Shown here one piece after another: positions 1 to 64,000 of a stretch of DNA of 64,000 bases. The stretch comes from Bacillales bacterium UBA5348 (lineage in GTDB: Bacteria; Bacillota_I; Bacilli_A; RF39; UBA660), in NCBI GenBank assembly GCA_002411005.1, contig DHQC01000013.1:133093-197092 (forward strand), read 5' to 3'. Under the pieces are notes generated by a model that was not told the DNA's origin, did not search any database, and saw only the letters and a list, made by a program, of their open reading frames with translations. The translations under genes and the position numbers were made by a program. Positions within the stretch are counted from its first letter, which is position 1. Each line of letters begins with the position of its first letter.

Positions 1-45
1 TTATTTTACAAGCATATTTAGATAAAAATAGAAAGGGAGATTGAG

Positions 46-327
46 ATGAAAGAAAAAAATATTTTTACTGTTATTGATGATGAAGGAAAAGAAGTACAAT
101 GTGAGGTTCTATTTACGTTTGATTCGGATGAAACAGGTAAACATTATATAATTTATACTGATAATACTACTGATGAAGCAGGCAATACAAAAGTTTATGC
201 TTCGACGTTTGATCCAGAAAACGAAAAAACAGCTCTTGGAGCTATTGAAACTGATAAGGAATGGAAAATTATTGAAACAATTCTTGACAGTTTACAAGAT
301 AAGGAAGAAGAACAAAACGAGCAATAA
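46..327 (+). CDS. DUF1292 family small acidic protein (YrzB-like)
   Basis: 93 aa; the sequence pattern (FTVIDDEGKE...YIIYTD...) is typical of DUF1292 proteins found near ruvX/mltG in Firmicutes. AAGGGAG RBS 8 nt upstream of ATG 46. Confidence 0.55.
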   Translation: MKEKNIFTVIDDEGKEVQCEVLFTFDSDETGKHYIIYTDNTTDEAGNTKVYASTFDPENEKTALGAIETDKEWKIIETILDSLQDKEEEQNEQ

Positions 328-350
328 GCTCGTTTTGACATTTACCTTTT

Positions 351-671
351 ATGAAAAGATTTAGAGATTTAGCAATCTTTCTCTTTTTTTCAATAGGGCT
401 CTTCATTATTATTACGGGCTCCTTGTTTAATTATTACTTAAGTCCTGTCAGTCATGATATAATAGAAAAAGAAATTCGAATTACAGATGGAAAAGATATA
501 GAAAATATAGCTACTATGCTTTATGATGAGAACTTAATTAGAAATCCGAAAGTGTTTAAAATGTATTTAAAAATGTATGGTATTGATGAAACGAAAGTTG
601 GTACATTGAAACTTAAACAAAATATGAGTTCACGTGAGATTGCTCGTCATCTATCTGTAGACGAACAATAA
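351..671 (+). CDS. mltG: MltG/YceG-like N-terminal fragment (TM anchor plus LysM-like region only; catalytic domain absent)
   Basis: 106 aa with an N-terminal TM helix and a region resembling the MltG N-terminal LysM-like domain. The ORF stops at 671 and the next gene (methyltransferase) starts at 697, so no YceG catalytic domain is encoded. Confidence 0.45.
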   Translation: MKRFRDLAIFLFFSIGLFIIITGSLFNYYLSPVSHDIIEKEIRITDGKDIENIATMLYDENLIRNPKVFKMYLKMYGIDETKVGTLKLKQNMSSREIARHLSVDEQ

Positions 672-696
672 AGGAGATGTTTTTATAAATACTGAT

Positions 697-1299
697 ATGA
701 AGGCAATGGAAAAATATGCCGAAGAGAACAACGTTCCAATAATGGATAAGAAAGGCTTAAAATTCTTAGTTGATTATATCAAGTTTAATAATGTTAAATC
801 AATTCTTGAGGTAGGTAGTGCCATAGGTTATTCAGCTATCAATATGGCTTTAGTTAATACAAATATTACTGTTACTACTATTGAAAAGGATGAAGTTAGA
901 TATTTCGAAGCTTTAAAGAATATAAAGCGTTTTAAATTAGATAAAAGAATTAATCTTATTTTAGGAGATGCTTTAGAAATAAACTTAGAAGAAAAATATG
1001 ATCTAGTATTTATAGATGCTGCTAAAGGTCAATATATAAGATATTTTGAAAAATACTCACCTAATGTTAAAGAAGATGGGACTATTATCAGTGACAATAT
1101 TTATTTTCACGGATTGATAGAACAAAATGAAAGAATCGAGAAAAAAAACCTACGACAATTAGTTGATAGAATTAAAAGATATATTTTGTTTTTAAATGAA
1201 AACCAAGAGTTTAAGACAGAGTTTTTTAAAGTGGGGGACGGTCTTGCTGTTTCTCAAAGAAGAAAGGACAATGATGAAAACACTAGTGATGCCAAATAA
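697..1299 (+). CDS. trmR: SAM-dependent O-methyltransferase, YrrM/TrmR-like (tRNA 5-hydroxyuridine methyltransferase family)
   Basis: 200 aa with the class I SAM-MTase motif LEVGSAIGYSAI. Conserved synteny with two U32 peptidase genes downstream (B. subtilis yrrM-yrrN-yrrO). Confidence 0.7.
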   Translation: MKAMEKYAEENNVPIMDKKGLKFLVDYIKFNNVKSILEVGSAIGYSAINMALVNTNITVTTIEKDEVRYFEALKNIKRFKLDKRINLILGDALEINLEEKYDLVFIDAAKGQYIRYFEKYSPNVKEDGTIISDNIYFHGLIEQNERIEKKNLRQLVDRIKRYILFLNENQEFKTEFFKVGDGLAVSQRRKDNDENTSDAK

Positions 1300-2158
1300 T
1301 CTGTCTGATATAGATAAATATAAAGATAATGATGGATTTATAATAGGCGTTAAAGATTTAAGTTGGTTTATTCCTTTAGAACTCTCAATTGTGGAGGTTA
1401 AGGATATATCACCAAAAATAAAAGAAAAAGGAAAAGAACTATTCGTAAGTTTAAATAAAATAATATACAATCAAGATATTCCTTTATTAAAGGAATATTT
1501 ATTAATTCTTGATGATTTAGGTTTGAGTGGTATTATGTATGATGACATCGCTGTTTTTAATATAGCTAAAAATATGTCTCTAAAAACACCATTAGTTTGG
1601 TTTGGTACACATGCTTTTACAAACTATCATACTGCTAATTATTGGTATAATAAGGGAGTTAAGTATGGGGTTGTAGGTACTGAAATAACACTTGATAAAA
1701 TCAAGGAAATATCTAATAACACAGAGATGTCTTTAATGATGTATGGTTATGGTTATTTACCTATGTTTGTATCGAGCAGACCTCTAATAAGTAGTTATTT
1801 TAAACATATTGGTGGTACTAAAGAAGATAAAGTTTATCATATGTATGAAGAAGCTCGTAAGATGTCTTATCCAACATATGAGGATTCAAAAGGAACAGTT
1901 ATTTTAAGCGCAGAAATTATTAACACAATAAATGAATTGCCAATTATAAATAAAACAATCGATTACTTGATTTTAAGTAGTTTGAATATCCCTAGTGATA
2001 AATTTTTGAAAGTTTATAATAATTATATTGAAGCTATTAATAATCTTGAGGACAAAGAAAAACTTAATACTATAAGTAAAAGTGTTGCAAACAATAGTCC
2101 TGCTAAGACTGATAAAGGATTCTTATATAAAGAAACGATTTATAGGGTGAAAGAATGA
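1271..2158 (+). CDS. Peptidase U32 family protein, YrrN-like (lacks the Cys-rich U32 motif)
   Basis: In-frame ATG at 1271/1274 within ORF 1196..2158. Overlaps the trmR 3' end by 29 nt. Length and position match yrrN; the GAMC...CxQxCR signature is absent, as in YrrN-type partners. Confidence 0.6.
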   Translation: MMKTLVMPNNLSDIDKYKDNDGFIIGVKDLSWFIPLELSIVEVKDISPKIKEKGKELFVSLNKIIYNQDIPLLKEYLLILDDLGLSGIMYDDIAVFNIAKNMSLKTPLVWFGTHAFTNYHTANYWYNKGVKYGVVGTEITLDKIKEISNNTEMSLMMYGYGYLPMFVSSRPLISSYFKHIGGTKEDKVYHMYEEARKMSYPTYEDSKGTVILSAEIINTINELPIINKTIDYLILSSLNIPSDKFLKVYNNYIEAINNLEDKEKLNTISKSVANNSPAKTDKGFLYKETIYRVKE

Positions 2159-3381
2159 AACATAGTAATAAAACATTAATTAAACCAGAGTTATTAGCAC
2201 CAGCTGGTAATATTGAAAAATTAAAATATGCTATTTTATATGGGGCAGATGCTGTATATATTGGTGGTCGTAATTTTAGTCTTAGAGCTAATAATGACAA
2301 TTTCTCAATCGAGGAAATTAAAGAAGCTTGCGACTTTGCTCATAAACATAATGCCAGAGTATATGTAACTGTTAATATTGTCTTTCATAACGAAGATGTT
2401 ATAGGTTTAGAGGAATATTTAAAAACACTAGATGATTGTGGTGTTGATGCTATTATATTATCTGATCCATTAGTTATAGAAATAGCTAAGCGAATCATTC
2501 CTGAAATGGAATTACATATTAGTACTCAACAATCAACAATTAATTATGAAGCAGCAAACTATTGGAAAAGTGAAGGAGTTAAACGTGTTATTTTAGGACG
2601 TGAAGCATCTGGATCAGATATAAAGGAAATTATTGATAAGACTGGTCTAGATATAGAGATTTTCATTCACGGAGCAATGTGCAGTGGCTATAGTGGGAAA
2701 TGTTGTTTATCAAACTATTTCACTATGAGGGACTCTAATCGTGGTGGTTGTAGTCAGATATGCCGCTGGAATTTCACGTTGCAAGATGAATTAAAAAATG
2801 ATGTTGAGGCAAATGTGGGTTATGCCATTGCACCTAAAGATCTTTCTATGTTAAAATACTTAACAAACCTAATTGATATGGGTGTAAAATCTTTCAAGAT
2901 TGAAGGTAGAATGAGGTCAATATATTATGTATCGACTATCCTGCATACTTATAGAAGGGTGATTGATGAATATTGTAATAATCCAGAGTCTTACGAATAT
3001 AATAAAAATTATGAAAAAATACTTTATCGATGTGCAAATCGCGATGCTATACCCCAATATTTTGATCATAAGTCAGGCTTGGAAGAACAATACTATATGG
3101 GGAGGGCCGAAGTATCTAATCAAGATTTCTTAGGTGTTGTGTTAGGATATGATAAAATTAAGCACGAAGCTATTATAGAACAACGTAATTTCTTTAGCCC
3201 AGGTGATAAAGTAGAAATATTTGGTCCTAAAATAGATAACTATTCTTTTAAAATAGAATATATTAAAGATGATGAAGGAAACATTTTGGATGCAGCTAGA
3301 CATCCAAGACAAGTAGTAAAAATACCATTAGAAAAGAAAGTAAACAAAGATGATTTAATGAGAGTTAAAATTACCGGTTGA
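2155..3381 (+). CDS. Peptidase U32 family protein, YrrO/TrhP-like (tRNA U34 hydroxylation-associated)
   Basis: 408 aa; carries the U32 signature IHGAMCSGYSGKCCLS...NRGGCSQICRW. ATGA overlap with the upstream gene. Confidence 0.8.
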   Translation: MKHSNKTLIKPELLAPAGNIEKLKYAILYGADAVYIGGRNFSLRANNDNFSIEEIKEACDFAHKHNARVYVTVNIVFHNEDVIGLEEYLKTLDDCGVDAIILSDPLVIEIAKRIIPEMELHISTQQSTINYEAANYWKSEGVKRVILGREASGSDIKEIIDKTGLDIEIFIHGAMCSGYSGKCCLSNYFTMRDSNRGGCSQICRWNFTLQDELKNDVEANVGYAIAPKDLSMLKYLTNLIDMGVKSFKIEGRMRSIYYVSTILHTYRRVIDEYCNNPESYEYNKNYEKILYRCANRDAIPQYFDHKSGLEEQYYMGRAEVSNQDFLGVVLGYDKIKHEAIIEQRNFFSPGDKVEIFGPKIDNYSFKIEYIKDDEGNILDAARHPRQVVKIPLEKKVNKDDLMRVKITG

Positions 3382-3436
3382 CATAATCAGTAATTTGTAG
3401 TATTCTTTTTAGAAATCATTAATTGAGGTGATAAAA

Positions 3437-3913
3437 ATGACAAATGAAAAACAAAGAGAAATATACTTAACCCAGGAAGGTTTAGATAAAGTAAAAGAGG
3501 AATTGAAAACTCTAAAAATGGAAGAACGTCCAGAAATTATTAGAGCTATTAAAGAAGCTCGTGCTTTAGGAGATTTATCTGAAAATGCTGATTATCATGC
3601 GGCTCGTGAAGAACAAGCTGTATTAGAAGCACGTATTCAGGATCTTGAAGCTATGGTTGAAGGAGCAATAATAATAAGTAATGCCAAATCTAATGAAGTT
3701 AGAATTGGAGCTACTGTTACTATCCAATATACTGAGGATAATGAGACTGAAGAATATAAAATTGTTGGAAGAAAAGAAGCAAATCCATTTGAAAACAGAA
3801 TATCAAACGAATCGCCAATTGCGATAGCTGTAACAGGTCATAAAAAAGGTGATGTTGTAACAGTTGAAAGTCCAAATGGAAAGTATGATATCAAAATCAT
3901 TGATATAAAATAA
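3437..3913 (+). CDS. greA: Transcription elongation factor GreA
   Basis: N-terminus MTNEKQREIYLTQEGLDKVKEEL and a C-terminal FKBP-like domain. GAGGTGA RBS precedes ATG 3437. Confidence 0.9.
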   Translation: MTNEKQREIYLTQEGLDKVKEELKTLKMEERPEIIRAIKEARALGDLSENADYHAAREEQAVLEARIQDLEAMVEGAIIISNAKSNEVRIGATVTIQYTEDNETEEYKIVGRKEANPFENRISNESPIAIAVTGHKKGDVVTVESPNGKYDIKIIDIK

Positions 3914-3965
3914 GATTACTAATTGTAATCTTTTTCATGTTACAATAGTATAAGGAGGATTATAT

Positions 3966-5210
3966 ATGAGCAAACAAAAATTTATAGTAAAGATTGAAAA
4001 AGAAGACTGGGAAGGTGCTTTAGATAAATCGTTTCAAAAGAATGTTAAAAAAACAAAGATAGATGGTTTTAGAGAAGGTAAGGCACCACGTGATATTTAT
4101 GAAAAGAAATTAGGAAAAGAGTCATTATATATGGACGCAATTGATTTTGTATTACCTGATGCTTATTCTAAACTTTTAAAGGATAATAGCTTAGAACCAG
4201 TTGCACAACCTAATGTCGATATTAAGAATATCGATGACTCTGGCATTGAAGTTGAATTTGTAGTTATTACAAAGCCGGAAATTAAAATTAAAAAATACAA
4301 AAAATTAGGTTTAAAGAAACAACCAGTAGAAGTTACAAAAGAAGAAGTAGAAAAAGAAATCGATGAATTACAAAAACAATATGCAGAGATTGTTTTAAAA
4401 GAAGAAGCAATTGAAATAGGTGATACAGCTGTTATTGATTTTCAAGGATTTAAGGATGATGTAGCATTTGAAGGTGGAAAAGGCGAAAATTACCCACTTG
4501 AAATAGGCAGCAAAACATTTATACCAGGCTTTGAAGAACAATTAGTTGGTTTAAAAGATGGAGAAGAAAAAGATATAAAGGTTACTTTTCCTGAAGATTA
4601 TCCAAGTGAGGATCTTAAAGGTTGCGAAGTGACTTTTAAAGTTAAGATTAACGAAGTCAAAACAAAAGTTATTCCAGAATTAAATGAAGACTTTTATAAG
4701 GACTTAGGAATAGAAGGTGTATCTTCTAAGGAAACATTATATAGTCATATGGAAAAAGAAATTAGCTTACGCAAAGAAGAAGCTAATGAACAAGCTTTTG
4801 CTGAGCAAGTTCTAGAAGAAATAGCTAAAGATGTTGATGTGGAAATTCCTCATGAAATGATAGATGATGAAATTCACTTTATGTTGGAACAATTAGAACA
4901 AAATTTAAATATGCAAGGAATTCAATTAGAACAATTCATGCAAATGGCTAATACAACTCATGAAAAATTACATGAAGAATATGAAAAGCCTGCTCATAAG
5001 AGAGTTTTACAATCATTAATTTTAAATGAGGTAGCTAAATTAGAAAATATTGAAATAAGTGATGCTGAGGTAGATGCAGAAATACCTTTATTAGCACTTA
5101 AATATCAATTAAATGAAGAAGAAATAAAACAATTAAGTGGTCTTAAAGACGCTATTAAAGGCGATTTAAAGATGAGAAAAATATTTACTGTATTAAAAGA
5201 AAATAATTAA
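3966..5210 (+). CDS. tig: Trigger factor
   Basis: 414 aa. N-terminal ribosome-binding signature GFREGKAP and a central FKBP PPIase domain (FIPGFEEQLVGLKDGEEKDIKVTFPEDY). Confidence 0.85.
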   Translation: MSKQKFIVKIEKEDWEGALDKSFQKNVKKTKIDGFREGKAPRDIYEKKLGKESLYMDAIDFVLPDAYSKLLKDNSLEPVAQPNVDIKNIDDSGIEVEFVVITKPEIKIKKYKKLGLKKQPVEVTKEEVEKEIDELQKQYAEIVLKEEAIEIGDTAVIDFQGFKDDVAFEGGKGENYPLEIGSKTFIPGFEEQLVGLKDGEEKDIKVTFPEDYPSEDLKGCEVTFKVKINEVKTKVIPELNEDFYKDLGIEGVSSKETLYSHMEKEISLRKEEANEQAFAEQVLEEIAKDVDVEIPHEMIDDEIHFMLEQLEQNLNMQGIQLEQFMQMANTTHEKLHEEYEKPAHKRVLQSLILNEVAKLENIEISDAEVDAEIPLLALKYQLNEEEIKQLSGLKDAIKGDLKMRKIFTVLKENN

Positions 5211-5218
5211 TTTTTAAA

Positions 5219-5258
5219 AAAGAAGAGTCATAATCAAAGTATGTAATTATGACTCTTT
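5219..5258 (+). terminator. Rho-independent terminator after tig
   Basis: 12-bp stem AAGAGTCATAAT...ATTATGACTCTT followed by a T-rich tract. Confidence 0.6.
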
Positions 5259-5262
5259 ATTG

Positions 5263-5290
5263 TTGACAAAAAACCTTAAATCTATATAAT
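5263..5290 (+). promoter_or_regulatory. Sigma-A-type promoter for lon
   Basis: TTGACA (5263-5268), a 16-17-nt spacer, then TATAAT (5285-5290). Confidence 0.55.
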
Positions 5291-5370
5291 AAAGGGTATT
5301 AAAAAAAGAGGAAGAAAAATCTTTTATTATAAAAAATTAGAGCAATATAAATTCCTTGGGAGGTGCCTTA

Positions 5371-7701
5371 ATGGTTAAAACTAGTTTACCAGTTATCCTG
5401 CTTAGGGGCGTGGTGTTATTACCATATTCAGAAATTAGATTAGAAGTAAATAATGATATTGATAGAGAGATATTTAAATTAGCTGAAGAAAATCACAATA
5501 ATAACATTTTGATTGTGCCACTTACTAATCCTCTTGATGAATCTTTAAATATTAGTGAACTACCTAAAATAGCAGTAATTGGCAAAATTAATTTAAAAAT
5601 GGAATTACAGAATGGTCTTACAAGAGCAGTAATTACAGGTTTGAATAGAGTGTCAGTTTATAATTATTCTATTTATGATGATAATGCAAAAATTTTAAAA
5701 GCAGATATTGGCAGTACAACTCAATTTGCAATTACACCAAAGGATGAAGCGGCATTAACAAGTAAGTTGATAAAAGAATTTGAAATATTTATCGAGAACC
5801 ATCATGAAATTAGTAATGGTATTTTATCAGAAGTTATGGAAATAAAAAATATAGCTAAAGCAACTGATGTAATATCAGCATATGTACCTACAACATATGA
5901 GCGTAAAATAGAATATTTAAAAACGGTTAATCCTTATACACGTTTGTTGATGTTGCTTGAGGATATTAAAAAAGAACGACAAATTAATGAGTTAGAACAG
6001 AGAATAGATACTGAAGTTAAAAAACAATTAGACGATTCACAAAAAGAGTATATTTTACGTGAGAAATTACGTGTTATAAAAGCTGAACTTGGAGAAGTTA
6101 ATGTTAAAGATGATGATATCGAGGATATAAGGAAGAAAATTTCAGCTGGTGAATATCCTGTTAAGATTAAAGAACGACTTCATCAAGAATTAAAGAAATA
6201 TGAACTTTTATCATCTAATTCCCCTGAAATAAGTCTTGTTAGAAATTATATTGATTGGTTGCTTAATTTACCTTGGAAGAAATACACAGTTGATAATGTT
6301 AATATGGTTAAAACGAGAGTGGTTTTAGATGCCTCTCATTACGGACTTGATAAAATAAAAGACCGTATTATTGAGTTCTTAGCTGTGAGACAAATGAAGA
6401 AAGATTTGAAAGCACCAGTTATTTGTTTAGTTGGTCCTCCAGGTGTTGGTAAAACATCTCTTGCAAAAAGTATTGCAGAAAGTATGGGGAGAAAATTTGT
6501 TAAAATATCAGTTGGCGGCGTTAGTGATGAAGCTGAGATTAGAGGTCATAGACGTGCTTACGTAGGCGCTAACCCAGGACGTATCATATCTGGTATGAAA
6601 AAAGCAGGCAGCTCAAATCCAATCTTTTTAATTGACGAAATAGATAAGATGGGTAAAGATTATAAAGGAGATCCAGCTAGTGCTCTTCTAGAAGTGCTGG
6701 ATCAAGAACAAAATCACATGTTTTATGATAACTATATTGAAGAAGAATATGATTTATCACAGGTATTATTTGTATTGACAGCTAATTATTCAAATAATAT
6801 ACCAGAACCTTTGAGAGATCGCTTAGAAGTTATAGAACTAACAGGTTATACAGAATATGAAAAATTAGATATTGTTAAAAAACATATTTTGCCAAAGGAA
6901 TTAGACAATCACGGATTAACAGGCAAAGATATTGAAATAAGTGATAAGACAATTATGCATGTAATTAGCTATTATACAAAAGAAGCAGGCGTAAGAGAAA
7001 TAGAACGTTTAATTGCGACACTGTGTCGTAAAGTTGTAACTAATATAGTTAATGGAAATAAAAAGAAAAAAACATATAAAATTAATGAAGATAATTTAGA
7101 AACATATTTAGGCAAAAAGAAATATTTTTATACGGAAAATGATGAGGCAGACAAAGTTGGAGTCGCAAACGGATTAGCTTATACGCAATTTGGCGGAGAT
7201 ATTCTACCAATAGAGGTTACTTACTATAAGGGAAAAGGTAATTTGGTTTTAACTGGTTCATTAGGTGATGTTATGAAAGAATCGGCTAATATAGCATTAA
7301 GTTATTTGAAGAGTCATTACGACGAATTTGGTATCGACTACAAATTATTAGTAGAAAATGATATTCATATCCATTTACCAGAAGGTGCGATTCCTAAAGA
7401 TGGACCTAGTGCAGGGATTACATTAGTAACTGCTTTGATAAGTGTTTTTACAAATAAAACAATTGATCATAATATTGGTATGACAGGCGAAATAACATTA
7501 CATGGTCAAGTGTTACCTATAGGTGGTTTAAAAGAGAAAGCTATGGGTGCACATCGTAGTGGTTTAAAGAAAATAATTATTCCCAAAAAGAACGAACGTG
7601 ACTTGGACGAGGTACCAAAAGAAATAAAAAAAGATTTAGAGTTTATTTTTGTTAATGAATATAAAGATGTCTATAAATTGCTTAATTTTGACCAAAAATA
7701 G
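5371..7701 (+). CDS. lon: ATP-dependent Lon protease (LonA)
   Basis: Lon N-domain, AAA+ Walker A GPPGVGKTS, and S16 protease motif PKDGPSAGIT. GGGAGGTG RBS precedes ATG 5371. Confidence 0.95.
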   Translation: MVKTSLPVILLRGVVLLPYSEIRLEVNNDIDREIFKLAEENHNNNILIVPLTNPLDESLNISELPKIAVIGKINLKMELQNGLTRAVITGLNRVSVYNYSIYDDNAKILKADIGSTTQFAITPKDEAALTSKLIKEFEIFIENHHEISNGILSEVMEIKNIAKATDVISAYVPTTYERKIEYLKTVNPYTRLLMLLEDIKKERQINELEQRIDTEVKKQLDDSQKEYILREKLRVIKAELGEVNVKDDDIEDIRKKISAGEYPVKIKERLHQELKKYELLSSNSPEISLVRNYIDWLLNLPWKKYTVDNVNMVKTRVVLDASHYGLDKIKDRIIEFLAVRQMKKDLKAPVICLVGPPGVGKTSLAKSIAESMGRKFVKISVGGVSDEAEIRGHRRAYVGANPGRIISGMKKAGSSNPIFLIDEIDKMGKDYKGDPASALLEVLDQEQNHMFYDNYIEEEYDLSQVLFVLTANYSNNIPEPLRDRLEVIELTGYTEYEKLDIVKKHILPKELDNHGLTGKDIEISDKTIMHVISYYTKEAGVREIERLIATLCRKVVTNIVNGNKKKKTYKINEDNLETYLGKKKYFYTENDEADKVGVANGLAYTQFGGDILPIEVTYYKGKGNLVLTGSLGDVMKESANIALSYLKSHYDEFGIDYKLLVENDIHIHLPEGAIPKDGPSAGITLVTALISVFTNKTIDHNIGMTGEITLHGQVLPIGGLKEKAMGAHRSGLKKIIIPKKNERDLDEVPKEIKKDLEFIFVNEYKDVYKLLNFDQK

Positions 7702-7810
7702 TCAAATTAATATTGTTTTTTTATAATGGCTGTGCTATAATTTATACACAGCTGTTATAGTTGTATTGCAAGAGAAGGTTTTGAGCCTACATAACCTTTT
7801 CACAATATAT

Positions 7811-7887
7811 GGGGAATTAGCTCAGCTGGCTAGAGCACCTGCCTTGCACGCAGGGGGTCATCGGTTCGAATCCGATATTCTCCACCA
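7811..7887 (+). tRNA. tRNA-Ala (anticodon TGC)
   Basis: Cloverleaf with a G3:U70 identity pair, anticodon loop CTTGCAC, T-loop GGTTCGAATCC, and an encoded CCA. Confidence 0.9.
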
Positions 7888-7892
7888 TAATA

Positions 7893-7925
7893 AAAACAAC
7901 CCTTAGTTTATAAGGGTTTTATTTT
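7893..7925 (+). terminator. Rho-independent terminator after tRNA-Ala
   Basis: Hairpin CCCTTAgtttatAAGGG followed by TTTTATTTT. Confidence 0.6.
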
Positions 7926-8063
7926 ACCTTAATGTTTGACAGATACATTTTAGGTACATAAACGAAGAAACTTATTGGCTAAAGGTACTGGTTTATCATA
8001 ATTGTTTTGATAATATAATTTAAGTGTTATAATAAACATATTAATATATGATAGGTGATTAAA

Positions 8064-9125
8064 ATGAAAAGAACTAATTGTGTTATTAACTTAGGTAATT
8101 TAAGATATAACGTTGATCAGATAAAAAAACATACTGGCAAAAAAATAATTGCGGTTGTTAAAGCTGATGCTTATGGCCATGGGGCAATTAACGTAGTTAA
8201 GGCGCTCGAAGGCAAGGTTGAATATTTTGCTGTTGCCTGCTTTGAAGAAGCCTCAGAATTGAGAAAAAATGGGGTTTTAGGTTCTATTTTGATTTTGGGT
8301 CATACTGAATCAAATAAGTTTAATGAAGCAGCCAGCAAAAATATTACCATTACTATTCATGACCTAAGTCAATTACAAAATATATCATTAAATAAAAGAT
8401 TGAAAGTTCATTTGAAGGTTGATACTGGAATGAATCGAATAGGATTAAGTAATATAGATGATATAAACAAAGCTATTTCATTGATTGAGGATAATAGTAA
8501 TTTGTATCTAGAGGGTATATTTACACATTACGCTACAGCAGATTGTGACGAGGATTTTTATTTAGAACAACGTGCTAGATTTGAATTTGTAATAAAAAGT
8601 TTAGATTACGAGTTTGAATATATACATAGTTCAAATTCAGCAGCATCTATCAATTATGGTGATGATTTAACTAATACTGTTAGACCTGGAATTATTATGT
8701 ATGGTATTAGTCCAAATGAAATTACTGATTTTTCATTAAAACCAGTTTTAAGTTTATATAGTAATGTAATTCAACTTAAAGAGGTATTAGTCGGTCAACG
8801 TATTGGCTATGGCAATTGTTTTATCGCTAAAGAAAATATGTTGATTGCAACGGTATCTATTGGTTATGGTGATGGATGGTTACGTCGTAATTCAGTAGTA
8901 CCGGTCTACATTAATAATAATTATTATGAAATTGTTGGCAGAATTTGTATGGATATGCTGATGGTTAAAGTTGATGTTAGTGTAAAACTTGGTGATATTG
9001 TTGAATTAATAGGACCTCACATAGATACTGCTACTGTTGCATTAAAGACGGAAACTATTAGTTATGAGGTGCTCTGTGCTTTAGGAAATAGAGTAGAAAG
9101 AAATTATATTGAAGATGAAAAATAA
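8064..9125 (+). CDS. alr: Alanine racemase
   Basis: PLP-binding motif VVKADAYGHG. About 354 aa. AGGTGA RBS precedes ATG 8064. Confidence 0.9.
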   Translation: MKRTNCVINLGNLRYNVDQIKKHTGKKIIAVVKADAYGHGAINVVKALEGKVEYFAVACFEEASELRKNGVLGSILILGHTESNKFNEAASKNITITIHDLSQLQNISLNKRLKVHLKVDTGMNRIGLSNIDDINKAISLIEDNSNLYLEGIFTHYATADCDEDFYLEQRARFEFVIKSLDYEFEYIHSSNSAASINYGDDLTNTVRPGIIMYGISPNEITDFSLKPVLSLYSNVIQLKEVLVGQRIGYGNCFIAKENMLIATVSIGYGDGWLRRNSVVPVYINNNYYEIVGRICMDMLMVKVDVSVKLGDIVELIGPHIDTATVALKTETISYEVLCALGNRVERNYIEDEK

Positions 9126-9150
9126 AAAGTGGATATAACCACTTTTTTAC
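9125..9150. terminator. Bidirectional terminator between alr and the SEDS gene
   Basis: Hairpin AAGTGGatataaCCACTT flanked by A/T runs on both strands. Confidence 0.55.
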
Positions 9151-10286
9151 TTTCTGGAATTCCAATAACGAATCGTTTTATTTGATAAACTGAATAGCAT
9201 GCCTGCAATAATCATATAACTTATCAAACTAGAGCCACCATAACTTATAAATGGAAGTGTAATCCCTGTAATTGGTAATAACCCGATATTCATACCAATG
9301 CTTTGTATCTGCTGATATAAAATCATCCCAATTATTCCCGCAATTATATATTTGTATTTATTAACCTCGCTCTTAAGTCCAATATTTATAATTTTAAAAT
9401 CAAATAAAATTAATAAACCAATTAAACTAATAGCGCCTATTAAACCAAAATTGCTCGCATATATGGAGAAAATAAAATCAGTATGAGCTTCTGGAAAATA
9501 AATAGGTGTATTATTTATGCCAAATCCAAATAAGCCAGCACTACCAATTGCGGATAAGGCATTACCAAGCTGCATCCCGTCACCATTTTGCCAGTCTAGG
9601 AGACGATCTATACGATAAAAGAAATTAGTTCCAAACAAATTAATAAACATCTCACTTTTAAAGAAATATAAACCAAGAAAAATAGAACCTGTGACAAGGG
9701 CAATTCCTACTATTATGAAAAACCAACGATATCTTATACCAGATATTAATAACATAGCCATTGCTATAAATAAATAAATAATAACGATGCCAGTGTCTGG
9801 TTGAAGAAAGGTTAATATTGATGGAATTAAAACAATTACTGTAACTTTTACTAATAAATAGAACTCATCTTTTAATGAAGTTTTTTTTATACCTTCATTA
9901 AATTCATTGATTATTCTAGCTAAAATGAGAATTAAAAAGACTTTCATAAATTCGCTTGGCTGTATAGTAGCTATATTACCAATTGTGAACCAACATTTAG
10001 AATCATTTATGGGTGTTCCAATAAACAATAACAGAATAAGGCTTATAACACCTATTATATAAAGGACCCAGGCGTATTTAAGCAGATAATCTATTCCTAT
10101 ATACATGATAAAATATGCAACTCCAAAGCCTATAATATACCAAGCAATTTGTTTTAGAAAAACATTTCCAACGCTACTTGGTAATATTGTTTCAGCACTA
10201 TAAATTGTTACAATACTAATAACAAAAAAGATAATTAGTGGAATGAGAATTCCATATTCAACCTTATATTTTGAAATGTTCTTCAC
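9147..10286 (-). CDS. SEDS family peptidoglycan glycosyltransferase (FtsW/RodA/SpoVE)
   Basis: 379 aa polytopic membrane protein with the conserved C-terminal region ...GGSSLISYMIIAG... Confidence 0.85.
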   Translation of the reverse strand: MKNISKYKVEYGILIPLIIFFVISIVTIYSAETILPSSVGNVFLKQIAWYIIGFGVAYFIMYIGIDYLLKYAWVLYIIGVISLILLLFIGTPINDSKCWFTIGNIATIQPSEFMKVFLILILARIINEFNEGIKKTSLKDEFYLLVKVTVIVLIPSILTFLQPDTGIVIIYLFIAMAMLLISGIRYRWFFIIVGIALVTGSIFLGLYFFKSEMFINLFGTNFFYRIDRLLDWQNGDGMQLGNALSAIGSAGLFGFGINNTPIYFPEAHTDFIFSIYASNFGLIGAISLIGLLILFDFKIINIGLKSEVNKYKYIIAGIIGMILYQQIQSIGMNIGLLPITGITLPFISYGGSSLISYMIIAGMLFSLSNKTIRYWNSRK

Positions 10287-10391
10287 CTAATCACCTCGCA
10301 TATAAATATATTATACACCTAATAAGTTTTTTCATGTTGCAACTTTTTAATTAATGATGCATAAAATAGGTATAGATAAGGGTGTTGAGAT

Positions 10392-10712
10392 ATGAAAAAG
10401 AAATTACCAAGCATTTTTGCAAACAAGCTTGATAAAAAAATTGATAATAATGATGAAGTTTTCTACTCTGTATTAGAATATAGGAATCTTTTAGAGCATA
10501 CAGAAGAAGACCATATTGAGGATAAGAATGTTAATGATAAAATTAATGAATTATTCAATTCGGTTAATTATGTTTATAAAATGAAGGTTGCTATAACGTT
10601 AAAGGATAAAAAGGTTATAAACAAGGATATAATAGGTCAAATTGATAATAATCTTATAACAATAGATGATGAATTAATAAATATTGAGGATATTAGTGAT
10701 ATAAAGTATTAA
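10392..10712 (+). CDS. Hypothetical protein
   Basis: 106 aa acidic protein; no motif recognised. Confidence 0.35.
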   Translation: MKKKLPSIFANKLDKKIDNNDEVFYSVLEYRNLLEHTEEDHIEDKNVNDKINELFNSVNYVYKMKVAITLKDKKVINKDIIGQIDNNLITIDDELINIEDISDIKY

Positions 10713-10749
10713 TTATATAATTTCTTTTTCTTTTACTAAATGCAAAATA

Positions 10750-10780
10750 AAAAAGCATATAAATATTTATATGCTTTTTC
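10750..10780. terminator. Bidirectional terminator
   Basis: Perfect palindrome GCATATAAATATTTATATGC flanked by A and T runs. Confidence 0.55.
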
Positions 10781-10808
10781 AGTAGGAAATCTTTACTAAA
10801 ATATTAAT

Positions 10809-11252
10809 TTATATACAATCTACAAATGTATCTTCAAGACATTTTACGATGCATACACATTTTAAATCAATTGTAAAGAATGAATCGGTTGCTATAAACT
10901 CTGGGCATCTATTATGTGAATGTGATTCTAAGTCTGATTTTACTTCTTCAACTAACACTCTACAAGTTGCACAACAATCATCAACTTTTTCTACTCTAAA
11001 TGTACTTGAAAAACAAGTTGATGGTGTTATTGGTCCCTTTGTTGTTGGCATGATTAAAGGGTCGTTTCCATTAAATCCACATGTGAATAATTGAATTGGC
11101 CTAGTATTAAATTCACATTTGTTAGGACGACCTAGAGTTTTTCTGTCACACACATCTTCACAGTCATCATGGCACACAGCATTTTTTTGAAGAATACAAA
11201 TTACTTTTAGTATATCGCTGATACATTTACAATCAGTATTATTGTTACACAT
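10809..11252 (-). CDS. Cysteine-rich spore coat/exosporium protein, CotY/CotZ/ExsY-like
   Basis: 147 aa with about 18 Cys. The block STFRVEKVDDCCATCRVL matches the CotY/CotZ FRVEK..DCCAT signature. GAGAGGTGG RBS. Confidence 0.6.
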   Translation of the reverse strand: MCNNNTDCKCISDILKVICILQKNAVCHDDCEDVCDRKTLGRPNKCEFNTRPIQLFTCGFNGNDPLIMPTTKGPITPSTCFSSTFRVEKVDDCCATCRVLVEEVKSDLESHSHNRCPEFIATDSFFTIDLKCVCIVKCLEDTFVDCI

Positions 11253-11386
11253 ATATATATTCCACCTCTCTATATATTTTCATTTATAACATATTCTCAA
11301 ATAATAAAAGGGTGTGTAACTTAAACCTATATTAATTGTTTTATTTTTTAATTATTTATAGTATAATGAATAATAGGTGATGGAAA

Positions 11387-11703
11387 TGGCGTATATACAA
11401 TATTTAATTATTATTATTGTTTTACTAATAATAGCGCTTGTTATTATTAAAGCTAATGGAAAAGATTTTCATATTGAAGCTAACAAATTAGTTGAGTATT
11501 TGGGTGGCAAAGATAACATTATTAATATAGAAGTTAACATGTCTAGATTTAAAGTAATGCTTAAAGATGTATCAATTGTTAACAAAGATGCCATTCAGAA
11601 ACTAGGGGCTAAAGGAATAGTTGAGATAGATAATCAATTAAAAATCATTCTAGGATCTGATGGACAGAAGTTAAAGAAATACATAGATGATTTAAAGAAA
11701 TAG
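11387..11703 (+). CDS. Membrane-anchored PTS EIIB(Glc)-like domain protein lacking the catalytic Cys
   Basis: N-terminal TM helix followed by LGGKDNIINIEVNMSRFKVMLKDVS...GAKGIVEI...LKIILG. This aligns to the EIIB(Glc) motif N-C-I-T-R-L-R with the phospho-Cys position occupied by N. Confidence 0.5.
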
Positions 11704-11791
11704 TCGTACGATTATTTCTTTTCTTTTTATAATTCTACATATTATTCACAATTTATCAATTTTCTTCATTATTCTTTTAATTTAGTTATGT

Positions 11792-11798
11792 TTCGACA
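11792..11798 (+). promoter_or_regulatory. Candidate Spo0A box (TTCGACA = reverse complement of TGTCGAA) upstream of the histidine kinase
   Basis: Exact 7-mer 46 nt upstream of ATG 11844. The 7-mer is expected about 6 times by chance in this window, so this is weak alone. Confidence 0.25.
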
Positions 11799-11843
11799 AA
11801 GTTCTACATTCGTGTGTTTTATACTAATAACGGAGGGTGATTT

Positions 11844-13082
11844 ATGACACTGATAGAATCTTTTTTTGTAAATTCTATATTTATATTATTTCCTTTATAT
11901 TGTTATTTTTTATTTGTTACGACTGAAAATAATTTAACTAAGAGAGTAAGCGATATTTTATTTGATTTGGCTTTATTCACATCGTTGTATATCATATCTA
12001 AATTTGATATACCTTATGATCAGGTTAAAGTGATGTTTATTACAATACCATTATTAATTGCTTATCTTAAAGATAAAAAAATAACAGCTATAATTCTATC
12101 GCTTTGTATAGCTTTTGAGTATATTGTCTATTTTGATATTGCTTTGCATTTTACTTTAATAGAATTATTAATATATCCATTAGCAGTAATGCTTTTAAAA
12201 ATCAAAGAAAAGAGTGAATTTACGATCATTTCTACGTTTGTAATAATTAAGAGTATATTTAATTTTATTCAGTTAAGTGAATCTTCGATTGATTACGTTA
12301 AAATATTGGAGGGATTTTTTGTTTTTCCTTTTGCTTTCTACTTTACAACTCATATTATTTGTTATTTAATGAAAACAAGCGAGAAGACGATGAATCTTCA
12401 TATGACAATAAAAGAATTAGAACATCAAAAGCAATTAAGGGATTCTTTGTTCAAAATTTCCCACGAAATAAAAAACCCAATTGCGGTTTGCAAAGGCTAT
12501 TTAGATATGTTTGAGATAGGTAATTGTAGTCATGCTGAAAGATATATTCCTATTATTAAACAAGAGCTTGATAGAACGTTAACTCTTTTAAATGATTTTA
12601 TGATGTTAACTAAAGTGAATGTGGAACTAAAAAAGATGGATGTTTCAGTTTTATTGCAAGATACTTGCGATATGTTATATTTTATGTTAAAACAAAATAA
12701 AATTGATTTTATTTGTTCTGTAATTGATGAGGAAGTATATATATTGGGTGATTATGATCGCTTAAAGCAAGTCTTTGTGAATATAATGAAGAATGCTGTT
12801 GAGGCAATACCTAAAGATAGAAAAGGGAAAGTTAAATTCGAGGTGAAAACAACATTGAAGAAACTTGTTATAACCGTAGTTGATAATGGCATCGGAATAA
12901 AAAAGCATGAATTATCTAAAATGGGGGAACCTTTCTATACTACTAAGAAAAATGGAACAGGTTTGGGTGTAAAATTCTCTAAAGAGATAATTAAGGCTCA
13001 TGAGGGTACTATTGAATACAAATCAAAACTTAATATTGGAACGATGGTTATTATAAAATTACCACTAAAAAAATCCTTGTAA
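11844..13082 (+). CDS. Orphan sensor histidine kinase with polytopic N-terminal domain (KinB-like sporulation kinase candidate)
   Basis: About 5-6 N-terminal TM helices. H-box FKISHEIKNPIAV (the SHEIRNP type of Kin-family kinases). HATPase G-boxes DNGIGI and GTGLGV. No cognate response regulator adjacent. Confidence 0.8.
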   Translation: MTLIESFFVNSIFILFPLYCYFLFVTTENNLTKRVSDILFDLALFTSLYIISKFDIPYDQVKVMFITIPLLIAYLKDKKITAIILSLCIAFEYIVYFDIALHFTLIELLIYPLAVMLLKIKEKSEFTIISTFVIIKSIFNFIQLSESSIDYVKILEGFFVFPFAFYFTTHIICYLMKTSEKTMNLHMTIKELEHQKQLRDSLFKISHEIKNPIAVCKGYLDMFEIGNCSHAERYIPIIKQELDRTLTLLNDFMMLTKVNVELKKMDVSVLLQDTCDMLYFMLKQNKIDFICSVIDEEVYILGDYDRLKQVFVNIMKNAVEAIPKDRKGKVKFEVKTTLKKLVITVVDNGIGIKKHELSKMGEPFYTTKKNGTGLGVKFSKEIIKAHEGTIEYKSKLNIGTMVIIKLPLKKSL

Positions 13083-13100
13083 TAAGGATTTTTAATTATA

Positions 13101-13295
13101 TTAATAGTAATAATATGGATATGGGTATGGGTATGGGTAATAAGGTTGGTATTGATTATAGTATGGTCTATATGGTGGCGTTAATACAGCTCCTGTGAGT
13201 GCCCCTAAAGTAAATGGTAAGAAAAAATTGCCTCCACGTCGATAACCAAACCCTGATCTTCTGCCCGGTCTAAAAGGACGTCCTGCTCCAAACAT
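13101..13295 (-). CDS. Small Gly/Arg-rich protein with C-terminal Tyr/Pro repeats (spore-coat-like low-complexity protein)
   Basis: 64 aa from the internal Met with an AAAGGGGAGA RBS. C-terminus ...PYYNQYQPYYPYPYPYPYYYY is encoded by tandem CCATAC/GGGTAT hexamers. Confidence 0.45.
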   Translation of the reverse strand: MFGAGRPFRPGRRSGFGYRRGGNFFLPFTLGALTGAVLTPPYRPYYNQYQPYYPYPYPYPYYYY

Positions 13296-13362
13296 TTGAA
13301 TCTCCCCTTTCATTTTATTGTATGAAAAGAGTGACTAAAAGTGATTATATATCCTTATTCTG

Positions 13363-14235
13363 TTATTTTGTTAAACGATAGAAATTAAACGATGGTTTGT
13401 TAAAAAATCTTAAATTTAAATTAGATGTACCTAAGCCACCTGATATAAATAATTCAGTATCATTTATTCTATGATAAGCATCAGCATATTCTTTTGCTCC
13501 TAGTGGTTTGAAAATAGTTCCTACAAAAGGTAGTCTTATTTGCCCGTTATGTGAATGTCCTGCTAAAACTAAATCAAACTTATATTTTGATACTTTAGTT
13601 AATGTATCTGGCGTATGAAGAAGTAATATTTTATAAGAAGGTATAACTTGGGTATTTACTTCTTCCTTGCTAGTGTCTAAATATTGAGTAACACTTTTTA
13701 TATCTGGTTTTCCTTTTATTTCTGATTCGAGACCTGCTATATAGATAGTTTCATAATCTTTACTATAAATAATGTCATATGCATTATTTAAGTTTATAAA
13801 CCCGCTATCTTTAATAATAATGTCATATTCATCAAATTTTAAATCGTGATTACCACTTACAGCGTATTTCCCCATTGAGGCATTTAATTTATTTAAGATA
13901 TTTGTTACTTCTTTTTGCATAGGAGGTGTTATTTCAATATCCTTATCAATTAAGTCGCCAGTGAAAAAAATCAGATCTGGTTTTAAGGCATTAACCTCAT
14001 TAACAAAAGATGTTAATTCTTTCTTGTTAATTGTTCTACTATAATGTACATCGGTAAAATGTACCACCTTTAATCCTTCAAAACTCTTAGGTATATTTTT
14101 ATTTGAAACTTTATATTCTTTTATTGTTAATCCGCTCGTACTAATATATCTTGACCATAAAATTAAAGAAGCAAAAGCTAATAGAATGGTAAGTAAAACC
14201 CTGTATTTTTTCTTTAAATGTAATTTCTTTTTCAT
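13363..14235 (-). CDS. Calcineurin-like metallophosphoesterase (YkuE-like) with N-terminal TM/signal
   Basis: Motifs HFTDVHYS, GDLID, GNHD, and GHSHNGQ. Confidence 0.8.
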   Translation of the reverse strand: MKKKLHLKKKYRVLLTILLAFASLILWSRYISTSGLTIKEYKVSNKNIPKSFEGLKVVHFTDVHYSRTINKKELTSFVNEVNALKPDLIFFTGDLIDKDIEITPPMQKEVTNILNKLNASMGKYAVSGNHDLKFDEYDIIIKDSGFINLNNAYDIIYSKDYETIYIAGLESEIKGKPDIKSVTQYLDTSKEEVNTQVIPSYKILLLHTPDTLTKVSKYKFDLVLAGHSHNGQIRLPFVGTIFKPLGAKEYADAYHRINDTELFISGGLGTSNLNLRFFNKPSFNFYRLTK

Positions 14236-14243
14236 TTTAAACC

Positions 14244-14915
14244 TCACAATATTAACAGTATTTGAATAACAGTAAAAAAATTATGAAACGCGTGTAAAAT
14301 CATAGGCGTTAGTAGATTTTTCGTTTTAGCATAAGCATAAGCAAAGGCTATACCTAAAGCTGCATAAGGGATTATATATAACCAACTTGCTAATGATGTT
14401 GCAACACCAAGGATGTGGAATGCTCCAAATAACAATCCACTCACAATAACAAATACTTTTTTGTTTTTGAAGACATCAAAGAGTGTTTTACGAAATAATA
14501 TTTCCTCTATTATAGGTGCACAAATGACTGAGGAAATGATAATATATATAGGACTTAATTTAAGACTTTCTCTTATAGCTTGTTCGTTTTCTGGCAAAGC
14601 TAAAGGAGAGAAGGAACTAATTAGCATATTTGAAATAATCATTATGATAAGACCAATAAACCAATATTTAAATCCTATTCTTAAGTGACTTTCTCCATTC
14701 TTTTTAAAATCGTCTATATAATTTTTAAAATCTTTTCTATATATGTATATAAGTGTTATAAAAAAGATAATCTCTGTAGAAACAATATAGGCGTTAAATA
14801 AATTGTTTGGAATGGTACTTGTATTAATATTTAATATTGCAAAGGGAGTATATATCATAATAGTATAAATAAAATAATATAGTATTACGAGTGCTGATTT
14901 AGTAGTTTTCTTCAT
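14244..14915 (-). CDS. CPBP family intramembrane metalloprotease (CAAX protease/Abi)
   Basis: Polytopic. Motifs EEILFR, FGAFH, and HAFHN. GGAGG RBS before the internal ATG 14915. Confidence 0.75.
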   Translation of the reverse strand: MKKTTKSALVILYYFIYTIMIYTPFAILNINTSTIPNNLFNAYIVSTEIIFFITLIYIYRKDFKNYIDDFKKNGESHLRIGFKYWFIGLIIMIISNMLISSFSPLALPENEQAIRESLKLSPIYIIISSVICAPIIEEILFRKTLFDVFKNKKVFVIVSGLLFGAFHILGVATSLASWLYIIPYAALGIAFAYAYAKTKNLLTPMILHAFHNFFTVIQILLIL

Positions 14916-15056
14916 ATGAGCCTCCAATTATAGATATATTATAACAAATTTTCTTTGTTAGTTGTTCAAAATATATAAAAAAATAAAATAATGTGATATA
15001 ATGTATTCGACAGCAAGGGTGAGATTATCTCACTCTTTAAAATTGAGGAGAATATT

Positions 15057-15314
15057 ATGAAGAACGAGAGTGTTATAAAGAATTTAATCGAGAAACCTCT
15101 AGCAGAGATCAATATTAAATTAGATGATGTTTCCTATCTTAAGGAAGACAATATGAGTATTTTGAGAATTACTATTGATAAGAATCCTTATATCGATGTT
15201 GATGATTGTGTAGCAGCTACAAAAATCATTAATTCTATTATTGATAGAGAGAACATTATCGATGATGCTTATGTTTTAGATGTATGTTCAAAAGAAAAAG
15301 GAGGAGATAATTAA
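15057..15314 (+). CDS. rimP: Ribosome maturation factor RimP, N-terminal domain only (short form)
   Basis: 85 aa matching the RimP N-domain (...LDVCSKEKGGDN corresponds to LEVSSPGAERPL). The stop overlaps the nusA ATG (TAATG), so no C-terminal domain is encoded. Confidence 0.6.
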   Translation: MKNESVIKNLIEKPLAEINIKLDDVSYLKEDNMSILRITIDKNPYIDVDDCVAATKIINSIIDRENIIDDAYVLDVCSKEKGGDN

Positions 15315-16501
15315 TGGATGCAGGAGCTTTTATAAAGGCGGTTGACCATATAGCCGCAGAGAAAAGTATTTCACGTGAGGTTATTTTTGAAGCTATGGAA
15401 CTAGCCCTTGCAACAGCATATAAGAAAAATTTTAATGCTCTTACAAATGTCAGAGTTGATTTAAATCGTAAAACTGGTGAAATAAAGGTTTTTTCTATTT
15501 TAACAGTTGTGGAAAAAATAGAAGAAGAAGAAGAAATTAATGATGAAGTTGAAGAACAAGCTTCAGAGGAGATATTGGAAGAAGAAGTAACTACTTTGGA
15601 AGAAGAAGCAGAAACAAAACCTAAAGAAGAATTAAAAAGTATTGTAAAAATATCTTTAGAGGAAGCTAGAAAGAAAGTCCCAAATATCAAAGTTGGTGAA
15701 ACGATTGAAGAAGAAATTACACCTAAGGATTTTGGTAGGGTTGCAGCTTCAACTGCAAAACAAGTTGTTATGCAAAAGATTAGAGAAGCAGAACGTATTA
15801 GTGTAATGGATGAATTTGAAGGTAAACAAGATGAATTGGTTGTTGGTTTAGCTTCGAGAGAGGATGCCTTAAACTATTATATCGATTTGGGACGTATCCA
15901 TGGTATTTTACCTAAGAAGGAAGTAATTCCTGGTGAAACAATTATTATGGGAAACTCGTTAAAGGTTTATATTGTGAAGGTTGAAAATACACCTAAGGGG
16001 CCTAAGGTTCTTTTATCTAGGACCCATTATGGCTTTGTAAAACGTTTACTAGAACTTGAAATACCAGAATTACATGATGGCGAAGTTGTACTTTATAGTA
16101 TAGCTCGTGAAGCTGGTGTTAGAAGCAAAATAGCAGTATATTCTGAAAATAGAAAAATTGATGCTATTGGTTCATGCATTGGTGAGCATGGTGAACGTAT
16201 TGAAAGAATTTTAAAAGAACTAAAAGGTGAAAAAATTGATTTAATTCTATATGATAAGGATCCAGCGACATTTATTAAAAACGCTTTGAGCCCAGCTCGA
16301 AACATTTCAGTATATATAACTGATGAAAAACGTAAGGAAGCTATTGTTGTTGCAGATGGCGAAAATCTTTCTTTAGCAATAGGCAGAAAGGGTCAAAATG
16401 TTCGTTTAGCTACAAAACTTACCCATTATCATTTAAATATTAAAACAACTGAAGAAATGGCTAATGAAGGTATAAATATCAAAACTGAGGGGAATGAGTA
16501 A
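15314..16501 (+). CDS. nusA: Transcription termination/antitermination factor NusA
   Basis: N-terminus ...ISREVIFEAMELALATAYKKNF, S1 and KH domains, and an acidic insertion (EEEEEINDEVEE...). AAGGAGG RBS. Confidence 0.9.
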   Translation: MDAGAFIKAVDHIAAEKSISREVIFEAMELALATAYKKNFNALTNVRVDLNRKTGEIKVFSILTVVEKIEEEEEINDEVEEQASEEILEEEVTTLEEEAETKPKEELKSIVKISLEEARKKVPNIKVGETIEEEITPKDFGRVAASTAKQVVMQKIREAERISVMDEFEGKQDELVVGLASREDALNYYIDLGRIHGILPKKEVIPGETIIMGNSLKVYIVKVENTPKGPKVLLSRTHYGFVKRLLELEIPELHDGEVVLYSIAREAGVRSKIAVYSENRKIDAIGSCIGEHGERIERILKELKGEKIDLILYDKDPATFIKNALSPARNISVYITDEKRKEAIVVADGENLSLAIGRKGQNVRLATKLTHYHLNIKTTEEMANEGINIKTEGNE

Positions 16502-16505
16502 GTAG

Positions 16506-16766
16506 ATGATAAAAAAGATACCACTTAGAACCTGTGTAGTTACAAAAGAAAAATATCCTAAAAATGAATTGCTAAGAGTTGTAAAAGATAATACAGGAAA
16601 TGTATTTATTGATAAAACTGGTAAAGCTAATGGCAGAGGTGCCTATTTAAAAAAAGATATCGATGTAATAAAAAAAGCGAGAATAAGTAAACAATTAGAT
16701 CGGCATTTAGAAATTACCGTTTCAGATGCTTTATATGATGAATTGGAAACGATTGTAAATATGTAA
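16506..16766 (+). CDS. YlxR/RnpM (DUF448) RNA-binding protein
   Basis: Motif PLRTCVVTKEKYPKNELLRVV. Conserved position between nusA and infB. Confidence 0.8.
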   Translation: MIKKIPLRTCVVTKEKYPKNELLRVVKDNTGNVFIDKTGKANGRGAYLKKDIDVIKKARISKQLDRHLEITVSDALYDELETIVNM

Positions 16767-16791
16767 AAATATTATGAAAGAGGTGGAGAGT

Positions 16792-18897
16792 ATGATGAGT
16801 GTTTTAGATTATGCTAATGATATTGGAAAAGATGTCAGTATAGTGCTCAACAAATGTAAAGAATTAAACATTCCCGTAACTAAAGAGGATGATATGTTAG
16901 AAGAGGAACATATTATTGATTTAGATAATGTTTTTGCTAATGGAAATGTAGAAACTGAAATTGAAGAGGATACAATCAATGATGAAGAAATAGAAAAAAT
17001 TATATCTAAAGTAAATATCAAAGTAGATGATACTATTAAGATGCAAAAACTAAAGAAGAAAAGTGACATAACAAGTGAAGATTTTGCCAATAGAAAAAAG
17101 CAAATGTATAAACATAAAGAAAAACTTATTTCTAATAAAGCTGATCAAGACGACAAAATTATTATTTATAAGGAGAACATGTCAGTTAATGATTTAGCTC
17201 TTGCTCTTTCAATAAATGGAGTCGATTTAATAAAAAAATTAATGGCTTCGGGTGTTATGGCAGGTCTTAATGATCCTATTTCATATGATGATGCCTCTAT
17301 TTTAGTAATGGATTATGATAAAGAATTAAAAAGGGAAGAAACGCAAGATGAGATAAATTTTGAAAATCTTGAGATTGTTGATGATGAAAGCGATTTGGTT
17401 GTAAGACCTTCTGTTGTAACTATTATGGGACACGTTGATCATGGTAAAACAACCCTTTTAGATACCATTAGAAAAGCAGATGTTGTTAGTGGTGAAGCAG
17501 GTGGCATTACTCAACATATTGGAGCTTACCAAGTAACTTATAACGATAAGAAAATAACTTTTATTGATACTCCGGGACATGCAGCTTTTACAGAGATGCG
17601 TGCTAGAGGAGCTAGTATAACTGATATAGTTATTATTATAGTAGCTGCTGATGATGGTGTTATGCCTCAAACGAAAGAAGCTATTGATCATGCTAAAGCA
17701 GCAAAAGTTCCAATAATTGTAGCAATTAATAAAATTGACAAGCCAGAAGCTGATCCTGAAAAGGTAATGACTGAAATGGTTGCTAATGGACTTACGCCAG
17801 AAGAATGGGGAGGAGATACTTTATTTGTTAAAGTTTCTGCTTCAACAGGCGAAGGAATTAATGATTTGTTAGAAAATGTCCTTTTAATAGCTGAAATGGA
17901 GGAATTAAAAGCTAATCCAAACCGTTATGCTTTAGGTTCGGTAATTGAGGCTAGACTTGATAAAAGTGTAGGTCCAACTGTTACATTACTTATTCAAAAT
18001 GGGACTTTACGTTTAGGAGATTCTGTTGTTGTAGGTACAACTTATGGTAAAGTAAGAACGTTGAAGAATGATAAACATCAAGAGATTTTAGAAGCTTTAC
18101 CTTCTACACCTGTTTCTATTACGGGAATAAATGAAATTCCTACAGCTGGTGATAAATTTATGGCTTTTGAAACTGAAAAAGAAGCACGCAGTATAGCTGA
18201 AACTAGGAAACAATCCGCTAAAGATAAAGCTAATAAACCAGCTGAAGCATTAACGCTAGAAGATTTATTTTCTAAGATTCAAGAAGGTGTTAAGGAAATT
18301 AATATTGTTTTAAAAGCTGATGTAAAAGGTAGTGAAGAAGCTGTTAGAAATGCTCTAGAAGAAGTAGAGGTTGAGGGTGTTAGGCTAAATATTATAAGAA
18401 GTGGAACTGGGACAATAACTGAAAGTGATGTTATTTTAGCTAATGCGTCAAAAGCTATTGTAATTGGTTTTAATGTTAGACCTAATCATGATACTGTAGA
18501 AACAGCTAAAGAGTATGCGGTTGATATAAGATTATATACTATTATATATAAAGTTATAGAGGATTTGGAAGCAGCAATGAAAGGTATGTTAGACCCAATC
18601 TATGAAGAAAAAGTCTTAGGCCAAGCTGAAATTAGGAAGTTATTTAAATTTTCTAAAACTGGTACTATCGCTGGATGTTATGTAACTGATGGTATTATAA
18701 AAAATAATGCAAAAGCACGTATTATAAGAGAGGGAATTGTCATCTATGAAGGAAGTATTAGTAGTATTCAAAGAGAAAAGAACTCTGTTAAAGAAGTTAA
18801 ATCAGGCTATGAATGTGGACTTACAATTGAAAATTATAACGATTTGAAAGAACAAGATGTTATAGAAGCTTACGAAATTGTGGAAGTGAAAAAATAA
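16792..18897 (+). CDS. infB: Translation initiation factor IF-2
   Basis: G-domain motifs [14 protein letters not shown], and NKID. AGGTGGAG RBS precedes ATG 16792. Confidence 0.95.
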
Positions 18898-19244
18898 TGA
18901 ACACGATTAGAGTAAAGCGTATAGCTAGTAGTCTACAAAAAGAAATAAGTGATATCATAGCCAATGAAATACGTGATGAAGATTTAAAACTGGTAACAGT
19001 AACTCATATAAAATTAGCTAATGATTTAGGTTATGCTAAAGTATATGTTACAACCATTTTTGATGATAAAAAAGAAAAAATAATTGAAGATTTAAATAAG
19101 GCTTCAGGCTTTATTAAAGGTGAACTTGGTAGACGTAAATTTGAAATTAGAACAATGCCTAATTTAGAATTTGTTTATGATGAGTCATTAGAATATGCAC
19201 ACAATATTGAGAAAATAATAAAAGACTTACAAGACGAAAAATAG
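18897..19244 (+). CDS. rbfA: Ribosome-binding factor A
   Basis: 115 aa, N-terminus [26 protein letters not shown] overlap with the infB stop. Confidence 0.85.
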   Translation: MNTIRVKRIASSLQKEISDIIANEIRDEDLKLVTVTHIKLANDLGYAKVYVTTIFDDKKEKIIEDLNKASGFIKGELGRRKFEIRTMPNLEFVYDESLEYAHNIEKIIKDLQDEK

Positions 19245-19311
19245 GTGAGGATGAATCTTTACCTATTTTTCTATTATAAATATATATGATATTATAGTAG
19301 TGGTGATATAA

Positions 19312-20184
19312 ATGAACGGAATTATATTAATTGATAAGCCAACAGATATGACTAGTAGAAAAGTTGTAGATAAAATTAGCAATATTCTTAAAACCAAGCG
19401 TATTGGTCATGCTGGTACGTTAGATCCAATAGCAACTGGAGTGTTGGTGTTATGCGTAGGTAATGCAACAAAAGCAGTTGAATTATTAACTAATTTTAAT
19501 AAAGAATATATCGCTTCTGTAACACTTGGTGTTGAAACCGACACTTTGGATATCGAGGGAACTATTTTAAATGAAGTAAATAATGTAGTTGTTACGAAAA
19601 AGCAAGTGTTAGATGTTTTAAATAAATTTATTGGAAAAATTGAGCAAGAGGTGCCAAAATATAGTGCTATTAAGGTTAATGGGAGGAGACTTTATAATTA
19701 TGCTAGAGGAAACAAGCTAGTTGAACTTCCTAAGCGAAATGTTGAAATCTTTGAACTATCCTTGATAAGTGATTTGAAAAAAAGTAATGATAAAATTGAA
19801 TTTGATATTAAATGTCAGGTTTCCAAAGGAACATATATAAGAAGCCTAATTAGAGATATAGGGTTAGAATTAGGGTATCCTGCTTGTATGTCTTCTTTAA
19901 GAAGGGTTAAACAAGGAGGATTCTCAATAGACCAATGTTATTCTATCGAGGATGTTGAGAACGGATCTTATAAAATTCTTAGTATAAGAGAAACCCTAAC
20001 TAACATAGAAGAACTTATAGTGAGTAAAGAATTAGAAGTAAAAATAAGAAACGGAGCCATCATAGACAAGATGTTTGATGCTGATAGGATAAAGATTATT
20101 AACTCTTCAGGTGATTTAATAGCTATCTATAAAACGTATGAACTTGATAATTCTAAAGCAAAACCAGATAAAATGTTTATATAA
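19312..20184 (+). CDS. truB: tRNA pseudouridine(55) synthase TruB
   Basis: Catalytic motif GHAGTLDPIATGVL. Confidence 0.9.
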   Translation: MNGIILIDKPTDMTSRKVVDKISNILKTKRIGHAGTLDPIATGVLVLCVGNATKAVELLTNFNKEYIASVTLGVETDTLDIEGTILNEVNNVVVTKKQVLDVLNKFIGKIEQEVPKYSAIKVNGRRLYNYARGNKLVELPKRNVEIFELSLISDLKKSNDKIEFDIKCQVSKGTYIRSLIRDIGLELGYPACMSSLRRVKQGGFSIDQCYSIEDVENGSYKILSIRETLTNIEELIVSKELEVKIRNGAIIDKMFDADRIKIINSSGDLIAIYKTYELDNSKAKPDKMFI

Positions 20185-20199
20185 ATAGGTAAAAAGAAC

Positions 20200-20228
20200 T
20201 TGATTTATCATAGAATATAGGGTATATT
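20200..20228 (+). promoter_or_regulatory. Sigma-A-type promoter for rpsO
   Basis: TTGATT, a 17-nt spacer, then TATATT. An 85-nt leader follows before the rpsO RBS. Confidence 0.5.
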
Positions 20229-20313
20229 AGTAATGCATACCTATTCTTGGTAATTGAAAACTCCGTCGTTTACTAGGATTCAGGTTTATATTTAATGCAA
20301 GGAGGAAACTAAA

Positions 20314-20583
20314 ATGGCTTTAAAGAAAGATGAAAAGCAAAACATAATTAAGAAATTTGCTCGTGGTGAAGGTGATACTGGCTCAGTTGAAGTTCAAGTT
20401 GCAATTTTAACTCAAGAAATTCTTCAACTAACAGAACACTTGAAAGAACATAAACACGATTTCCACTCTAAAAGAGGTTTGTTAATTAAAGTTGGTAAAC
20501 GTCGTAATCTACTTAATTATCTAATTAAGAATGATGTTAAGAGATATCGTGAATTAATTAAAGAATTAAATTTAAGGAAGTAG
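20314..20583 (+). CDS. rpsO: 30S ribosomal protein S15
   Basis: 89 aa, highly conserved S15 sequence. Confidence 0.95.
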
Positions 20584-20612
20584 GCACTATTTTTTAGTGC
20601 CTTTTCTATTGA
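20581..20612 (+). terminator. rpsO terminator / pnp leader hairpin
   Basis: Hairpin GGCACTAttttTTAGTGCC followed by a T tract. Confidence 0.6.
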
Positions 20613-20625
20613 AGGGATGGTAAGA

Positions 20626-22776
20626 ATGGATAAAAAAATATTTACATTAGATTTCAGGGGAAGAAAAATTGTTGTTGAACATGGTGAACTTGCCAAACAA
20701 GCTCACGGAGCAGTTCTAGTAAGATATGGTGACACGGCTGTTTTATCAGCTACTGTTGGCTCTAAAAGTGTATCGGCAGGGGATTTCTTTCCTCTAACGG
20801 TTATTTATAATGAAAAACAATATTCAGTGGGTAAAATACCAGGAGGATTTATTAAAAGGGAAGGTAGACCAACAGAGAATGCTACTCTAACAGCTCGTTT
20901 AATAGATAGACCTATTAGACCACTATTTCCTGAAGGCTATAAAAATGAGGTTCAAATTATAAACACAGTGCTTTCAGTTGATCAAGATAATTCGCCAGAA
21001 ATGTCAGCTTTATTTGGGTCTTCATTAGCATTGTCAGTTAGTGAAATACCATTTGATGAACCAGTAGCAGGTGTTGTTGTAGGACGTGTTGATGAAGAAT
21101 TTATTATTAATCCAACCGCTGCTCAAGCTGAAGCTAGTGAGTTATCTTTAACTATTGCAGGAACAGCAACAGCTATAACTATGGTTGAAGCTGGTAGTAA
21201 AGAAGTATCTGAAGAAGTTATGTTAGAAGCAATGTTATTTGGTCATGAAGCTATAAAAGAATTAGTTGCGTTCCAAAATGAAATAATTTCAGAAATTGGT
21301 GTCGCTAAAGATGAATTTGAAATTCCGCAAACTGATGAGGAATTAACTGCTGAAGTAAACAATATTGCTAAAGATAAAATGATAGAGTGTATTAAAATAA
21401 AAGAAAAAATAGCAAGATATGAAGCTATTGATAATTTAAAAGAGGAAGTTATTGAGTCTTATCGAGAAAAATATCAAGATGATGTAGATAGAGATGATAT
21501 AGTCAAAAAGGTAAGAAATATTCTTGATGATGTTGAATGGCTAGAATTAAGACGCTTAATTGTTGATGAGAAGATAAGACCTGATGGTAGAGGAATAACT
21601 GAAATTAGACCTTTATCAGGGGAAGTTGATTTACTTGCGAGAACACATGGCTCGGCATTATTTACAAGAGGCCAAACTCAATCCTTAAGTGTTACAACTT
21701 TGGGTGCAATTGGTGAACATCAAATTTTAGATGGGCTCGGTGTTGAAGCTGATAAGAGATTTTTGCTTCATTATAACTTTCCACAATTTAGTGTTGGTGA
21801 AACCGGTCGTTATGGTTCGCCTGGTAGAAGAGAAATAGGTCATGGTGCTTTAGGAGAACGTGCTTTATTACAGGTTATACCAAGTGAGGAAGAGTTTCCA
21901 TATACTATTCGTGTAGTATCTGAAATACTTGAAAGTAACGGTTCATCTAGTCAAGCTAGTATATGTGCTGGTTGCATGTCGTTAATGGCTGCTGGTGTGC
22001 CTGTTAAGGCCCCTGTAGCAGGTATTGCTATGGGACTTGTTAGTGATGGTGAAAATTATACTGTTTTAACTGATATTCAAGGTATCGAAGATCATATGGG
22101 AGATATGGATTTTAAAGTAGCTGGTACAAGAAATGGTATTTGTGCTCTTCAAATGGATATTAAAATTAAAGGAATTAATGGAGAAATTATTAAAGAGGCT
22201 TTAGAACAAGCTCGTATTGGTAGAATGCAAATTTTAGATGTTATGGAAAATGTAATTGCAGAACCACGAAAAGAACTTAGTCCTTATGCTCCAAAGATTA
22301 AACAAATTATGATTAATCCATCTAAAATCAAAGATGTTATTGGTCGTGGTGGAGATATGATTTCTAAGATAATCGAAGATTGTGGCAATGTAAAAATTGA
22401 CATAGAAGATGATGGAAGAGTTGTTGTTTACCATACTGATTACCAAATGATCGATAAAGCAATAGCTGTTATAGAAGACATTGTAAGAGAAGTAGAAGAA
22501 GGTAAAATATATACTGCTAAAGTTGTTAAGGTTGAAGAATTTGGATGCTTTGTTCAATTGTGGCCAGGCTGTGAAGGTTTAGTTCATATATCTCAATTAG
22601 CCAATGAACATGTTAATAAAACAGAAGACGTAGTTAAGCTAGGTGATGAAATCATTGTTAAAGCTCTAGGTTATGATAAAAAAGGTCGTTTAAACCTTTC
22701 ACGCAAGGAAGTTTTCAACAAAGATAAAGAAAAAGAACCTAAAAAGGAAACTGAAGAGGTTAAGATTTCAGAATAA
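20626..22776 (+). CDS. pnp: Polyribonucleotide nucleotidyltransferase (PNPase)
   Basis: Two RNase PH domains plus KH and S1 domains. The start is ATG 20617 or 20626; the alignment begins at MDKKIF. Confidence 0.95.
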
Positions 22777-22777
22777 C

Positions 22778-22815
22778 AAGTAAAAAAGAAGATATTTAGA
22801 TATCTTCTTTTTCTA
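22778..22815. terminator. Bidirectional terminator between pnp and rnj
   Basis: Hairpin AAGAAGATATttagATATCTTCTT flanked by A and T runs. Confidence 0.6.
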
Positions 22816-24486
22816 TCTCTTTACTTCCATGAATACAGGTAAGATAATAGGCTTTCTGCCAGTTTCATCCTTTATAAATGGAGATACTTCAGCAATAATT
22901 TGTTGTTTTAAATCTGCATAATTCAATTTCTTGTTTTTAAGATTGTGTTTGATTATCTGATTAGCCATATATTCTATTCTACTAAGTAATTCACCACTTT
23001 CATTAACAAGAACAAAACCTCTAGTTGTAATATTAGTGTTCCCTAGTAATTCATTATTATTGATATCAATATTGGCAATAATAACTAGAATACCATCATC
23101 AGACATAATGCTACGATCTTTAATAACGGCACTACCTACATCGCCAATTCTATTACCATCAACATAAATATCTGATGCTTGAACAGTTCCGTTTCTTTTA
23201 ATACCGTTCTTTGTTATTGATAAAACATCACCGTTATCTAAAACGAAGATATTCTCCTTAGGTATTCCACATTCTAATGCTAAATCAGCATGTGCTTTAA
23301 GCATACGATATTCACCATGGTATGGCATAAAATATTCTGGCTGGAATAATCTTAACATTAATTTCAATTCTTGATTATTACCATGTCCTGAAGTATGAAT
23401 GCCACTTAATGATGTATTAGTAAATACTTTAACACCTTTTAAGTATAATTTATTTATTGTATTCGATATACTTGCAGCATTACCTGGAATAGGTGATGAA
23501 GAAAATACTACGACATCGCCTGGGATTAATTTGATTTGTCTGTGTGATCCATTAGCAATTCTCGATAGAGCAGCTAGTGGTTCACCTTGTGATCCAGTAC
23601 ATAATAGTGCTATTTCATTAGCTTTCATTCTGTTAGCTTCTTCTGGTGTAACAAAGATATCGGTATCTTCAATATAACCACCTGATATAGCTATTTCAAT
23701 TGATGTTTCCATACTTCTTCCAAATAAAGCAACTTTTCGGTTGTTTTTTTTGCAAGTTTCAACAATGTGTTTTAGACGATATATATTTGATGCAAAAGTT
23801 GCAATAATAATACGACCATCACATTCTTCGAAGACGTCTCCCAAAGCCTCATCAACTTTTGATTCGCTAATTGAGAAACCATCTACTAAGGCATTGGTAC
23901 TATCACTTAATAATAGTTTAACGCTCTTTTTTCCAATCTCAGCCATTTTATGAATGTTAGACATTGGTCCAATTGGTGTAAAATCAAACTTAAAGTCCCC
24001 AGTCATAACTATTGTACCGTTTGGTGTATGAATAGCTAAACCGTGAGAATCCGGTATAGAGTGAGTTGTATTAAAAAACTCTATATCGAAATATTTATAT
24101 TTAACTCTAGTTTTTTCAGTATAAATATTAATGTTTTTATATTTAATATTACGTTCTTCAATTTTCTTTTTTATAAGTGCAGTTGCTTGCTTAGGCGCAT
24201 ATATAATTGGAATATTGATTAATTGCAACAAAAAAGGAATACCACCAATATGGTCTTCATGACCATGGGTAATAAATAAGCCCTTTATTTTGTCTTGATT
24301 TTTCTTTAGAAAAGAAAAATCGGGAATGACATAATCTATTCCCATTAGTTCATCTTGTGGGAACATAACACCAGTATCAACAATGATAATCTCGTCGTTA
24401 TGCATGACGCAATACATATTCTTGCCAACTTCTCCTAATCCGCCTAAGGCAAAGACTTTTGTATCGCCATTTTCAAAAAATTTCAT
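22813..24486 (-). CDS. rnj: Ribonuclease J
   Basis: 557 aa. Metallo-beta-lactamase HxHxDH motif (THGHEDHIGG), beta-CASP domain, and the RNase J C-terminal domain. Confidence 0.9.
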   Translation of the reverse strand: MKFFENGDTKVFALGGLGEVGKNMYCVMHNDEIIIVDTGVMFPQDELMGIDYVIPDFSFLKKNQDKIKGLFITHGHEDHIGGIPFLLQLINIPIIYAPKQATALIKKKIEERNIKYKNINIYTEKTRVKYKYFDIEFFNTTHSIPDSHGLAIHTPNGTIVMTGDFKFDFTPIGPMSNIHKMAEIGKKSVKLLLSDSTNALVDGFSISESKVDEALGDVFEECDGRIIIATFASNIYRLKHIVETCKKNNRKVALFGRSMETSIEIAISGGYIEDTDIFVTPEEANRMKANEIALLCTGSQGEPLAALSRIANGSHRQIKLIPGDVVVFSSSPIPGNAASISNTINKLYLKGVKVFTNTSLSGIHTSGHGNNQELKLMLRLFQPEYFMPYHGEYRMLKAHADLALECGIPKENIFVLDNGDVLSITKNGIKRNGTVQASDIYVDGNRIGDVGSAVIKDRSIMSDDGILVIIANIDINNNELLGNTNITTRGFVLVNESGELLSRIEYMANQIIKHNLKNKKLNYADLKQQIIAEVSPFIKDETGRKPIILPVFMEVKR

Positions 24487-24667
24487 AATTCTCCTTTCGT
24501 AGTTAATATTTGAAAGATTAACTTTTTTAAGTATACATGTTTTTTGTTTGTTTGTCTAGATTATATCCTTTTATTAGGCTTAAATTTACAAAAAATAGGT
24601 AAAATGATTGGTTTCGAAACATTATTTATGTTATTTGTATTATAATAATATTTGAATGGAGTTAAAC

Positions 24668-25252
24668 ATGGTAGATATTTTAGAAAACATAATTGAAGTT
24701 ATCACAGATGTAATGAGAGTTGGAGGACCTTTAGTTGGTTTTTTCCTCATTATCTTAGAATCAATTCTGCCAATTCTACCATTAGGAGCTTTTATTGCTT
24801 TAAATAATATTGTGTTTGGTTCGTTTTGGGGTTTTATTATATCTTGGGTTGCTACTATTATCGGATGTATCATATCTTTTTATGCTTTTAGGTTAGGCTT
24901 TAGTAATATTTTATACCGTAATATTAAACTTGAAAGTAAAGTAAATAAATTTATGGTTTATATGAGGAATATTACCTTACCACAGTTAACATTACTTATT
25001 GCAATGCCATTTACCCCCGCATTTGCTGTTAATATAGCTGCAGGTCTATCAAAGATGTCCGTCGGCAAGTATTTAGCAAGTATAATTATTGGAAAAATTT
25101 CAATTGTATATTTCTGGGGATATATTGGTACTAGTTTTATTGAAAGTATTAAAGATCCTGTGATTCTTTTAGAAATTGCGGCTTTACTTGGCATAGCTTA
25201 TGTTATATCAAGATTAATTCAAAAATATTTAAATATGAATGGAGTGAAGTAA
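24668..25252 (+). CDS. TVP38/TMEM64 (DedA-like) family membrane protein
   Basis: Polytopic with DedA/TVP38 core motifs. AATGGAG RBS precedes ATG 24668. Confidence 0.7.
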   Translation: MVDILENIIEVITDVMRVGGPLVGFFLIILESILPILPLGAFIALNNIVFGSFWGFIISWVATIIGCIISFYAFRLGFSNILYRNIKLESKVNKFMVYMRNITLPQLTLLIAMPFTPAFAVNIAAGLSKMSVGKYLASIIIGKISIVYFWGYIGTSFIESIKDPVILLEIAALLGIAYVISRLIQKYLNMNGVK

Positions 25253-26370
25253 TGGAGTATATTGTAATTATTTTATTAATAGTGATTCTTATAGTCTGCG
25301 TCATATCTTTATCGAAGAATATTAATGAGGGGAATATCACCGAACGTTTAGGAAGACTTGAGACAAGTCTTACAAAAGAAGTGGGAGACTTTAAGACTGA
25401 TTTTGGGCGTACTTTGACTGAAGATTTTAACAGATTAAATGAGCGAATTGAATTTAAATTAAATGCTATTAATGAAAGAGTTAATATTAGATTAGATGAG
25501 AATTTTGAAAAAACAAATAAGACCTTTACTTCCGTTTTAGAACGTCTATCTAAAATAGATGAAGCTCAAAAAAAGATTGATTCTCTCTCAAGTGACATTG
25601 TGTCGCTGCAAGGTGTTTTAACAGATAAAAAGAGCAGAGGTATCTTTGGTGAGGTTAATCTAAAGCATATTCTAAGTAACATTTTTGGAGAAAAGAATGA
25701 TCGTATTTATCAAATTCAATATTCTTTTCAAAATTCAACTATAGTCGATGCTGTGTTATTTGCTCCTGAACCTTTAGGAACTATAGCGATTGATTCTAAA
25801 TTTCCCTTGGAACATTATCAACTGATGGTTGATAAAAACCTCTCAAGTGTAGAAAGAAAAAAAAATGAAAAAGAGTTTAAAAATGATGTTAAGAAACATA
25901 TAGATGCTATATCATCTAAATATATAATTCCTAATGTAACATCAGATCAAGCAATAATGTTTTTGCCAGCAGAAGCAATATTTGCAGAAATCAACGCATA
26001 TCATCAAGATGTAATTGATTATGCTAATAAAAAAAGAGTATGGATCACTTCTCCAACTACTTTGATGAGTACTTTAACTGTTGTTCAAATGGTTATTAGA
26101 AATATGGAAAGAGATAAATATGCTTCAATTATTCAAGAAGAATTATCTAAATTAAGTGTAGAATTTTCACTTTATCGCCGTCGATGGGACAAGCTTTCAC
26201 AACATATTCAAACAGTTAGTAAAGATGTTGAAGAAGTTCATATTACAACCAGAAAAATAAGCAAGCGTTTTGATTCAATAAACAAAGTTGATGTTGATAA
26301 ATTGCAAGTAACAGAAGAAATAGAAACCATTAATAATGGAGGTGATGAAGATGAATCGGATTTACAATAA
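25252..26370 (+). CDS. rmuC: DNA recombination protein RmuC
   Basis: N-terminal TM, coiled-coil, and the RmuC C-terminal nuclease-like region (FLPAEAIFAE). Confidence 0.8.
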   Translation: MEYIVIILLIVILIVCVISLSKNINEGNITERLGRLETSLTKEVGDFKTDFGRTLTEDFNRLNERIEFKLNAINERVNIRLDENFEKTNKTFTSVLERLSKIDEAQKKIDSLSSDIVSLQGVLTDKKSRGIFGEVNLKHILSNIFGEKNDRIYQIQYSFQNSTIVDAVLFAPEPLGTIAIDSKFPLEHYQLMVDKNLSSVERKKNEKEFKNDVKKHIDAISSKYIIPNVTSDQAIMFLPAEAIFAEINAYHQDVIDYANKKRVWITSPTTLMSTLTVVQMVIRNMERDKYASIIQEELSKLSVEFSLYRRRWDKLSQHIQTVSKDVEEVHITTRKISKRFDSINKVDVDKLQVTEEIETINNGGDEDESDLQ

Positions 26371-26677
26371 ATTAGTTAGGGATAAAATAGCTTAAAAAAT
26401 AAAAGATAATGGAGAAGAACCAATAACAAGAATTCTTGGTGATGAAGAGTATAAATTAATGCTTAATAATAAATTGGTAGAGTAAGTTCATGAATATCTT
26501 TTAAGTAGTGAACCTGAAGAACTAGCAGATATCTTAGAGGTTGTTAGAGCAATAGGTAAGGTAAATGGACTATCCTTTGAAGAACTTATAAAAATAATGG
26601 ACCAGAAAAAAGAGAAACGTGGGGGATTTGATGAGAAAATCTTTCTTATCAAAGTTAAAAATGCAAAGAGTTTATAA
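26351..26677 (+). pseudogene. MazG-like all-alpha NTP pyrophosphohydrolase pseudogene (two in-frame TAA nonsense codons)
   Basis: The frame reads MNRIYNKLVRDKIA*KIKDNGEEPITRILGDEEYKLMLNNKLVE*VHEYLLSSEPEELADILEVVRAIGKVNGLSFEELIKIMDQKKEKRGGFDEKIF. This matches the KLVRDKIPE...EELADxLEV...KKxEKRGGF family. Both stops sit where Glu (GAA) is expected. Confidence 0.6.
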
Positions 26678-26698
26678 TTTATAAACTCTTTTTTGTTT
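26665..26698 (+). terminator. Rho-independent terminator
   Basis: Hairpin AGAGTTTATAAtttATAAACTCT followed by TTTTTT. Confidence 0.55.
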
Positions 26699-26737
26699 TA
26701 AATAACTTGTTTCATCAATACAATTTAATAGGTGATA

Positions 26738-26962
26738 ATGATGACAAGGTTGTTTTTGTTCTTAGTAGGTTTTGGTTTAATGGTAATTGGTATTGTCCAT
26801 ATTATAATTTATATGAATTTTATGACTGTTGGGTATACTTTTAATGAATACGTTAATTTTATTATTAGGAGTAGTGATTTTGTTTATACAATAGTAGGTT
26901 TTATTATTGTTAATTTATGTATTTTTGTTAAGGGAGGAGAAAATAGTGAAATACGTTTATGA
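26738..26962 (+). CDS. Small two-TM membrane protein (uncertain)
   Basis: AGGTGA RBS before ATG 26738/26741. Hydrophobic 74 aa. Overlaps the start of the next gene. Confidence 0.3.
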   Translation: MMTRLFLFLVGFGLMVIGIVHIIIYMNFMTVGYTFNEYVNFIIRSSDFVYTIVGFIIVNLCIFVKGGENSEIRL

Positions 26963-27599
26963 TATTCTTTTAAATTTTAATGAGACAAGGATCTATGATT
27001 TTTTTGAGTGGCGTCCTGAAGATGATATTGAATATTTTAAAAAAGTATCGATCTTAAAGATCGATAGTGATTCTTATAGAAAAGTTGCAGTTGGAGCTAG
27101 AGTTGCTGATGAAGCCTTATTAAATAAAATATATAATACTGCCGAGATATACGATAAGAAACAAATTAGATATGTTGAATATTTAATGATATTAACTAAC
27201 GGCAGTGAAGCAGTTGGTGTTTTACTAAATAAAATGGGTCGAATACTGATGATTAGTAAATTACTCTTGGACGAGGAAGAAGAAGTTTTTGGGATATGCA
27301 ACATACAGGATGAGAAAGCACTTGATATAACAGCCAGTAATATAGAAAGTAATAATACGAATAATTATTTAACCCGTTATGAAGGTAAAAAATTATTTTT
27401 TCTTAATAAAGAGTTAGAAGGGTTATACTTTGATAAGAATTTAGTTAAGTTAAAATATTTATATTATGAATGTTTTAGACAGATAGAAAATGATATAGAG
27501 ACAATATATGACCGTATAAAAACATTTATAAATGATGAATGGAGTACAAAACATAATGAATTATATAACTTGGTAAGACTTTCATATAGCAAGAAATAG
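26948..27599 (+). CDS. Hypothetical protein
   Basis: GTG start with AGGGAGGAG RBS 7 nt upstream. About 217 aa, no motif recognised. Confidence 0.45.
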
Positions 27600-27671
27600 T
27601 TTTTTGTCACATCCTTGAAAGTATATTTTTCAAACTTTATACTAAACATATTATAGAAGGATGGTGATTTT

Positions 27672-28241
27672 TTGTATTTAGTACCGACGGTTATTGAAAA
27701 AACGAGTAGTGGTGAAAAAGCGTATGATTTATATTCACGATTATTAGAGGACCGTATTATTCTCTTATGTGGTGAGATAGATGATCATCTTGCAAATAAT
27801 ATTGTAGCTCAATTGCTTTATTTAGATAGTTTGAATAATGAAAATATTAATCTTTACATAAATTCCAATGGAGGTTCTGTGACAGCAGGCTTTGCTATCT
27901 ATGATACGATGAATTATATAAAGAGTGATGTCTCGACTATTTGTCTTGGTTTAGCAGCTTCAATGGGTGCTTTTCTGCTGTCTAGTGGTGAAAAGGGCAA
28001 AAGATTTGCACTACCTAATGCAGATGTTTTAATCCATCAACCATCAGGTGGTTCTCAAGGGCAAGCGACAGAAATGAAAATTGCAGCTGAACATATTTTA
28101 AAGGTGAAGGATAAACTAAATAATATTTTATCTAAGAATACTGGTCAAAAGTTAGAACAGATAGAAAATGATGTTGAAAGAGATTATTATATGACTTCTG
28201 ATGAAGCATTAGGCTATGGACTTATTGATAAGATATTGTAA
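27672..28241 (+). CDS. clpP: ATP-dependent Clp protease proteolytic subunit
   Basis: Aligns residue-for-residue with B. subtilis ClpP from position 1 ([11 protein letters not shown]... vs MNLIPTVIEQT...). The Ser-His-Asp catalytic triad context is present. The start codon is TTG, preceded by a GGATGGTGA RBS. Confidence 0.95.
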
Positions 28242-28326
28242 AAATCAGTTATATTAATTGATTTTTTTCTTTATAGTGGAAAAATATTATTATTTTGTGT
28301 TAGAATTAGAGCAAGGAGAATGATGT

Positions 28327-29313
28327 ATGGAAAGATTAGTATCAGGTATTAAACCAACAGGAGAACTTACACTAGGCAGTTATATTGGAGCTATTAAGCA
28401 ATATATTGAGTTGCAAAAGAAATATGAATCATATGTATTTGTAGCGGATTTACATGCTATTACAGTTCCCCAAGAAAAAGAAGAATTACGTAAAAACATT
28501 AAAGATATTGTCGCTATATATCTAGCTTGTGGCCTTGATCATAAGAAAACAACGATTTATCTTCAATCAGAGAATCCTTATCATGCTCAATTATCATGGA
28601 TTCTAGAATGTAATACTTACTTAGGAGAACTTAATAGAATGACCCAATTTAAGGATAAAAACAAAAAATCAGATAATAAAAGCTTATCGTGTGGGTTATA
28701 TACCTACCCAGTTTTGATGTCTAGTGATATTCTTTTATATGATGCTGATATTGTACCAGTTGGTGAAGATCAAAAACAACATGTAGAATTGACACGTAAT
28801 ATAGCCCAACGTTTTAACAATAAATATGGGGAAACTTTTAAGATTCCAAGACCAGTTATCCCAGCTGAAGGTGCCCGTATTAAAGATTTACAAGATCCAC
28901 TTAAAAAGATGAGCAAATCAGATGATGATCACCGTGGCTCTATTTTATTATTAGATAAAGAAGATGTTGTTCGCAAGAAAATAATGGGTGCTATTACAGA
29001 CAGCGATAATAAAATATATTTTGATGAAGAGAATAAACCAGGTATTTCCAATTTAATGACTATATATGGATCTTTGTGCAATATGAAGTTAGAAGAGGTA
29101 GAAGAAAAGTTTAAGGATAGTAATTATGGAACTTTTAAAAAAGAAGTTGCAGATGTTATTGTTGAAACACTTGAGCCTATTCAAAATAGATATAAAGATA
29201 TAATTAGTTCATTTTTAATTGATGAAGTATTAGATGAGGGCCTTGCCAAAGTAATTGAAATAGCTAGAACCAAATGCTTAGAAGTTCAAGAACGTGTTGG
29301 ATTAGGAAGATAA
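28327..29313 (+). CDS. trpS: Tryptophan--tRNA ligase
   Basis: A HIGH-type motif (TLGSYIG) and KMSKS are present. The sequence is collinear with B. subtilis TrpS. AAGGAG RBS. Confidence 0.95.
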   Translation: MERLVSGIKPTGELTLGSYIGAIKQYIELQKKYESYVFVADLHAITVPQEKEELRKNIKDIVAIYLACGLDHKKTTIYLQSENPYHAQLSWILECNTYLGELNRMTQFKDKNKKSDNKSLSCGLYTYPVLMSSDILLYDADIVPVGEDQKQHVELTRNIAQRFNNKYGETFKIPRPVIPAEGARIKDLQDPLKKMSKSDDDHRGSILLLDKEDVVRKKIMGAITDSDNKIYFDEENKPGISNLMTIYGSLCNMKLEEVEEKFKDSNYGTFKKEVADVIVETLEPIQNRYKDIISSFLIDEVLDEGLAKVIEIARTKCLEVQERVGLGR

Positions 29314-29345
29314 AAAACAAGGAAACTTGTTTTTTTATTTTGAGT
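29314..29345. terminator. Bidirectional terminator
   Basis: Hairpin AACAAGgaaaCTTGTT followed by TTTTTTTATTTT. Confidence 0.55.
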
Positions 29346-30249
29346 CAACAGAATACAAATTCTCACATCCAACATTTGTTGCTGTATCATGGAATAAAAG
29401 TTTGCTAGCTTTATATAAAGATAAAGTCATAGTCGATGTTAAACTCTCTTCTATTTCCTTGGTTATTTCACCCTTTGTGATGGCCCCAATTACTAGGTTT
29501 CCTGATTCGTATTTTAGTTTTATAATTAAACAAATATCCGCCTTTTTAATTATCACCTCGATGTTATTATCTTTAAGAATACGCTTTATAGAGAAACCAT
29601 TATATGTGGCAAAACGAAATTCGTCACCATCAACATTTAAGATAGAGAAGAAACCATTGCATTTTCCAAATAAATCAGCTTGAGCTAATATAAATGATGC
29701 ATTATAGTTCTCAAAATGATTAGTTTGAATCCATAACCATTGCTTAGGAAAACGACAACCAAAGTTCTTTTCCATATATCCAACACCGTTTATCAATTCA
29801 TTATGGTTATTATTGTTTATTGTTCCTTCAACTCTAGCTTTCATAAATATTACTTCATGATATGTTGTTAATGGTAAATGCTTAAAGAAACCCATTGTCC
29901 ATTTAGCAAGTCCATTTCGTTGTAAAAGAACTGTAGGATTGATCTTTAAATTAATGTTAAATGGATCTATAGAAATCTTTAATTGGTGAATTCCAAAGAC
30001 ATTGTCTTTTATTTTAACGGCATCTTTATTGTAATAGAAATCATCCACTTCAAATCTAAAGTAATAGGATTTATTTTTAGCACCATCCACTACTTGGATA
30101 AATGAATGAGGATCCTTTTTATATAATGTAATTCCAAAAATAAAGGAGTATGAATGGTTATTTTCATCGGTGATTCTAAGATACCAGCCTTCAAAATAAT
30201 TTTTAGTTTTGTTTGAACCAACAAATTTAAATATATTGATTTTTCTCAC
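29335..30249 (-). CDS. Hypothetical protein (possible tocopherol-cyclase-like/DUF fold)
   Basis: 304 aa soluble protein with N-terminal motif FEGWYLR; no confident family assignment. Confidence 0.4.
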   Translation of the reverse strand: MRKINIFKFVGSNKTKNYFEGWYLRITDENNHSYSFIFGITLYKKDPHSFIQVVDGAKNKSYYFRFEVDDFYYNKDAVKIKDNVFGIHQLKISIDPFNINLKINPTVLLQRNGLAKWTMGFFKHLPLTTYHEVIFMKARVEGTINNNNHNELINGVGYMEKNFGCRFPKQWLWIQTNHFENYNASFILAQADLFGKCNGFFSILNVDGDEFRFATYNGFSIKRILKDNNIEVIIKKADICLIIKLKYESGNLVIGAITKGEITKEIEESLTSTMTLSLYKASKLLFHDTATNVGCENLYSVDSK

Positions 30250-30370
30250 CTCATTTTATTATTCCCCAAATATTATAAAATATAGATAACTAAACAATGC
30301 TTTTTATAGTGTTGTAATTATTGATATATATTTTATTGATTATGCTATAATTAATAAAGAGGTGGATTGT

Positions 30371-31084
30371 ATGTTAAAGATAATCAATTTTTCTAAATCT
30401 TATGGAAACAATGGTAAAAAAGCCGTTGACAATTTAAATCTAGAAATAAAAAAGGGAGAAATATTTGGTTTCATTGGACATAATGGTGCTGGTAAAACAA
30501 CAACTATTAAAGCAATAGTAGGTATAACAGAATTTAATGAAGGTGAAATCTTGATAGATGGATTATCTATTAAAGAGAATGATATTGAATGTAAAAATAA
30601 GATAGCTTATATTCCTGACGATCCTGATATTTATTCTTCACTTACAGGAATCCAGTACTTAAACTTTATTGCCGATATTTATCAAGTAGAAGCCGAAGAA
30701 AAAGAGCGTCTTATTAAAAAATATGCTACAATGTTTGAAATTCTCCCTAATTTAGGGGATATTATTTCTACATATTCACATGGCATGAAGCAGAAGCTTG
30801 TTATTATATCAGCTTTAGTTCATAGCCCAAAACTGCTAGTTTTAGATGAACCTTTCGTAGGTTTGGATCCAAAATCAGCTTTTGCTCTTAAAAAAGTTAT
30901 GAGAGAACTATGTAATGATGGAGCATCAATTTTCTTCTCGTCACATGTTCTTGAAGTAGTTGAAAAATTATGTGATAAGGTTGCTATTATTAAGAATGGT
31001 AAGTTAATAAAATGTGGTAATGTATCTGATATTATTGGTGATGAGAATCTTGAATCTATATTTTTGGAGTTGAATGAACAATGA
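30371..31084 (+). CDS. ABC transporter ATP-binding protein
   Basis: Walker A GHNGAGKTT, signature YSHGMKQKL, and Walker B LLVLDEP. AGAGGTGGA RBS. Confidence 0.85.
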   Translation: MLKIINFSKSYGNNGKKAVDNLNLEIKKGEIFGFIGHNGAGKTTTIKAIVGITEFNEGEILIDGLSIKENDIECKNKIAYIPDDPDIYSSLTGIQYLNFIADIYQVEAEEKERLIKKYATMFEILPNLGDIISTYSHGMKQKLVIISALVHSPKLLVLDEPFVGLDPKSAFALKKVMRELCNDGASIFFSSHVLEVVEKLCDKVAIIKNGKLIKCGNVSDIIGDENLESIFLELNEQ

Positions 31085-32670
31085 GAGAATTAATATTACT
31101 ATTAAAAACACGTTTTATTAATACTTGCAATATTAATAAATTACATACTATTAAAAAGAGTAAATTGCTTTTATTTGGACTTGTAGCTATTTATATTGTT
31201 TTTTCATTATTATTTACTTTCTATATTTATGCCGAGGAAGCTGCAAAATTTTTTGATCAATATCAAATGATGTCATTTATGCTTATTATTTTCTTCTTTG
31301 TAGCATCTTTTGCAACATTCATGTTTACTATCTATAATGCTAAAAGTGCTATGTTTAATGCTGCGGATAATGATTTGCTTATTTCTATGCCTATTAAACC
31401 ATCAATTATATTAGGTTCTCGTTTGATTTATATTACTCTATGGAATCTTTTAACAGCAATATTTATAATGGTTCCCGCTTTTATGGTATATACTAATTAT
31501 GTTGATGTCTCTTTCTCATACTATATTGTAGCTTTTGTAGTATTTCTTTTCTTACCAATTATTCCAACTATTTTAGCTAGTATTATTGGTTATATAATTG
31601 CTTATTTTACTTCTAAAAGTAATGTTAAGAATTGGGTTGAAATAATAATTTCGTTTATCTTTATAGGTTTAATATATTATGGAATGGTTAAGATTGATGT
31701 AATCCTAAATTATATCGTTGTTCATATAGAAGATTTAAAAAATATCTTAAAATGGGGTTTTTACCCATTATATCTTATTAACGAAATATTTAATAATTAT
31801 AATTATTTATCATTAATTCTTTATGTATTCATAAATATTGGCTTATTTATAATATTTACTTATTTGTTAAGTACTAATTTTAAAAATATAATAGCAAGAT
31901 TGCAGGAAAACAAAACAAAGGCAAATTATGTAATGGGTCATCTAAAAACAAGATCAATTGCAATAACTCTTTATTTTAAAGAATTAAAAAGATATTTATC
32001 TTCGCCAATTTATGTATTTAATACTTCCTTTGGAGTTATCTTACTTGGCATAGCCGCTTTAGCTAGTATTTTTTACGATAAAGAGCAATTGATTAACATA
32101 TTGGGAGCTAATGGAACTAGTAGTGTTTATCCATTACTTATAACTGGATTGATCTTTATAGCATTTCTCTCTAGTACGACATCTTCTGCTATATCTATTG
32201 AAAGGAACAATTACTGGGTCTTAAAAATGTTACCAGTTTCACCTAGAGATATATTCAAAGGAAAGATATTGCTTAATTTGAGTTTAATTTTACCAGTTGC
32301 TTATATATCAATTTTAATATTTTACTTCACTTTTGGGCTAACGATAGAACAACTAATTATTGCAATTATTATTGTAACAATTTCATCTTTAGTATCTACT
32401 AAATTTGGGCTTTTAGTTAATTTGAATTTTCCTAAATTAGATGCAATAAGTGATGTTGAAATTGTTAAAAGAAGTCTCAGTGTAACGATAGCTATATTAG
32501 TTCCTATGGTTATTATTTTTGGAGTGTCTGGACTTTATTCATCGATAGAAGGACTGATGAGCTTTAAAACATTTTTAATTATAATTGTTATATTAATGAC
32601 AGGGATAAATTTTATAGAATATATTTTACTTAAAACGTGGGGCACAAAAAGATTTAAAGAAATAAATTAA
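31081..32670 (+). CDS. Large polytopic membrane protein (putative ABC-2-type permease partner)
   Basis: 529 aa with at least 12 predicted TM helices. ATGA overlap with the ATPase gene. Confidence 0.55.
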   Translation: MRELILLLKTRFINTCNINKLHTIKKSKLLLFGLVAIYIVFSLLFTFYIYAEEAAKFFDQYQMMSFMLIIFFFVASFATFMFTIYNAKSAMFNAADNDLLISMPIKPSIILGSRLIYITLWNLLTAIFIMVPAFMVYTNYVDVSFSYYIVAFVVFLFLPIIPTILASIIGYIIAYFTSKSNVKNWVEIIISFIFIGLIYYGMVKIDVILNYIVVHIEDLKNILKWGFYPLYLINEIFNNYNYLSLILYVFINIGLFIIFTYLLSTNFKNIIARLQENKTKANYVMGHLKTRSIAITLYFKELKRYLSSPIYVFNTSFGVILLGIAALASIFYDKEQLINILGANGTSSVYPLLITGLIFIAFLSSTTSSAISIERNNYWVLKMLPVSPRDIFKGKILLNLSLILPVAYISILIFYFTFGLTIEQLIIAIIIVTISSLVSTKFGLLVNLNFPKLDAISDVEIVKRSLSVTIAILVPMVIIFGVSGLYSSIEGLMSFKTFLIIIVILMTGINFIEYILLKTWGTKRFKEIN

Positions 32671-32692
32671 TTAAGAAGTAGGGGATGAAGAA

Positions 32693-33928
32693 ATGAAAAG
32701 AGCAATTGTCTTGTCAGGTGGGGGAGCAAGAGGTTCGTATCAAATAGGTGTTTGGAAAGCTTTACGAAAATTACGCATTAAATACGATATAGTTACTGGA
32801 ACTTCAGTTGGTTCTTTAAATGGAGCTTTGATGACTCAAAAAACGTATTTTAAAGGTGTTTGGTTCTGGAAGAATATTAGTTATAAACAAGTATTTAAAG
32901 ATGAAATTATAATTTCCAAGGGCAAGAAAGACAATTTTAAAAAATATGCAAAAGCTATAATAGTAGAAAATGGAATGGATGTTTCTAATTTAGAGGATAC
33001 TGTTGAAAAGGCTTTGAATGAAAAGAAATTACGTAAATCTAATATAGATTTTGGTTTAGTTACTTTTAATTTAACTAGTTTAAAACCAATCAGACTAACC
33101 AAGAAGGAAATTCCAGTGGGAAAAATGAAAGATTATTTGATTGCTTCAGCTACATGTTATCCAGCTTTTAAGAAAAAAAGCATTGATAATGAAGAATTTA
33201 TTGATGGTGGTTATTCTGATAATTTACCAATTAATCTTGCTATCAAAATGGGGGCAGAAGAAATAATTGCAGTAGATTTGAGAACTATTGGGCTTAAACG
33301 CCGTGCAAGAAATAAGAAAGTAAAAGTAACTTACATAACACCACGAAATAGTTTAGGATCATTACTTTCATTTGATAAAATTTCAGCAAGAAGAGGAATA
33401 AGACTTGGCTATAATGATACAATGAAAATTTCCGATAAATTAGATGGCAATAAATATACCTTTAAAAAAGAACATCTAAAACGTAATTTTCAGCAATATA
33501 AAGATGTATATAAAGAAATGTTAGATAGTGTTTTAAAAGGTAATGGTAAAAATGTAATTGAAAAACTATTGAAAATTACAACCTCTTCTAATGAAATTAG
33601 TGAGAAGAGGTTTAACAAAATTGTTGAATATTTAGGAAAAGTATTTAAATTAGATGATTCTAATATATATAATATTAATTCATTTAATAAAAAACTTATT
33701 TGTGAATTGGATGAAATGCTTTTGGTTGATAAAAAGTTAGTTGAGCAAAAAATTAAGGGCAACGATATAAAGAAATTAATTAATAATAAATTTGTTATTA
33801 AATATATTTACGATAAATTAATAGCTTATGATAACAAAAAAATAGCGAGGGAATTAGCCGGAATCGCTTTATTATTACCACGTGAATTTTTAGGAGCTTC
33901 ATATTTATATGTTGTAAAAAACAACTAA
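32693..33928 (+). CDS. Patatin-like phospholipase
   Basis: Oxyanion motif GGGARG and catalytic GTSVGS (GxSxG), with the Asp of the DGG dyad (FIDGGYSDN). Confidence 0.8.
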   Translation: MKRAIVLSGGGARGSYQIGVWKALRKLRIKYDIVTGTSVGSLNGALMTQKTYFKGVWFWKNISYKQVFKDEIIISKGKKDNFKKYAKAIIVENGMDVSNLEDTVEKALNEKKLRKSNIDFGLVTFNLTSLKPIRLTKKEIPVGKMKDYLIASATCYPAFKKKSIDNEEFIDGGYSDNLPINLAIKMGAEEIIAVDLRTIGLKRRARNKKVKVTYITPRNSLGSLLSFDKISARRGIRLGYNDTMKISDKLDGNKYTFKKEHLKRNFQQYKDVYKEMLDSVLKGNGKNVIEKLLKITTSSNEISEKRFNKIVEYLGKVFKLDDSNIYNINSFNKKLICELDEMLLVDKKLVEQKIKGNDIKKLINNKFVIKYIYDKLIAYDNKKIARELAGIALLLPREFLGASYLYVVKNN

Positions 33929-33960
33929 TAAAAGCAGGATAATATTCCTGCTTTTTGTAC
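33928..33960. terminator. Bidirectional terminator
   Basis: Hairpin AAGCAGGAtaatatTCCTGCTT followed by TTTT. Confidence 0.6.
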
Positions 33961-33971
33961 GCCATAAATCA

Positions 33972-34139
33972 TTACTGATAATTTCTGTTAGCTATTTCAA
34001 TGGCTTTAGTGACCATGTTGCCACAGTTACGCGAGGAGACTGCTCCCCAACCTTCATTTTGAACAATATTTGAAACACCTAATTCGTTAGCAATTTCATA
34101 TTTTAAATTTTCATTCATTATACCTTTATTCTTTTTCAT
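33972..34139 (-). CDS. Small acid-soluble spore protein, alpha/beta type
   Basis: Not in the ORF track (55 aa). Sequence MKKNKGIMNENLKYEIANELGVSNIVQNEGWGAVSSRNCGNMVTKAIEIANRNYQ contains both SASP signatures (K-x-E-I-A-x-E-x-G-V and the GxMVxKxIE block). GGGAGG RBS 9 nt upstream. Confidence 0.75.
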   Translation of the reverse strand: MKKNKGIMNENLKYEIANELGVSNIVQNEGWGAVSSRNCGNMVTKAIEIANRNYQ

Positions 34140-34176
34140 AAAATGAAACCTCCCAAAATGTTTAGGCGTACATTAT

Positions 34177-34205
34177 TATTTTGTCTAAATTTCTGCATAC
34201 TATAC
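34177..34205 (-). promoter_or_regulatory. Possible forespore (sigma-G/F-type) promoter for the SASP gene
   Basis: Minus strand reads GTATA, 17 nt, then CAAAATA about 40 nt upstream of the start. This resembles GnATR-N17/18-CATnnTA; by-eye only. Confidence 0.25.
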
Positions 34206-34314
34206 AAATTAGAAATTAAAATTTACAAATTTTAAGTAAACAAAAGGTTATTGTTATTACCTCTTTTTGTTGAAATTAATACAATATATTATATCAATGG
34301 AAAGGAGGGGTTAT

Positions 34315-34410
34315 ATGGGTGGTTCAAGTGGAGGATATTCAAAAGGAGGTTTTGATGTTGCTTTTGTATTAGTTTTGTTTATCCTGTTAGCTATTGTAAT
34401 AGCTTTTTAA
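34315..34410 (+). CDS. YjcZ-like tiny transmembrane protein (sporulation-associated family)
   Basis: 31 aa MGGSSGGYSKGGFDVAFVLVLFILLAIVIAF: a Gly-rich N-terminus plus the VLVLFILL core typical of the Bacillus YjcZ tiny TM family. GGAAAGGAGGGG RBS. Terminator immediately downstream. Confidence 0.55.
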   Translation: MGGSSGGYSKGGFDVAFVLVLFILLAIVIAF

Positions 34411-34411
34411 A

Positions 34412-34445
34412 ACAATGAGAGCCTTAGCTCTCATTTTATTTATTA
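34412..34445 (+). terminator. Rho-independent terminator
   Basis: Hairpin AATGAGAGCcttaGCTCTCATT followed by TTATTTATT. Confidence 0.55.
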
Positions 34446-34550
34446 ATGTAATGTGTTAACTTGGCATTCGAAACATATTTGATATATATAAATTGTAGGA
34501 AAATCGTGTATAATATGTGTGTAAGTATAATAAAATAAGGAGAAGTATAT

Positions 34551-35117
34551 ATGTCTAAAGATATGGAAAAAGTGTTGCGGAAAATAAATAAATTAATAAT
34601 TATATTATCAATTTTAATATGTAGTTTGTATGCCGTTATGTATTATGTTCATCATGATTATCTTATGGTTACAGCAAGCATTATAGCTATAGGGCTTCCT
34701 TTTTTAATATATTTGGTGGATGCTAAAGTGAAAAAAACATCATTGCCAATAAAGACCTTTTATTTATTATTTATTTATGCAAGCGCTGTAATAGGTGGTG
34801 TAGGTGAATTTTATAGTTTGTTTAATCCATATGATAAAATAGTTCATTTTATTTCCGGTGTTTTGATTACTTGGGTTTTTCTTGTTTTGGTTCAGCCTTA
34901 TGTAAAAAAATATACAACAAATTTAATACTCTTTACTGTTATTTGTTTTAATAGTATGATAGCTCTCCTTTGGGAAGTGGGAGAATTTACTTTTGATTTA
35001 ATTTTTAAAACTAGTGTTCAAAGAGGTTTATACGATACAATGACTGACATGATTGTAGCAGTAGTTGGAGGTTTAATCATTGCTTTGATCTATGCATTAA
35101 AAAAACACCAATTATAA
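34551..35117 (+). CDS. Polytopic membrane protein (DUF2238/YjdF-like, tentative)
   Basis: 188 aa, about 5 TM helices. An extended -10 (TGTATAAT) lies upstream. Confidence 0.45.
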   Translation: MSKDMEKVLRKINKLIIILSILICSLYAVMYYVHHDYLMVTASIIAIGLPFLIYLVDAKVKKTSLPIKTFYLLFIYASAVIGGVGEFYSLFNPYDKIVHFISGVLITWVFLVLVQPYVKKYTTNLILFTVICFNSMIALLWEVGEFTFDLIFKTSVQRGLYDTMTDMIVAVVGGLIIALIYALKKHQL

Positions 35118-35201
35118 ACGTAAGTCTATAAAAAAATAGACTTTTTTATTATTTGTTGTAATATATTTTTCATATAATGTTATATATGAGGAAGTGTATT
35201 A

Positions 35202-35948
35202 ATGGATTATTTATCATATTATCGCCAAACTGCACCTGGTATGAGTGCTTATATTATATCGGATACTAAAACATCTGATGTTAATGGAGATGGTATAAAA
35301 GATATTATATATTTAGAAGGTACAAAACCACTAGGACCTGATAGTCTTGTAGTTGATAATATTAGGGTGGTAATTCAAGATGGAAAAACAGGGAAAGGTT
35401 ATGATATTCCTTTAAAGGTTGATAAAGGATATACACCGAAACTGTTTTTAGGAAGTTTTACAAATGACAGAATCAATGAAATTTTAATTTCTATTGAGTC
35501 TGGTAACACAGGTGAGGAAGGATATTATTATATTTATTCATTTGTTAATAATAATCCTTTAAAATTATTTGATTTCGAACAATTTAATAGTAAATATAAA
35601 TATGATGTAACATATAAAGATAATTATATAATCGAAGTAAAAAGTAATGTTTTTGATAAAACCTTTTTCATAGATGTAAAAAATAAAAATCAAAGTTATT
35701 TAAATCAATTATATGATCAAGATGGTACATTGAAAAGTCAATTTAAAGGTTATGTTTCTCCTTTAGTAAATCTTCATCCAGTATCTAGTGAATCAGAATA
35801 TGGTTATGATTTATATGCAACCCAAAGAGTAGTTGGATATTATAATGCTGATACTCTAGGAATGATTATCACACCACTAAGATGGGATGGAAAGGAATTT
35901 GCAGTAGTTAATAACAATCCATATTTGATATTATTTGGTACTGAATAA
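35202..35948 (+). CDS. Hypothetical protein
   Basis: 248 aa, beta-rich. GAGGAAG RBS. Confidence 0.45.
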   Translation: MDYLSYYRQTAPGMSAYIISDTKTSDVNGDGIKDIIYLEGTKPLGPDSLVVDNIRVVIQDGKTGKGYDIPLKVDKGYTPKLFLGSFTNDRINEILISIESGNTGEEGYYYIYSFVNNNPLKLFDFEQFNSKYKYDVTYKDNYIIEVKSNVFDKTFFIDVKNKNQSYLNQLYDQDGTLKSQFKGYVSPLVNLHPVSSESEYGYDLYATQRVVGYYNADTLGMIITPLRWDGKEFAVVNNNPYLILFGTE

Positions 35949-35967
35949 TGTATATCCAACAAAAAAG

Positions 35968-35995
35968 GCCTTATAAATTAAGGCTTTTTATTTTG
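35968..35995. terminator. Terminator (convergent genes)
   Basis: Hairpin GCCTTAtaaatTAAGGC followed by TTTTTATTTT. Confidence 0.5.
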
Positions 35996-36835
35996 ATGAT
36001 ATAAAACGGTTTGAATCCATTCTGAATAAGTTATTATGTTTAAATCATTCCTTTTTTTATTGATATAGTCAATTATTTCATAATAATCTTTTTCCTTATA
36101 TATCATTAAAGTATCGTCTATTTCCTCTTCAATTTTATGGAATAGTAAAATTAATGTTAAATTATTCTCGATAGCAAAATCTATCCATGATTTTACCCAT
36201 TTTGTTTTTGTAGTAGTAAGAACATTTTTGACTTTTATGGAATAAAGATCTTTTGGATATTTAAAGTTATAACCATCCTCTACTGATCTGCCACTAATAT
36301 AATTTAATTTTTTCATGACCGAGATGGTATCACTATTATATTTTCCTTCGGGATATACTAACACATTATTTTGATTATTAAAATTATTATCTTTTAACCA
36401 AACACCACCTTGTTTTATTTCAAATTTCTGTTGTGAAATATCTGCATTAATTAAAATATTGTGATACAGTGTATGATTTAATAAATCCCAGTTTTTATCA
36501 TGTAACATGTTTAATTCGCCTATATTTAAGTACAATTGTTGATTAATAGCATTAGGAATAATTGCTATAGAACCTCTCATATCTTTCTTATTCATGTACT
36601 TAAAACCTTTAGTATATTGAGTTTTCCAGCCATCATCAAACATAATAATTATATTAGCTTTATTTTGATAAATAAATATTTCCTTTTCTTTATTTTCCTT
36701 AAATATTAGTTTTGTCTTAATTTTAAGATAATCAAAGCTATTGTTTATATTATAGAAAATATTAGGGAAAATATTTATAAGGAGCATAAGGGTAAAAATC
36801 AAACTTGTATAAAATATTAACATATTTTTTTTCAA
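35978..36835 (-). CDS. Polysaccharide deacetylase (CE4, IcaB/PgaB-like) with N-terminal TM anchor
   Basis: NodB-homology motifs MFDDGW and a His-rich region. The start is either the TTG at 36835 or the ATG at 36823. Confidence 0.7.
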   Translation of the reverse strand: MKKNMLIFYTSLIFTLMLLINIFPNIFYNINNSFDYLKIKTKLIFKENKEKEIFIYQNKANIIIMFDDGWKTQYTKGFKYMNKKDMRGSIAIIPNAINQQLYLNIGELNMLHDKNWDLLNHTLYHNILINADISQQKFEIKQGGVWLKDNNFNNQNNVLVYPEGKYNSDTISVMKKLNYISGRSVEDGYNFKYPKDLYSIKVKNVLTTTKTKWVKSWIDFAIENNLTLILLFHKIEEEIDDTLMIYKEKDYYEIIDYINKKRNDLNIITYSEWIQTVLYHQNKKP

Positions 36836-36840
36836 ATTTA

Positions 36841-38185
36841 TCAGTCCTTTTTTAAAACGTTATAATTGTGGCCACTTCTATCAACCTTATTCCATTCGTT
36901 CTTTTCGGTAAAATATGAAATAGTCCCAACTATTATAGTATATAAAATGATTATTCTATAAACAACTAAATCTAGAATTATAGTTGTAACAATCCTAATA
37001 TTATCAAGCCCTTTATATCTTACGTTGTAAAAATATGCAATAAATAGTCCGACAACATTATATGTTAAATGGACACTTATAAAGATATAAAAATATAAGG
37101 CAATATTTGATAAAGTGTTGTTCATTATATTATCAATCACAAGGATTGTAAAAACTACTATTATAAAGGAACTTAAGACACCAATAACAAGCGCATCAAC
37201 AATCATAAAAAAGGGTAGTGGTTTGGTAAGAGTGTCTTTAAATAATCTCTTTCTGAAGTTAATTAATGCTTCAATAAAGGATTTTTGCCATCTTTTTCTT
37301 TGTTTAATTAGGTCCTTAAATGTTTCTGGTCCTTCTGTATAACATATAGCCTCAGGTACATAAACTATTTTTTTATTTGTATCTTGAATATGAAATTGTA
37401 TTTTAAGAGTAAGATCCAAGTCTTCTCCGATTGTATGTGAAAACCCGCCTACATCAAGTAGTATATCTTTTCTAAAAATTCCAAAAGCTCCCGAGATAAC
37501 AAGTAACGATTCTAATTTTGCTAAAGAAGCTTTATAACAAAAACATGATTTAATATATTCAATTGCTTGTAATCTTAGTAATAGCTTTATTTTGAAGGTT
37601 GTTTTTGCCTTTTTTTGTGAAAGATTAAATGATTGTAATATTTGGATGACACCGCTAGCAGCTACGACATTTTTATCATCAAATGTTTTACTTACTAAAG
37701 ATAGAGCATCTGGTTTTAAAATACTATCAGCATCTAACGTCACAATGTATTTGTTTTTAGAATAGTTAATACCTAAATTTAAAGCATCACTTTTCCCCCC
37801 CGTTATTTTTATCTATAAGATACATATTAGGATATAACTCGGATCTGTATATACATTTCATATTATAAGAATCTAAATTGTGCCGTCTTTTTCTTTTTGT
37901 TTCTTTTAATTTTAAAATGCTTTTGAATTCCTTTAAGGTATTATCGCTCGATCCATCATTTATAAATATGCATTCAAAATTATCATATTCAATTCTTAAT
38001 AATCCTTCAATTGTATTTTTAATTATCTTTTCCTCATTATAGCAGGGAATTAGAATGGTGACAGGGCGTATTATATTTTTCTTTATATTCTTTTTTCCCC
38101 TCTTTATACTTAATAGAACATTTAAAATATGGAAAAGAGGAAAGAATATTCCGAGAAATAAAAATATTTCTAATAATAATCTCAT
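36841..38185 (-). pseudogene. Processive family-2 glycosyltransferase (IcaA/PgaC/cellulose-synthase-like), split into two ORFs by a frameshift at a G7 tract
   Basis: ORF 37787..38185 has an N-terminal TM and the PCYNEE/DGSSD motifs, ending ...KNNGGEK*. ORF 36841..37743 plus its upstream open frame reads GGKSDALNLG...TLDADS...GEDLDLT...QRKRWQKS (D,D,D,QxxRW) with 4 C-terminal TM helices. Removing one G from the coding-strand G7 run (plus-strand C7 at 37795-37801) fuses them in frame. Confidence 0.7.
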
Positions 38186-38961
38186 GGCATATTCAAATGT
38201 TTAGGTATAATTATTACGTAATCAATTACAGTTTTAACTGGAAAAATATCATTATTAGGTTGCCCAGGCCAATTACCACCAACGGCGAGATTCAAAATTA
38301 AATACATTTTTTTGTTAGGAATCCCAACTTCAGATTTATATATTAATTTGTTATTTATGTAACCTTTTATCTCTTTTTCATTCCACTCGATTTCATAAAT
38401 TGCAAAGTCATTCTCATTCTTAATATTGGTAAATTTTTTTCTTGATGATCCGTCTAAATCTTTATAATGTATTCCAGTCCATATTTCGTCTTCCCCTTTA
38501 TTACCTAAAACTTCCATCATATCAACTTCGGGAAAAAGAGAATCGTCTGCTGGCAGGAGCCAAGCGGCTGACAAAAGGCCATTTCCAACGGCAGGTCTGA
38601 TTTTAAATATAATTTTCCCGTATAGAAATTCGAATTTACCTTTGGTTGTAATCATTCCTGAAGTATAGTTATGATCTTTAAAATTTTCTTTTTTTGCAAC
38701 TAATTCTAAAAGTCCGTCAATGATACTGATATTCTTTGGATTATAATATTGTAGGTCATTATTATAGCTTTCTCCTTGTTCAACAGCATTCCAAAATCTT
38801 GTATTAAGTTTCCCATTAAAATCATCAACTAAAATATTATTATTTTCTTCTTCAATAACATTTATTTTGTAGACTTTCTGATATGGCGTTTTTGTTATTA
38901 AACAAAAAAATACGATTAGTAAAATAAAAAATGTATATTTCATGATACGTTTTTTATTCAT
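38182..38961 (-). CDS. Glycoside hydrolase family 16 (beta-glucanase/laminarinase-like) with signal/TM anchor
   Basis: Catalytic motif EVDMMEVLG (ExDxxE) and the GH16 beta-jelly-roll pattern. GAGGTGA RBS. Its stop overlaps the GT2 start (ATGA). Confidence 0.75.
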   Translation of the reverse strand: MNKKRIMKYTFFILLIVFFCLITKTPYQKVYKINVIEEENNNILVDDFNGKLNTRFWNAVEQGESYNNDLQYYNPKNISIIDGLLELVAKKENFKDHNYTSGMITTKGKFEFLYGKIIFKIRPAVGNGLLSAAWLLPADDSLFPEVDMMEVLGNKGEDEIWTGIHYKDLDGSSRKKFTNIKNENDFAIYEIEWNEKEIKGYINNKLIYKSEVGIPNKKMYLILNLAVGGNWPGQPNNDIFPVKTVIDYVIIIPKHLNMP

Positions 38962-39059
38962 TAGTTTTCACCTCATTATAATAAACGCTAATATAACTTA
39001 TGCACTTTTATTGCTTATGTTTCATTCTTTTGACTATCAAACTAATAGAGTGGAGTTAG

Positions 39060-39100
39060 ACAATCTATGCAAAATAAAAGATTTGTGAAAATCCACAAAT
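39060..39100 (-). terminator. Terminator downstream of the 39114 gene
   Basis: Hairpin GATTTGTGaaaatCCACAAATC, with TTTTATTTTG following on the minus strand. Confidence 0.45.
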
Positions 39101-39113
39101 CCTAAATACAGAT

Positions 39114-40139
39114 TTAATTTTTCTTCTTATTAGATATCTTAAGAGCTATTTCCAGTTTATCTAATAATATTTGTTCTAATACTGTTATCTTTGAGATGGT
39201 TTTATTAATTGATGCATTAATTTTTAATATATCAGATTGTTTATCAGAATTTTCTAAAGCAATTTTAATTTTCTGGGTTTCAGTATTTAAAATTTCTGCT
39301 AAAGAACTTTCAATAGATGCAATAGATTCTATAATATCAATTTCAGTTTTACGTTTTTCTTGAGATTTGCTGTGACAATTATTGCGATAACATTTTATGT
39401 CAGTTAAATAAATATAATTATATAAATCGTTTTTTGTAACAAGTAATTGGAGTAAACCATCTATATTCATTAAACTGTTTATTGTTATATCATCATCAAT
39501 ATAAATGTTTTTAATAATGTTTCCCCTACGTGAAGCTAAGGCAATAAATGAGGATCCATTTTTAGAATAGGCTATATATTTGTAATTAGAAAAACAGAGA
39601 CTAGCTGTAATTTCTACTTCTTTGATATTTGTGATGGTGGAAACACATGTATGACGACCATTTTTTGTTGTGAGATTATTTTGAACATAATCTTTTTTAT
39701 ACTCATTAGATATAGCATATATTTGTATTTCTTCTTTAATAAAATAACCCTCTTCAGTTATTGAATAAACACTATTTGTTGTGGTAATTAATATTGTTTT
39801 ATGCTCTTTGTTATAGGATAAATTTTTAATAGGATATAAATATTTATCAGGAACCATTAATTTAATAATATTGATTTCAATAAAGCTTTGATCTAAAACA
39901 TAAATATTTTTACTATCATCAACACTTGATACATAAAAAGATTCATCATGTCCATTATTAATTATTGAATTATAAGGTTTGTTAGTTTGAAAGGTTTTTT
40001 TTTCTAAAGTGATTGTGTTATAGATTGATATAGAGCAACTATAGGGTTGTACTAAATAATATATGTGATTAAGAAAAATGCTGCCTTTGTATATATTTGT
40101 TGGATCATTTAGTAAGGGAAAAGATTTGAATGTATTAAT
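39114..40139 (-). CDS. Hypothetical beta-rich protein with C-terminal helical IIESxAxxExxL...ITVLxxxL domain. The annotated ATG (39857) lacks an RBS and the frame stays open to a consensus SD 300 nt upstream, so a non-canonical ATT start is possible.
   Basis: The ORF track gives 39114..39857. The same frame is stop-free for 101 further codons up to AAAGGAGGT (minus strand, plus 40151-40158), with ATT 8 nt downstream of it (plus 40137-40139) and a TAA immediately upstream. Confidence 0.45.
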   Translation of the reverse strand: MNTFKSFPLLNDPTNIYKGSIFLNHIYYLVQPYSCSISIYNTITLEKKTFQTNKPYNSIINNGHDESFYVSSVDDSKNIYVLDQSFIEINIIKLMVPDKYLYPIKNLSYNKEHKTILITTTNSVYSITEEGYFIKEEIQIYAISNEYKKDYVQNNLTTKNGRHTCVSTITNIKEVEITASLCFSNYKYIAYSKNGSSFIALASRRGNIIKNIYIDDDITINSLMNIDGLLQLLVTKNDLYNYIYLTDIKCYRNNCHSKSQEKRKTEIDIIESIASIESSLAEILNTETQKIKIALENSDKQSDILKINASINKTISKITVLEQILLDKLEIALKISNKKKN

Positions 40140-40255
40140 GTTATATACCTCCTTTAAAATTTAATATATTATATGTTTAAAAATGTTAAAGGAACATTCC
40201 AAAAAATATATCCGCCATATAATATTTTGAAAATGAAAGAAAAGGAGGTTTTCAT

Positions 40256-40549
40256 ATGTCTGACCCAACATCTAAAATGCCCGAAAGGTATATTACTAGA
40301 GAACAGGCAATTACTGATATTATTGAATCAGTTGCTTTAGAAGAAGCTGCTTTGTCTCATATCTTAAAAGCAGAAGGAGATAAAATCCATAAGTTTTTAG
40401 AAAAAGCTAGATGCCCAGGTGATTTACTACTTATTAATAAATCGGTTCAATCTATGATTAGTGTAATCACAGTTCTACAAGCTGTTCTACATGCTAAAAT
40501 TGAACTTTTTGCTTGTGATAATAATGATTATGAGTATGAGGAATATTAA
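40256..40549 (+). CDS. Small helical protein paralogous to the C-terminal domain of the divergent 39114 gene
   Basis: 97 aa. DIIESVALEEAALSHILKAEGDKI...LLLINKSVQSMISVITVLQAVLHAKIE aligns with IIESIASIESSLAEILNTETQKI...ILKINASINKTISKITVLEQILLDKLE in the neighbour. AAAGGAGG RBS. Confidence 0.5.
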   Translation: MSDPTSKMPERYITREQAITDIIESVALEEAALSHILKAEGDKIHKFLEKARCPGDLLLINKSVQSMISVITVLQAVLHAKIELFACDNNDYEYEEY

Positions 40550-40570
40550 TAATATATAGGGGTGTTTTTA

Positions 40571-40600
40571 ATTGAAAAAGAGTCTAAATTATTAGACTCT
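40571..40600. terminator. Bidirectional terminator
   Basis: Hairpin AAGAGTCTAAattatTAGACTCTT. Confidence 0.55.
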
Positions 40601-40605
40601 TTATA

Positions 40606-41474
40606 TTATTTTTCATTTTTCATTTTATAAGTTAATCCATAACCTCCAGGTCCGATATGACTAGCAATTACAGGCCCAATTTCAGTTAATATATATTTGC
40701 CGGTTATTTTTAAATTTTCAACATTTTCTTGCAATTTAACTGCACCATCTAAATTATCAGAATGTACAATTCCAATTGCATCAATATCATTTTTATCAAT
40801 TTTCGAAAGCATTCTATCTATTAATATTGAATTCATTCTTTTTGAACCTCTAACTTTTTCAACAACTTGTACTTTACCAAATTCGTCTATATTTATTAAA
40901 GGTTTTACTCTTAATAGTTGACCTAATGAGGCCGCTGTTTTTGAAATACGTCCACCATGGATAAGATAAGTTAAATCATCTACAAAAAATTCAATGTTAT
41001 AGTAGTCTTTGTATTTGTTGATATATGTGATTATTTCTTCGTAATTTTTCCCTTCTTTTTTCATATTTAAAGCCTTTAGTGCTATAAGACCTTCAGCAAG
41101 TGATCCAGTTAAAGAATCAATAACAGCTATTTTTGAATCGGGATATTTCTTTTGTAACATGTTTTTAGCGATTACGATGTTGTTATAGCTGCTACTTAAT
41201 CCAGATGAAAGACATATACAAATAATGTCATTACCTTTTGTTAGGTCTTCTTCAAAAAGCTCTACAGCTTTAGATGTGTTGACAGCAGCTGTTCTTGGCA
41301 TTGCTCCTGTCCTCATTTTATTAAAATTTCTCTCATAGTAAGATTTTTTTCATCACCATACTCAATATCTTCACCATTAAAATAGTAATATATTGGTATT
41401 GTTTTAATTTCTGGATAGTCCTTTATATTTGGAATATCTGAGCATTTGTCTACAAAAATAGAAATATCATTCAT
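40606..41474 (-). pseudogene. degV: DegV/FakB family fatty-acid-binding protein, frameshifted near an A7 tract
   Basis: The N-terminal 53 codons (MNDISIFVDKCSDIPNIKDYPEIKTIPIYYYFNGEDIEYGDEK...) run from ATG 41474 (GGTGGAGGG RBS) to a TGA at 41313-41315. The rest (ORF 40606..41316, ...SSGLSSSYNN... DegV core) is in the -1 frame. Adding one A to the coding-strand A7 run (plus T7 at 41344-41350) restores ...DEKKSYYERNFNKMRTGAMPRTAAVN... Confidence 0.6.
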
Positions 41475-41612
41475 AAAAACCCTCCACCTAGATAATGATT
41501 TTCAAGTTTTTATTATAACATAAATAATAAATTTATCAATCTGTTATAAAAAAGCATATTTTTTGTTTAAGTTATAGAGAATTTATAGTATACTTACTAA
41601 GTAAATTGTTAT

Positions 41613-41687
41613 TGCCTCGTAGCCAAGCGGTAAGGCATTGGACTCTGAATCCAACATGCGTTAGTTCGAACCTAACCGAGGCAGCCA
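41613..41687 (+). tRNA. tRNA-Gln (anticodon CTG)
   Basis: 75 nt cloverleaf with a U1:A72 pair, anticodon loop CTCTGAA, T-loop GTTCGAACC, and an encoded CCA. Closely resembles B. subtilis tRNA-Gln apart from C34. Confidence 0.85.
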
Positions 41688-41745
41688 TTAAGTTTTTAAT
41701 TCATCTTATAATTGGATGACTTTATTATATAGAAGGGGTGAAAAT

Positions 41746-43389
41746 ATGAATTTTGAATTATTAGCAGAATTGTTATTTCCTAATATAACAAATACTCCTG
41801 ATTATTATGAAGATAAATATCCTAAACGTAATCTTAATAAGAAGGATATAGTAGTTAGATTTGCACCAAGCCCAACAGGGTTTATTCATATGGGATCTCT
41901 TTATGTTGCATCATTAAATAGATTATTAGTTAATCAAAATCATGGGATCTATTATTTAAGAATAGAGGATACTGATCATAAAAGAGAAGTAAAAGGGGGC
42001 ATCAAATTAATTCAAGAAGCTTTAGATTATTTTTCTATTAGCTTTGACGAATCACCTTCTAAAGGTGGTGAATATGGCCCTTATATTCAATCGGAAAGAA
42101 AAGTAATATATCAAACATATATAAAAGACTTAATAAAGAAAGGTTTAGCATATCCTTGCTTTTGTACGGAGGCAGAATTAGAAAGCATTAGAGAATCACA
42201 AGTATCATCAAAGTCTAAACTTGGATATTATGGGAAATGGGCAATGGATAGAAATTTGACGTTTGACGAGATACAGCAAAGAGTTAATAATGGAAAATCA
42301 TATGTAATTAGATTAAAAACACCTAAAATAATCAATGAAAAGATAGAATGTAATGACATGATAAAGGGAAATATATATTTCCCTACAAATGATATAGATG
42401 TTGTACTATTAAAATCTGATGGCCTTCCGACATATCACTTTGCACATGTTATTGATGATTATTTAATGCGTACAACTCATGTTATTAGAGGAGATGAGTG
42501 GTTATCTTCCTTGCCAATCCATTTGCAGTTATTTTCTATGCTTGGTTTTGAATTGCCAAAATACGTGCATATTTCACCTTTAACCAAGAAAGAGGGCAAT
42601 AGTATTCGTAAATTAAGCAAGAGAAAGGACCCAGAGTCTGCTATTAGTTATTATCAAGAAAAAGGAATCCCAATAGAGGCTTTAAAGATTTATTTTGCAA
42701 ATATTACTAATTCTAATTTTGAACAATGGTATAGTCAAAATCAGAGAGCCCCTCTTACCGACTTTACTTTTACTTTTAATAAAATGCCAGTAGGTGGTAC
42801 GCTTTTTGATATAAATAAACTTAAAAATATTTGCAGACAATATTTTAGTTTGGAGAGTGCCTTAGACATTTATCTTGAATCATTAGATTATTTTAAAACT
42901 TATGATAATAGTTTTTATGAAATCTTATTAAAAAATAAAGAATATGTTATAAGTATTTTAAATATAGAAAAAGATAGACCTCGACCAAGAAAAGATATAG
43001 CTTGCTATAAAGATATAAAAGATGAGAATTGGTATATGTTTGATGAATTGTTTTATTCTAATGTTTCATATTTAAACTTGAAGGATGAGACAACATATGA
43101 CTATAATATTCTTGTTTCATATTTGTCTAACTATTTTGATATTAATGACAATGAAGTAGAGTGGTATGATCGTACAAAGTCTTTAGCTGTTCATTTTGGT
43201 TATGCCCCTGATGTGAAGAGTTATAAAGAAAATCCTAATAATTATAAAGGACATATAGGGGATATATGTGAATTAATTAGGGTTGCTATAACGGGTGAAA
43301 AACAAACCCCTAGTTTATATGAAATACAACAAATTCTAGGATTTGATAGAATAAAGGCCCGAATTGATAATTTTAAAAACTTTTTTTAA
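41746..43389 (+). CDS. gltX: Glutamate--tRNA ligase (GluRS-type class I aaRS)
   Basis: Motifs RFAPSPTGFIHMGS (HIGH region), AYPCFCTEAELE (GluRS zinc-binding knuckle), and KLSKRK (KMSKS). AAGGGGTGA RBS before ATG 41746. About 547 aa. Confidence 0.85.
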   Translation: MNFELLAELLFPNITNTPDYYEDKYPKRNLNKKDIVVRFAPSPTGFIHMGSLYVASLNRLLVNQNHGIYYLRIEDTDHKREVKGGIKLIQEALDYFSISFDESPSKGGEYGPYIQSERKVIYQTYIKDLIKKGLAYPCFCTEAELESIRESQVSSKSKLGYYGKWAMDRNLTFDEIQQRVNNGKSYVIRLKTPKIINEKIECNDMIKGNIYFPTNDIDVVLLKSDGLPTYHFAHVIDDYLMRTTHVIRGDEWLSSLPIHLQLFSMLGFELPKYVHISPLTKKEGNSIRKLSKRKDPESAISYYQEKGIPIEALKIYFANITNSNFEQWYSQNQRAPLTDFTFTFNKMPVGGTLFDINKLKNICRQYFSLESALDIYLESLDYFKTYDNSFYEILLKNKEYVISILNIEKDRPRPRKDIACYKDIKDENWYMFDELFYSNVSYLNLKDETTYDYNILVSYLSNYFDINDNEVEWYDRTKSLAVHFGYAPDVKSYKENPNNYKGHIGDICELIRVAITGEKQTPSLYEIQQILGFDRIKARIDNFKNFF

Positions 43390-43456
43390 AGAAATAGTTG
43401 TTATTTTTCGAGAAAATTATTATAATCTAATTGGTCTATTAATTTAGACCATATGT

Positions 43457-43532
43457 GACCCGTTGGTGAAATGGTTAACACGCTACCCTCTCAAGGTAGT
43501 ATTTATGGGTTCGAACCCCATACGGGTTACCA
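43457..43532 (+). tRNA. tRNA-Glu (anticodon CTC)
   Basis: 76 nt. Acceptor GACCCGT/ACGGGTT, anticodon stem CTACC/GGTAG with loop CTCTCAA, T-loop TTCGAAC, and an encoded CCA. Confidence 0.85.
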
Positions 43533-43542
43533 ATGAATATTA

Positions 43543-43566
43543 AAAGCACTTTTAGTGCTTTTTTAA
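43543..43566 (+). terminator. Terminator after tRNA-Glu
   Basis: Hairpin AGCACTtttAGTGCT followed by TTTTTT. Confidence 0.55.
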
Positions 43567-43567
43567 T

Positions 43568-43596
43568 TTGACTTTGCAAAGTTCTTACTATATAAT
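43568..43596 (+). promoter_or_regulatory. Sigma-A-type promoter for the 43638 gene
   Basis: TTGACT, a 17-nt spacer, then TATAAT. Confidence 0.55.
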
Positions 43597-43637
43597 AGCA
43601 ACCCAATTAAAACGTTTTAAAAAGGCGAGGTGATCAT

Positions 43638-45107
43638 ATGAGCTTTTATCCCTTAGAAAGATTAAAAAGTGGAAAGATTGATTTTTTATTTAATCTAACA
43701 CCATCTGATAGAAAAAGAATTATTGAAGATCTGAGAAAATCAGAAGAAAGAGAAATTATTGTGGCAGAATTTTTAAGTAAGGCAATAAAACGTTTGCCCT
43801 ACTTTTGCCTTGAAGTAATATATGATATGGATAAATATTATAATGAAACCTTTGACTTATTAAAAAAATATAAAATAGCTTTTGATGATGAAAAAATTGG
43901 TAATGTAATTAACAACACCTCTTTTGGCGAAAAATATGTATATGATAACTTGGATGAAATACTATTGAAAAACGAAGAATCAAGAATAGATATGCTAATT
44001 GATTTTGCGTATAATAAATCTGAAAATAAAGATAAATGGCTTTGTAGATTGTCAAAAAACAATAATTTGCATCAACGAGCTTTATTTATGATAAGTATAT
44101 TAAAAAAGCATCCTCAGGATTTAGCAGAAATTTATGATAATATAATTGAATATTTAACTTCCGAAAATGGTTTTGGTGATATACAATTATCTTGGTTTCC
44201 GGAAAAGATTTCGTCTAAGGATTTAAGTTTAATAACATACTTAGTATCAAAAACCAAATTAGATCGAAGTTTATATTTAGAATTAAAAGAGTATTTGTTA
44301 ACTAATTATAAAGAAAATGATTTGGCTGAAATGTTTTTAAAGAATTATCTAATTTCAAACAGAAACTTTCAAATAGATTCCAGGGAATCAGGAATGATTG
44401 AATTTAAACAAGATTCAAACAGATTATTTAAAACTTCCAGAAATTATCAACTCCGAATTTTAGAACAATATAGTGAAAACATAAGCAAAGACTTGTTAGA
44501 AAAATTCAAATATTATTTACAGTTTTTTCAAAATGAAAACGTTCCAAGATATTTATTGTCAGAAATGTTTAGTAAAGGATTAGGTTCGGATATAAGAAGA
44601 TGTATAGATATTTATTACCCTAAGAGTAAGGAACAAAGTTGTGAATTTGTTGGAAGGGGTAGTACTAGTAGTTGTTTTAGAATAGGGGATTATGTTTTAA
44701 AATTGAGTACTATAAAATGGTCTTACGAGGATGTTATTTGTCCAAATTTATATTTGATAATTAAAAATGAAGAGGAAAAATTCGTTCGCGATGATAAGGG
44801 TATTGTAAGAGCAGCCCTAGAAGTTCAAAAACACTTAAAAAGAACTGCTAAAGATCTACCTTCTGAACATTTTGTCTACTTTAATAAAGAACTTAATAGA
44901 TTGGGTTATATGTATACCGATACATTAATAAATGGAATGTGTGGAGATAATTGTATGCTTTTAGACAGTTATAAGGATGCTGATTGTTTTAATCCTGAAA
45001 GTTTACCAGAAATGTTTAAAAGGGTACCATTAGTATTAATTGATAGAGATAGAGTCTATCCTAAAAACAAAATTTATATTAAGCAATTAAGCGAAGGCCA
45101 TTCTTAA
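43638..45107 (+). CDS. Hypothetical protein: N-terminal alpha-helical domain plus C-terminal atypical protein-kinase-like domain
   Basis: The C-terminal 160 aa carry a Gly-rich loop VGRGSTSSCF, beta3 Lys context YVLKL, then ...GMCGDNCML... and ...VLIDRDR..., consistent with RIO/Kdo-type minimal kinases. Strong promoter and RBS. Confidence 0.45.
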   Translation: MSFYPLERLKSGKIDFLFNLTPSDRKRIIEDLRKSEEREIIVAEFLSKAIKRLPYFCLEVIYDMDKYYNETFDLLKKYKIAFDDEKIGNVINNTSFGEKYVYDNLDEILLKNEESRIDMLIDFAYNKSENKDKWLCRLSKNNNLHQRALFMISILKKHPQDLAEIYDNIIEYLTSENGFGDIQLSWFPEKISSKDLSLITYLVSKTKLDRSLYLELKEYLLTNYKENDLAEMFLKNYLISNRNFQIDSRESGMIEFKQDSNRLFKTSRNYQLRILEQYSENISKDLLEKFKYYLQFFQNENVPRYLLSEMFSKGLGSDIRRCIDIYYPKSKEQSCEFVGRGSTSSCFRIGDYVLKLSTIKWSYEDVICPNLYLIIKNEEEKFVRDDKGIVRAALEVQKHLKRTAKDLPSEHFVYFNKELNRLGYMYTDTLINGMCGDNCMLLDSYKDADCFNPESLPEMFKRVPLVLIDRDRVYPKNKIYIKQLSEGHS

Positions 45108-45149
45108 AACAATAAACTCTAACTAATTGTAGTTAGAGTTTATTGTTTC
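45108..45149. terminator. Bidirectional terminator (18-bp perfect stem)
   Basis: Hairpin AACAATAAACTCTAACTAattgTAGTTAGAGTTTATTGTT. Confidence 0.65.
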
Positions 45150-45610
45150 TTTAAGTCTAATAAATGTTGAATTTGCCAATTTCTTTCATCTTCCATTAAT
45201 TGAGTAACATTATCTTTATCTTTATCTTTATCTTTATTTAAATGATATATAGCTGAAACTACATACATGGCTGATCCTTCTGAATGGGTAGGGACATGGC
45301 AAGTCACTAAAGCATGGCTACAGGCCCTACAAATTTGACATGCTGCTTTATCGATTGGTTCTAATTCTCTAGCAGCGGCTAGAGCAGGATATGTGAACTT
45401 TCTAGCATCCCACATTTTCATCTCACCGTTAATCCATTTTTTTAACATATTTATTGCAGTACGAGGTCTAACCTCATTGGAATATTTATCCTCAAGTAAT
45501 GGCATATATTTTTCAACGCAATCAATTGCCCAAATAGCTAAAATCTTTTGGTCTGTTGTTTTTATTATTTCGACTAATCTAGGATCGTGCCTTAATTTTC
45601 TCATATCCAT
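45140..45610 (-). CDS. Hypothetical Cys/His-cluster protein (third gene of the DNPH1-like operon)
   Basis: 156 aa. Putative metal-binding cluster CQICRACSHALVTCHVPTH. Contains a KDKDKDKD hexanucleotide repeat. 4-nt gap to the upstream gene. Confidence 0.45.
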   Translation of the reverse strand: MDMRKLRHDPRLVEIIKTTDQKILAIWAIDCVEKYMPLLEDKYSNEVRPRTAINMLKKWINGEMKMWDARKFTYPALAAARELEPIDKAACQICRACSHALVTCHVPTHSEGSAMYVVSAIYHLNKDKDKDKDNVTQLMEDERNWQIQHLLDLKKQ

Positions 45611-45614
45611 TTTA

Positions 45615-46226
45615 TTACCTATTATTATATTGATTAATAAAATTTATTAAGCTTTGGCAAATTTTCTCAATATTATCAAAATTGTTATAATCTCTATATT
45701 TTCTATTTATTTCTATTTGTATTATATCTATATCTGTGTTGGCATAAATAAATTGTGTAATTCCGCCACCTTTAAAAGGATCATTAAATTTAATGTTTTT
45801 GATACCAGTTTCGATAAAGGCTTCTCCTAATTCTTTTGTAGTAGAATAAGCTGCAGATAAATTGTTTAAAGTTCCTATTTCAACATCAAAATCACGATTG
45901 CGATCAGCTCCGTGGATATCAATTAATAACTTAATATTATTTTCAACAATATAATCACGTAACTTATTTTTAAATTCGTCTGTTTTTAAAGAGTTGGAGT
46001 CAATCTTATTATCTTTTAATTTTATATAATATGAGCAATTTACTTGTTCTGCAACGTATTTAGCAATAGCTTTTGTAAAAGGCTCTGACTTTTTAATTAT
46101 ATTCCATTTATCCTGTTGCATAGTATGAACAGCAGTAAGTATTATTGGTATGGTCCCATTTCTCATTATATATTCTTCATTAGAATCAGATAATTCGTGA
46201 TTCATTATTTCTTGTTTAAAATTCAT
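45615..46226 (-). CDS. N-formylglutamate amidohydrolase (FGase, PF05013)-like hydrolase
   Basis: Blocks IPIILTAVHTMQ, LLIDIHGA, and IQIEINRKY match the FGase-family patterns (xxPHxG, xDxHS, xElRxdly). Confidence 0.5.
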   Translation of the reverse strand: MNFKQEIMNHELSDSNEEYIMRNGTIPIILTAVHTMQQDKWNIIKKSEPFTKAIAKYVAEQVNCSYYIKLKDNKIDSNSLKTDEFKNKLRDYIVENNIKLLIDIHGADRNRDFDVEIGTLNNLSAAYSTTKELGEAFIETGIKNIKFNDPFKGGGITQFIYANTDIDIIQIEINRKYRDYNNFDNIEKICQSLINFINQYNNR

Positions 46227-46239
46227 CTTATCACCTATA

Positions 46240-46659
46240 TTAACTTAAATCGTTAGTAAATTTATTAATTATTTTCTGTGCCTCTTCTATATTGTTATAT
46301 GGATAAACACTTAAATATTTATTTCCATTTCTCATTGCAGAAATTTTATTGCCATTATTTTTGTATAGACATAATATTGGTTTGTTTAATTTTTCGGCGT
46401 AACATATTTCATAACCAACACCTAATGATGGATTTGTTACCTCTGCAACAACAAAATCAGATTCATCAATCCAACTACAATCTCTTTGGAAAATGTATTC
46501 GTCAGTTTTATTATTTTCTCCTGAAGAATTTAAATTTTTATCCCCAATATGTTCTGTTAATACGACAAAATTATTTTTTAGATATTTAATTATTTCAAAA
46601 TATTCATCAACAAAATCCCTGCCACCTCTTATTGAACCTGAAAAATATACTTTTCTCAC
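46240..46659 (-). CDS. DNPH1/Rcl-like 2'-deoxynucleoside 5'-phosphate N-hydrolase (nucleoside 2-deoxyribosyltransferase superfamily)
   Basis: VYFSGSIRGGRD...VVLTEH...FVVAEVTNPSLGVGYEICYA parallels DNPH1 IYFCGSIRGGRED...VLTEH...VVVAEVTQPSLGVGYELGRA. GTG start with GAGGTGATAA RBS. A terminator and TATAAT -10 lie just upstream. Confidence 0.65.
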   Translation of the reverse strand: MRKVYFSGSIRGGRDFVDEYFEIIKYLKNNFVVLTEHIGDKNLNSSGENNKTDEYIFQRDCSWIDESDFVVAEVTNPSLGVGYEICYAEKLNKPILCLYKNNGNKISAMRNGNKYLSVYPYNNIEEAQKIINKFTNDLS

Positions 46660-46746
46660 CTTATCACCTCATTACAATATTATAGCATAAAAAAGTACCG
46701 TTACCGGTACTTTACTCACACTGCTTTGTTTTGTATGTCAACATAA

Positions 46747-47574
46747 TTACCGTGTCTCTTTTTTTATTAATTTAGCATGTAAAACAACTTTATCATCCTC
46801 ATTATAACAAGTAGATAAAGTTAATATATTATCACTAGCATTAACAGAGGTATTGAAATTATAAGAACTTCGATTTAATAATGTACTGAGAAAGGTTTGA
46901 TATTCATTTTCACTTCTAAATTCAGTTTGAATATAATCGCTAGTAGTAGGAATGTGATAAACACTAAATACTTGCCACAATGTATTTTCATATTCGGTTG
47001 ATAATTTTACAACATAATTATTATCATTTTTAAGCCATCCACTTTTTAATATATTCTTTAATGAACCAAACATTGTTGTGTCAATTCTTCCATGTGCGTA
47101 TATAATTGTATTCTTATCTGTTCCATCTAACTTATTTCTATAATCTGAAAATACCCATCCTGCTTCATTATAACTTTTATCAAATGTATGATTTAAATAG
47201 TATTTATTATCTTTAGTTTGAACAAAGGGATAATTTATATTAGTCCCATTAACTTGTATCCATCCCATTGTATGATTATTAGTTTCTTTTAAATCAGTAA
47301 AATTAACATTTATCATATTCATTTTTATGTAATCCCAATAAGGATTAAATTTAGGAATTACTTCCACTTGTTCTATTATCTCGGTATTTTCGGTGTCACT
47401 AATTTCTTTAATAACAATTTCCTCGTGTATTTTCTCAATTTGAATTTCAGTTTCATGTGAATCAAACTTCCACTTTAGAATATTGAATAATGAAATAATA
47501 AAAAAGATAAAGCATACGATAAAAACAATTAAAATAATACTGTTTTTTAATTTATATTTTGTTTTTTTCTTCAA
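46747..47574 (-). CDS. srtB: Class B sortase
   Basis: N-terminal TM anchor, YPFVQTKDNKYYLNH, and catalytic TLSTC. Confidence 0.8.
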   Translation of the reverse strand: MKKKTKYKLKNSIILIVFIVCFIFFIISLFNILKWKFDSHETEIQIEKIHEEIVIKEISDTENTEIIEQVEVIPKFNPYWDYIKMNMINVNFTDLKETNNHTMGWIQVNGTNINYPFVQTKDNKYYLNHTFDKSYNEAGWVFSDYRNKLDGTDKNTIIYAHGRIDTTMFGSLKNILKSGWLKNDNNYVVKLSTEYENTLWQVFSVYHIPTTSDYIQTEFRSENEYQTFLSTLLNRSSYNFNTSVNASDNILTLSTCYNEDDKVVLHAKLIKKETR

Positions 47575-47711
47575 ATCATATCACGTCCATTATCATTATA
47601 CTATTTTTTTGTGAAAAATTAAAAAATATTAACTAAATGATAAAAATGTGCTATACTTGATTAAAGTAAGATAGTAAAAATAAGTTACTTACTTTGAAAG
47701 AGAGGAGAAAA

Positions 47712-49172
47712 ATGAAAGGGATTAAAATGTTTGCATGTGCACTTGTTGGATTTATGGGTTTTGGAATAATGAGTGTTAATGCATTAGAGGTAAGTGAAAC
47801 ATTTGAAAAAGTATTTCCAAATGGAGAACTTGAAACTTATTCAGTTCCATTTAAAAATATAAATGATCAATGGGTTTTTCTTGATTGGTCTTTCGCAAAT
47901 AATCCTGGTAGTAAAGAATTACCTGCCGGATATGGAGCTTCAATCAGTGATTGTGATGAAAATTGGGTTTGTACAGGGACAATTGGAGAAAGCTGCTCGA
48001 GTCCTGAAGAATGTGCAATAGCATTTAACGAATCTCATAGTGTTAAATTAGTTTTTAATGAATACGACAGGGAAATTGACAAAACAGTAAGTCAGTTAGT
48101 TAAAAAAATAGCAGACGGATCAACTTTTGAAAATATTAAATATTATAATTTAACTGATTTAAATTTAGTGAATTATTATGCTTCAATAAATGATACTGAA
48201 GACGCAATGGATTTAGATAAATCTATCAATTATACTACTGAATTGAAAAAGGATTTCAATAATAGTAATCTTACTTATACTTTTAGTGCAAGAATGGGAG
48301 ATAATTATCCACTTTATTCTTCATTAGGTGGGATATTTGTTGTATATCATAATGGTATTGCATATGGATATGTAGATCCAATTGGAATTCAAAATGCAAA
48401 TGTTATATATGTTCCAACTGATACTGTAACTACTACTGATGCATATATTGCTGCCGCAAAAGAAAGAATAAAAGGATATTTGGGTTATGATGTAGAAATT
48501 ATAGCAGGTGGTAAAAGAGTCACTTTAAAGGTATATCCTGATGATCCTGAATCTGAAAGTTACGATTTTACAAAACTTGGCGATGAAACCTTGATGGGAG
48601 ATTATTACTACAATGTAAAACTTAATGGTAATATATATCAATTTGTTATTATTAGAGATTCTAGTAAAATGCAATCTCCAGAGTATAAATCAGTAGATTT
48701 AAAATCAAATATTGCTGTATCTTCTAATAATGGAACAATTCCGCTTGATGCAAATATCAATACAACAATAATTACTAAAACAGATGATTACAAAATAAAA
48801 GTAAATTCAGATAATGTTTATGTTGTTGATATACAATTGAAGTCAGCATTGAAAACAGATTATATTGCTAAACTAGATAATGGTAAATATTTAGTTAGTA
48901 TTCCAGTACCGGAAAATCTAAACGGTAAAGAAATAATTGCTTATTATATTACAAGTACAGGTGAAAAAGAAGAGCATGTTGTAACAGTAAAAGATGGTTT
49001 TGCATCTTTTGAAACTGATCACTTTAGTACATATATATTAGCAGAAAAAGCAACTTTAACTGAAACTAATCCTCAAACATTTGACGGGGTCATAAATTAT
49101 TTTATTATTGGTATAGTAAGTTTAATTGGACTTCTAGGAACAGGATTATATTTAAGAAAAAGAAATAATTAA
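47712..49172 (+). CDS. Cell-wall-anchored surface protein with NPQT sorting signal (SrtB substrate candidate)
   Basis: Signal peptide. C-terminus ...TNPQTFDGV, a hydrophobic stretch, then LRKRNN. AGAGGAG RBS before ATG 47712. Confidence 0.7.
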   Translation: MKGIKMFACALVGFMGFGIMSVNALEVSETFEKVFPNGELETYSVPFKNINDQWVFLDWSFANNPGSKELPAGYGASISDCDENWVCTGTIGESCSSPEECAIAFNESHSVKLVFNEYDREIDKTVSQLVKKIADGSTFENIKYYNLTDLNLVNYYASINDTEDAMDLDKSINYTTELKKDFNNSNLTYTFSARMGDNYPLYSSLGGIFVVYHNGIAYGYVDPIGIQNANVIYVPTDTVTTTDAYIAAAKERIKGYLGYDVEIIAGGKRVTLKVYPDDPESESYDFTKLGDETLMGDYYYNVKLNGNIYQFVIIRDSSKMQSPEYKSVDLKSNIAVSSNNGTIPLDANINTTIITKTDDYKIKVNSDNVYVVDIQLKSALKTDYIAKLDNGKYLVSIPVPENLNGKEIIAYYITSTGEKEEHVVTVKDGFASFETDHFSTYILAEKATLTETNPQTFDGVINYFIIGIVSLIGLLGTGLYLRKRNN

Positions 49173-49525
49173 AAAAGTTATATTATGAGAATTCACAATT
49201 TGTGAGTTCTTTTTTGTTGACACCTTATTTACTATAGAATAAGTGAATATGCATTTGCTCAGATTGATATAATTGAAAAGTATGCAGTCGAAATTGTTTT
49301 AGGATTCAATGTTGTAAGACCTTATCTTGTTGGAGCTTCAGATGTTGGTGCTTTTGCTTTTGTAACTCTTGGGGACTTCTCCTTACATTGTAACCTCAAT
49401 AAAACCCCCGCTTTAACTTTAGCTGATGCCTATGCCTTATATGAAAATAATCTTGATAGAATTCGCCTATCGTAAAGATTGATACTTAATCTACTTTATT
49501 ATTTGTCTACTATATGGGGTACTTA

Positions 49526-49848
49526 TTCAAAAGGAACTAGGTTTTAAAATAAACACCATTCAAACTGATAACGGTAGTGAGTTTGTAAATAATTAAGAAG
49601 AAACAAAAGAATTAAAGAGATTATGTATTAAACATAAAAGAAAAAGACCATATTCACCTTGGCAAAATGGAAAGGTTGAAAGAAGTCATAGAATGGATAC
49701 AGAAAGATTTTATAATAAGCATGAATTTGCATCTGAAGAAGATTTAATGAAGAAAGTAAAGAGATATGAATCTAGATATAATAACATTTCAAGAAAAGTA
49801 TTAGGATTCAAATCCCTTAATGAAATAGTAGAACAATATTTAATTTAA
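49526..49848 (+). mobile_element. Transposase remnant (rve/DDE integrase C-terminal part, IS481/IS3-like) with an internal stop; no intact IS
   Basis: The frame reads ...LGFKINTIQTDNGSEFVNN*EETKELKRLCIKHKRKRPYSPWQNGKVERSHRMDTERFYNKHEF...RKVLGFKSLNEI, i.e. the TDNGSEF ... PYSPxxNGKVER block of retroviral-type integrase cores. No N-terminal half and no inverted repeats were found. Confidence 0.6.
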
Positions 49849-50037
49849 TATATCAGAGCTATTTATTTTTATAAAAAGTGTGACATATGATTGATTTCTC
49901 TAGAAAAAAATTATAAAAAAGAAATTTTTATGAAGAATTATGTCAAACTTTATGTTAAAATAAGTATGAGGATAGATAAAATTAAGTAGTACATTTAAGC
50001 AGTAAGTAGTAAAAATCTTATCGAAAGGGGAAATACT

Positions 50038-50436
50038 ATGAAAAAGTTTAAATTTTTTGCGATGATTTTAGGCCTATCATTCGGTTTAACCGCAATGGGT
50101 GTAAATGCCTGGACTTATAAACCCTTTGGGATCTTATTTGAAAACTGGGGAACCCAAACTATTAATACCGCATATGCAGACAAAGAAACAGATATAGCAC
50201 AAAAATGGGAAACTCTTGAAGTTTCAAATGGTGGAAACCCTGAAGTTGTGTTACAAGGCAAAACGCTTGGCTCTGTAAGTGATAATGGTTGGAGAGTTTA
50301 TTTATGGAATGGACAAGCATACGAATGGTCTACATACCTTTCAAAACTCGATTCAGAAGATTATAGATTGCAATTTAAAAAGAATGGTTGGACAATTGGA
50401 ATGACTAATGTCACCGGTTTTTGGTGGAAATATTAA
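50038..50436 (+). CDS. Secreted Trp-rich small protein (bacteriocin-like candidate)
   Basis: Sec signal MKKFKFFAMILGLSFGLTAMGVNA; the 108-aa mature part has 11 Trp and ends ...GFWWKY. Immediately upstream of a LanFEG-like ABC transporter. Confidence 0.45.
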   Translation: MKKFKFFAMILGLSFGLTAMGVNAWTYKPFGILFENWGTQTINTAYADKETDIAQKWETLEVSNGGNPEVVLQGKTLGSVSDNGWRVYLWNGQAYEWSTYLSKLDSEDYRLQFKKNGWTIGMTNVTGFWWKY

Positions 50437-50521
50437 TCCAAGTAACAACTAATAGAATATAAGTAGTATGAATAATAATATAAAAATTTTATCTACTCTC
50501 TATTTTTTATTAGGAGGTAAT

Positions 50522-51304
50522 ATGAAAAATAGCAAAAAAAATATTTGTCTTTTTGTAATTTCGGTAGTGGCTTCAATCATAATGGTATTTTTATCCATTA
50601 ATTCACAATATCCCGATGGTTTAGGTATGGACAGAGCACCATTTGATTATGCTTGGTTTGATGTGTATGTTTATACAAGCTCGACATTTTTAGTTGTAGC
50701 AACATTGATTCTAATATTATCATGTAAAAAAATTCATGATTTATATCATTCTGGAATGATAAAAAATATGATTCAACGAGAAACAATTAGTAATATTAAG
50801 AAAAACCTTTTGGCAAATACGTGGTTAAGTGGTCTTTTCCTTTATCCTGTATTTCTGATACTTACATATATTATTTGTTTTATTGTTTTTCCTACTAGAG
50901 GTGCAGGAATAAACATCGGTCCAGATGGACCAATGTATAATTCACTTTTAATTCTTCTTAAATCTTGTGTAATAACAATAATATATTCAATCATTGTTTT
51001 CAACGTCACATTAATAGTGTCTAAAAAAATGAAGAGTTTTGCAGTTACAACAATTTTATCTTTTATAATAATTTTGATTTATTCAGCGATTTCTCAACTA
51101 ATTTTTGTTAACATTTTTAAAACATTTTTATCGGAACAATTCGCCAAAGGATTTGATTTAATTAATGGTTTAATATTTGGGTTTGGAAGCACTATATCAA
51201 TTTTAATACATGGATTCATTTTAGTAATTATAACCACCTTAATTTTAAATAAGATTTATAAGGATACTAATGAAGTTGTTTTGAATTATGAAAATCAAAA
51301 CTAA
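50522..51304 (+). CDS. ABC-2-type permease-like membrane protein (1 of 3)
   Basis: About 6 TM helices. AGGAGGT RBS before ATG 50522. Confidence 0.5.
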   Translation: MKNSKKNICLFVISVVASIIMVFLSINSQYPDGLGMDRAPFDYAWFDVYVYTSSTFLVVATLILILSCKKIHDLYHSGMIKNMIQRETISNIKKNLLANTWLSGLFLYPVFLILTYIICFIVFPTRGAGINIGPDGPMYNSLLILLKSCVITIIYSIIVFNVTLIVSKKMKSFAVTTILSFIIILIYSAISQLIFVNIFKTFLSEQFAKGFDLINGLIFGFGSTISILIHGFILVIITTLILNKIYKDTNEVVLNYENQN

Positions 51305-51998
51305 TGAAAAAATGCTATATGATGAAATAACGAGTAATAAAATACTAACAATAACAGCAATATTTATTACTGCCGTTATATTCACAATAGCTTATACAAA
51401 TGGATTAAAAGGTTCTAATTACTTTGAATTTATAAATGAAATATTTGTTAGTGTACCTTATTGTAGTTTGATTACAATAATTTCTGGGTTACTTATAAAC
51501 TTAATCATATTTAGAAGTTTTCTAGGGAATAATTTGTTAGAACAAAGGTTTAAATCAAAAAAAGATTTATTTAATTATATATTAAAATTCTATTTAAAAA
51601 TATTGTTTATAGTTCTAGGATTTATAATCTTTGCTGTTATGATATTTTCTAATTTATTTTCCCATTTCAATTTGGTTTTTATTACTGATGGAAATATAAA
51701 CGAAAATATTATATTCATATTTATAAATTTATATTTGACTTTGATAAATATTACAATATGGTTTTTAATAAGTTATGTTATATTGAAATTAATTAATGAT
51801 AAATTAGGCATTATAATTGTTGTTTTTATAGCACTATATCAATATGTAAGTCCGACAATATTTAATATTAATATAATGTTTCCATATGTGAATACTTATA
51901 ATAATTTATGGATATTGTTGCTGACTCCAATCTTTATATTTATATTATATAAATTATCAATGATTATATATACTAAACAGAATTGGAAGATTAGATAA
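51288..51998 (+). CDS. ABC-2-type permease-like membrane protein (2 of 3)
   Basis: 236 aa, about 6 TM helices. Overlaps the neighbouring gene. Confidence 0.5.
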   Translation: MKIKTNEKMLYDEITSNKILTITAIFITAVIFTIAYTNGLKGSNYFEFINEIFVSVPYCSLITIISGLLINLIIFRSFLGNNLLEQRFKSKKDLFNYILKFYLKILFIVLGFIIFAVMIFSNLFSHFNLVFITDGNINENIIFIFINLYLTLINITIWFLISYVILKLINDKLGIIIVVFIALYQYVSPTIFNINIMFPYVNTYNNLWILLLTPIFIFILYKLSMIIYTKQNWKIR

Positions 51999-52760
51999 AT
52001 GAAATCAATGATATATAGAGATTTGTTATTGTTTGTTAAGAAAAATTATAAGATTTTAATTTTTATAATTCTATTGTTAGTATTGAAAACAATATTTAAT
52101 TATAATGATTTTATCAATGCAACAAATTCTGTTGATAATTCAGATAATTTATCGCAAAACAATGTAATCGATTTAACTCCATTTGTTTATACAGAAAACC
52201 TGTTTTTTGAAAGATCTTTGGGACTAACGTATGATATAGATGGGATTATTGAAATCATATATATGTGTTTAATTATATCGTTATACATATATGTAGCAGT
52301 TTCAGTTTATTTTTCAGATATAGCTTCAGCACCAGAACAATTGTTTTTGAGAATGAACAAAAAAAAATACGTAATGCAAAAACTTATATCTATTACAGCA
52401 ATAAGTATTTTAATAGATGTAATACTATATTTATCTCTCTTTATAACACTTTCTGCATTAAATGTAAGCTATTTTAATTTTGAATTGCTGTTTGTTAATA
52501 TATTTTATAAAATAATTCTGCAGTTTATAGTAATTGCTTTGTTTGGTTATATAAGCATATACTCATATTTTGTTGTTCTAGGATTACTATTGTCAATTTT
52601 GACATTTAAAATTAAGTATCTATATTTTTTGTTTCCAAGTGGAGTAAAGTTTGATATCTATATAGTCATAGTTTTTATAATAATTTCTATGTTTACATAT
52701 TGGATATGCCACAAGAAAATAATAAGTCTTTTCAGAAAGGAGAAAATGTATGGAATATAA
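51999..52760 (+). CDS. ABC-2-type permease-like membrane protein (3 of 3)
   Basis: 253 aa, about 6 TM helices. Abuts the previous gene. Confidence 0.5.
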   Translation: MKSMIYRDLLLFVKKNYKILIFIILLLVLKTIFNYNDFINATNSVDNSDNLSQNNVIDLTPFVYTENLFFERSLGLTYDIDGIIEIIYMCLIISLYIYVAVSVYFSDIASAPEQLFLRMNKKKYVMQKLISITAISILIDVILYLSLFITLSALNVSYFNFELLFVNIFYKIILQFIVIALFGYISIYSYFVVLGLLLSILTFKIKYLYFLFPSGVKFDIYIVIVFIIISMFTYWICHKKIISLFRKEKMYGI

Positions 52761-53388
52761 AATTGAAGTAAAAGATTTGAACTTAACTATAAATTCACAT
52801 GAAATCCTAAAAAATATTAATTTAAACATTGAATCTGGAAAAATATATGGTTTTATCGGACGAAATGGTAGTGGGAAAAGCATGCTTCTTAAATGTATAT
52901 GTGGATTACTTAAACCGAATACAGGGAGTGTTATTGTTAACAATGAAGACATTTATAAAAAAGACGTGTTTCCAAGTAGTATGAGAGCTTTTATTGACAA
53001 ACCAACATTTATAGGATCTTTAACAGGATATGAGAATTTAGAATTATTAGCTGATATACAAAATATTATAGATGATGAAAAAATTAAAGATACTCTTATA
53101 AAGTGTGATTTAGAAGATCAAATAAATAAAAAATATGGCAAATATTCACTTGGAATGAAACAAAAACTAGCGATTGCTAGTGTCTTGATGGAAAATCCAG
53201 ATATTATGATATTTGACGAACCATTTAATGGAATTGATAATAAAAGTGTTGAAATGATTAGAAAGATAATTCTAGAAGAAAAACAACAGGGAAAAACAAT
53301 TTTGATTGCAACACATATAAAAGAAGATATAGACTTATTATGTGACGTTATATATGAATTGGATTTAGGTCAAATAATCGGCAAGTAA
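52750..53388 (+). CDS. ABC transporter ATP-binding protein (LanF-like)
   Basis: Walker A GRNGSGKS, signature LGMKQKL, and Walker B MIFDEP. Confidence 0.8.
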   Translation: MEYKIEVKDLNLTINSHEILKNINLNIESGKIYGFIGRNGSGKSMLLKCICGLLKPNTGSVIVNNEDIYKKDVFPSSMRAFIDKPTFIGSLTGYENLELLADIQNIIDDEKIKDTLIKCDLEDQINKKYGKYSLGMKQKLAIASVLMENPDIMIFDEPFNGIDNKSVEMIRKIILEEKQQGKTILIATHIKEDIDLLCDVIYELDLGQIIGK

Positions 53389-53589
53389 CAATAATATAGA
53401 TATTTAATTTTAAATATGATCGTGTTTATTTGCAAAATATTTAACTTATTAGAAAATTAGTAATTACTTAAGAAAAATCATTGTCTTAATTCTTTCAGAC
53501 TGTTGGTAAAAACCAATGGTCTTTTTTTAAAAAAAACGTAAAAAATATAAAAAAATTTAACAAAATATTGCTAAATTTTTAATTTTTCT

Positions 53590-53663
53590 TGGCAGGGGCA
53601 GTAGGAGTTGAACCCACATTAACGGTTTTGGAGACCGTCATTCTACCATTGAAATATGCCCCT
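53590..53663 (-). tRNA. tRNA-Trp (anticodon CCA)
   Basis: The reverse complement gives AGGGGCATATTTCAATGGTAGAATGACGGTCTCCAAAACCGTTAATGTGGGTTCAACTCCTACTGCCCCTGCCA. Near-identical architecture to B. subtilis tRNA-Trp. Confidence 0.85.
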
Positions 53664-53747
53664 AAGTAATTTAAATAATATCATATCTAACGAATCTTTT
53701 CAATAACATTTAAAACATTTACACATATATTGTAATAGGTGATATCT

Positions 53748-54173
53748 ATGTTAGTTGCACATACAACAAAGGAATTGGATCTACTAGCTAGGCTTATGAG
53801 AGCTGAAGCAGTTGGTGAAGGTAACTTAGGAATGCTGATGGTTGGCAATGTTGGAATAAATCGTATTATTGCTGAGTGTCTTGATTTTAAAAATATAAGA
53901 ACTATCCAAGAGATGATTTATCAAACCCCAGGCGGTTTTAGCGGAAAGGATAGCCCGATGTTTTTTGGTACCTCGACAACTAAGGAAAAAGAACTAGCAA
54001 CGCGTGTTATTAGAGGCGAGGATTATTATCCGGCAACAAATGCTCTTTGGTTCTATGCCCCGGCAGGAGGAGAAGAGTGTAGAGGCTTTTGGTTCAATCA
54101 ACGTAATGCTGGAAGATATAAATCTCACTGCTTTTATGAACCAGCTCAGGGAGTATGTCCTCAGTTGTATTAA
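53748..54173 (+). CDS. cwlJ: Spore cortex-lytic enzyme CwlJ (SleB-type cell wall hydrolase domain)
   Basis: Collinear with B. subtilis CwlJ (142 aa): DLLARLMRAEAVGEG..GMLMVGNVGINRI...FKNIRTIQEMIYQ...KSHCFY. AGGTGA RBS before ATG 53748. Confidence 0.85.
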   Translation: MLVAHTTKELDLLARLMRAEAVGEGNLGMLMVGNVGINRIIAECLDFKNIRTIQEMIYQTPGGFSGKDSPMFFGTSTTKEKELATRVIRGEDYYPATNALWFYAPAGGEECRGFWFNQRNAGRYKSHCFYEPAQGVCPQLY

Positions 54174-54180
54174 AAACGCA

Positions 54181-54217
54181 AGTATTAAGATAATTAATGC
54201 TTGTTTTTTTATGTTTT
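54181..54217 (+). terminator. Terminator after cwlJ
   Basis: Hairpin GCAAGTATTAAgataaTTAATGCTTG (one mismatch) followed by T7. Confidence 0.5.
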
Positions 54218-54381
54218 TAAGTATGAAGCTTAGTTCTTTATCCATTATATTAATAGATTAGTAATTATAATTGACATTTATTAGTTATACTTTATGTCAA
54301 AAATATAAAATAGTTGTTCTTTTATGACAAAAGTCATTTTTTTTGGTAAAATAAGATTTGTAAGAATAGGAAGGTGACTTC

Positions 54382-56034
54382 GTGTTTACAATTAAAGTCG
54401 AATATAAAAGTAATGTATATTCTTATCCTAAAGGAATTACCTTGTTAGAAATAAGTAGTCAATTTAAGGATGAATATAAATACGATATTATTATTGGAAC
54501 AGTTAATAATAAATTGACTGAACTTAATGCTAAAGTGGATAGAGATTGTATAATTGATTTTTTTGATATCTCATATCTTTTGGGCAATAGAGTTTATGAA
54601 AGAGGACTTGTCTATTTATATACTAAAGCTGTTCAAGATGTGTTACAAAGTGAAGTTCTTGTTGAGCATTCTATTGATAGAGGTCTTTATACTACTTTAA
54701 CAGGTGTTTTAGAAATAACAGATGATGTAGTTAATAAAATTGATAATCGTATGAGGGAACTTGTAAATCTCAAAATTCCCTTTGAAAAGTTAAGTGTATC
54801 AAGACTTGAAGCGATTGATTATTTTGAAGCTAATAAGCGAATTGATATAGCAGAAAGTCTTAGATATATTAGTAATACTTATATTAATTTGTATAGATTG
54901 GATAATTCTTATGACTTTCTTTACGGGGAAATGCCTATTGATACCTCATATTTAAAATACTTTGAATTAACTAGGGTAGAAAACAAAGGAATAGTTTTAA
55001 GGTTTCCTAATTTATATTTAAGTTGTGATATGGCCCCTTATATACATCACAATAAGTTATTTCGTGAATTTGAAAAATATAATGATTGGTGTTCTAAGCT
55101 TAATTTAACAAACGTATCGGATTTGAATGAAGCTATATCAGCTGGACATATTACTGATTTGATATATATGTGTGAAGTAGAACAAAATGGACGTTTAATT
55201 GAAATAGCTAAAACAATCAATGATAACCCAAACTTTAAAATCATCTTAATTGCAGGGCCTTCATCATCTGGTAAAACGACTACTTCTAAAAAACTATGTT
55301 TATTTTTAAGAAGTATGGGGATAATTCCTCATTCATTATCTATTGATGATTACTTTTTAGATCGTGAGTCAACACCTTTAAAAAAAGATGGAAAACCAGA
55401 TTTTGAATCAATTGCAGCTGTAAACATTGATTTGTTTAATGAACATTTAAGAAAATTATTAAATAATGAAGAAGTTCAATTACCTAAATATAATTTTATA
55501 ACTGGTAAAAACGAATTAACTAAAAATAAATTAAAATTAGGAGAGAAGGATATTTTAGTCATAGAGGGGTTACATGCTTTAAATGATGAATTAATAAAAA
55601 CAATTGATAATAATCAAAAATACAAAATATATATTTCACCTTTGACTAATATTAGTTTAGATAATCATAATCGTATAAGTACTAGTGATAATCGCTTGTT
55701 AAGAAGAATGATAAGGGATAATAAATATAGAGGTTATACAGCAGATGTAACTCTATCTAAATGGCAAGATGTTAGAGAAGGTGAAGAGAAACATGTTTTC
55801 CCATATCAAGATGCTGCTGACATAGTTTTTAATACATCGTTGGTTTATGAGCTTGGTATCTTAAGATTATATGCAGAACCATTATTATTTTCCGTAGGTG
55901 AAGATAATAAATATTACGGTGAATCATTAAGGTTATTAAATATTCTTAGAAATATTTTACCAATTACAAGTAAAAGTGTTCCATTAGATTCAATAATTAG
56001 AGAATTTATTGGAAATAGTTATTTTAGAAATTAG
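54382..56034 (+). CDS. Uridine kinase/phosphoribulokinase-family P-loop kinase with N-terminal TGS-like domain
   Basis: 550 aa. Walker A IAGPSSSGKTTT in the C-terminal half. GTG start with AGGAAGGTGA RBS. Confidence 0.6.
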   Translation: MFTIKVEYKSNVYSYPKGITLLEISSQFKDEYKYDIIIGTVNNKLTELNAKVDRDCIIDFFDISYLLGNRVYERGLVYLYTKAVQDVLQSEVLVEHSIDRGLYTTLTGVLEITDDVVNKIDNRMRELVNLKIPFEKLSVSRLEAIDYFEANKRIDIAESLRYISNTYINLYRLDNSYDFLYGEMPIDTSYLKYFELTRVENKGIVLRFPNLYLSCDMAPYIHHNKLFREFEKYNDWCSKLNLTNVSDLNEAISAGHITDLIYMCEVEQNGRLIEIAKTINDNPNFKIILIAGPSSSGKTTTSKKLCLFLRSMGIIPHSLSIDDYFLDRESTPLKKDGKPDFESIAAVNIDLFNEHLRKLLNNEEVQLPKYNFITGKNELTKNKLKLGEKDILVIEGLHALNDELIKTIDNNQKYKIYISPLTNISLDNHNRISTSDNRLLRRMIRDNKYRGYTADVTLSKWQDVREGEEKHVFPYQDAADIVFNTSLVYELGILRLYAEPLLFSVGEDNKYYGESLRLLNILRNILPITSKSVPLDSIIREFIGNSYFRN

Positions 56035-56051
56035 AAGAGGAGAGTGAAATT

Positions 56052-57065
56052 ATGGCAATTAGAATTGCAATCAATGGTTTTGGAAGAATAGGAAGGTTAG
56101 TTACAAGGACAATGTTGGATGATCCTACATTTGAGATTGTTGCGATTAATGATTTAACAGGTTCTGAGGATTTAGCATATTTACTTAAGTATGATACTAC
56201 TCAAGGGAGATTTAAAGAAGATTCAATAAGTTTTGATGAAGAAGGAATTATTGTTGATGGTAAAAAAATAAAGGTTCTAAATGAAAAGGATCCAGCTTTA
56301 TTACCATGGGCAGATTTAAATGTTGATTTGGTATTTGAATGTACTGGTGTTTTCAATAAGAAAGAAAAGGCATCAACTCATATTACTGCTGGAGCTAAGA
56401 AAGTACTTATTTCAGCACCAGCAGGGTCAGATTTAAAAACAATCGTTTATAATGTTAACCATGATACTTTGGATGGAAGCGAAGAGGTTATTTCAGCTGC
56501 AAGCTGTACAACTAACTGTTTAGCTCCTGTCTTGAAAGTAATTGATGATGAATTTGGTATTGAAAAAGGCTTTATGACAACTGTTCATGCTTATACAAAT
56601 GATCAAGTTACATTAGATATAGCTCATAAAAAGGGAATAAAATCTAGAAGAGGTAGAGCAGCAGCTCAAAATATCATTCCTACTTCAACTGGTGCTGCCA
56701 GTGCTGTTGGTCTAGTTATACCAAGTTTGCAAGGTAGACTAGATGGTGCTTCTTTAAGAATTCCAATCCCTGCTGGATCAGTAATTGATTTAGTACTTGA
56801 ATTAAAAAGAAATACAACAGTAGAAGAAATTAACAATACCTTTAAAAACAATGTTAATGAAACAATTAAATATACAGAAGACCCAGTTGTATCAAGTGAT
56901 ATAATTGGAACATATTGTGGAGCTTTAGTTGATGGTTTATGTACTAGTATTGTAGAAGCTGATGGTAAACAGTTAATTAAAATAGTGGCATGGTATGATA
57001 ACGAAATGGGTTATAGTGCTCAAATGGTTAGAACAGCTAAACATTTAGTAGAATTAATTAAATAG
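56052..57065 (+). CDS. gap: Glyceraldehyde-3-phosphate dehydrogenase
   Basis: NAD-binding motif INGFGRIGR and the catalytic region SCTTNCLAP. Confidence 0.95.
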   Translation: MAIRIAINGFGRIGRLVTRTMLDDPTFEIVAINDLTGSEDLAYLLKYDTTQGRFKEDSISFDEEGIIVDGKKIKVLNEKDPALLPWADLNVDLVFECTGVFNKKEKASTHITAGAKKVLISAPAGSDLKTIVYNVNHDTLDGSEEVISAASCTTNCLAPVLKVIDDEFGIEKGFMTTVHAYTNDQVTLDIAHKKGIKSRRGRAAAQNIIPTSTGAASAVGLVIPSLQGRLDGASLRIPIPAGSVIDLVLELKRNTTVEEINNTFKNNVNETIKYTEDPVVSSDIIGTYCGALVDGLCTSIVEADGKQLIKIVAWYDNEMGYSAQMVRTAKHLVELIK

Positions 57066-57211
57066 CATGGTATAGAATAAAATAGTAATAGTCTAACAGC
57101 TACTACTATTTTTATATGGATTGATTCTATTGATGCAGCTGTTAAATCGCTATGGAAAATAATTTTTATACATGATATACTAGAAATGAATTAATAATCT
57201 TAGGAGGATTT

Positions 57212-58384
57212 ATGAAGACAATCGTTGATTTTAGAATGAGTGGAAAAAAAGTAATAATTAGATGTGATTTTAATGTACCTATTGAAAATGGGGTTATAAC
57301 AGATGATTCAAGAATTAGAGAAAGTGTTGAAACAATTAAGTTAGCGATTAATGCTACTGCTAAAGTAATTATTCTATCCCATTTAGGAAGAGTAAAGACA
57401 GAGGCTGATATGGCTAACAATAGTCTATTTCCTGTTAGTCAAAGACTAAGTGAATTACTAGGGGAACCTGTTAAATTTGTTCCTTATACAACCGGTGATG
57501 AAGTGGAATTTGCTGTAAACACAATGAGAAATAGTGAAGTTTTAATGTTGGAAAACACACGTTTTGAGGATATAGATGGAAACAAGGAAAGTGGTAATGA
57601 TCCTGATTTAGGTAAATACTGGGCTTCTTTAGGAGATATATTTATTAATGATGCGTTTGGTACATTACATCGCGCTCATGCTTCTAATGTAGGGATTGCG
57701 GGGTATTTACCACATGGAATAGGTTTGCTTGTTAAAAAAGAATTGGATATAATGACTGAAGCTATGGAAAATCCTAAGCATCCATTTATTGTTATTTTAG
57801 GTGGAGCTAAAGTGTCAGATAAAATAGGTGTCATTGAGAATTTAGCTACTAAAGCAGATAAGATATTTATTGGTGGAGGAATGTGTTTTACATTTCTGAA
57901 AGCTTTAGGAAATGATGTTGGTGGTTCTTTAGTTGATGATACTAAATTAGAATTATGTAAAGAAGTATATGAAAAATATAAAGATAAAATTATTTTGCCA
58001 AGAGATGTAGTTGTGGGTAGCTCTTTTACTCCTATGAGTACACTTAGACTTGCTAATGTGAATGATATTAGACCAAATGATATTGGTATGGATATGGGTG
58101 TTCAAACAATGGACAATTTAAAAAATTTATTAGTAGGTTCTGGTTTAGTTATTTGGAATGGACCAATTGGGGTTTTTGAAATAGATAAATTTAATGTTGG
58201 TACCAGAAAACTATTAGAATATTTAGGCTCAAGTCGTAAAGTTATTTTGGGTGGGGGAGATACTGCAGCAGCTGCAGCAAGATTTGGATATAAAAACAAA
58301 TTCTATCATATTTCAACTGGTGGAGGAGCTACACTTGAATTTATGGAGGGAAAAGTTTTACCTGGAATTGAAGCTATGAAATAG
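57212..58384 (+). CDS. pgk: Phosphoglycerate kinase
   Basis: 390 aa with the RCDFNVP N-terminal signature. Confidence 0.95.
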   Translation: MKTIVDFRMSGKKVIIRCDFNVPIENGVITDDSRIRESVETIKLAINATAKVIILSHLGRVKTEADMANNSLFPVSQRLSELLGEPVKFVPYTTGDEVEFAVNTMRNSEVLMLENTRFEDIDGNKESGNDPDLGKYWASLGDIFINDAFGTLHRAHASNVGIAGYLPHGIGLLVKKELDIMTEAMENPKHPFIVILGGAKVSDKIGVIENLATKADKIFIGGGMCFTFLKALGNDVGGSLVDDTKLELCKEVYEKYKDKIILPRDVVVGSSFTPMSTLRLANVNDIRPNDIGMDMGVQTMDNLKNLLVGSGLVIWNGPIGVFEIDKFNVGTRKLLEYLGSSRKVILGGGDTAAAAARFGYKNKFYHISTGGGATLEFMEGKVLPGIEAMK

Positions 58385-58404
58385 TATGATAGGATGTGCT
58401 TATT

Positions 58405-59412
58405 ATGAAAAAACAAAAAAATAATATCTTAATTGTAATTATAGCGTCACTTATCATTATGTATTTCATTTTGAAAGATGACTTTTCAAATATATCAGCA
58501 GTAATTGCAAGTGCAAATATTTGGTGGCTTATACTTGGTGCAGGAATGCTTTTTATATATTGGTTTTTCCAAACAATATGTTTATTAACTGTATCTAATG
58601 CCACCTCTGAAAAAATATCATTCAAGAATCTTTTTAAATCAACAATTGTATGTAACTTTTTTAGTGCTATAACCCCTTCAGCTACTGGAGGTCAACCCTT
58701 TCAAATATATTATTTAAATAAAAAAGGTGTTAAATTAGGTGAAGCAACTAATCTAGTTGTTGAACAAACAACACTTTATCAAATAGCTTTAGTTTTGATG
58801 GGGTTAATTGCAATAATCCTTAATTTCTTTTTTGATTTTTTTCCTTCTGATAATTTCTTGAAAAAGTTAGTTTTAATTGGGTTCCTAGTTAATATTGCTG
58901 TTATAGTTATTTTGAGTTATATTTCATTTGGTAAGAAATCAAATAAATCTATAGCTTTGAAGATAGTTAGATTTCTACATAAAATTAAAATTATTCGTAA
59001 TGAACAAAAAAGCTTAGAGAAGGTTGAAAAAGTTGTTGATAGCTTTTATGTTAGTGCAACGACCTTAAATAAAAACAAGTTTGCCTTAGTAAAAGGTGTT
59101 GTCTTTAATTTTATAGGTTTAGCCTTTCTTTACTCAGTACCTTTAATGGTGGCATATTCTTTAGGTAATTATACTGATTTAAATCTGTTAATAACCATTG
59201 TGTCAGCAGCTTATGTTATGCTCATTGGAACCTTTGTGCCAATACCTGGTGGATCAGGTGGTATTGAATATGCATTTGCAGCTTTTTTTGGTTTTTATAT
59301 CATTGGTCCAACATTAATGGCTATGCTTTTATTGTGGCGCTTTTTAACATATTATTTACCAATCTTAATTGGTGGTATAGTTATCATAAGTGAAAGAGAT
59401 GGAGGAATTTAA
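58405..59412 (+). CDS. UPF0104/MprF-flippase-like polytopic membrane protein
   Basis: About 8 TM helices. Typically partnered with glycolipid glycosyltransferases. ATG 58405 (GTG 58396 alternative). Confidence 0.6.
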   Translation: MKKQKNNILIVIIASLIIMYFILKDDFSNISAVIASANIWWLILGAGMLFIYWFFQTICLLTVSNATSEKISFKNLFKSTIVCNFFSAITPSATGGQPFQIYYLNKKGVKLGEATNLVVEQTTLYQIALVLMGLIAIILNFFFDFFPSDNFLKKLVLIGFLVNIAVIVILSYISFGKKSNKSIALKIVRFLHKIKIIRNEQKSLEKVEKVVDSFYVSATTLNKNKFALVKGVVFNFIGLAFLYSVPLMVAYSLGNYTDLNLLITIVSAAYVMLIGTFVPIPGGSGGIEYAFAAFFGFYIIGPTLMAMLLLWRFLTYYLPILIGGIVIISERDGGI

Positions 59413-60675
59413 ATGAGAGTTGGTTTATTTACTGATGTTTATCCCCCTTACATAAATGGGGTTTCAACAAGTGTTTTAATGCTTAAAAGATCATTAGAAG
59501 GTTTAGGACATGAAGTGTTTGTTATCACTGTTAATAATGAAAATTTGAAATACAAATATGAAGATGATGGTAAGATAATTAGCATTCCTGGTTTACCGAT
59601 TGGAATATATGATTATCGTATAAGTGGTATATATCCAGTTAGAATAATAAAACAAATAAAAAAATGGAAGCTGGATGTTATACATTCCCATACTGAATTT
59701 GGAGTAGGAACATTCGCACGACTAATGTCTAAGCAATTAGAAATACCTTTAGTTCATACTTATCATACGATGTATGAAGATTATATTCATTATGTTACAA
59801 AGGGATATTTTAAAGGAGTAAGCAAAAAGATTGTTGAATATTTAACTCTTTTCTATTGTGATCAAACTATATCAGAATTAGTTGTCCCTACTAAAAAAAC
59901 ATATGATTTATTTAAAGAAAAATATAAAGTTAATCGTAATATTTATATAGTACCAACAGGTATCGAAGTGGAAAAATTTTATAAAGAGAATTTTGATCCG
60001 AAAGATATTCTTGATTTAAGGAAAAAGGTTGGTCTTAAAAAGGAAGATTTTGTTCTTCTCTTTGTAGGACGTATTGCTGCTGAAAAGAATATTCCATTTT
60101 TATTAGATTCGCAAAAAATCTTAAGCAAAAAATATCCTAATATTAAGTTACTTATTATTGGTGATGGCCCTGATTTAGCAAGTCTTAAAAAAGAAGTAGA
60201 GAAGCCTGCCTATAATGATAGTGTTATCTTTGCAGGAAAGGTTCCTTTAACTGAAATAGCTAGTTATTATCAATTAGGTGATGTTTTTGTAACGGCCTCT
60301 CAAACGGAGACCCAAGGTCTTACTGTAATTGAGGCGATGTCCTCATCAATGCCAGTTGTTTGTATAGAGGATGAATCATTTATTAATACAGTTATTCCTG
60401 ACTTAAATGGATATATGTTTAAAAATAAAAGAGAATATCGTAATCAAATTATAGATTTACATAATGATGAAGATAAACTTAGACGTTTAAAGAAACAAGC
60501 TCGTTTAAATGGTAATATGCATTCGTCAAAATATTATGGTGAACGTGTAGCTGATGTATATCGTATAGCTATTGAAAACTATTCTCAAAAGAAAAATAAT
60601 TTTTGGGGTCATATTAAAAAGGTGGTGGGAAGAAGTGAAAAAAATTATAGCTCTAAATCTAAAGATGAATCTTAA
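59413..60675 (+). CDS. GT4 glycosyltransferase, alpha-monoglucosyl-diacylglycerol synthase-like (alMGS/BgsB/CpoA type)
   Basis: N-terminus MRVGLFTDVYPPYINGVSTSV...GHEVFVIT and C-terminal EX7E-type region (...QTETQGLTVIEAMS...). Confidence 0.75.
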   Translation: MRVGLFTDVYPPYINGVSTSVLMLKRSLEGLGHEVFVITVNNENLKYKYEDDGKIISIPGLPIGIYDYRISGIYPVRIIKQIKKWKLDVIHSHTEFGVGTFARLMSKQLEIPLVHTYHTMYEDYIHYVTKGYFKGVSKKIVEYLTLFYCDQTISELVVPTKKTYDLFKEKYKVNRNIYIVPTGIEVEKFYKENFDPKDILDLRKKVGLKKEDFVLLFVGRIAAEKNIPFLLDSQKILSKKYPNIKLLIIGDGPDLASLKKEVEKPAYNDSVIFAGKVPLTEIASYYQLGDVFVTASQTETQGLTVIEAMSSSMPVVCIEDESFINTVIPDLNGYMFKNKREYRNQIIDLHNDEDKLRRLKKQARLNGNMHSSKYYGERVADVYRIAIENYSQKKNNFWGHIKKVVGRSEKNYSSKSKDES

Positions 60676-61351
60676 TTATGAAGAGGCGCTTAATTATGTT
60701 GAAACATTATCAAACGAGAAGTTAGATAAACATGGAATCGTTGTCTTACCTAGTTATATTTATTTAGATATGTTTAGAAAACTTGAATATAACTTAGGAG
60801 CTCAAAATGTTTATTTTGAAGATAAGGGTGCTTATACGGGTGAAATATCACCATCACAACTTAAAACATTAGGAATATCTTATGCTTTAATTGGTCATAG
60901 TGAAAGACGTATCCACTTTAATGAGGATAATGAACTTATTAATAAGAAAATTAAGGGGAGTTTAAGAAATAACTTGAATATTATCTTATGTGTTGGTGAA
61001 ACTGAGGAAGAGAAAGATTTAAATAAAACATTCTTTGTTCTCGAGCAACAACTGATAGCAGATTTAAATAATATAGAAAACTTAAACAACATAATTATTG
61101 CTTATGAACCAGTATGGGCAATAGGAAGTGGAAAAGTACCAAAGAATGAAGAAATAGAAGAATCTATTAAATTTATTAAGAGTGTTGTTAATAGAAAATA
61201 TAATATAGAACCTAAGGTTTTATATGGTGGTAGTGTTAATAAAGAAAATATAAATACAATTTTAAAGATAAATAATGTTGATGGTGTTTTAGTAGGATCA
61301 GCTTCAGTCGACCCAAAATACTTAATATCAATGATAAAATCAGTTGAATAA
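60635..61351 (+). CDS. tpiA: Triose-phosphate isomerase
   Basis: Motifs IALNLKMN (corresponding to IAGNWKMN), IGHSERR, and YEPVWAIGSGK. GTG start with AAGGTGGTGGG RBS; overlaps the GT4 gene's 3' end by about 40 nt. Confidence 0.9.
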   Translation: MKKIIALNLKMNLNYEEALNYVETLSNEKLDKHGIVVLPSYIYLDMFRKLEYNLGAQNVYFEDKGAYTGEISPSQLKTLGISYALIGHSERRIHFNEDNELINKKIKGSLRNNLNIILCVGETEEEKDLNKTFFVLEQQLIADLNNIENLNNIIIAYEPVWAIGSGKVPKNEEIEESIKFIKSVVNRKYNIEPKVLYGGSVNKENINTILKINNVDGVLVGSASVDPKYLISMIKSVE

Positions 61352-61430
61352 TGTCTATTGAGTGTACACCTAGTAAAAAGACTGTATAATTATTGTTATC
61401 TTTTTGGTATACTAAACTTGAGGTGATGGT

Positions 61431-61766
61431 ATGACGAGAGAGGACAACCAAAAGTTGATTCTTTTCCTGGAAACATTCAAACACGAATTGCTTGCCATGG
61501 CAGAGGGCTTAAAAACAAAAGTTTTTAAGCGCAGTGAACTTGAGGACATTTTTGTTTTCAATATTGCTATGGATGAAGAAAGGAACGTCATCCAGGAAAT
61601 GGTTAGTGAGGTAGCTATAAAAGGAGATGAACTTAATACTGGGCCAAACAGTTCATTATCAGCTACCGAGGGTGACCCGGCTTCTTTAGAAAACCCTGGA
61701 AGTGGTATTGGTAAAGCTAAGGTTTATACTAGTAGTCATTTTCAGAGTGATAGAGAGGTTGCCTAG
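61431..61766 (+). CDS. Hypothetical protein
   Basis: 111 aa. The 3' half is noticeably more GC-rich than its surroundings. No motif recognised. Confidence 0.4.
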   Translation: MTREDNQKLILFLETFKHELLAMAEGLKTKVFKRSELEDIFVFNIAMDEERNVIQEMVSEVAIKGDELNTGPNSSLSATEGDPASLENPGSGIGKAKVYTSSHFQSDREVA

Positions 61767-61767
61767 A

Positions 61768-61812
61768 AAAATTAAAATAGAAAAGATGTATCGAAAATAC
61801 ATCTTTTTTATT
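61768..61812 (+). terminator. Rho-independent terminator upstream of spo0A
   Basis: Hairpin AAAAGATGTATcgaaaaTACATCTTTT followed by TTATTTT. Confidence 0.6.
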
Positions 61813-61825
61813 TTAATATGTTCAA

Positions 61826-61832
61826 TTCGACA
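61826..61832 (+). promoter_or_regulatory. Candidate Spo0A box (TTCGACA) in the spo0A upstream region
   Basis: Exact 0A-box 7-mer 59 nt upstream of the spo0A ATG. Consistent with known spo0A autoregulation, but the 7-mer alone is weak evidence. Confidence 0.3.
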
Positions 61833-61890
61833 AAATCCGCGCTTCTTGATAGATATAATAAGCCTGTAGTTTAAGGATAGGAGAAAGAAT

Positions 61891-62661
61891 ATGGAAAATA
61901 TTAGAGTATTAATGGTTGATGATAATGAAAATTTAGTAGCAATGATAAAGGAATATTTTATATCACATTTAAATATTGAAATTGTATTAGAGGCTTATGA
62001 TGGTGCAGAGGCTATGGAGATAATTGAAAAGAAGAATAACGAATATGATGTTATTATTCTGGATTTAATTATGCCTAATAGAGATGGTATCTATGTTTTA
62101 GAAGAAATGAAAAAGAAGAATATAAATAAGCCTATTATCATTTCTACTTCATATAATGCTGCAGATATGATAAGAAGAGTTTCTGAATACAATGTAAATT
62201 ATTTTATTCTCAAACCTTTTGAATTATCTGACTTAGAAAAACGAATCTTGGAATGCGTTAATAAAAAAACTCAGGATGGCAAAGTAATTAATTTACTTCA
62301 TAATAATTTACAAATATCTGTTACTAAACTCCTGCATGAATTAGGAGTACCTTCTCATATAAAAGGATATCAATACATTAGAGAAGGAATAATTATGTTA
62401 TATGAAACTCCTAGCATGATAGGTGGCATAACGAAAGAATTGTATCCAGAGATTGCAACAAAGTTTGATACTACTGTTTCGAGAGTAGAACGTGCTATTA
62501 GGCACGCTATTGAGGTTAGTTGGAATAGAGGAGACTGGAAATTGATGGAGGAAATATTTGGTCATAGTGTGGATATTGACAAGGCAAAACCTACTAATTC
62601 GGAATTTATTGTTACCATATCAGATAAGCTAAGATTAGAATTTAGGAAAGTTACAAATTGA
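61891..62661 (+). CDS. spo0A: Stage 0 sporulation protein A (Spo0A)
   Basis: Receiver domain (DDNENL...D58-type) plus the unmistakable Spo0A C-domain: SHIKGYQYIREGI, ITKELYPEIA, TTVSRVERAIRHAIEV, and PTNSEFI. Confidence 0.95.
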   Translation: MENIRVLMVDDNENLVAMIKEYFISHLNIEIVLEAYDGAEAMEIIEKKNNEYDVIILDLIMPNRDGIYVLEEMKKKNINKPIIISTSYNAADMIRRVSEYNVNYFILKPFELSDLEKRILECVNKKTQDGKVINLLHNNLQISVTKLLHELGVPSHIKGYQYIREGIIMLYETPSMIGGITKELYPEIATKFDTTVSRVERAIRHAIEVSWNRGDWKLMEEIFGHSVDIDKAKPTNSEFIVTISDKLRLEFRKVTN

Positions 62662-62690
62662 ACTACGTGAGTAGTTTTTTTATTTACAAA
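62660..62690 (+). terminator. Terminator after spo0A
   Basis: Hairpin AACTACgtgaGTAGTT followed by TTTTTTTATTT. Confidence 0.55.
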
Positions 62691-62734
62691 AGGTTGTGGT
62701 AATGTTATCATGGACATATGATAGGAGTGGTAAG

Positions 62735-64000
62735 ATGCCGAAAAATAAGAAGGGTTTTACTTTAATAGAGTTATTAGCTGTTATAACTCTATTGGCAGTT
62801 CTTCTTGCTATAACTGTTCCAAACGTTATGAATATGATCGAAAGCTCTAAAAAGAATGCTTTTAGAGATGATGTCAAAGCACTAATAAGTGTTATTAAAA
62901 CTAAACAAATAAAGAATCAAAGTTATGATGTGACAACGATAAATGTTGCAAATATGGAAACTGAATTAGATATAGCTAATGCTAACTATGAATCCATTAC
63001 AGCTTCTTTAGTTGATGATGAAGTTGTTATTTTAGTTGTAGGTAAAAATGACTGGGAAGATTTTGTAGTTTGTGGAACTCAAAGTAATATGAAAGTAGAG
63101 AAGATTAGCGAAAGTACATGCTTTGTTGACGATAGTAAAGCAAGTAAACCAGAACTTGCAACTAATATTATACCGGTGATGCATTATAATGGAAATTGGG
63201 TTAAGGCGGATAAAAACAATTTAGCAAGTGTATATCAATGGTATGATTATGATAAAAAGAATTGGGCTAATGCTGTAACTATAACAAGTGGTAAGTTAGA
63301 GACCTATAAAAAAGCTCCTTTGGGAACAGTGGTAAGAGAGACTGATATTCTTACTTATTTAGTGTGGATTCCAAGATATAAATATGTAATACCTGCAGGT
63401 ACTGGAGCAAGAAGTATAAATATTGTTTTTGAAAATAGTACGACTCCAAAATCAAATGGGACAGCTATAGGTACAAATTATAGAACCCATCCTGCTTTTA
63501 CTTTTGATCAAGAATTAAACGGGTTTTGGGTAGGTAAATTTGAGATAACGGGAACAATTGATGCTATGACTGTAAAACCAAATTTAACAGCGTTAAGAGA
63601 ACAATCTGTGTCTAGTTTTTATGCAGAAATAAGCAATATGCAAATAAGTGGAAATGCATATGGATTTAACGCTAATGAAGTAGATACTCATATGATGAAG
63701 AATGATGAATGGGGAGCTGTAGCTTATCTATCAATGAGTACATATGGATTAAATAACGAAATATACAAGAACAACAGTAGTGATTGCTATACAGGACGAA
63801 GTGGTGGCAATGTTGGTGGTAGTCAAAAAAAGATTTCCGGAGTTAATGAATACATGGATACTGGTTTCTATACATATGATGGTAAATGTGCCACAACTAC
63901 AACAATTGTTACAGGAATAGATGCTGGTTGTACAACGATAAATAATATATTAAGTGATACATCACTGTCATATAAAGCGAGCACTACAGGCAATATCTAT
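62735..64000 (+). CDS. Large protein with prepilin-type N-terminal cleavage/methylation domain (type IV pilin/pseudopilin-like); 3' end beyond the window
   Basis: MPKNKKGFTLIELLAVITLLAVLLAI is the class III signal (KGFTLIE...). Open frame of at least 422 codons to the window end. Not in the ORF track because no stop lies in the window. AGGAG RBS; TTTACA-17-TATCAT promoter-like upstream. Confidence 0.7.
   Translation, partial: MPKNKKGFTLIELLAVITLLAVLLAITVPNVMNMIESSKKNAFRDDVKALISVIKTKQIKNQSYDVTTINVANMETELDIANANYESITASLVDDEVVILVVGKNDWEDFVVCGTQSNMKVEKISESTCFVDDSKASKPELATNIIPVMHYNGNWVKADKNNLASVYQWYDYDKKNWANAVTITSGKLETYKKAPLGTVVRETDILTYLVWIPRYKYVIPAGTGARSINIVFENSTTPKSNGTAIGTNYRTHPAFTFDQELNGFWVGKFEITGTIDAMTVKPNLTALREQSVSSFYAEISNMQISGNAYGFNANEVDTHMMKNDEWGAVAYLSMSTYGLNNEIYKNNSSDCYTGRSGGNVGGSQKKISGVNEYMDTGFYTYDGKCATTTTIVTGIDAGCTTINNILSDTSLSYKASTTGNIY

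Follow-up and report, generated by a model that had tools for sequence, protein, structure and literature searches.

A one-base expansion of a G run splits a processive GT2 synthase gene in a Bacillales genome: probably a recent loss-of-function allele rather than a phase-variation switch

In a 64,000-nucleotide stretch of the genome of Bacillales bacterium UBA5348 (hereafter, the window), two adjacent minus-strand ORFs encode parts of a processive GT2 synthase, lie in different frames and meet at a run of seven G residues. This arrangement raises the question of whether the run is an on/off switch of exopolysaccharide synthesis, as the original prediction suggested, or whether the split reflects an ordinary inactivating mutation, a sequencing error, or programmed recoding. 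The break involves the following features:

37795..37801, minus strand: G7 homopolymer (C7, that is, CCCCCCC, on the plus strand), the site of a +1G frameshift
37787..38185, minus strand: fragment of 132 aa from the N-terminus of the GT2 synthase, with transmembrane (TM) helix 1 followed by the N-terminal half of the GT-A domain; its C-terminus is ...NNGGEK, followed by the stop
36841..37812, minus strand: C-terminal frame of the GT2 synthase, with the DAD, GED and QRKRW motifs and the C-terminal TM helices

At the break, the minus strand reads GAT AAA AAT AAC GGG GGG GAA AAG TGA; the G7 run spans the codons for Gly129 and Gly130 of the GGKSDALN motif, and the frame of this allele closes at a TGA (37787-37789) two codons past the shift. 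Deletion of one G fuses the two frames into a continuous protein, as originally predicted, although the length of this protein is 447 aa rather than about 435 aa. The repaired protein is already on record as P0001 (100% identity over 447 aa), which is encoded on 7 public contigs and bears the NCBI name 'MAG: Bacilli bacterium'. Residues 1-130 of the intact protein are matched exactly by the N-terminal fragment (37787-38185). The C-terminal frame is open from 37812, and the part of it that the ORF tool lists, starting from GTG 37743 (36841-37743, minus strand, 300 aa), is 100% identical to residues 148-447. The repaired frame and the identity to P0001, together with the Pfam matches described below, thus bear out the proposal that the two ORFs together make up a single processive GT2 synthase, and the sequence around the break confirms that the interruption lies inside the G run and is mended by removal of a single G. 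Separate translation of the 300-aa fragment can be rejected because no Shine-Dalgarno sequence precedes GTG 37743, and the ATG that overlaps the TGA lies in another frame, which closes after two codons.

The run at 37795-37801 is the only G/C homopolymer of at least six nucleotides in the window and coincides with the change of the ORF frame; altogether, the window, with a GC content of 28.7%, contains a single C7, the one described here, along with twelve G5/C5 runs, whereas runs of exactly six are absent. The presence of a G7 is not statistically unusual per se: a mean of 0.8 such runs is expected by chance in 64 kb, and at least one appeared in 50 of 100 dinucleotide shuffles. What is non-random is the position of the run at the frame junction, together with the occurrence of G6 at the same site in sister strains.

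The repaired protein contains all the motifs named in the original prediction, namely, GGK(S/A)xALN (GGKSDALN, residues 129-136), DAD (151-153), GEDxD (GEDLD, 253-257) and QRKRW (295-299). The processive GT2 signature D, DxD, (T/G)ED, QxxRW is represented by D77, D151-A-D153, G253-E-D255 and Q295-R-K-R-W299, and the columns of G130, K131, D151, D153, G253-E254-D255, Q295, R296, R298 and W299 are invariant among the 47 homologues aligned. The protein passes the Pfam thresholds for GT2 domains (PF00535, 96 bits; PF13641, 89.8 bits; PF13632, 71 bits). In an AlphaFold2 model (pLDDT 91.6, pTM 0.90), an N-terminal TM helix (residues 2-24) is followed by the GT-A domain and then by three long helices in the C-terminal part (322-354, 358-385 and 393-426). 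The best Foldseek matches of this model are the hyaluronan synthases of a Chlorella virus and Xenopus, Chs1 and BcsA (E-values of 1e-18 to 1e-11, TM-scores of about 0.5-0.6). Judging from the sequence and the model, the gene encodes a membrane-integrated processive GT2 synthase of the superfamily that comprises BcsA, HAS, chitin synthase and PgaC. The top NCBIfam match is TIGR03937 (PgaC_IcaA), with a score of 157.3 bits, well under the equivalog cut-off of 422.3 bits; because of this difference, the protein is a relative of the PNAG (poly-beta-1,6-GlcNAc) synthases but not a TIGR03937 equivalog. Thus, the IcaA/PgaC-like label that was initially attached to the gene holds at the superfamily level and fails as an equivalog assignment.

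The synthase gene stands second of three in a compact unit on the minus strand, which is bounded by two terminator-like hairpins:

39078..39103, minus strand: terminator-like hairpin upstream of the operon, which ends the preceding Ena-like gene
38182..38961, minus strand: operon gene 1, GH16-family glycanase/transglycosylase, 259 aa (PF00722, 67.5 bits; EVDMME catalytic motif)
35978..36835, minus strand: operon gene 3, CE4 polysaccharide deacetylase, 285 aa (PF01522, 54.7 bits; motifs MFDDG and HTLYH)
35968..35984, minus strand: terminator-like hairpin at the end of the three-gene unit, by the 3' end of the deacetylase gene

The GH16 protein, with an N-terminal membrane anchor, is either membrane-anchored or secreted; the stop codon of its gene overlaps the start codon of the GT2 gene (ATGA, a 4-nt overlap). 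The CE4 deacetylase carries an N-terminal TM or signal segment, and its gene starts 5 nt past the GT2 stop. The unit between the two terminators consists of the GH16, GT2 and CE4 genes only, and a small membrane partner of the PgaD/IcaD type is absent from it. The GH16-GT2-CE4 order is kept in four other species, with synthases that are 63-73% identical and flanking genes that are unrelated each time; GH16-GT2 synteny is seen at loci L012, L014, L017, L019 and L020. Because the gene order is retained in the four species despite the different flanks, GH16-GT2-CE4 appears to be a conserved functional module of the synthase-dependent exopolysaccharide type. A synthase, a deacetylase and a glycoside hydrolase together are the standard make-up of the synthase-dependent systems for PNAG and Pel (PMC7112194). 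By analogy, the polymer produced by the module probably contains GlcNAc. The pair at L020 (Priestia megaterium, GCA_947495485.1, 5132-7380) consists of GH16 and GT2 genes without the deacetylase, with a synthase that is 43% identical; it is embedded in a long run of small ORFs of prophage-like appearance, with a T5orf172 domain encoded nearby.

Two Ena-like genes directly upstream of the operon (39114-39857, minus strand, and 40256-40549, plus strand) carry the label PF26595 (A_ENA) in precomputed tables, which we take to denote endospore-appendage-like proteins; scans against Pfam and NCBIfam recovered this label for neither gene. Several other genes in the vicinity are spore-related, namely, those for a SASP (33972-34139), a YybI_C-domain protein (35202-35948) and Spo0A (61891-62661), and because of these genes, the host is probably an endospore former.

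Comparison of the tract length in related strains, which had been proposed as a check along with the original prediction, revealed a real G6/G7 polymorphism. The G6 allele was found at the following loci:

L001 (SRR22315503): 99.6% DNA identity to the window; G6, single ORF
L002 (ERZ27250894): 99.6% DNA identity to the window; G6, single ORF
L006 (JGI Ga0265294): 99.8% DNA identity to the window; G6, conserved frame uninterrupted
L005 (JGI 3300014203): 88% DNA identity to the window; G6, single ORF

L001, L002 and L006 are conspecific with the window; G7 is carried by the window itself and by L003 and L004. Because the three conspecific loci and the 88%-identical relative all have G6 and a single ORF, G6 is the ancestral state, and G7 is derived from it by the gain of one G. 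In orthologues at 63-73% protein identity, the Gly-Gly pair is encoded by GGA GGG, GGT GGT or GGC GGA, and GGG GGG is limited to this species and its 88%-identical relative. Given that the distant orthologues use these other Gly-Gly codons, the run is an incidental result of the codons chosen in this group of species and is not maintained as such.

The DNA pattern AATAACGGGGGN{0,5}AAAAGTGATGC, when used to scan metagenome contigs, yielded one extra conspecific locus, the G6-bearing L006; a match of the same pattern among genome contigs, in a Poribacteria MAG, was discarded as a chance hit (GGGGGC, no similarity to the window). A P0001-guided scan of the genome contigs produced 423 pattern hits, none of which was confirmed; apparently, neither the species nor any close relative is represented there. 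Protein clusters at 90% identity contain only full-length forms and G7 fragments, with no products of G5 or G8 alleles. Nor was G7 found on a second background: the G7 assemblies compared (Logan, MEGAHIT/ENA and JGI) match the window at 100.000% identity over 12.9-20.6 kb. The search for recurrence covers two conspecific lineages only, and its negative outcome is, for this reason, weak evidence against switching.

Taken together, these observations make it probable that the window carries a real, recent, lineage-specific loss-of-function allele of the processive GT2 synthase that was produced by slippage, rather than an established switch. In the ancestral gene, the two invariant glycines of GGKSDALN, the motif that binds the UDP-sugar, are written GGG GGG (G6), and replication slippage within this run presumably added one G (G7) in the sampled clone. 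The frame shifts as a result, and translation ends two codons on, at TGA 37787-37789. The 132-aa stub is devoid of DxD, GED, QxxRW and the translocation channel and would, accordingly, produce no polymer. A ribosome-binding site is missing from the downstream 300-aa frame, and translational coupling to the CE4 deacetylase gene would probably be lost. Reversion from G7 to G6 would be possible in principle, at the raised rate that is typical of 6-7-nt runs.

The pattern of substitutions is compatible with a recent origin of the break. Within the GT2 gene, the two lineages differ by 4 SNPs, all of which are synonymous, whereas 15 of the 34 coding SNPs in the 12.7-kb region compared are non-synonymous; at the regional ratio, the chance of 0/4 non-synonymous changes is about 0.1. 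The four synonymous SNPs hint at selection on the gene until a short time ago and at a recent break, although the absence of non-synonymous decay is also compatible with periodic switching of the gene back to the intact state. Across the 12.7 kb, the gene for a patatin-like phospholipase (32693-33928, plus strand) has the highest ratio, with 7 non-synonymous vs 3 synonymous differences. Left of 30.8 kb, the comparison of the lineages met a protein (24656-25252) without a database record, and the rightward comparison of indels returned only contigs of the window lineage and a 3.3-kb fragment with one SNP.

Apart from the G run, a single indel separates the lineages within the 12.7 kb: in degV, the window clone has T4 at 41327, compared to T5 in L001 and L002. 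Instead of the single 289-aa DegV of the sister strains, the window encodes two pieces:

41313-41474, minus strand: degV piece of 53 aa
40606-41316, minus strand: degV piece of 236 aa, which covers Pfam DegV positions 53-277 of 280

The SNPs in degV (3 non-synonymous vs 2 synonymous) suggest that this gene is under relaxed selection. The degV frameshift is derived and shows that the clone fixes frameshifts outside long runs, too; because the T4/T5 run is too short to be error-prone, the clone carries genuine frameshifts. An Ena-like gene (333 aa vs 247 aa) that was considered as a third broken gene was rejected: the TTA in the window, as opposed to TTG in L001 and L002, at 40113 shifts the called start, and the difference is an annotation effect rather than a disruption, unless the TTG is the real start.

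Several other differences were observed among the strains and species compared. A segment of ~1.6 kb in the window (43587-45162) that contains a 489-aa ORF (43638-45107, plus strand) is missing from L001 and L002, and the next 0.7 kb past this segment is only 92-95% identical. The 489-aa ORF adjoins an Imm5-like gene and shows a kinase-like GxGxxS...VLK pattern in its C-terminal part; it has no match in Pfam or NCBIfam. In L001 (SRR22315503, 5225-5917), which is a G6 strain, the GH16 gene carries a TGG-to-TAG nonsense mutation (at window position 38270) and encodes 230 aa, not 259 aa. At L021 (GCA_028703555.1, 3487-4830), a GT2 orthologue from another species that is about 73% identical contains two frameshifts in short A-rich stretches (about A6), which leave pieces of 167 aa and 261 aa and a shifted C-terminus; this is a case of either recurrent decay of the synthase or a lower-quality assembly.

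The best-surviving alternative to a simple null allele, which we nevertheless consider unlikely, is that the run is a true phase-variable (contingency) locus where slipped-strand mispairing toggles G6 and G7, ON and OFF cells coexist, and the window is an OFF-majority sample. The frame is indeed set by the tract length, with G6 giving one 447-aa ORF and G7 a stop after residue 132; both alleles occur within one species, at 99.6% identity, and the broken gene shows no non-synonymous decay. Poly-G/C runs are approximately ten-fold more indel-variable than poly-A/T runs (PMC3315296), reversible switches based on 6-8-nt tracts are known in Firmicutes, including inlA with A6/A7 (PMC2831843) and flgG with A8/A7 as well as swrA (PMC9941203), and surface-polysaccharide genes, such as icaC of S. 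aureus (PMC4117637), are classic targets. The tract analysed here is at the short end of the proven switches. Furthermore, the rates for A6/A7 in Listeria are about 4e-8 to 5.5e-7 (PMC2831843), and within-culture variation in N. meningitidis is found mainly in tracts of at least 8 (PMC5084427), both of which argue against frequent toggling of a run of this size. At the locus itself, G7 is confined to a single clonal background, only two states and no homoplasy were observed in the two lineages, contigs cross the site unbroken, and the orthologues, with GGT GGT, GGA GGG or GGC GGA, do not keep the tract. The site lies mid-gene, in an invariant catalytic motif, away from the 5' end, and no other long G/C run is present in the 64 kb. 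Of the on/off switch that was originally envisaged, what stands is the reality of the G6/G7 polymorphism; beyond that, the switch is not supported, in that G7 has a single background, neither a third state nor recurrence was found in the two lineages, and the tract is unconserved in the orthologues. The fuller claim that the G6/G7 run is a working switch of an uncharacterised GH16-GT2-CE4 system in uncultured, endospore-forming, low-GC Bacilli of fermentation/digester communities is doubtful, being a shade less probable still. On balance, we regard the change as a hotspot mutation that created a null allele, reversible in principle.

A sequencing or assembly artefact, that is, an organism with a true G6 and an extra G introduced by a homopolymer miscall, was also put forward at the outset, and we find it improbable. 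The split form of the synthase (P0015 plus P0121) is on record in several assemblies:

Logan assembly of SRR1562008
MEGAHIT/ENA assembly of SRR1562008, the record of which names PRJNA260163, 'fermentation metagenome'
JGI 3300029822
NCBI contig of 364,848 bp

G7 is found in all of the Logan, MEGAHIT/ENA and JGI assemblies, and each of them agrees with the window at 100.000% identity (12.9-20.6 kb), although they may derive from one or two read sets of one project (SRR1562008 / PRJNA260163); no literature was found on PRJNA260163, SRR1562008, 3300029822 or Ga0134854. Homopolymers are the commonest sites of indel errors, a second split gene, degV, is located 3.5 kb away, and L021, which comes from another MAG, has two A-run frameshifts in the orthologous gene. 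However, the agreement of the window with the three other assemblies, all four of which are identical over at least 12.9 kb, is hard to reconcile with a miscall, a consensus error in a 7-mer being improbable at the coverage of a metagenome bin and across different assemblers. The T4 vs T5 run of degV is too short for a consensus homopolymer error, and no additional split gene turned up when several further pairs of neighbouring window ORFs were checked against Pfam.

Programmed recoding, in which the full-length synthase would be made from the G7 allele via +1 ribosomal frameshifting on GGG GGG G or via RNA-polymerase slippage that drops one G, is highly improbable: on GGG-G, a slipped tRNA-Gly could again pair perfectly, now in the +1 frame, with a stop two codons later, and transcriptional slippage can occur at homopolymer runs, but the split is not conserved (L001, L002, L005, L006, L012, L014, L017 and L019 all have single ORFs), the codon after the slip site is the common GAA, neither a stop nor rare, an upstream Shine-Dalgarno-like stimulator is not evident, and efficient transcriptional slippage is known at A/T runs of about 9 or more.

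If the G7 allele is, as we favour, a recent loss-of-function mutation, the annotation should merge the two ORFs into a single frameshifted gene, and the strain represented by the window is predicted to be unable to make a polymer that its sister strains can make. GH16-GT2-CE4 has the appearance of a synthase-dependent polysaccharide system of Bacilli that is as yet uncharacterised and for which natural null alleles are available in the form of the GT2 frameshift described here, the GH16 nonsense mutation in L001 and the doubly frameshifted GT2 gene in L021. If, alternatively, the run toggles, it would be a poly-G switch that controls a polysaccharide synthase, located next to Ena-like genes in an environmental spore-former that is free-living and non-pathogenic; switches in environmental spore-formers are rarely documented, even though the mechanism itself is textbook. 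We regard the event as an ordinary slippage mutation of a familiar type, which shares the mechanism of inactivation with known phase-variable loci. Phase variation is defined by further evidence, namely, recurrence, mixed populations and measured rates.

The nearest analogues among the known systems are inlA, siaD and icaC. The poly-C tract in siaD, the polysialyltransferase gene of N. meningitidis, is the one through which, as Hammerschmidt et al. reportedly described in 1996, the capsule is phase-varied. As in siaD, a G:C homopolymer of ~7 nt resides in the gene for a polymerising glycosyltransferase, and slippage by one base leads to an early stop and no polymer. In contrast, the meningococcal switch is reported to be reversible at high frequency by experiment and also to operate within hosts, and N. 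meningitidis has many tracts of this kind; the evidence for the present locus is genomic. The inlA gene of L. monocytogenes (PMC2831843) is similar in being a Firmicute gene where a coding homopolymer of 6-7 nt differs by one base between close strains, with either an intact or a truncated surface-related product, a change that in both cases could in principle be reversed. There, A7 is in frame and A6 is truncated, with rates of about 5.5e-7 for A6 to A7 and about 3.9e-8 for A7 to A6 (PMC2831843). The inlA tract, however, is poly(A), is located at the extreme 5' end and has at least 2 independent origins (PMC2831843), compared to a poly(G) run in a mid-gene catalytic motif with a single origin in our case.

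Also comparable are swrA of B. subtilis and flgG of P. glucanolyticus, which likewise are genes of spore-forming Bacilli with coding homopolymers of 7-8 nt where a one-base indel gives a null allele (PMC9941203). Those runs are poly(A) near the 5' ends of motility genes, and reversion was shown in culture, with revertants recovered (PMC9941203), as opposed to the purely genomic evidence in our case. In S. aureus, slipped-strand inactivation hits icaC, in a Gram-positive exopolysaccharide operon that also combines a GT2 synthase with a CE4 deacetylase (PMC4117637); the repeat involved is a TTTA tetranucleotide in the accessory icaC gene rather than a homopolymer in the synthase gene (PMC4117637), and the operon described here includes a GH16 gene instead of icaD and icaC. 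With respect to the encoded machinery, the closest counterpart is the PgaC/IcaA and PgaB/IcaB pair. Unlike PgaC/IcaA, the GT2 synthase is encoded without a PgaD/IcaD partner, scores far below the TIGR03937 cut-off and is accompanied by a hydrolase that is a separate GH16 protein, but the two systems share the GT2 motifs, the adjacent CE4 deacetylase and a hydrolase activity within the operon, which in PgaB takes the form of a hydrolase domain (PMC7112194).

Follow-up and report, generated by a model that had tools for sequence, protein, structure and literature searches.

A divergent pair of A_ENA genes, one fused to a predicted beta-propeller, as candidate components of a sporesilk-type spore appendage in uncultured Bacilli

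In Bacillus thuringiensis israelensis (Bti), the endospore appendage known as 'sporesilk' is built from the A-ENA protein, an alpha-helical hairpin (Sleutel et al., Nat Commun 2026; PMC13111695), and the structure of the A_ENA fibre was solved by cryo-EM at 2.1 Å (PDB 9ihh; PMC13111695). Neither A-ENA nor A-ENA1 needs a partner to form fibres, and in E. coli the polymerisation of A-ENA is efficient with no accessory factor present (PMC13111695). Family members are characterised by self-assembly into cross-alpha fibres that withstand SDS and heat. Few known protein polymers match these fibres in chemical resistance, and in B. thuringiensis they constitute a virulence factor. The same study, which counts five classes of passenger, reported fusions of the domain, among them 'A-BclA' (an N-terminal A_ENA domain followed by collagen-like and C1q parts) and proteins with SdrD_B/OmcB or 4Fe-4S passengers; the A_ENA part was proposed to be inserted in the fibre or at its terminus, with the function residing in the passenger (PMC13111695). 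In the main text and methods of that work the passengers are exclusively C-terminal, and no anchor for the fibres is mentioned (PMC13111695).

The window analysed here is a 64,000-nucleotide stretch of contig DHQC01000013.1 from Bacillales bacterium UBA5348, an uncultured member of the Bacilli represented by a metagenome-assembled genome (28.7% GC) and known only from metagenome assemblies. It contains two divergent genes whose products share a helical domain. The genes and the parts of the longer product are listed below, with the evidence for each in brackets.

40256..40549, plus strand: short A_ENA gene, 97 aa (9ihh matches, precomputed PF26595, AF2 hairpin)
39114..40139, minus strand: long gene, 341 aa plus stop codon, encoding a beta-propeller, a linker and a C-terminal A_ENA hairpin (open frame, homologue alignment, precomputed PF26595)
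39393..40127, minus strand: N-terminal all-beta domain, residues 5-249 (AF2, Foldseek)
39363..39392, minus strand: flexible Cys-containing linker, residues 250-259, C-Y-R-N-N-C-H-S-K-S (AF2 pLDDT, alignment)
39129..39362, minus strand: C-terminal A_ENA hairpin, helices 260-297 and 301-337 (BLASTP, HMM, AF2)

The C-terminus of the minus-strand product aligned without gaps with the 97-aa plus-strand protein (29/64 identities, 45%; BLASTP, E=5e-13), in agreement with the homology proposed in a preliminary description of this DNA. The helical domain that this description had recognised in both proteins, given there as 60 aa and here as about 60-70 aa, was likewise confirmed. Its family had been left unrecognised; the domain belongs to a characterised one, PF26595 (A_ENA), for which both the 9ihh structure and a functional study exist (PMC13111695). 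The precomputed Pfam tables assigned PF26595 to both proteins and to all their homologues. A single-sequence phmmer search with the short protein matched 9ihh_A with E=1.1e-7, and a profile of 30 homologues of the short family matched it over the full length with E=9.3e-23. The hairpin of the long protein was detected by our own A_ENA HMM, built exclusively from short proteins (E=6e-13), and gave a weak match when searched alone against 9ihh (phmmer, E=0.058). When both proteins were searched against NCBIfam and a copy of Pfam-A that does not hold PF26595, only sub-threshold noise was returned (Pox_A3L, SUS_EPBD, TusB, BchJ), which makes the earlier failure to place the domain understandable. 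By homology, the helical domain common to both proteins is the A_ENA hairpin, Pfam PF26595, and for the purposes of routine annotation two 'hypothetical proteins' can now be named. On balance we consider it somewhat probable that two parts of a spore appendage of the A-ENA ('sporesilk') type are encoded here, with the short subunit polymerising and the propeller protein located at one end.

In the AF2 model the short protein, the putative major fibre subunit, consists of an extended segment (residues 1-14), a helix (15-50), the loop ARCPGD and a second helix (54-89), and it ends in an acidic/aromatic tail beyond 'ELFACD'. The model is a helical hairpin with a pLDDT of 79.6 overall and about 90 within the helices, and it agrees with the A_ENA fold, in which a latch of about 13 extended residues precedes a two-helix hairpin: residues 1-14 are non-helical and are followed by two helices. 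Comparison of this model with the PDB using Foldseek gave no significant match and did not return 9ihh, either because simple hairpins score poorly or, possibly, because the entry is absent from the library. The N-terminus, MSDPTSKMPERY, does not carry the latch start M-[GS]-M-P-x-I found in relatives.

Alignment of the short protein with 9ihh placed K43, N61 and E40 at the positions of K42, N64 and E39, and K81, E30 and E29 at those of K84, E29 and E28, so that two of the five isopeptide triads, types 2 and 3, are intact. Types 1, 4 and 5 each miss a partner (H45; L74; V73/H79, respectively), the position of Q44 being occupied by His. The long protein keeps type 2 whole; its type 3 has the donor and acceptor but I at the catalytic E28 position, and the other types are lost. 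The residues E39, K42 and N64 were invariant in 44/44 short homologues and were found in 112, 107 and 103, respectively, of the 114 propeller-class proteins; K84 and E29 were conserved in both classes. In contrast, E28 was present in 42/44 short proteins and in just 13/114 members of the propeller class, 80 of the 114 having I, V or M instead, and this alignment pattern indicates that the catalytic residue has been systematically lost across the propeller class. Recombinant A-ENA1 fibres without bond types 1 and 5 displayed no observable loss of stability (PMC13111695). The pattern of retained and missing sites also bears on an alternative that we regard as unlikely, in which both proteins reside in the spore coat, crust or exosporium layer and the hairpin, by crosslinking with its own kind, fixes the propeller protein in a matrix on the spore surface, either two-dimensional or amorphous, with no free fibres. 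The loss of three of the five bond types, including the protofilament-to-protofilament bond K76-Q82, would suit such a matrix. However, the conserved sites are exactly the axial stacking types 2 and 3, which define the protofilament, and the partner-free self-assembly of A-ENA and A-ENA1 into fibres likewise argues for an appendage, as does the combination of a short subunit with a fusion subunit, which mirrors the fibre-plus-'ruffle' logic proposed for the published system (PMC13111695).

The coordinates given for the plus-strand gene in the preliminary description were correct; those of the minus-strand gene were too short by about 94 codons, the real gene extending over 39114..40139. Its frame is open from 39857 to 40160, with a stop at 40161-40163. 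Homologues of the long protein are 335-368 aa in length, and their initiator Met (P0051, P0053-55) aligns exactly with the ATT codon at 40139-40137. Because this Met falls on an ATT located behind an AAGGAGG sequence, in a frame that is open, we infer that the ATT is the start codon and that the gene encodes 341 aa. Sister contigs and strains differ only at 40113, where they have TTG and the window has TTA, with the result that gene callers report 247 aa in the window and 333 aa in the sister contigs.

The beta-rich N-terminal region that had been noted previously corresponds to a predicted beta-propeller (AF2, Foldseek). Residues 5-249 form 21 strands arranged in five four-stranded sheets, a predicted five-bladed propeller with a disordered insert at 147-171, and most of the domain is modelled with a pLDDT of about 80-93. 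Foldseek matches in the PDB were exclusively beta-propellers, of which the five-bladed glutaminyl cyclases gave the widest coverage (TMt 0.61-0.65, about 10-12% identity). No Pfam family was found on the propeller domain when six such domains were tried. The model falls below a pLDDT of 50 in the linker region (residues 253-266), and the C-terminal hairpin consists of two long helices of only moderate pLDDT (62-71); the propeller and linker stand where the latch would be. Among homologues the linker is far richer in Cys, with Cys-rich inserts in P0053-55. Linkers rich in Cys typically occur in proteins of the coat and exosporium and would be compatible with a location of both products within a spore layer. 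Visual inspection of both proteins revealed no signal peptide or hydrophobic N-terminal segment, which fits assembly in the mother cell.

The intergenic region, 116 bp long, and the flanks of the pair contain the following elements.

40148..40154, minus strand: AAGGAGG, ribosome-binding site 8 nt ahead of the ATT of the long gene (sequence)
40167..40175, minus strand: CATATAATA, SigK-type -10 of the long gene, ending 27 nt ahead of ATT
40191..40200, no strand: GGAACATTCC dyad, at the exact midpoint, 15 nt from each -10 (read from the sequence)
40216..40224, plus strand: CATATAATA, SigK-type -10 (CATAnnnTA) of the short gene, ending 31 nt ahead of ATG
40242..40248, plus strand: AAGGAGG, ribosome-binding site 7 nt ahead of the ATG of the short gene (sequence)
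39078..39103, minus strand: terminator-like hairpin with a T-run, 3' of the long gene (terminator scan)
40577..40602, plus strand: terminator-like hairpin 3' of the short gene, common to the convergent degV (terminator scan)

The preliminary description had pointed to one possible CATATAATA -10 element; the element is real and occurs twice, one copy for each gene. The motif CATAnnnTA was located 25-40 nt ahead of the start codon in 15/18 genes; its background density is 0.55 per kb on each strand. A SigK -10 should have the 'AC' of its -35 region 16-17 nt further upstream; in the window the short gene has it at 20 nt, and the long gene lacks it. An identical -10 belongs to the SigK site reported upstream of the Bti a-ena gene, and that promoter region drove sporulation-specific expression of a reporter (PMC13111695). 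A sigma-70 promoter scan of the intergenic region yielded nothing above chance, and two intrinsic-terminator-like hairpins were found in the region, where 0.3 were expected. Both genes are monocistronic, each being followed by one of these hairpins. Their transcription probably takes place late in the mother cell, driven by SigK-type promoters placed back to back, and the GGAACATTCC dyad is possibly a site for a shared regulator or a product of overlapping -35 regions. The family, sporulation and promoter evidence would serve a coat, crust or exosporium location equally well.

The profile search with the propeller domain recovered 160 representative proteins, and a C-terminal A_ENA domain was present in 114/121 full-length propeller homologues. 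The architecture of a propeller with a C-terminal A_ENA domain occurs in at least 114 protein clusters (50% identity) from Clostridia and Bacilli. Twenty propeller-class representatives all had clusters named 'hypothetical protein', and only one of them came from an isolate (Clostridium sp. KNHs205, WP_242860592.1). A GTDB scan with narrow peptide patterns covered close relatives only. The divergent arrangement of a short A_ENA gene and a propeller-A_ENA gene was observed in 9/9 loci examined, with 35-41% identity. In related loci (L005, L006 and L012-15) the short partner has a passenger of about 100 aa at its C-terminus.

This strict divergent pairing, along with the shared promoters, would be expected if the propeller-A_ENA protein were neither a structural anchor nor an adhesin but an assembly factor, nucleating fibres or regulating their length by serving as a template on which the short subunit polymerises; its hairpin keeps donor and acceptor residues and could seed a filament. 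We find that role improbable, since A-ENA requires no accessory factors for efficient polymerisation in E. coli and a beta-propeller is a typical platform for binding. Even a nucleator would occupy a fibre end, so this reading overlaps with the two-component appendage that we favour.

Spore-related genes in the window include a SASP gene (33972-34139) and a YybI_C gene (35202-35948), and genes for a SleB-like Hydrolase_2 protein and for GerA/GerAC adjoin the pair in sister or related loci. The namesake of the YybI_C family, B. subtilis YybI, is a spore coat protein, and the proximity of this gene would also agree with a coat, crust or exosporium location of the pair. An Imm5_like gene lies about 5 kb from the pair, in a variable region. 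A helical hairpin encoded beside a larger partner in such surroundings could suggest a pair unrelated to spores, whether a toxin with its immunity protein, part of a phage tail or two secreted partners of the ESX/WXG100 type, and Foldseek does list EsxB (4j10_B) at a non-significant E=5. Such an identity is very improbable in view of the strong and specific homology to a solved spore fibre, the sporulation-type promoter motif and the germination and spore genes that accompany the pair in other genomes. Phage-tail and defence or toxin-immunity functions were dropped after searches of PHROGs and PADLOC returned no matches. A WXG100/ESX identity was rejected, as there was no Pfam WXG100 match, the loop K-A-R-C-P-G-D does not contain W-x-G and EsxB reached only E=5. 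Among the roles suggested in the preliminary description, the spore-surface role was strengthened by the homology to the A_ENA spore fibre, and the phage-tail and toxin-immunity roles were set aside owing to the empty PHROGs and PADLOC results.

In the two-component appendage proposed here, the 97-aa protein would be the polymerising subunit, with hairpins stacking axially into a cross-alpha filament, as extrapolated from the homologous B. thuringiensis fibre. Stacking would bring Lys donors next to the Asn/Glu acceptors and catalytic Glu of neighbouring subunits, and by the same homology autocatalytic isopeptides would form from K43 to N61 with E40 and from K81 to E30 with E29. The 341-aa protein may dock on the same filament through its C-terminal hairpin and become covalently tied to it, the bulky five-bladed propeller taking the place of the N-terminal latch. 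Given this replacement and the class-wide loss of E28, the protein would most likely sit at one fibre end, either as an anchor at the spore surface, where the Cys-containing linker would help, or at the far end as a tip for binding; this terminal position, anchor or tip, is one that we purely infer. A broader proposal, which we advance tentatively and with more doubt than confidence, is that, across Clostridia and Bacilli, propeller-A_ENA proteins form a widespread, undescribed class of subunits dedicated to the ends of cross-alpha spore fibres. Their hairpin would be covalently captured by the last subunit, the exchange of E28 for I, V or M would make the link one-directional and thereby fix polarity, and the propeller with its Cys-rich linker would fasten the fibre to the spore surface or capture a ligand from outside. 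A fibre domain joined to a binding-type beta-propeller would offer a concrete candidate for the missing terminal anchor or adhesin, and the class-specific loss of one catalytic residue is a second testable feature. The A-ENA system is also extended from insect pathogens to uncultured anaerobes known from metagenomes, and for materials use the arrangement could provide a natural route to the display of folded domains at a fibre end.

When described systems are compared, the propeller resembles the five-bladed glutaminyl cyclases of bacteria and plants (PDB 3nol, 3mbr and 2iwa), whose topology is shared by the prediction for residues 5-249 (TMt 0.61-0.65); at about 10-12% identity and with no sign of a conserved active site, this is a likeness of fold that is silent on enzymatic function. 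The S-ENA and L-ENA fibres of the B. cereus group (Ena1A/B/C, Ena3A, the L-BclA tip and the ExsL anchor) combine a small self-assembling subunit with dedicated anchor or tip proteins, covalent stabilisation and production in the mother cell, all of which are proposed here as well. Unlike the present proteins, they are built of a beta jellyroll (DUF3992) with disulfide-linked N-terminal connectors, whereas the hairpin system relies on helices and isopeptides, and there is no sequence similarity between the two; Pfam gave no DUF3992 match to either protein, the predicted folds being a helical hairpin and a beta-propeller. A close counterpart is the A-ENA/A-ENA1 locus of Bti (Q8KNV8/Q8KNV7). As in Bti, the short protein is about 100 aa long with an extended N-terminal segment and a hairpin, the K42-N64/E39 and K84-E29/E28 triads are kept, the upstream region has an identical CATATAATA SigK-type -10, the host forms spores and there are two A_ENA paralogues per locus. 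In contrast to Bti, the partners for types 1 (N-terminus to Q44), 4 (K77-E78) and 5 (K76-Q82) are not conserved, and the locus is chromosomal, with neither Cry/Cyt toxins nor an amidase between the genes. Moreover, the genes are divergent with one common control region, and the second paralogue, far from being almost a duplicate of the first, is a fusion of 341 aa that carries its A_ENA domain at the C-terminus. Like the published A-ENA fusions, this protein joins A_ENA to a passenger and is encoded beside a single-domain A_ENA subunit; unlike them, it has the reverse order, with the passenger N-terminal and A_ENA C-terminal, the passenger is a beta-propeller without a Pfam model and catalytic E28 is lost class-wide. 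Since the propeller has no Pfam model, an InterProScan survey of C-terminal fusions would miss the propeller class. The propeller-A_ENA arrangement appears to be a previously undescribed architecture of the known A_ENA domain.

The homology between the short (97-aa, plus-strand) and long (minus-strand) proteins of the divergent pair, proposed in the preliminary description, was borne out by BLASTP (29/64 identities, gapless, E = 5e-13). No domain match was obtained for either protein in NCBIfam or in a copy of Pfam-A lacking PF26595. This model, named A_ENA in the contig annotation, had a precomputed match on every homologue in a large protein collection, and phmmer against PDB sequences retrieved chain 9ihh_A, 'Ex vivo spore-silk A-ENA fibers' (E = 1.1e-7), which a profile from 30 short homologues matched over its full length (E = 9.3e-23). 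Judged by these matches, both genes are members of the A_ENA family, characterised in 2026; the domain thus maps to a well-characterised family, and the claim that it belonged to an unrecognised one does not hold. An A_ENA profile search of the whole 64-kb window identified only these two genes. In the founding study (Sleutel, Sogues and Remaut, Nat Commun 2026; PMC13111695), A-ENA, 101 aa long, is shown to be a helical hairpin preceded by a 13-residue latch at the N-terminus; on B. thuringiensis israelensis spores, stacked hairpins build a cross-alpha fibre of two protofilaments. Self-assembly occurs in E. coli, and five kinds of isopeptide bond, formed autocatalytically between molecules, lock the fibre (G2-Q44; K42-N64 with E39; K84-E29 and K77-E78 with E28; K76-Q82 with E86), and recombinant A-ENA1 fibres without bond types 1 and 5 displayed no observable loss of stability (PMC13111695).

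The original delimitation of the short gene agreed with the sequence. The minus-strand gene was likewise a real ORF, but its first-ATG version (39114..39857, 247 aa) was incomplete. The frame was open for 101 more codons 5' of that ATG, up to a stop at 40161-40163; the initiator methionine of long-protein homologues from other metagenomes (335-368 aa) aligned exactly on an ATT codon at 40139-40137, and AAGGAGG was located 8 nt upstream of it. Across the whole gene pair, the sister-strain contigs (99.6% identical) differed by a single base, TTG versus TTA in the window at 40113, and the gene callers started at this TTG, hence a 333-aa call in the sister strains versus 247 aa in the window. Based on the open frame, the homologue methionine, the AAGGAGG spacing and the TTA/TTG difference, we therefore took the pair as:
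40256..40549, plus strand: short gene, 97 aa
39114..40139, minus strand: long gene, 341 aa, inferred ATT start
The initial observation was real, then, but the long-gene boundary has been corrected and the domain has a family. A Logan contig was 100% identical to the window across 30256-50549, and the GC content of the window was 28.7%. Relative to the sister contigs, a C-run at 37795 is one C longer in the window, splitting a GT2 glycosyltransferase (36841..37743 and 37787..38185; intact, 447 aa, elsewhere), and an A-run at 41322 is one A shorter, splitting degV (40606..41316 and 41313..41474; 289 aa elsewhere). Either the two differences are sequencing errors in the homopolymers, or the frameshifts are genuine and strain-specific or reflect phase variation. 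A strain-specific insertion (43587-45160, between gltX and an Imm5_like gene) was present in the window and in contig L001 and absent from the three sister contigs; its 489-aa ORF (43638..45107, plus strand) has no Pfam match on record. The approximately 4.4 kb at 49218-53588 had no counterpart in sister contigs L002-L004, where the flanks lie ~60 bp apart.

The AF2 model of the short protein, built with 30 homologues (pLDDT 79.6), predicted 14 non-helical residues followed by helices 15-50 and 54-89, the same layout as A-ENA, with a non-helical N-terminus and a two-helix hairpin. When A-ENA and A-ENA1 (from pBtoxis) were aligned with both proteins of the window and with 44 short homologues, the short protein retained the residues of bond types 2 (K43, N61, catalytic E40) and 3 (K81, E30, catalytic E29) and lacked partners for types 1 (H45), 4 (L74) and 5 (V73, H79). 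The short protein would polymerise via hairpin stacking, and the two conserved isopeptide types would crosslink the polymer. A non-fibrous role of the pair, as part of a crosslinked coat layer, is rather unlikely. In most relatives the short partner was 195-200 aa, with A_ENA, then 'ELFKDCxC' and a beta-rich C-terminal passenger of ~100 aa:
L005 (related locus), 6030-6617: short partner with an extra C-terminal domain
L006 (related locus), 3475-4074: short partner with an extra C-terminal domain
L012-L015 (related loci), equivalent genes: short partners with an extra C-terminal domain
The short partners of the window and of the related locus L016 end just past the 'ELF.C' motif, with an acidic Tyr/Glu tail following it in the window. 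In B. thuringiensis, A-ENA1 likewise bears a C-S-C at its C-terminus.

A short A_ENA-first gene stood head-to-head with a propeller-A_ENA gene in 9/9 loci (the window, L005, L006, L009 and L012-L016; long proteins 35-41% identical). The possible -10 element noticed in the shared 116-bp intergenic region was present in two copies, CATATAATA occurring once per strand and ending 31 nt before the short-gene ATG and 27 nt before the long-gene ATT. Exactly central, with 15 nt to CATATAATA on either side, lay a GGAACATTCC dyad (40191-40200), which could be a mother-cell regulator site or overlapping -35 regions. The -10 consensus of B. subtilis SigK is CATAnnnTA. In 15 of the 18 genes of the nine loci it preceded the start codon by 25-40 nt (background 0.55 sites per kb per strand), the remaining three having one-mismatch or SigE-like variants. 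In most relatives an 'AC' precedes the -10 element by 16-17 nt, a feature that both window promoters lack. A sigma-70 promoter scan of the intergenic region gave nothing above chance, and each gene of the pair was followed separately by a terminator-like hairpin. For a-ena, the SigK site CACCTTTGGAATAGCTGTTACATATAATA was reported 46 bp upstream, as confirmed here in the sequence, and a reporter behind the promoter region was active in sporulating cells only (PMC13111695).

The locus of the pair sits among spore genes:
33972-34139, minus strand: SASP gene in the window
35202-35948: YybI_C gene in the window
The sister strains also carry a SleB-like Hydrolase_2 gene, and GerA/GerAC genes adjoin the pair in L005. 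These genes and the family match to the A-ENA spore fibre favour the spore-surface option raised at the outset. A non-spore function is very unlikely: the phage-tail and toxin-immunity options found no phage or defence signals in PHROGs and PADLOC searches, and WXG100 features were absent. Immediately past the long gene and its terminator, also on the minus strand, 35978-38961 carries genes for a GH16 glycoside hydrolase, for the split GT2, which has chitin-synthase-like matches, and for a polysaccharide deacetylase; a polysaccharide deacetylase gene flanks the pair in L005 as well. These genes may be linked to spore-surface polysaccharide. The matching MAG GCA_028692855.1 is labelled 'Bacilli bacterium' at NCBI. 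The GTDB records of L011-L015 carry the title 'uncultured Muribaculaceae bacterium', which names a Bacteroidota family, and at least one such contig (L005/L011) has genes for the spore germination proteins GerA/GerAC; the labels look like wrong taxonomy or contaminated bins.

The beta-rich N-terminal region noted in the larger paralogue was predicted to be a five-sheet beta-propeller. In the AF2 model, built from 6 sequences only (mean pLDDT 75.7; block pLDDT about 80-93 for the greater part of the N-domain), residues 5-249 formed 21 strands in five four-stranded sheets with a disordered insert (147-171), followed by a disordered linker containing Cys (253-266) and a pair of long helices (260-297 and 301-337; pLDDT 62-71). 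Foldseek of the N-domain against the PDB retrieved beta-propellers only, the best-covered being five-bladed glutaminyl cyclases (TMt 0.61-0.65, ~10% identity); Pfam searches found no family covering the domain. A propeller-only profile searched against 1.84 billion representative proteins matched 160 at E<=1e-3 (31 of them at E<=1e-30), mostly 300-400 aa long, and an A_ENA HMM built from short proteins alone detected a C-terminal A_ENA domain in 114 of 121 full-length matches. All named members are 'hypothetical protein', from MAGs of Clostridia, Bacilli, Erysipelotrichaceae, Defluviitaleaceae, Oscillospiraceae and Aminipila, with Clostridium sp. KNHs205 as the sole isolate. The 114 proteins largely kept the stacking and bond residues (A-ENA numbering: E39 in 112, K42 in 107, N64 in 103, E29 in 105, K84 in 96, E78 in 110), whereas catalytic E28 was present in 13/114 versus 42/44 short proteins and was replaced by I/V/M in 80; positions 76 and 82 were also class-dependent. 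Because E28 is lost class-wide and a propeller replaces the N-terminal latch, we infer that one face of the hairpin takes no further subunit, which suggests that the long protein is an end subunit. It would dock at one fibre end through its own hairpin, as anchor or tip, and both proteins would probably be produced late, in the mother cell. That it acts instead as a nucleator appears improbable. The best-supported reading, from sequence and analogy with A-ENA, is that the pair encodes spore-surface A-ENA-type fibre components, with the propeller protein at one end as anchor or tip. In L016, a related Bacilli MAG, a third C-terminal-A_ENA protein adjoins the pair (2357-3412, plus strand), with a different N-terminal domain beginning MNNLGIANDFNIYTLNDHTQSNTDSEGRVAVAGNATY; the propeller is therefore not the only N-terminal passenger of A_ENA.

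The family of both genes is known; new to the available literature are the architecture of the long gene, which by its sequence relatives is widespread and conserved, and its distinctive residue signature. In the main text and methods of the A-ENA paper, the reversed order with a propeller is not mentioned, and the fusions described have only the order N-terminal A_ENA then C-terminal passengers (collagen/C1q, SdrD_B/OmcB, 4Fe-4S) (PMC13111695). In contrast to these, the propeller class carries its passenger at the N-terminus and A_ENA at the C-terminus.

Follow-up and report, generated by a model that had tools for sequence, protein, structure and literature searches.

A probable region of genome plasticity between two tRNA genes in an uncultured lineage of Bacilli

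The interval under study spans about 10 kb, is bounded by the genes for tRNA-Glu and tRNA-Trp, and lies in a 64,000-nucleotide stretch of DNA, here called the window. The host is an uncultured, spore-forming lineage of 'Bacilli' from anaerobic digesters (biogas reactor). The features of the interval and of its two anchors are as follows.

41613-41687, plus strand: tRNA-Gln(ctg), left anchor
41746-43389, plus strand: glutamyl-tRNA synthetase (GluRS), left anchor
43457-43532, plus strand: tRNA-Glu(ctc) (Rfam), left anchor
43542-43562: bidirectional terminator-like hairpin 3' of tRNA-Glu
43587-45166: variable block 1, which contains the 489-aa gene
43638-45107, plus strand: 489-aa protein, modelled with a helical N-terminal and a minimal protein-kinase-like C-terminal domain
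45107-45125 / 45130-45148: perfect inverted repeat (19-bp arms, 4-nt loop) where the 489-aa and Imm5 genes converge
45140-45610, minus strand: Imm5_like putative immunity protein (Pfam PF21805, E=1.5e-31)
45615-46226, minus strand: FGase / poly-gamma-glutamate-hydrolase-like protein (weak match)
46240-46659, minus strand: DNPH1-type 2'-deoxynucleoside 5'-phosphate N-hydrolase homologue (Pfam PF05014, Nuc_deoxyrib_tr)
46692-46713: terminator-like hairpin
46731-46749: 19-bp sequence TTGTATGTCAACATAATTA, single copy in the window
46747-47574, minus strand: class B sortase, srtB (TIGR03064, 170 bits vs cutoff 154)
47694/47712-49172, plus strand: surface protein with signal peptide and C-terminal sorting signal, candidate sortase-B substrate
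49187-49211: terminator-like hairpin
49242-53588: variable block 3, with its right edge at the CCA end of tRNA-Trp (53590)
49242-49915, plus strand: junk spacer, left part of variable block 3
49549-49845: C-terminal remnant of a DDE transposase (rve/rve_3) with an in-frame stop inside
49916-53565, plus strand: ABC operon of 3.6 kb, promoter to terminator
50038-50436, plus strand: Trp-rich secreted protein of 132 aa with signal peptide
50468-51304, 51288-51998 and 51999-52760, plus strand: three multi-pass membrane proteins
52750-53388, plus strand: ABC ATPase
53497-53522: operon terminator, a terminator-like hairpin
53590-53663, minus strand: tRNA-Trp(cca) (Rfam)
53748-57065, plus strand: right anchor, with a SleB-like cell-wall hydrolase, a 550-aa nucleoside-kinase-like protein and GAPDH

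Every feature that the first-pass annotation had described is present where it was placed, and the terminator said to have a perfect 18-bp stem does have a perfect stem, of 19 bp. Nine terminator-like hairpins, the four listed above among them, were observed against 2.7 expected. The tRNA-Gln/GluRS/tRNA-Glu cassette is also carried by the distant relatives L001 and L003, and the linkage of tRNA-Trp to the SleB-like gene is retained in L051, a sister species, and in L052.

The 489-aa protein has no match in profile searches of Pfam and NCBIfam, and no Pfam model covers its family of 164 representatives. Its AF2 model (pLDDT 93) has an all-helical N-terminal domain; when the C-terminal domain of the model is compared with the PDB, the best 28 matches, weak as they are (E at least 0.008), are all protein kinases, and protein kinases make up all but one of the 50 PDB matches listed. 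Because of these fold matches and the residues invariant across the family (G341, G350, K355, N438 and D469), the earlier description of a kinase-like protein is reasonable.

Two haplotypes of the interval exist within one species. The window haplotype is represented by L022 (Logan) and L023 (JGI), with an identical GluRS on six contigs, and the second haplotype by L024-L028, from NCBI, ENA, JGI and Logan assemblies. The flanks of the two are 99.55-99.84% identical (99.55% for the left anchor, 41613-43532, and 99.8% for the right anchor, where dS is about 0), and dS of the flank genes is 0-0.013. Inside the interval the identity is 92.7-97.0%, three indel blocks are present in addition, and synonymous divergence is 10-60 times higher than in the flanks. 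Differences per 250 bp number 0-4 in the flanks vs 0 to 53 inside, and they are distributed in a mosaic pattern. These polymorphisms, their junctions and the jump in divergence are observed directly. Homology between the haplotypes stops on the left side at 43586, and the Imm5 reading frame of the L024-type continues beyond the deletion junction toward the tRNA-Glu region. The 489-aa gene is missing in L024-L028 and also in L051, at different junctions, and is an indel whose junctions vary among lineages.

Contigs and MAGs from metagenomes make up all of the comparison sequences, several assemblies are interrupted at tRNA-Trp or close to it (L026 stops at 53849), and L021 and L022 are separate contigs of one sample, so that mis-assembly or mixed strains around a single true arrangement might be suspected. 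There is very little chance that such an artefact accounts for the data, because each haplotype was obtained base for base from independent assemblies of different pipelines, the window type at 100% identity in L022 (Logan) and L023 (JGI) and the second type in assemblies from ENA, Logan and JGI and in two MAGs from NCBI, with identical junctions throughout. Contig breaks at this site are the expected product of strain-variable regions.

The genes of the interval differ in how they diverge. The Imm5_like gene is found in both haplotypes, which differ here at as many as 53 sites in 250 bp, and its copy in L051 has 82% aa identity. The DNPH1 homologue, which matches solved DNPH1/Rcl structures at E=2.5e-26, is present in the L024-type as well, shows a rather high dN/dS between haplotypes (0.72, on only 8 differences), and is 77% identical at the aa level to its copy in L051. 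The FGase-like gene occurs in both haplotypes (dS 0.095 between them) and is missing from L051. For srtB the haplotypes are separated by a dS of 0.21 with dN/dS 0.05, and no homologue is found on the L051 contig. The surface protein, which gene callers start at the ATG at 47712 to give 486 aa, ends in a TNPQTF motif followed by a hydrophobic membrane span and an RKRNN tail, and its divergence between haplotypes is again mosaic, with anything from 0 to 21 differences in 250 bp.

In L051, whose flanks have about 84-87% DNA identity to the window, the same two tRNAs lie 4.6 kb apart, and the only interval genes in common with the window are those for the Imm5-like and DNPH1-like proteins. This pair occupies the same position in both species and is therefore old at the locus; the two genes belong to the persistent core of the interval. 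L051 also shares with the L024-type two 'extra' genes. In the L024-type, TTGTATGTCAACATAATTA occurs twice, as a direct repeat around a 1.1-kb block that consists of these two genes, and their homologues sit at the same place in L051. Because L051 has both homologues there, the window haplotype has most likely lost the block by a deletion between the 19-bp repeats. The sample is small: apart from two haplotypes and a single 10-kb contig of the sister species it includes only very distant relatives, and every sequence is a metagenome assembly. The polarity of the indels depends on one outgroup. In L051 the 3' end of the intact tRNA-Trp gene is duplicated around a 1.5-kb insert, as part of a repeat of 51 nt whose 35-nt core is perfect. 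This directly visible duplication reads as an att-like integration scar; the L051 genes that were called and scanned include no integrase.

The right part of the interval has a history of its own. The ABC operon has the same boundaries (49916 to about 53530-53565) in three further genomic contexts, where its identity to the window copy is 83-94.5%. DNA identity is 93.6-94.5% to the copies in L030-L038 and L043-L047, each in a different context, and 83% to that in L049, again in a different context. In L043/L044 the operon stands directly behind genes for a 581-aa Resolvase+Recombinase protein (large serine recombinase) and a 458-aa Mob_Pre relaxase, which is the gene set of an integrative mobilizable element, and in L030-L038 it stands behind Mob_Pre fragments. 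Scaffold L029 is 94.7% identical to the window in the operon part and 72.8% in the RNase J gene, a contrast that presumes the scaffold, which has an N gap beside the operon, to be non-chimeric. The foreign copies and their contexts are direct observations, and it is only for the 3.6-kb ABC operon, and for no other block, that horizontal transfer is directly evidenced. The window copy of the operon stops 24 bp short of the 3' end of tRNA-Trp and adjoins the dead transposase fragment; no intact copy of this transposase is present in the window or in any comparison locus, and the spacer 49242-49915 is missing from the L024-type. The position of the operon and the L051 scar suggest site-specific integration at tRNA-Trp in the window; a tRNA-Trp-like sequence was not found on the operon-bearing element of L043.

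The Trp-rich protein at the head of the operon contains 9 Trp within about 108 mature residues. It has no family match, either in Pfam or to the lactococcin 972 family, and its structure model reaches a pLDDT of 39. Lactococcin 972 is encoded in a Sec-dependent bacteriocin operon with a dedicated membrane protein and an ABC ATPase. The operon resembles this type in its order, from a small signal-peptide protein through membrane proteins to an ABC ATPase, and in being mobile and patchy, although it has three separate membrane proteins instead of one large one and no sequence match. The Trp-rich protein is possibly a Sec-secreted, toxin-like product that goes together with an ABC export or immunity pump.

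The first-pass annotation had proposed a horizontally acquired or hypervariable tRNA island. Hypervariability between two tRNAs is what we find, whereas one acquired 10-kb island is not, the blocks having different histories. A single genomic island, taken up whole and horizontally when it integrated site-specifically at a tRNA gene, would fit the two bounding tRNA genes, a content of only accessory-looking genes with a transposase remnant, and a right part that stops exactly at the tRNA-Trp 3' end. We consider it very improbable nonetheless. Profile searches of the window interval found no integrase/recombinase and no relaxase, and direct repeats of the tRNA-Glu or tRNA-Trp 3' end, which would mark integration boundaries, are absent from the window. 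In GC, tetranucleotides and codon usage the interval resembles its host, including all of 43.5-50 kb, the exception being the ABC permease genes, two of which are the only codon-usage outliers (z=2.2 and 3.0). The differences among relatives come block by block, each with its own junctions, and none of the relatives compared lacks the whole interval; the Imm5-DNPH1 pair is in place in L051, and near-identical foreign copies exist only for 49916-53565. Nor are content and order conserved across the family, as a core-genome segment would be, since the haplotypes and L051 differ.

It could also be argued that nothing was transferred, and that an ancestral surface/antagonism locus has diverged rapidly where it stands, under diversifying selection, and has lost genes through deletion. 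Several differences do read best as deletions, most genes are host-like in composition, and the dN/dS of the Nuc_deoxyrib_tr gene, on its few differences, points the same way. This is unlikely, however, because the values for srtB indicate old neutral divergence and not positive selection, against a background dS of about 0-0.01, because copies beside recombinase and relaxase genes elsewhere match the ABC operon at 94% identity, and because L051 carries the att-like duplication of tRNA-Trp.

The explanation that we favor, and hold to be probable, is that the interval is a region of genome plasticity bounded by tRNA genes, a gene-turnover hotspot in which inserted segments, deletions and recombined alleles form a mosaic. 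The sequence between the anchors would record four or more kinds of event; the direction of each, and the vehicle that delivered the operon, we infer. An insertion at the tRNA-Trp 3' end would have brought the operon, elsewhere the cargo of an integrative mobilizable element; the window copy now lacks mobility genes and has the dead IS fragment as its neighbor. A deletion at the 19-bp direct repeat would have removed the two-gene block from the window haplotype, and a microhomology deletion may have cost the other haplotype the 489-aa gene and the 3' end of Imm5. Between species, the FGase-like gene and the pair of sortase B and surface protein would have been gained or lost, and homologous recombination through the conserved flanks may import diverged alleles and swap whole haplotypes.

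Serine-recombinase elements usually insert inside genes and not at tRNA ends, and the operon-bearing element of L043 has a recombinase of this type, which is not usually aimed at tRNA genes. As in classical tRNA-integrated islands, prophages and ICEs, the insertion point in the window lies exactly at a tRNA 3' end, and in L051 the tRNA is intact and an insert of 1.5 kb separates it from a perfect 35-nt copy of its 3' end; unlike islands of the tyrosine-integrase class, the window interval has neither an integrase nor att repeats, and in L051 the insert measures no more than 1.5 kb. Integrative mobilizable elements are known to integrate at tRNA 3' ends, to leave behind a direct repeat that includes the end of the gene and to decay in place, and both decayed elements and tandem accretion at such ends have been reviewed (PMC5704250). 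The operon in L043/L044 follows a recombinase and relaxase pair like that of the Firmicutes serine-recombinase and MobV/Mob_Pre elements (Tn4451-like; PMC5704250), whereas the window operon, without recombinase, relaxase, oriT or att sites, is orphan cargo whose mobility genes are gone.

The cargo of the interval would consist of cell-surface and antagonism traits such as the sortase-anchored protein. Regions of genome plasticity, or horizontal-transfer hotspots, hold variable gene sets between fixed core genes, often beside tRNAs. The interval is small by comparison (5-10 kb) and known from a handful of metagenomic genomes, and its window haplotype lacks an intact mobile element and barely stands out in composition. 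It is like such regions in that its anchors are the same in all relatives while its content varies among strains and species, in its several independent gains and losses, elevated recombination and mobile-element remnants, and in its enrichment in surface, antagonism and immunity genes. A hotspot of gene gain and loss between tRNAs is ordinary bacterial genome biology, of a kind already known.

The interval between the genes for tRNA-Glu and tRNA-Trp (43533-53665) is a hotspot of gene turnover lying between conserved anchors, with tRNA-Gln, glutamyl-tRNA synthetase (GluRS) and tRNA-Glu on the left and tRNA-Trp, a SleB-like gene, a nucleoside kinase gene and GAPDH on the right. Both features that define a region of genome plasticity, or hotspot of horizontal gene transfer, are present: the same conserved flanks enclose different content in all compared genomes, and three insertion or deletion blocks with separate junctions segregate within one species, to which a sister species adds more differences. 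The tRNAs and the genes described between them in the first-pass annotation were all confirmed in the sequence. The hairpin it gave as an 18-bp stem is indeed a perfect inverted repeat (45107-45148), with an actual stem length of 19 bp. The features are given below, with tRNAs as called by ARAGORN and Rfam.

Features of the tRNA-Glu to tRNA-Trp interval and its tRNA genes (coordinates, strand, description)
41613-41687, tRNA-Gln(ctg)
43457-43532, tRNA-Glu(ctc)
43638-45107, +, 489-aa protein without a family match
45140-45610, -, Imm5_like protein
45615-46226, -, weakly FGase-like protein
46240-46659, -, DNPH1 homologue (Pfam Nuc_deoxyrib_tr; DNPH1/Rcl structures)
46747-47574, -, class B sortase (srtB; TIGR03064, above cutoff)
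47712-49172, +, surface protein, encoded divergently to srtB, with C-terminal NPQTF, membrane span and RKRNN
49549-49845, +, rve/rve_3 transposase fragment, 99 codons with an internal stop
50038-50436, +, 132-aa signal-peptide protein with 9 Trp
50468-52760, +, three membrane proteins
52750-53388, +, ABC ATPase
53590-53663, -, tRNA-Trp(cca)

Terminator-like hairpins are enriched in the interval (9 observed against 2.7 expected). The sortase scores 170.3 bits on TIGR03064, whose curated cutoff is 153.75, and the product of the adjacent, divergent gene ends in ...TNPQTFDGVINYFIIGIVSLIGLLGTGLYLRKRNN, with a sorting signal, a hydrophobic span and a basic tail; by family score and sorting signal the two are predicted to be a class B sortase and its NPQTF-type candidate substrate. 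The product of 46240-46659 aligns with 4fyh and related entries (E=2.5e-26) with the GSIRGGR and PSLGVGYE motifs both conserved, and is by sequence a DNPH1 homologue and a predicted 2'-deoxynucleoside 5'-phosphate N-hydrolase. The window is AT-rich throughout (GC ~28%, flat profile), and SASP, SleB-like and endospore-appendage families are found among the neighbouring genes. Biogas or anaerobic-digester metagenomes are the source of most related contigs. Sampling of the lineage is poor, since the closest GluRS in the GTDB species set shares only 53% identity; with GluRS as query, a metagenome scan returned nothing beyond the known contig, two distant matches and a fragment of 2 kb at 87% identity.

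Contigs fetched through identical or near-identical sortase and GluRS proteins fall into two haplotypes of one species. The window haplotype is represented by L022 (Logan) and L023 (JGI), both 100% identical to the window, and an identical GluRS occurs on six contigs. The second haplotype is carried by L024 (ENA), L025 and L026 (two NCBI MAGs), L027 (Logan) and L028 (JGI). DNA identity between the haplotypes is 99.55-99.67% in the left flank (36221/40000-43586) and 99.7-99.8% in the right flank (53589-61872), and inside the interval it is 92.7% at 45167-46749 and 97.0% at 46731-49241. Counted per 250 bp, the flanks hold 0-4 differences and the interval up to 53, unevenly distributed: the peak of 53 lies in Imm5, and the central part of the surface-protein gene is free of them. 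The dS values are 0-0.013 for the flank genes, 0.21 for srtB (dN/dS 0.05) and 0.095 for the FGase-like gene. On these values the divergence is old and neutral, under purifying selection, a pattern that marks imported alleles rather than rapid evolution in place.

Compared with the second haplotype, the window haplotype has split or shorter versions of three upstream genes: a glycosyltransferase (36841-38185; 300+132 aa vs 447 aa), DegV (39114-39857; 231+53 aa vs 289 aa) and an endospore-appendage A_ENA protein (40606-41474; 247 aa vs 333 aa). They look like genuine pseudogenes or variants, because L022 and L023, assembled by Logan and JGI, show the same state. At the other end, several independent assemblies stop at or just past the tRNA-Trp gene (L026 1-261; L021 and L022 from sample SRR1562008), and the nucleoside kinase and the sortase lie hundreds of protein accession numbers apart in three of four NCBI MAGs; such breaks and accession gaps are consistent with co-existing strains that differ there.

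The content of the two haplotypes differs in three blocks. Block 1 (43587-45166), comprising the 489-aa gene and the final nine codons of Imm5, is missing in the second haplotype, and its junction shows only an AATTTG microhomology. It is read as a deletion because the second-haplotype Imm5 frame continues across the junction toward the tRNA-Glu region. Block 2 consists of 1.1 kb that the second haplotype holds in addition between srtB and the DNPH1 gene; it encodes proteins of 214 and 139 aa, neither with a family match, and is flanked by a 19-bp direct repeat, TTGTATG(T/C)CAACATAATTA, of which the window has a single copy at 46731-46749. That these two genes might be duplicates of the DNPH1 and FGase-like genes was rejected on comparison. 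Block 3 (49242-53588), comprising the IS remnant and the five-gene ABC operon, is missing in L024-L028, where the site holds ~40-60 bp with a hairpin and T-run resembling a tRNA-Trp terminator. Homology between the haplotypes restarts at 53589/53590, which is the CCA end of tRNA-Trp. An insertion boundary at a tRNA 3' end with presence/absence polymorphism is thus a property of block 3 alone and not of the whole 10 kb.

The sister species is known from a 10.4-kb JGI contig, L051, with ~84-87% DNA identity in the flanks and 79% protein identity in the nucleoside kinase. The GluRS/tRNA-Glu and tRNA-Trp/SleB-like/kinase/GAPDH anchors are common to the window type, the L024 type and L051, and the spacing from tRNA-Glu to tRNA-Trp is 10.1, 4.9 and 4.6 kb, respectively, with differing genes. 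To this extent the first-pass annotation was right to call the interval tRNA-associated and hypervariable. L051 encodes an Imm5-like protein (82% aa identity), a DNPH1 homologue (77%) and homologues of the two block 2 genes (65-71%), together with an unrelated 276-aa gene (p276) and a 1.5-kb segment adjoining tRNA-Trp; its interval is without the FGase-like gene, srtB, the surface-protein gene, the 489-aa gene and the ABC operon. Relative to L051, further gains or losses therefore involve the FGase-like gene, srtB with the surface protein, p276 and the 1.5-kb insert at tRNA-Trp. The DNPH1 homologue and Imm5-like genes are the only interval genes kept in all three lineages (window 45140-46659; L051 986-1882). 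Since this Imm5-DNPH1 core is resident, the reading of the interval as one acquired island is wrong.

The comparison sequences are thinly sampled and metagenome-derived throughout, and the polarity of the indels is set by L051 as single outgroup. With this outgroup the block 2 genes, being present in L051, are ancestral; their absence from the window haplotype is most likely due to a loss between the 19-bp repeats. The 489-aa gene is missing in L051 at a clean junction, unlike that of the second haplotype; it either arrived by insertion once the species had separated or was lost on two occasions. In L051 the 1.5-kb segment is bracketed by a 51-nt direct repeat whose 35-nt perfect core is the tRNA-Trp 3' end, and a direct repeat containing a tRNA gene 3' end is the classical scar of site-specific integration (PMC5704250). 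From this repeat and the boundary of block 3 in the window, the tRNA-Trp 3' end is an insertion point in two sister lineages.

L052 (kinase 71% identical) keeps the link of tRNA-Trp with the SleB-like gene and not the GluRS neighbourhood. The very distant L001 and L003 keep the tRNA-Gln/GluRS/tRNA-Glu cassette, followed by unrelated genes. The tRNA-Gln(ctg)/GluRS/tRNA-Glu(ctc) cassette occupies 41613-43532 in the window, 9647-11472 in L001, 1125-3038 in L003 and 13-965 in L051, and is kept in relatives despite GluRS identities of 48-53%. Placement of a synthetase between two tRNAs that it may charge may reflect co-regulation in a lineage with an indirect Gln-tRNA route. In L003 (3183-7225), too, genes for a sortase and for a repeat-rich, LPxTG-like surface protein come after tRNA-Glu; orthology with the window pair was rejected, the two pairs being non-homologous, and their position may be due to chance or may reflect a preference of surface-protein cassettes for this place.

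The interval is not an integrative element. No integrase or recombinase gene turned up when all genes in 43533-53665 were scanned with Pfam, NCBIfam and PADLOC, and the only related feature is the 99-aa rve/rve_3 transposase fragment with its stop codon. The first-pass annotation looked to direct repeats of tRNA 3' ends as marks of the integration boundaries; these are absent from the window, where neither tRNA-Trp nor tRNA-Glu has a second copy of its 3' end at <=3 mismatches/24 nt and no convincing long direct repeat was found, and it is L051 that has such a repeat (51 nt). The tRNA-Trp 3' end also had no match as a phage attP in IMG/VR. Deviation in k-mer, GC and codon usage, likewise looked for as a mark of the island, gave a mixed picture: GC is flat, tetranucleotide composition deviates at 50-54 kb (z ~2.3, the sole outlier in the interval, equalled elsewhere in the window), and the only codon-usage outliers in the interval are the permease genes 51288-51998 and 51999-52760 (z=2.2 and 3.0), to which membrane-protein composition may contribute. 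The stretch 19000-24000, with a 719-aa ORF (20617-22776) and an RNase J-like gene (22813-24486), is as deviant as the ABC operon (tetranucleotide z ~2.1-2.3).

The ABC operon (49916-53565), which begins ~120 bp before the Trp-rich gene and ends shortly after the operon terminator, is the sole block with direct evidence of horizontal transfer. Many other biogas contigs hold segments of 93.6-94.5% DNA identity to it, and L049 one of 83%, with the same end points and different neighbours. In the scaffold L029 the operon is 94.7% identical to the window against 72.8% for the RNase J gene; the N gap beside the operon is a caveat on this contrast, and an apparent truncation of this copy was rejected, since the gap is one of assembly. 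Immediately upstream of the operon in L043 and L044 lie the genes of a large serine recombinase (581 aa) and an intact Mob_Pre relaxase (458 aa), and in L030-L038, from a 'Mollicutes bacterium' MAG, the operon is preceded by Mob_Pre fragments. In L043 and L044 a second, distantly related five-gene module comes next. This module (L043 14212-17669, also in L044-L046) encodes a secreted protein of 135 aa, three membrane proteins and an ABC ATPase; the ATPase gene has ~66% DNA identity to that of the operon, and the only feature common to the 135-aa protein and the Trp-rich protein is an aromatic motif at the C terminus.

Because of the foreign copies, the recombinase and relaxase neighbours and the compositional outliers, we regard the operon as cargo of integrative mobilizable elements (IMEs) of the serine-recombinase/MobV kind, reviewed in PMC5704250. 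Unlike such elements, the window lacks the serine recombinase, relaxase/oriT and att sites, its homology to the L043 and L044 elements being confined to 49916-53565, and a dead IS fragment with no intact copy nearby adjoins the operon. The window operon is thus orphan IME cargo and not itself an IME. In a plasmid search the 4.4-kb block met only generic ABC ATPase and integrase-core similarity (64-69%), and viral contigs yielded no member of the Trp-rich family. The Trp-rich protein has no Pfam match even at E up to 5 and only 11 homologues in 5.8 billion clusters, none annotated, and its AF2 model is unusable (pLDDT 39). The gene order resembles Sec-dependent bacteriocin/immunity operons of the lactococcin 972 type, but the likeness is one of architecture only, the protein having no match to that family.

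A scenario for the assembly of the hotspot can be proposed. Incoming DNA would either insert site-specifically at the 3' end of tRNA-Trp or recombine homologously, with the conserved tRNA genes and housekeeping genes of the flanks as anchors. The surface-protein gene is highly diverged towards its 3' end (21 inter-haplotype differences in 49000-49241), which would fit a recombination tract that brought block 3 from a diverged donor. Afterwards the mobility genes would decay, and deletions at short repeats would reduce the gene content. As cargo, the sortase-B-anchored protein and the Sec-secreted Trp-rich protein, which has an ABC pump of its own, would seem to serve surface and antagonism functions.

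The resident pair raises a more specific idea, namely that the DNPH1-type hydrolase and the Imm5-like protein form an undescribed anti-phage system that would destroy 5-hydroxymethyl-dUMP and starve Bacilli phages with hydroxymethyluracil DNA, making the interval a small defence or antagonism island. We consider this very improbable. Solved DNPH1 homologues are named 5-hydroxymethyl-dUMP N-hydrolase, and the pair is located in a turnover hotspot with alleles unusually diverged between conspecific haplotypes, but PADLOC has no real match for it: a scan of all unannotated genes gave only a weak TIR-like similarity of the DNPH1 homologue, expected from the shared fold. The literature searched links DNPH1 to defence nowhere, and on plasmids DNPH1-like genes occur in other contexts, for instance next to a thyA-like gene in Apilactobacillus kunkeei and, in Selenomonas, next to a Nudix-type hydrolase and a DUF262 gene, which nucleoside metabolism or antibiotic synthesis would fit equally.

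The 489-aa protein has no sequence match in Pfam, NCBIfam or PDB. Its model (pLDDT 93) has an all-helical part (residues 1-330) and a kinase-like C-terminal part of 160 residues. Among the Foldseek matches in PDB, the best 28 and 49 of the 50 listed are kinases, with probability up to ~1.0 for the best but E >= 0.008 and TM ~0.2, since the alignment covers only ~170 residues. K355, N438 and D469 are invariant across 59 homologues, and the family counts 164 representatives at 50% identity. The model suggests an uncharacterised family with a helical domain and a minimal kinase-like domain, which merits domain definition.

Hotspots of this kind are already well known, and the interval leaves the current understanding of genomic islands unchanged. 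It shows cleanly and on a small scale how a hotspot bounded by tRNAs is assembled, from captured mobilizable-element cargo, short-repeat deletions and allele import across conserved anchors, in barely sampled uncultured Bacilli of biogas reactors. It also points to three annotation-less families that travel with such hotspots: the Trp-rich protein with its ABC pump, the 489-aa kinase-like protein and the DNPH1/Imm5 pair.

Follow-up and report, generated by a model that had tools for sequence, protein, structure and literature searches.

The window (the whole 64,000-nucleotide stretch of DNA that was analysed) contains three closely spaced minus-strand genes, denoted A, B and C in the order in which they would be transcribed, which lie between a tRNA-Glu and a tRNA-Trp gene. 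The features referred to throughout are as follows.

46240-46659, minus strand: gene A, 139 aa; putative DNPH1-type 2′-deoxynucleoside 5′-phosphate N-hydrolase, assigned by homology
45615-46226, minus strand: gene B, 203 aa; putative FGase/PghP-fold amidohydrolase, probably metal-dependent
45140-45610, minus strand: gene C, 156 aa; Imm5_like all-α protein with the predicted fold of SsdAI (deaminase-toxin immunity)
46692-46713, minus strand: hairpin and U-run from the terminator scan, which terminates the upstream srtB and forms the 5′ boundary of the A-B-C unit
46665-46687, minus strand: putative promoter and ribosome-binding site (RBS) of the A-B-C unit, read directly from the sequence
45106-45149, minus strand: 20-bp perfect hairpin followed by UUUU, identified by folding; predicted 3′ terminator of the A-B-C unit
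43638-45107, plus strand: convergent 489-aa ORF of an uncharacterised family, within the variable segment and outside the operon
43457-43532, plus strand: tRNA-Glu(CTC), one edge of the hypervariable segment (ARAGORN and Rfam)
53590-53663, minus strand: tRNA-Trp(CCA), the other edge of the hypervariable segment (ARAGORN and Rfam)

The ORFs and the gaps between them (13 nt between A and B, 4 nt between B and C) confirm the compact three-gene minus-strand operon described in the first-pass annotation, and the terminator-then-promoter arrangement that it placed upstream was also found: the hairpin at 46692-46713, which folds at -16.4 kcal/mol (z -4.6), is followed by a putative extended -10 element of gene A (TGCTATAAT, 46679-46687, as read from the sequence) and by its RBS (GAGGTG, 46665-46670), with a GTG start codon 5 nt further on. 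In the corresponding locus of a sister species, L096, gene A is likewise preceded by a hairpin, a -10 element and an RBS in this arrangement (TGTTATAAT ... GAGGTGA ... ATG); promoter-like matches as a class show no enrichment over shuffles in the AT-rich DNA of the window. The 3′ hairpin at 45106-45149 was detected by folding, having been missed by the pattern-based terminator scan; it folds at -24.2 kcal/mol (z -8.9), with none of 200 shuffles equally good, and is common to the A-B-C unit and the convergent 489-aa ORF. The layout predicts that A, B and C are probably co-transcribed as a single unit. A riboswitch or other RNA element controlling the operon was considered and rejected, as Rfam finds only four tRNAs in the window and the leader is only ~12 nt.

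DNPH1 is a 2′-deoxynucleoside 5′-phosphate N-hydrolase, also named 5-hydroxymethyl-dUMP N-hydrolase. The earlier description of gene A as a clear DNPH1/Rcl homologue is borne out by its match to PF05014 (Nuc_deoxyrib_tr; 2.6e-13, 50.6 bits, cut-off 28.8) and by alignments over nearly the whole length with rat Rcl/DNPH1 (4fyh; 2.5e-26) and human DNPH1 (9e-24), with its motifs intact; all of its significant PDB matches are DNPH1/Rcl entries. In human DNPH1, a Tyr/Asp/Glu catalytic triad (Y24, D80 and E104) is supported by a helper pair (E55 and H56), whilst the phosphate-binding serines (S98 and S128′) separate the nucleotide hydrolases from the nucleoside 2-deoxyribosyltransferases (PMC10603095). 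Residues Y5, E36, H37, D60, S78, E84 and S107 of gene A are invariant across 20 homologues and correspond, respectively, to human Y24, E55, H56, D80, S98, E104 and S128, the numbering having been transferred by way of shared motifs which were themselves aligned with rat Rcl. The triad (Y5, D60, E84), the Glu-His helper (E36, H37) and both phosphate serines, S78 (within PSLGVGYE) and S107 (within SAM), are present. Judged by these alignments, gene A is homologous to DNPH1 and has lost none of the catalytic or phosphate-binding residues, and a dNMP or hmdUMP N-glycosidase activity can be predicted for it by homology. The absence of the catalytic Glu/Tyr residues had been named beforehand as evidence against the first-pass proposal; both are present in the gene A alignment, and the residue-loss objection therefore fails.

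The recurrent neighbours of gene A relatives are tmk, glyA, thyA and dut (each in 3-6 of 80 loci), and the presence of these genes beside some DNPH1 homologues favours an ancient function in the metabolism of deoxypyrimidines. Searches of PHROGs gave gene A weak nucleotide-metabolism matches only, and PADLOC returned a marginal match to its ThsB TIR-like model (2.4e-4), which we take to be a distant fold-level similarity and not membership. A nucleoside-antibiotic cluster built around a MilB/BlsM-type nucleotide hydrolase found no support, there being no biosynthetic genes within ~10 kb on either side of the operon. A ~140-aa ORF that precedes gene A in L096 and in two further loci, L098 and L181, was considered as a conserved upstream partner and rejected: it is absent from the window, and the L181 protein is unrelated to those of L096 and L098, which look membrane-type.

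For gene B, the claimed PF05013 (FGase-family) hydrolase assignment lies above the Pfam cut-off, albeit marginally (31.9 bits against 28.9, with only residues 99-176 aligned), and the fold search agrees with it. Profile searches of B and C against PDB sequences gave nothing informative, and the fold assignment of gene B therefore came from the fold search. Its predicted model (pLDDT 94) was matched by Foldseek to FGase (2q7s, TM 0.71), PghP (3a9l, TM 0.64) and Atu2144 (2odf, TM 0.62-0.63) with a probability of 1.00, and residues H34, D/E48, D103, H105, E172 and R178 persist through a family alignment of 68 sequences in which identity falls as low as 20%. The predicted model places gene B among the FGase/PghP-fold hydrolases as a distant member; it is probably metal-dependent, judging from the conserved residues.

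Assignment of gene B as a PghP was rejected: its PF05908 (PghP) score of 20.5 bits falls under the cut-off of 22, and the family has no phage or prophage association, being essentially absent from IMG/VR viral contigs (one partial 35-residue match only). The ten neighbour families that recur most often (top clusters across 74 gene B loci) include no histidine-utilisation (hut) gene, and none was found in the window; the recurrent neighbours of gene B relatives are a ComEC-like MBL protein, YhcG, ABC-F, SpoU methylase, LepA and Tag. The marginal FGase match, the sub-threshold PghP score, the lack of hut context and the viral absence together indicate that the substrate is probably neither N-formylglutamate nor poly-γ-glutamate. 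The only PHROG match of gene B is to a family of unknown function (1.6e-3), and PADLOC gave a marginal type II methyltransferase match (4.2e-3).

SsdAI is the immunity protein of SsdA, a type VI secretion system (T6SS) DYW-like cytosine deaminase toxin acting on ssDNA (PDB 7jtu chain B). Gene C, reported earlier as a protein with a Cys/His cluster, is a member of the Imm5_like family rather than an unclassified Cys/His protein: it matches PF21805 over residues 15-151 (1.5e-31, 109.4 bits, cut-off 25), a membership that had been overlooked. The residues of the cluster are present, but its 'CxxCxxC' part is not conserved among relatives; the conserved set, which is invariant or nearly so, consists of D30, C31, S98, H99, C104, H105 and H109. 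The predicted structure has an all-α fold as in SsdAI, which is both its best structural match and a deaminase-toxin immunity protein proven by experiment, and this similarity suggests a putative immunity role for gene C. Relatives share 54-83% identity across Bacilli and Clostridia, and a dN/dS of 0.09 indicates strong purifying selection. Gene C is unusually well conserved, with an invariant Cys/His set.

The near-invariance of D30-C31, S98-H99, C104-H105 and H109, the low dN/dS and the conservation across Bacilli and Clostridia would also be expected if gene C were a conserved metal-binding or housekeeping Firmicutes protein merely sharing the SsdAI/DUF416 helical fold, and its solitary setting favours the same reading, as no toxin-type Pfam domain was found among its neighbours in the window or in seven other contexts examined. 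However, Pfam defines the family as Imm5-like, the immunity function of the protein that gene C best matches in structure has been demonstrated by experiment, and gene C is dispensable in L098, a strain of the same species; immunity genes that stand alone and immunity loci without toxins are, moreover, an already known pattern (PMC3482391). We consider a role outside immunity to be unlikely. A polymorphic toxin-immunity pair within the unit was rejected as well, because the genes upstream of C (DNPH1-type and FGase-fold) are without toxin or trafficking domains; C is also lost in L098, where A and B remain.

Comparison with close relatives reveals how the unit varies. Loci L098, L099 and L100 belong to the same species as the window (flanks 99.7% identical) and have A (96%) and B (94%) intact, with gene C truncated at both ends, its start codon gone via a 45-nt deletion and its last ~10 codons lost. 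Between tRNA-Glu and tRNA-Trp, the triad block is 92.7% identical to the same-species strain and carries three indels, as compared with 99.7% identity for the flanks. The boundaries are abrupt: the window and L098 are 99.66% identical as far as position 43586, where the identity breaks, and 99.8% identical from 53589 outward. The tRNA-Glu–tRNA-Trp stretch is thus hypervariable within the species, and is probably recombination-prone. This conclusion is drawn from the strain comparison and not from composition, since GC content is 0.26-0.30 throughout and neither the GC nor the skew profile has an anomaly at the locus; of the 'tRNA-bounded island' proposed for this region, the variable segment between tRNAs stands, whereas a compositional signal does not. 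Within-species hypervariability is typical of accessory or conflict loci.

The convergent 489-aa ORF is absent from L098, where its deletion also took the 3′ end of gene C. It has no match in Pfam, NCBIfam, PADLOC, PHROGs or the PDB, and its family numbers 164 representatives in a library of 1.84 billion proteins. A phage or plasmid origin was rejected, as the 10-kb variable segment matches nothing in phage or plasmid collections; the weak PHROGs matches of gene A and the near absence of the gene B family from IMG/VR bear on the same question.

The immediate clade is represented by ~5 lineages, as MAGs or metagenome contigs in which linked copies, and not genome-wide presence, were scored. In the sister species (L096) the stop codon of A is followed after 6 nt by the start of C, with B exactly absent. 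L094 has the order B, DUF488, a 352-aa gene and C, with no A, and its B and C relatives adjoin Abi_2, a Dam-type methyltransferase and SieB; L181 has A alone. The A-B, B-C and A-B-C adjacencies are each missing in at least one close relative, whilst the A-C adjacency persists in two clade species, those of the window and L096.

Co-conservation of the triad had been set beforehand as a test, and the three genes are not co-conserved outside the species, their homologues standing in unrelated contexts. Gene A was found near gene B relatives in none of 76 genome loci, 72 of which have flanks on both sides long enough to reveal an adjacent gene; gene C occurs in one of the 76, at a distance of 4 kb and four genes. 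Neither B nor C was found near gene A relatives in 80 metagenome loci (tblastn for both, and a profile HMM for B), 63 of them with at least 700 nt of downstream sequence, and neither A nor B adjoins gene C relatives in any of seven contexts (54-79% identity). The recurrent neighbours of A and of B elsewhere are unrelated to the triad. The literature searched contains no description of the A-B-C combination, in agreement with the first-pass statement that no described system has it.

The failure of co-conservation from all three sides tells against the proposal that A, B and C form one functional system, whether it acted against phages by depleting dNMPs, carried out nucleoside-antibiotic-like chemistry, or served a specialised salvage or detoxification pathway. 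The operon architecture, the location in a segment that is hypervariable within the species, and the weak ThsB TIR-like match of gene A are each consistent with such a system, but that match is marginal, L098-L100 retain A and B whole whilst C has lost both of its ends, L096 lacks B, and the combination is undescribed in the literature searched. There are also no defence or biosynthetic genes beside the locus. PADLOC, run on A, B, C, the 489-aa ORF and ten neighbours, gave only marginal or generic matches; the flanking genes scanned (the ten and the 489-aa ORF) include no defence gene, and the genes flanking the operon are of cell-envelope, tRNA-synthetase and transporter types. An anti-phage defence system or island was rejected on the basis of these marginal matches, the lack of defence neighbours and the non-conservation of the module, and we regard a single A-B-C system of any kind as extremely improbable.

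A two-step nucleotide pathway formed by A and B, with B deacylating or deformylating before or after cleavage by A and C as a passenger, would account for the 13-nt gap between the two genes and for both being intact in the window and in L098-L100. A possible second instance is offered by the Nanosyncoccus locus L069, in which a distant Nuc_deoxyrib_tr-like ORF lies ~0.5 kb upstream of a gene B relative. This ORF was rejected as a second A-B pair, since it has neither the DNPH1 phosphate loop nor the TEH motif and scores below the Pfam cut-off; an opposite-strand ORF also separates it from B. The reciprocal surveys (0 of 76 and 0 of 80), the clean absence of B in L096, the absence of A near B in L094 and L015, and recurrent B neighbours that are not nucleotide-metabolism genes also weigh against the pathway, which we consider improbable.

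The direct succession of A and C in L096 and their shared operon in the window raise a further possibility, that A and C work as a pair and B is a passenger, the two being either toxin (A) and immunity protein (C) or a joint anti-deaminase countermeasure. The immunity-protein fold of gene C is in keeping with such a pairing, and dUMP is reported to be a slow-reacting substrate of human DNPH1 (PMC10483697). Because C is truncated in L098-L100 with A intact, however, C is not an essential immunity against A; C is found in none of the 80 gene A loci and A in none of the seven gene C contexts, gene A is a plain 139-aa enzyme with no domain for secretion or trafficking, and common descent can explain why the two genes adjoin in two related species. 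We consider this pairing very improbable. An equally slight chance is given to the more specific proposals that, in this genus-level clade and with B optional, an SsdAI-like C would neutralise a DYW-type DNA deaminase whilst A would clear deaminated or aberrant dNMPs, or, separately, that Imm5_like, with its invariant Cys/His set, is a family of conserved metalloproteins and not of immunity proteins. Were the countermeasure real, it would place a module against interbacterial deaminase toxins in a hypervariable, recombination-prone chromosomal segment.

It is likely, in our assessment, that the locus is a single transcription unit stringing together three functionally independent genes, whose adjacency reflects local gene-order history within a genus-level clade and no shared pathway. 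Gaps of 13 and 4 nt, with one promoter and one terminator, are also what a functional operon could be expected to show. The dN/dS values (0.25 for A, calculated against L096, 0.21 for B and 0.09 for C) indicate that A, B and C are each functional independently of the others. What is established here comprises the ORFs, their family and fold assignments, the residue conservation and the absence of co-conservation, and the triad looks like an ordinary, lineage-specific juxtaposition, by local chance, of three known gene types.

In the mechanism that we propose for three independent genes, gene A would cleave the N-glycosidic bond of 2′-deoxynucleoside 5′-monophosphates via a covalent deoxyribosyl-Glu84 intermediate, with Asp60 protonating the leaving base, Glu36-His37 assisting, and Ser78 and Ser107′ holding the phosphate; its role would be dNMP catabolism or nucleotide-pool sanitation. 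Gene B would be a distant FGase/PghP zinc amidohydrolase with a conserved His/acid/His/Glu set, most likely hydrolysing an amide bond. Gene C would most likely be an orphan protein of immunity type, binding and so blocking a DYW-like deaminase toxin that competing bacteria deliver. The unit as a whole would sit, as three separate functions, in the recombination-prone tRNA-Glu–tRNA-Trp segment of an uncultured low-GC Bacilli genome.

Each of A, B and C is a further member of a catalogued family, and the 'system' fails the conservation test. Tight spacing and a common promoter in a small AT-rich genome are no evidence of shared function, and an operon seen in a single genome needs a neighbourhood check before it is named a system. 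Three minor observations on the individual families may be of use: bacterial and CPR DNPH1 homologues retain the complete catalytic apparatus of the human enzyme, a drug target, a ~203-aa FGase-fold family is spread in Bacilli and related gut and anaerobe lineages, and Imm5_like proteins in Firmicutes are strikingly conserved and toxin-less.

The three genes can be compared with known proteins as follows. Gene C shares 13% identity with SsdAI and differs from it in coming from Gram-positive, T6SS-less organisms and in having no toxin-type Pfam domain next door, either in the window or in the relatives examined; with the DUF416 structures (3f7c, 2q9r) its identity is only 8-15%, and a sequence relationship is undetectable. 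Gene B has, in its predicted model, the same fold as the FGase family (PF05013; 2q7s, 2odf) and PghP (3a9l), and its conserved His, acidic residue, Asp-x-His and Glu are, going by conservation, putative counterparts of the residues expected in FGase/PghP-type hydrolases; it shares only 12-14% identity with the solved structures. Gene A has the YF.GSIRGGR loop, the TEH element, the RD motif, PSLGVGYE and SAM in common with DNPH1/Rcl (PDB 4fyh, 2khz, 8os9, 9da1). It differs from these proteins in being bacterial and in comprising no more than the 139-aa core, the extensions that eukaryotic proteins have at both termini being absent, and its DNPH1-type relatives in other prokaryotic lineages adjoin tmk, thyA, glyA and dut rather than B or C.

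Three minus-strand genes, here A, B and C (together the triad), occupy 45140–46659, and their description in the first-pass annotation as a compact, separately bounded unit is upheld by the reading frames, by gaps of 13 nt (A–B) and 4 nt (B–C), and by hairpins at both ends.

The triad and the gene upstream of it
46747–47574, minus strand: class B sortase gene srtB, upstream of the triad (TIGR03064, 4.2e-50)
46240–46659, minus strand: gene A, DNPH1-like, ORF of 139 aa, GTG start
45615–46226, minus strand: gene B, FGase-family, ORF of 203 aa
45140–45610, minus strand: gene C, Imm5_like, ORF of 156 aa

The sortase gene is closed by a hairpin at 46692–46713 (−16.4 kcal/mol; z −4.6), directly 3′ of which the sequence reads TGCTATAAT (an extended −10), GAGGTG and the GTG start codon of gene A; the same order of hairpin, −10 and RBS precedes the gene A orthologue in L096, a locus from a sister species. 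A perfect 20-bp hairpin 3′ of gene C (45106–45149; −24.2 kcal/mol; z −8.9) serves both the operon and a convergent 489-aa ORF. We infer that the triad is co-transcribed.

Gene A is, as had been claimed, a DNPH1/Rcl homologue, matching PF05014 (2.6e-13), rat Rcl/DNPH1 (2.5e-26) and human DNPH1 (9e-24). Structural studies of human DNPH1 have identified a Y24/D80/E104 triad, the helper pair E55-H56 and the phosphate-binding residues S98 and S128′ (PMC10603095), whose counterparts in gene A, by shared motif, are Y5, D60, E84, E36-H37, S78 and S107. These are invariant in 20/20 homologues (identity down to 50%; the set includes CPR bacteria and one nanoarchaeon), so the catalytic residues give no ground for rejecting the assignment; with the catalytic and phosphate-binding positions all retained, gene A very probably encodes an active dNMP N-glycosidase. 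At 80 metagenomic loci (L101–L180), gene A relatives adjoin thymidylate kinase (6/80), SHMT (5/80), thymidylate synthase (5/80) and dUTPase (3/80), neighbours which hint at a housekeeping role of prokaryotic DNPH1 homologues in deoxypyrimidine metabolism.

The assignment of gene B to the FGase-family hydrolases also stands, on a narrow pass of the FGase Pfam model (31.9 bits, cut-off 28.9, residues 99–176 only) and on fold matches; the PghP Pfam model falls just under its cut-off. The structural model (pLDDT 94) matches phage PghP (3a9l), FGase (2q7s) and Atu2144 (2odf), with TM-scores of 0.62–0.71 at 12–14% identity. H34, an acidic residue at 48, D103-x-H105, E172 and R178 are kept in 68 family members (identity down to 20%), the pattern that an intact hydrolase site of the FGase/PghP family would show. 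Relatives of gene B adjoin assorted housekeeping genes (ComEC-like MBL protein, YhcG, ABC-F, SpoU methylase, LepA, Tag).

Gene C, previously treated as an unclassified Cys/His protein, belongs to Pfam Imm5_like (109 bits; 1.5e-31), and its model is all-alpha (pLDDT 93.6). The CxxCxxC motif noted earlier is not conserved; the conserved set is D30-C31, S98-H99, C104-H105 and H109, within which the invariant Cys/His residues of the family (C31, H99, C104, H105 and H109, window numbering) might, to judge from the alignment, form a metal site. Imm5 was first defined as the family of immunity proteins against DYW deaminase and CdiA-CT toxins, and immunity genes or loci lacking a toxin are a recognised pattern (PMC3482391); for SsdA, a DYW-like ssDNA deaminase toxin, SsdAI has been shown by experiment to be the immunity protein (PMC7901873). 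One Bacilli MAG (L001) carries two Imm5_like paralogues (5001–5474 and 10316–10474) ~5 kb apart, separated by a PPDK-like gene and a SAM synthetase; an AbiEii gene lies close by.

The proposal that the triad constitutes a novel three-gene system is not borne out, since the genes are not co-conserved elsewhere, whether approached from A, B or C, and their linkages are broken in close relatives. Co-occurrence was scored at loci; the relatives surveyed are all MAGs or metagenome contigs, and the immediate clade is sparsely sampled. Neither B nor C was found at the 80 gene A loci (0/80; tblastn for both, profile HMM for B), 63 of which have at least 700 nt downstream. Among 76 gene B loci from species-representative genomes (72 with flanks on both sides long enough for an adjacent gene), gene A occurs within 6 kb at none, and gene C at L018 only. 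Gene C relatives (54–79% identity) were found in seven contexts unrelated to one another, none of which has A or B adjacent (0/7); at L015, the same place as L018, a gene B orthologue lies four genes from the gene C relative. Clustering of neighbours at the A and B loci gave no recurrent partner resembling the triad.

One weak candidate A–B pair, in a Nanosyncoccus (Saccharibacteria) MAG (L069, 5085–6603), was rejected. There, the gene A profile matches an ORF lying ~0.5 kb 5′ of a gene B relative; this ORF retains the catalytic-Glu motif, but is a distant Nuc_deoxyrib_tr-like protein without the DNPH1 phosphate loop or TEH motif; an opposite-strand 159-aa ORF, flavodoxin-like by look, separates it from B.

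Triad genes in close relatives
L098, L099, L100 (same species, flanks 99.7–99.8% identical): A and B intact, at 96% and 94%; both ends of C truncated
L096 (sister species; A 77%, C 82%): C starts 6 nt after the stop of A; B exactly absent
L094 (B 67%, C 78%): B, DUF488, a 352-aa gene, C; no A
L181 (1.49-Mb genome; A 67%): A alone

In L098, C has lost its start codon and first codons to a 45-nt deletion, so that the first in-frame start left is Met36; a second deletion, between the imperfect short repeats TTGGCAAATTCAA / TTTGCAAAGTCAA, took the last ~10 codons of C along with the entire 489-aa ORF. Assembly error is an unlikely cause of the truncation, since L098, L099 and L100 are separate assemblies with a common gene layout and L100 has the same breakpoints against the window as L098. 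The loss of C while A and B remain intact argues against C as an essential antidote to either. Over longer distances, purifying selection acts on each gene separately, with dN/dS of 0.25 (A), 0.21 (B) and 0.09 (C).

A functional pair restricted to this clade might still be read from L096, where A and C occupy the same position as in the window, beside tRNA-Glu and gltX, or from the intact A and B of L098, and the Imm5_like family might have a metal-binding role other than immunity; we regard these alternatives, even taken jointly, as improbable. In L094 (1–8765), the B and C orthologues directly follow Abi_2, a Dam-type methyltransferase with a partner gene, and SieB, the sole defence-like neighbourhood among the contexts examined.

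The tRNA-bounded island of the first-pass annotation survives in part: strain comparison reveals a variable segment between two tRNAs, but its base composition is flat, no defence genes occur among the flanking genes scanned, and it matches no plasmid or phage record.

Edges and indels of the variable segment
43457–43532: tRNA-Glu(CTC), one edge, directly downstream of gltX
53590–53663: tRNA-Trp, other edge
Window 43587–45166: indel, missing in L098
Window 49242–53588: indel, missing in L098
L098 4793–5910: indel, two genes for apparent membrane proteins, missing in the window

Outside the tRNAs the window and L098 are 99.7–99.8% identical; between them (43533–53589), identity drops to 97.0% in the srtB block and 92.7% in the triad block. 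Values of dS are 0.003 for gltX, 0.025 for A, 0.084 for C, 0.095 for B and 0.21 for srtB, the contrast between srtB and adjacent gltX suggesting recombinational import. Given the identity drop, the three indels and the raised dS, the segment is hypervariable within the species and recombination-prone; small genes can thus be shuffled in and out, and a functional link between them is not needed.

The 489-aa ORF (43638–45107, plus strand) gave no sequence match in Pfam, NCBIfam, PADLOC, PHROG or PDB, and its small, uncharacterised family numbers 164 representatives among 1.84 billion proteins, most of them full-length (460–500 aa). srtB is divergent from a gene for a 492-aa protein (47694–49172, plus strand), a likely SrtB substrate given its C-terminal NPQTF, hydrophobic stretch and RKRNN; the two form the most divergent block between these otherwise near-identical strains. 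The strain-specific 4.3-kb insert adjoining tRNA-Trp (49242–53588) holds a 51-aa ORF (49693–49848) resembling, by eye, a transposase C-terminal fragment, a 132-aa ORF, three hydrophobic ORFs with the look of polytopic membrane proteins, and a gene for an ABC ATPase (52750–53388).

Beyond the segment, gltX (41613–43532 region) encodes a GluRS-type class I synthetase, with tRNA-Gln(CTG) directly upstream. A one-base difference in a T homopolymer (T4 in the window; L098 has T5 and an intact 289-aa gene) divides DegV (40606–41474, minus strand) into ORFs of 53 and 236 aa, through either a true frameshift or a mistake in assembly; L012 and L013, two further contigs that carry the identical operon, have the same 53-aa ORF. 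At a G7 homopolymer near 37790, a family-2 glycosyltransferase (36841–38185, minus strand) breaks into ORFs of 132 and 300 aa; the split may reflect phase variation, a pseudogene or an assembly error.

We therefore favour three independent genes: the locus would be a lineage-specific, probably co-transcribed string in which A is a putative DNPH1-type nucleotide-pool or catabolic hydrolase, B a predicted FGase/PghP-fold amidohydrolase, and C a candidate orphan immunity-type protein (Imm5_like/SsdAI-like). The literature searched describes no system combining the DNPH1, FGase and Imm5_like families, and the conservation data point to the absence of such a system rather than to an oversight; A, B and C are new members of known families.
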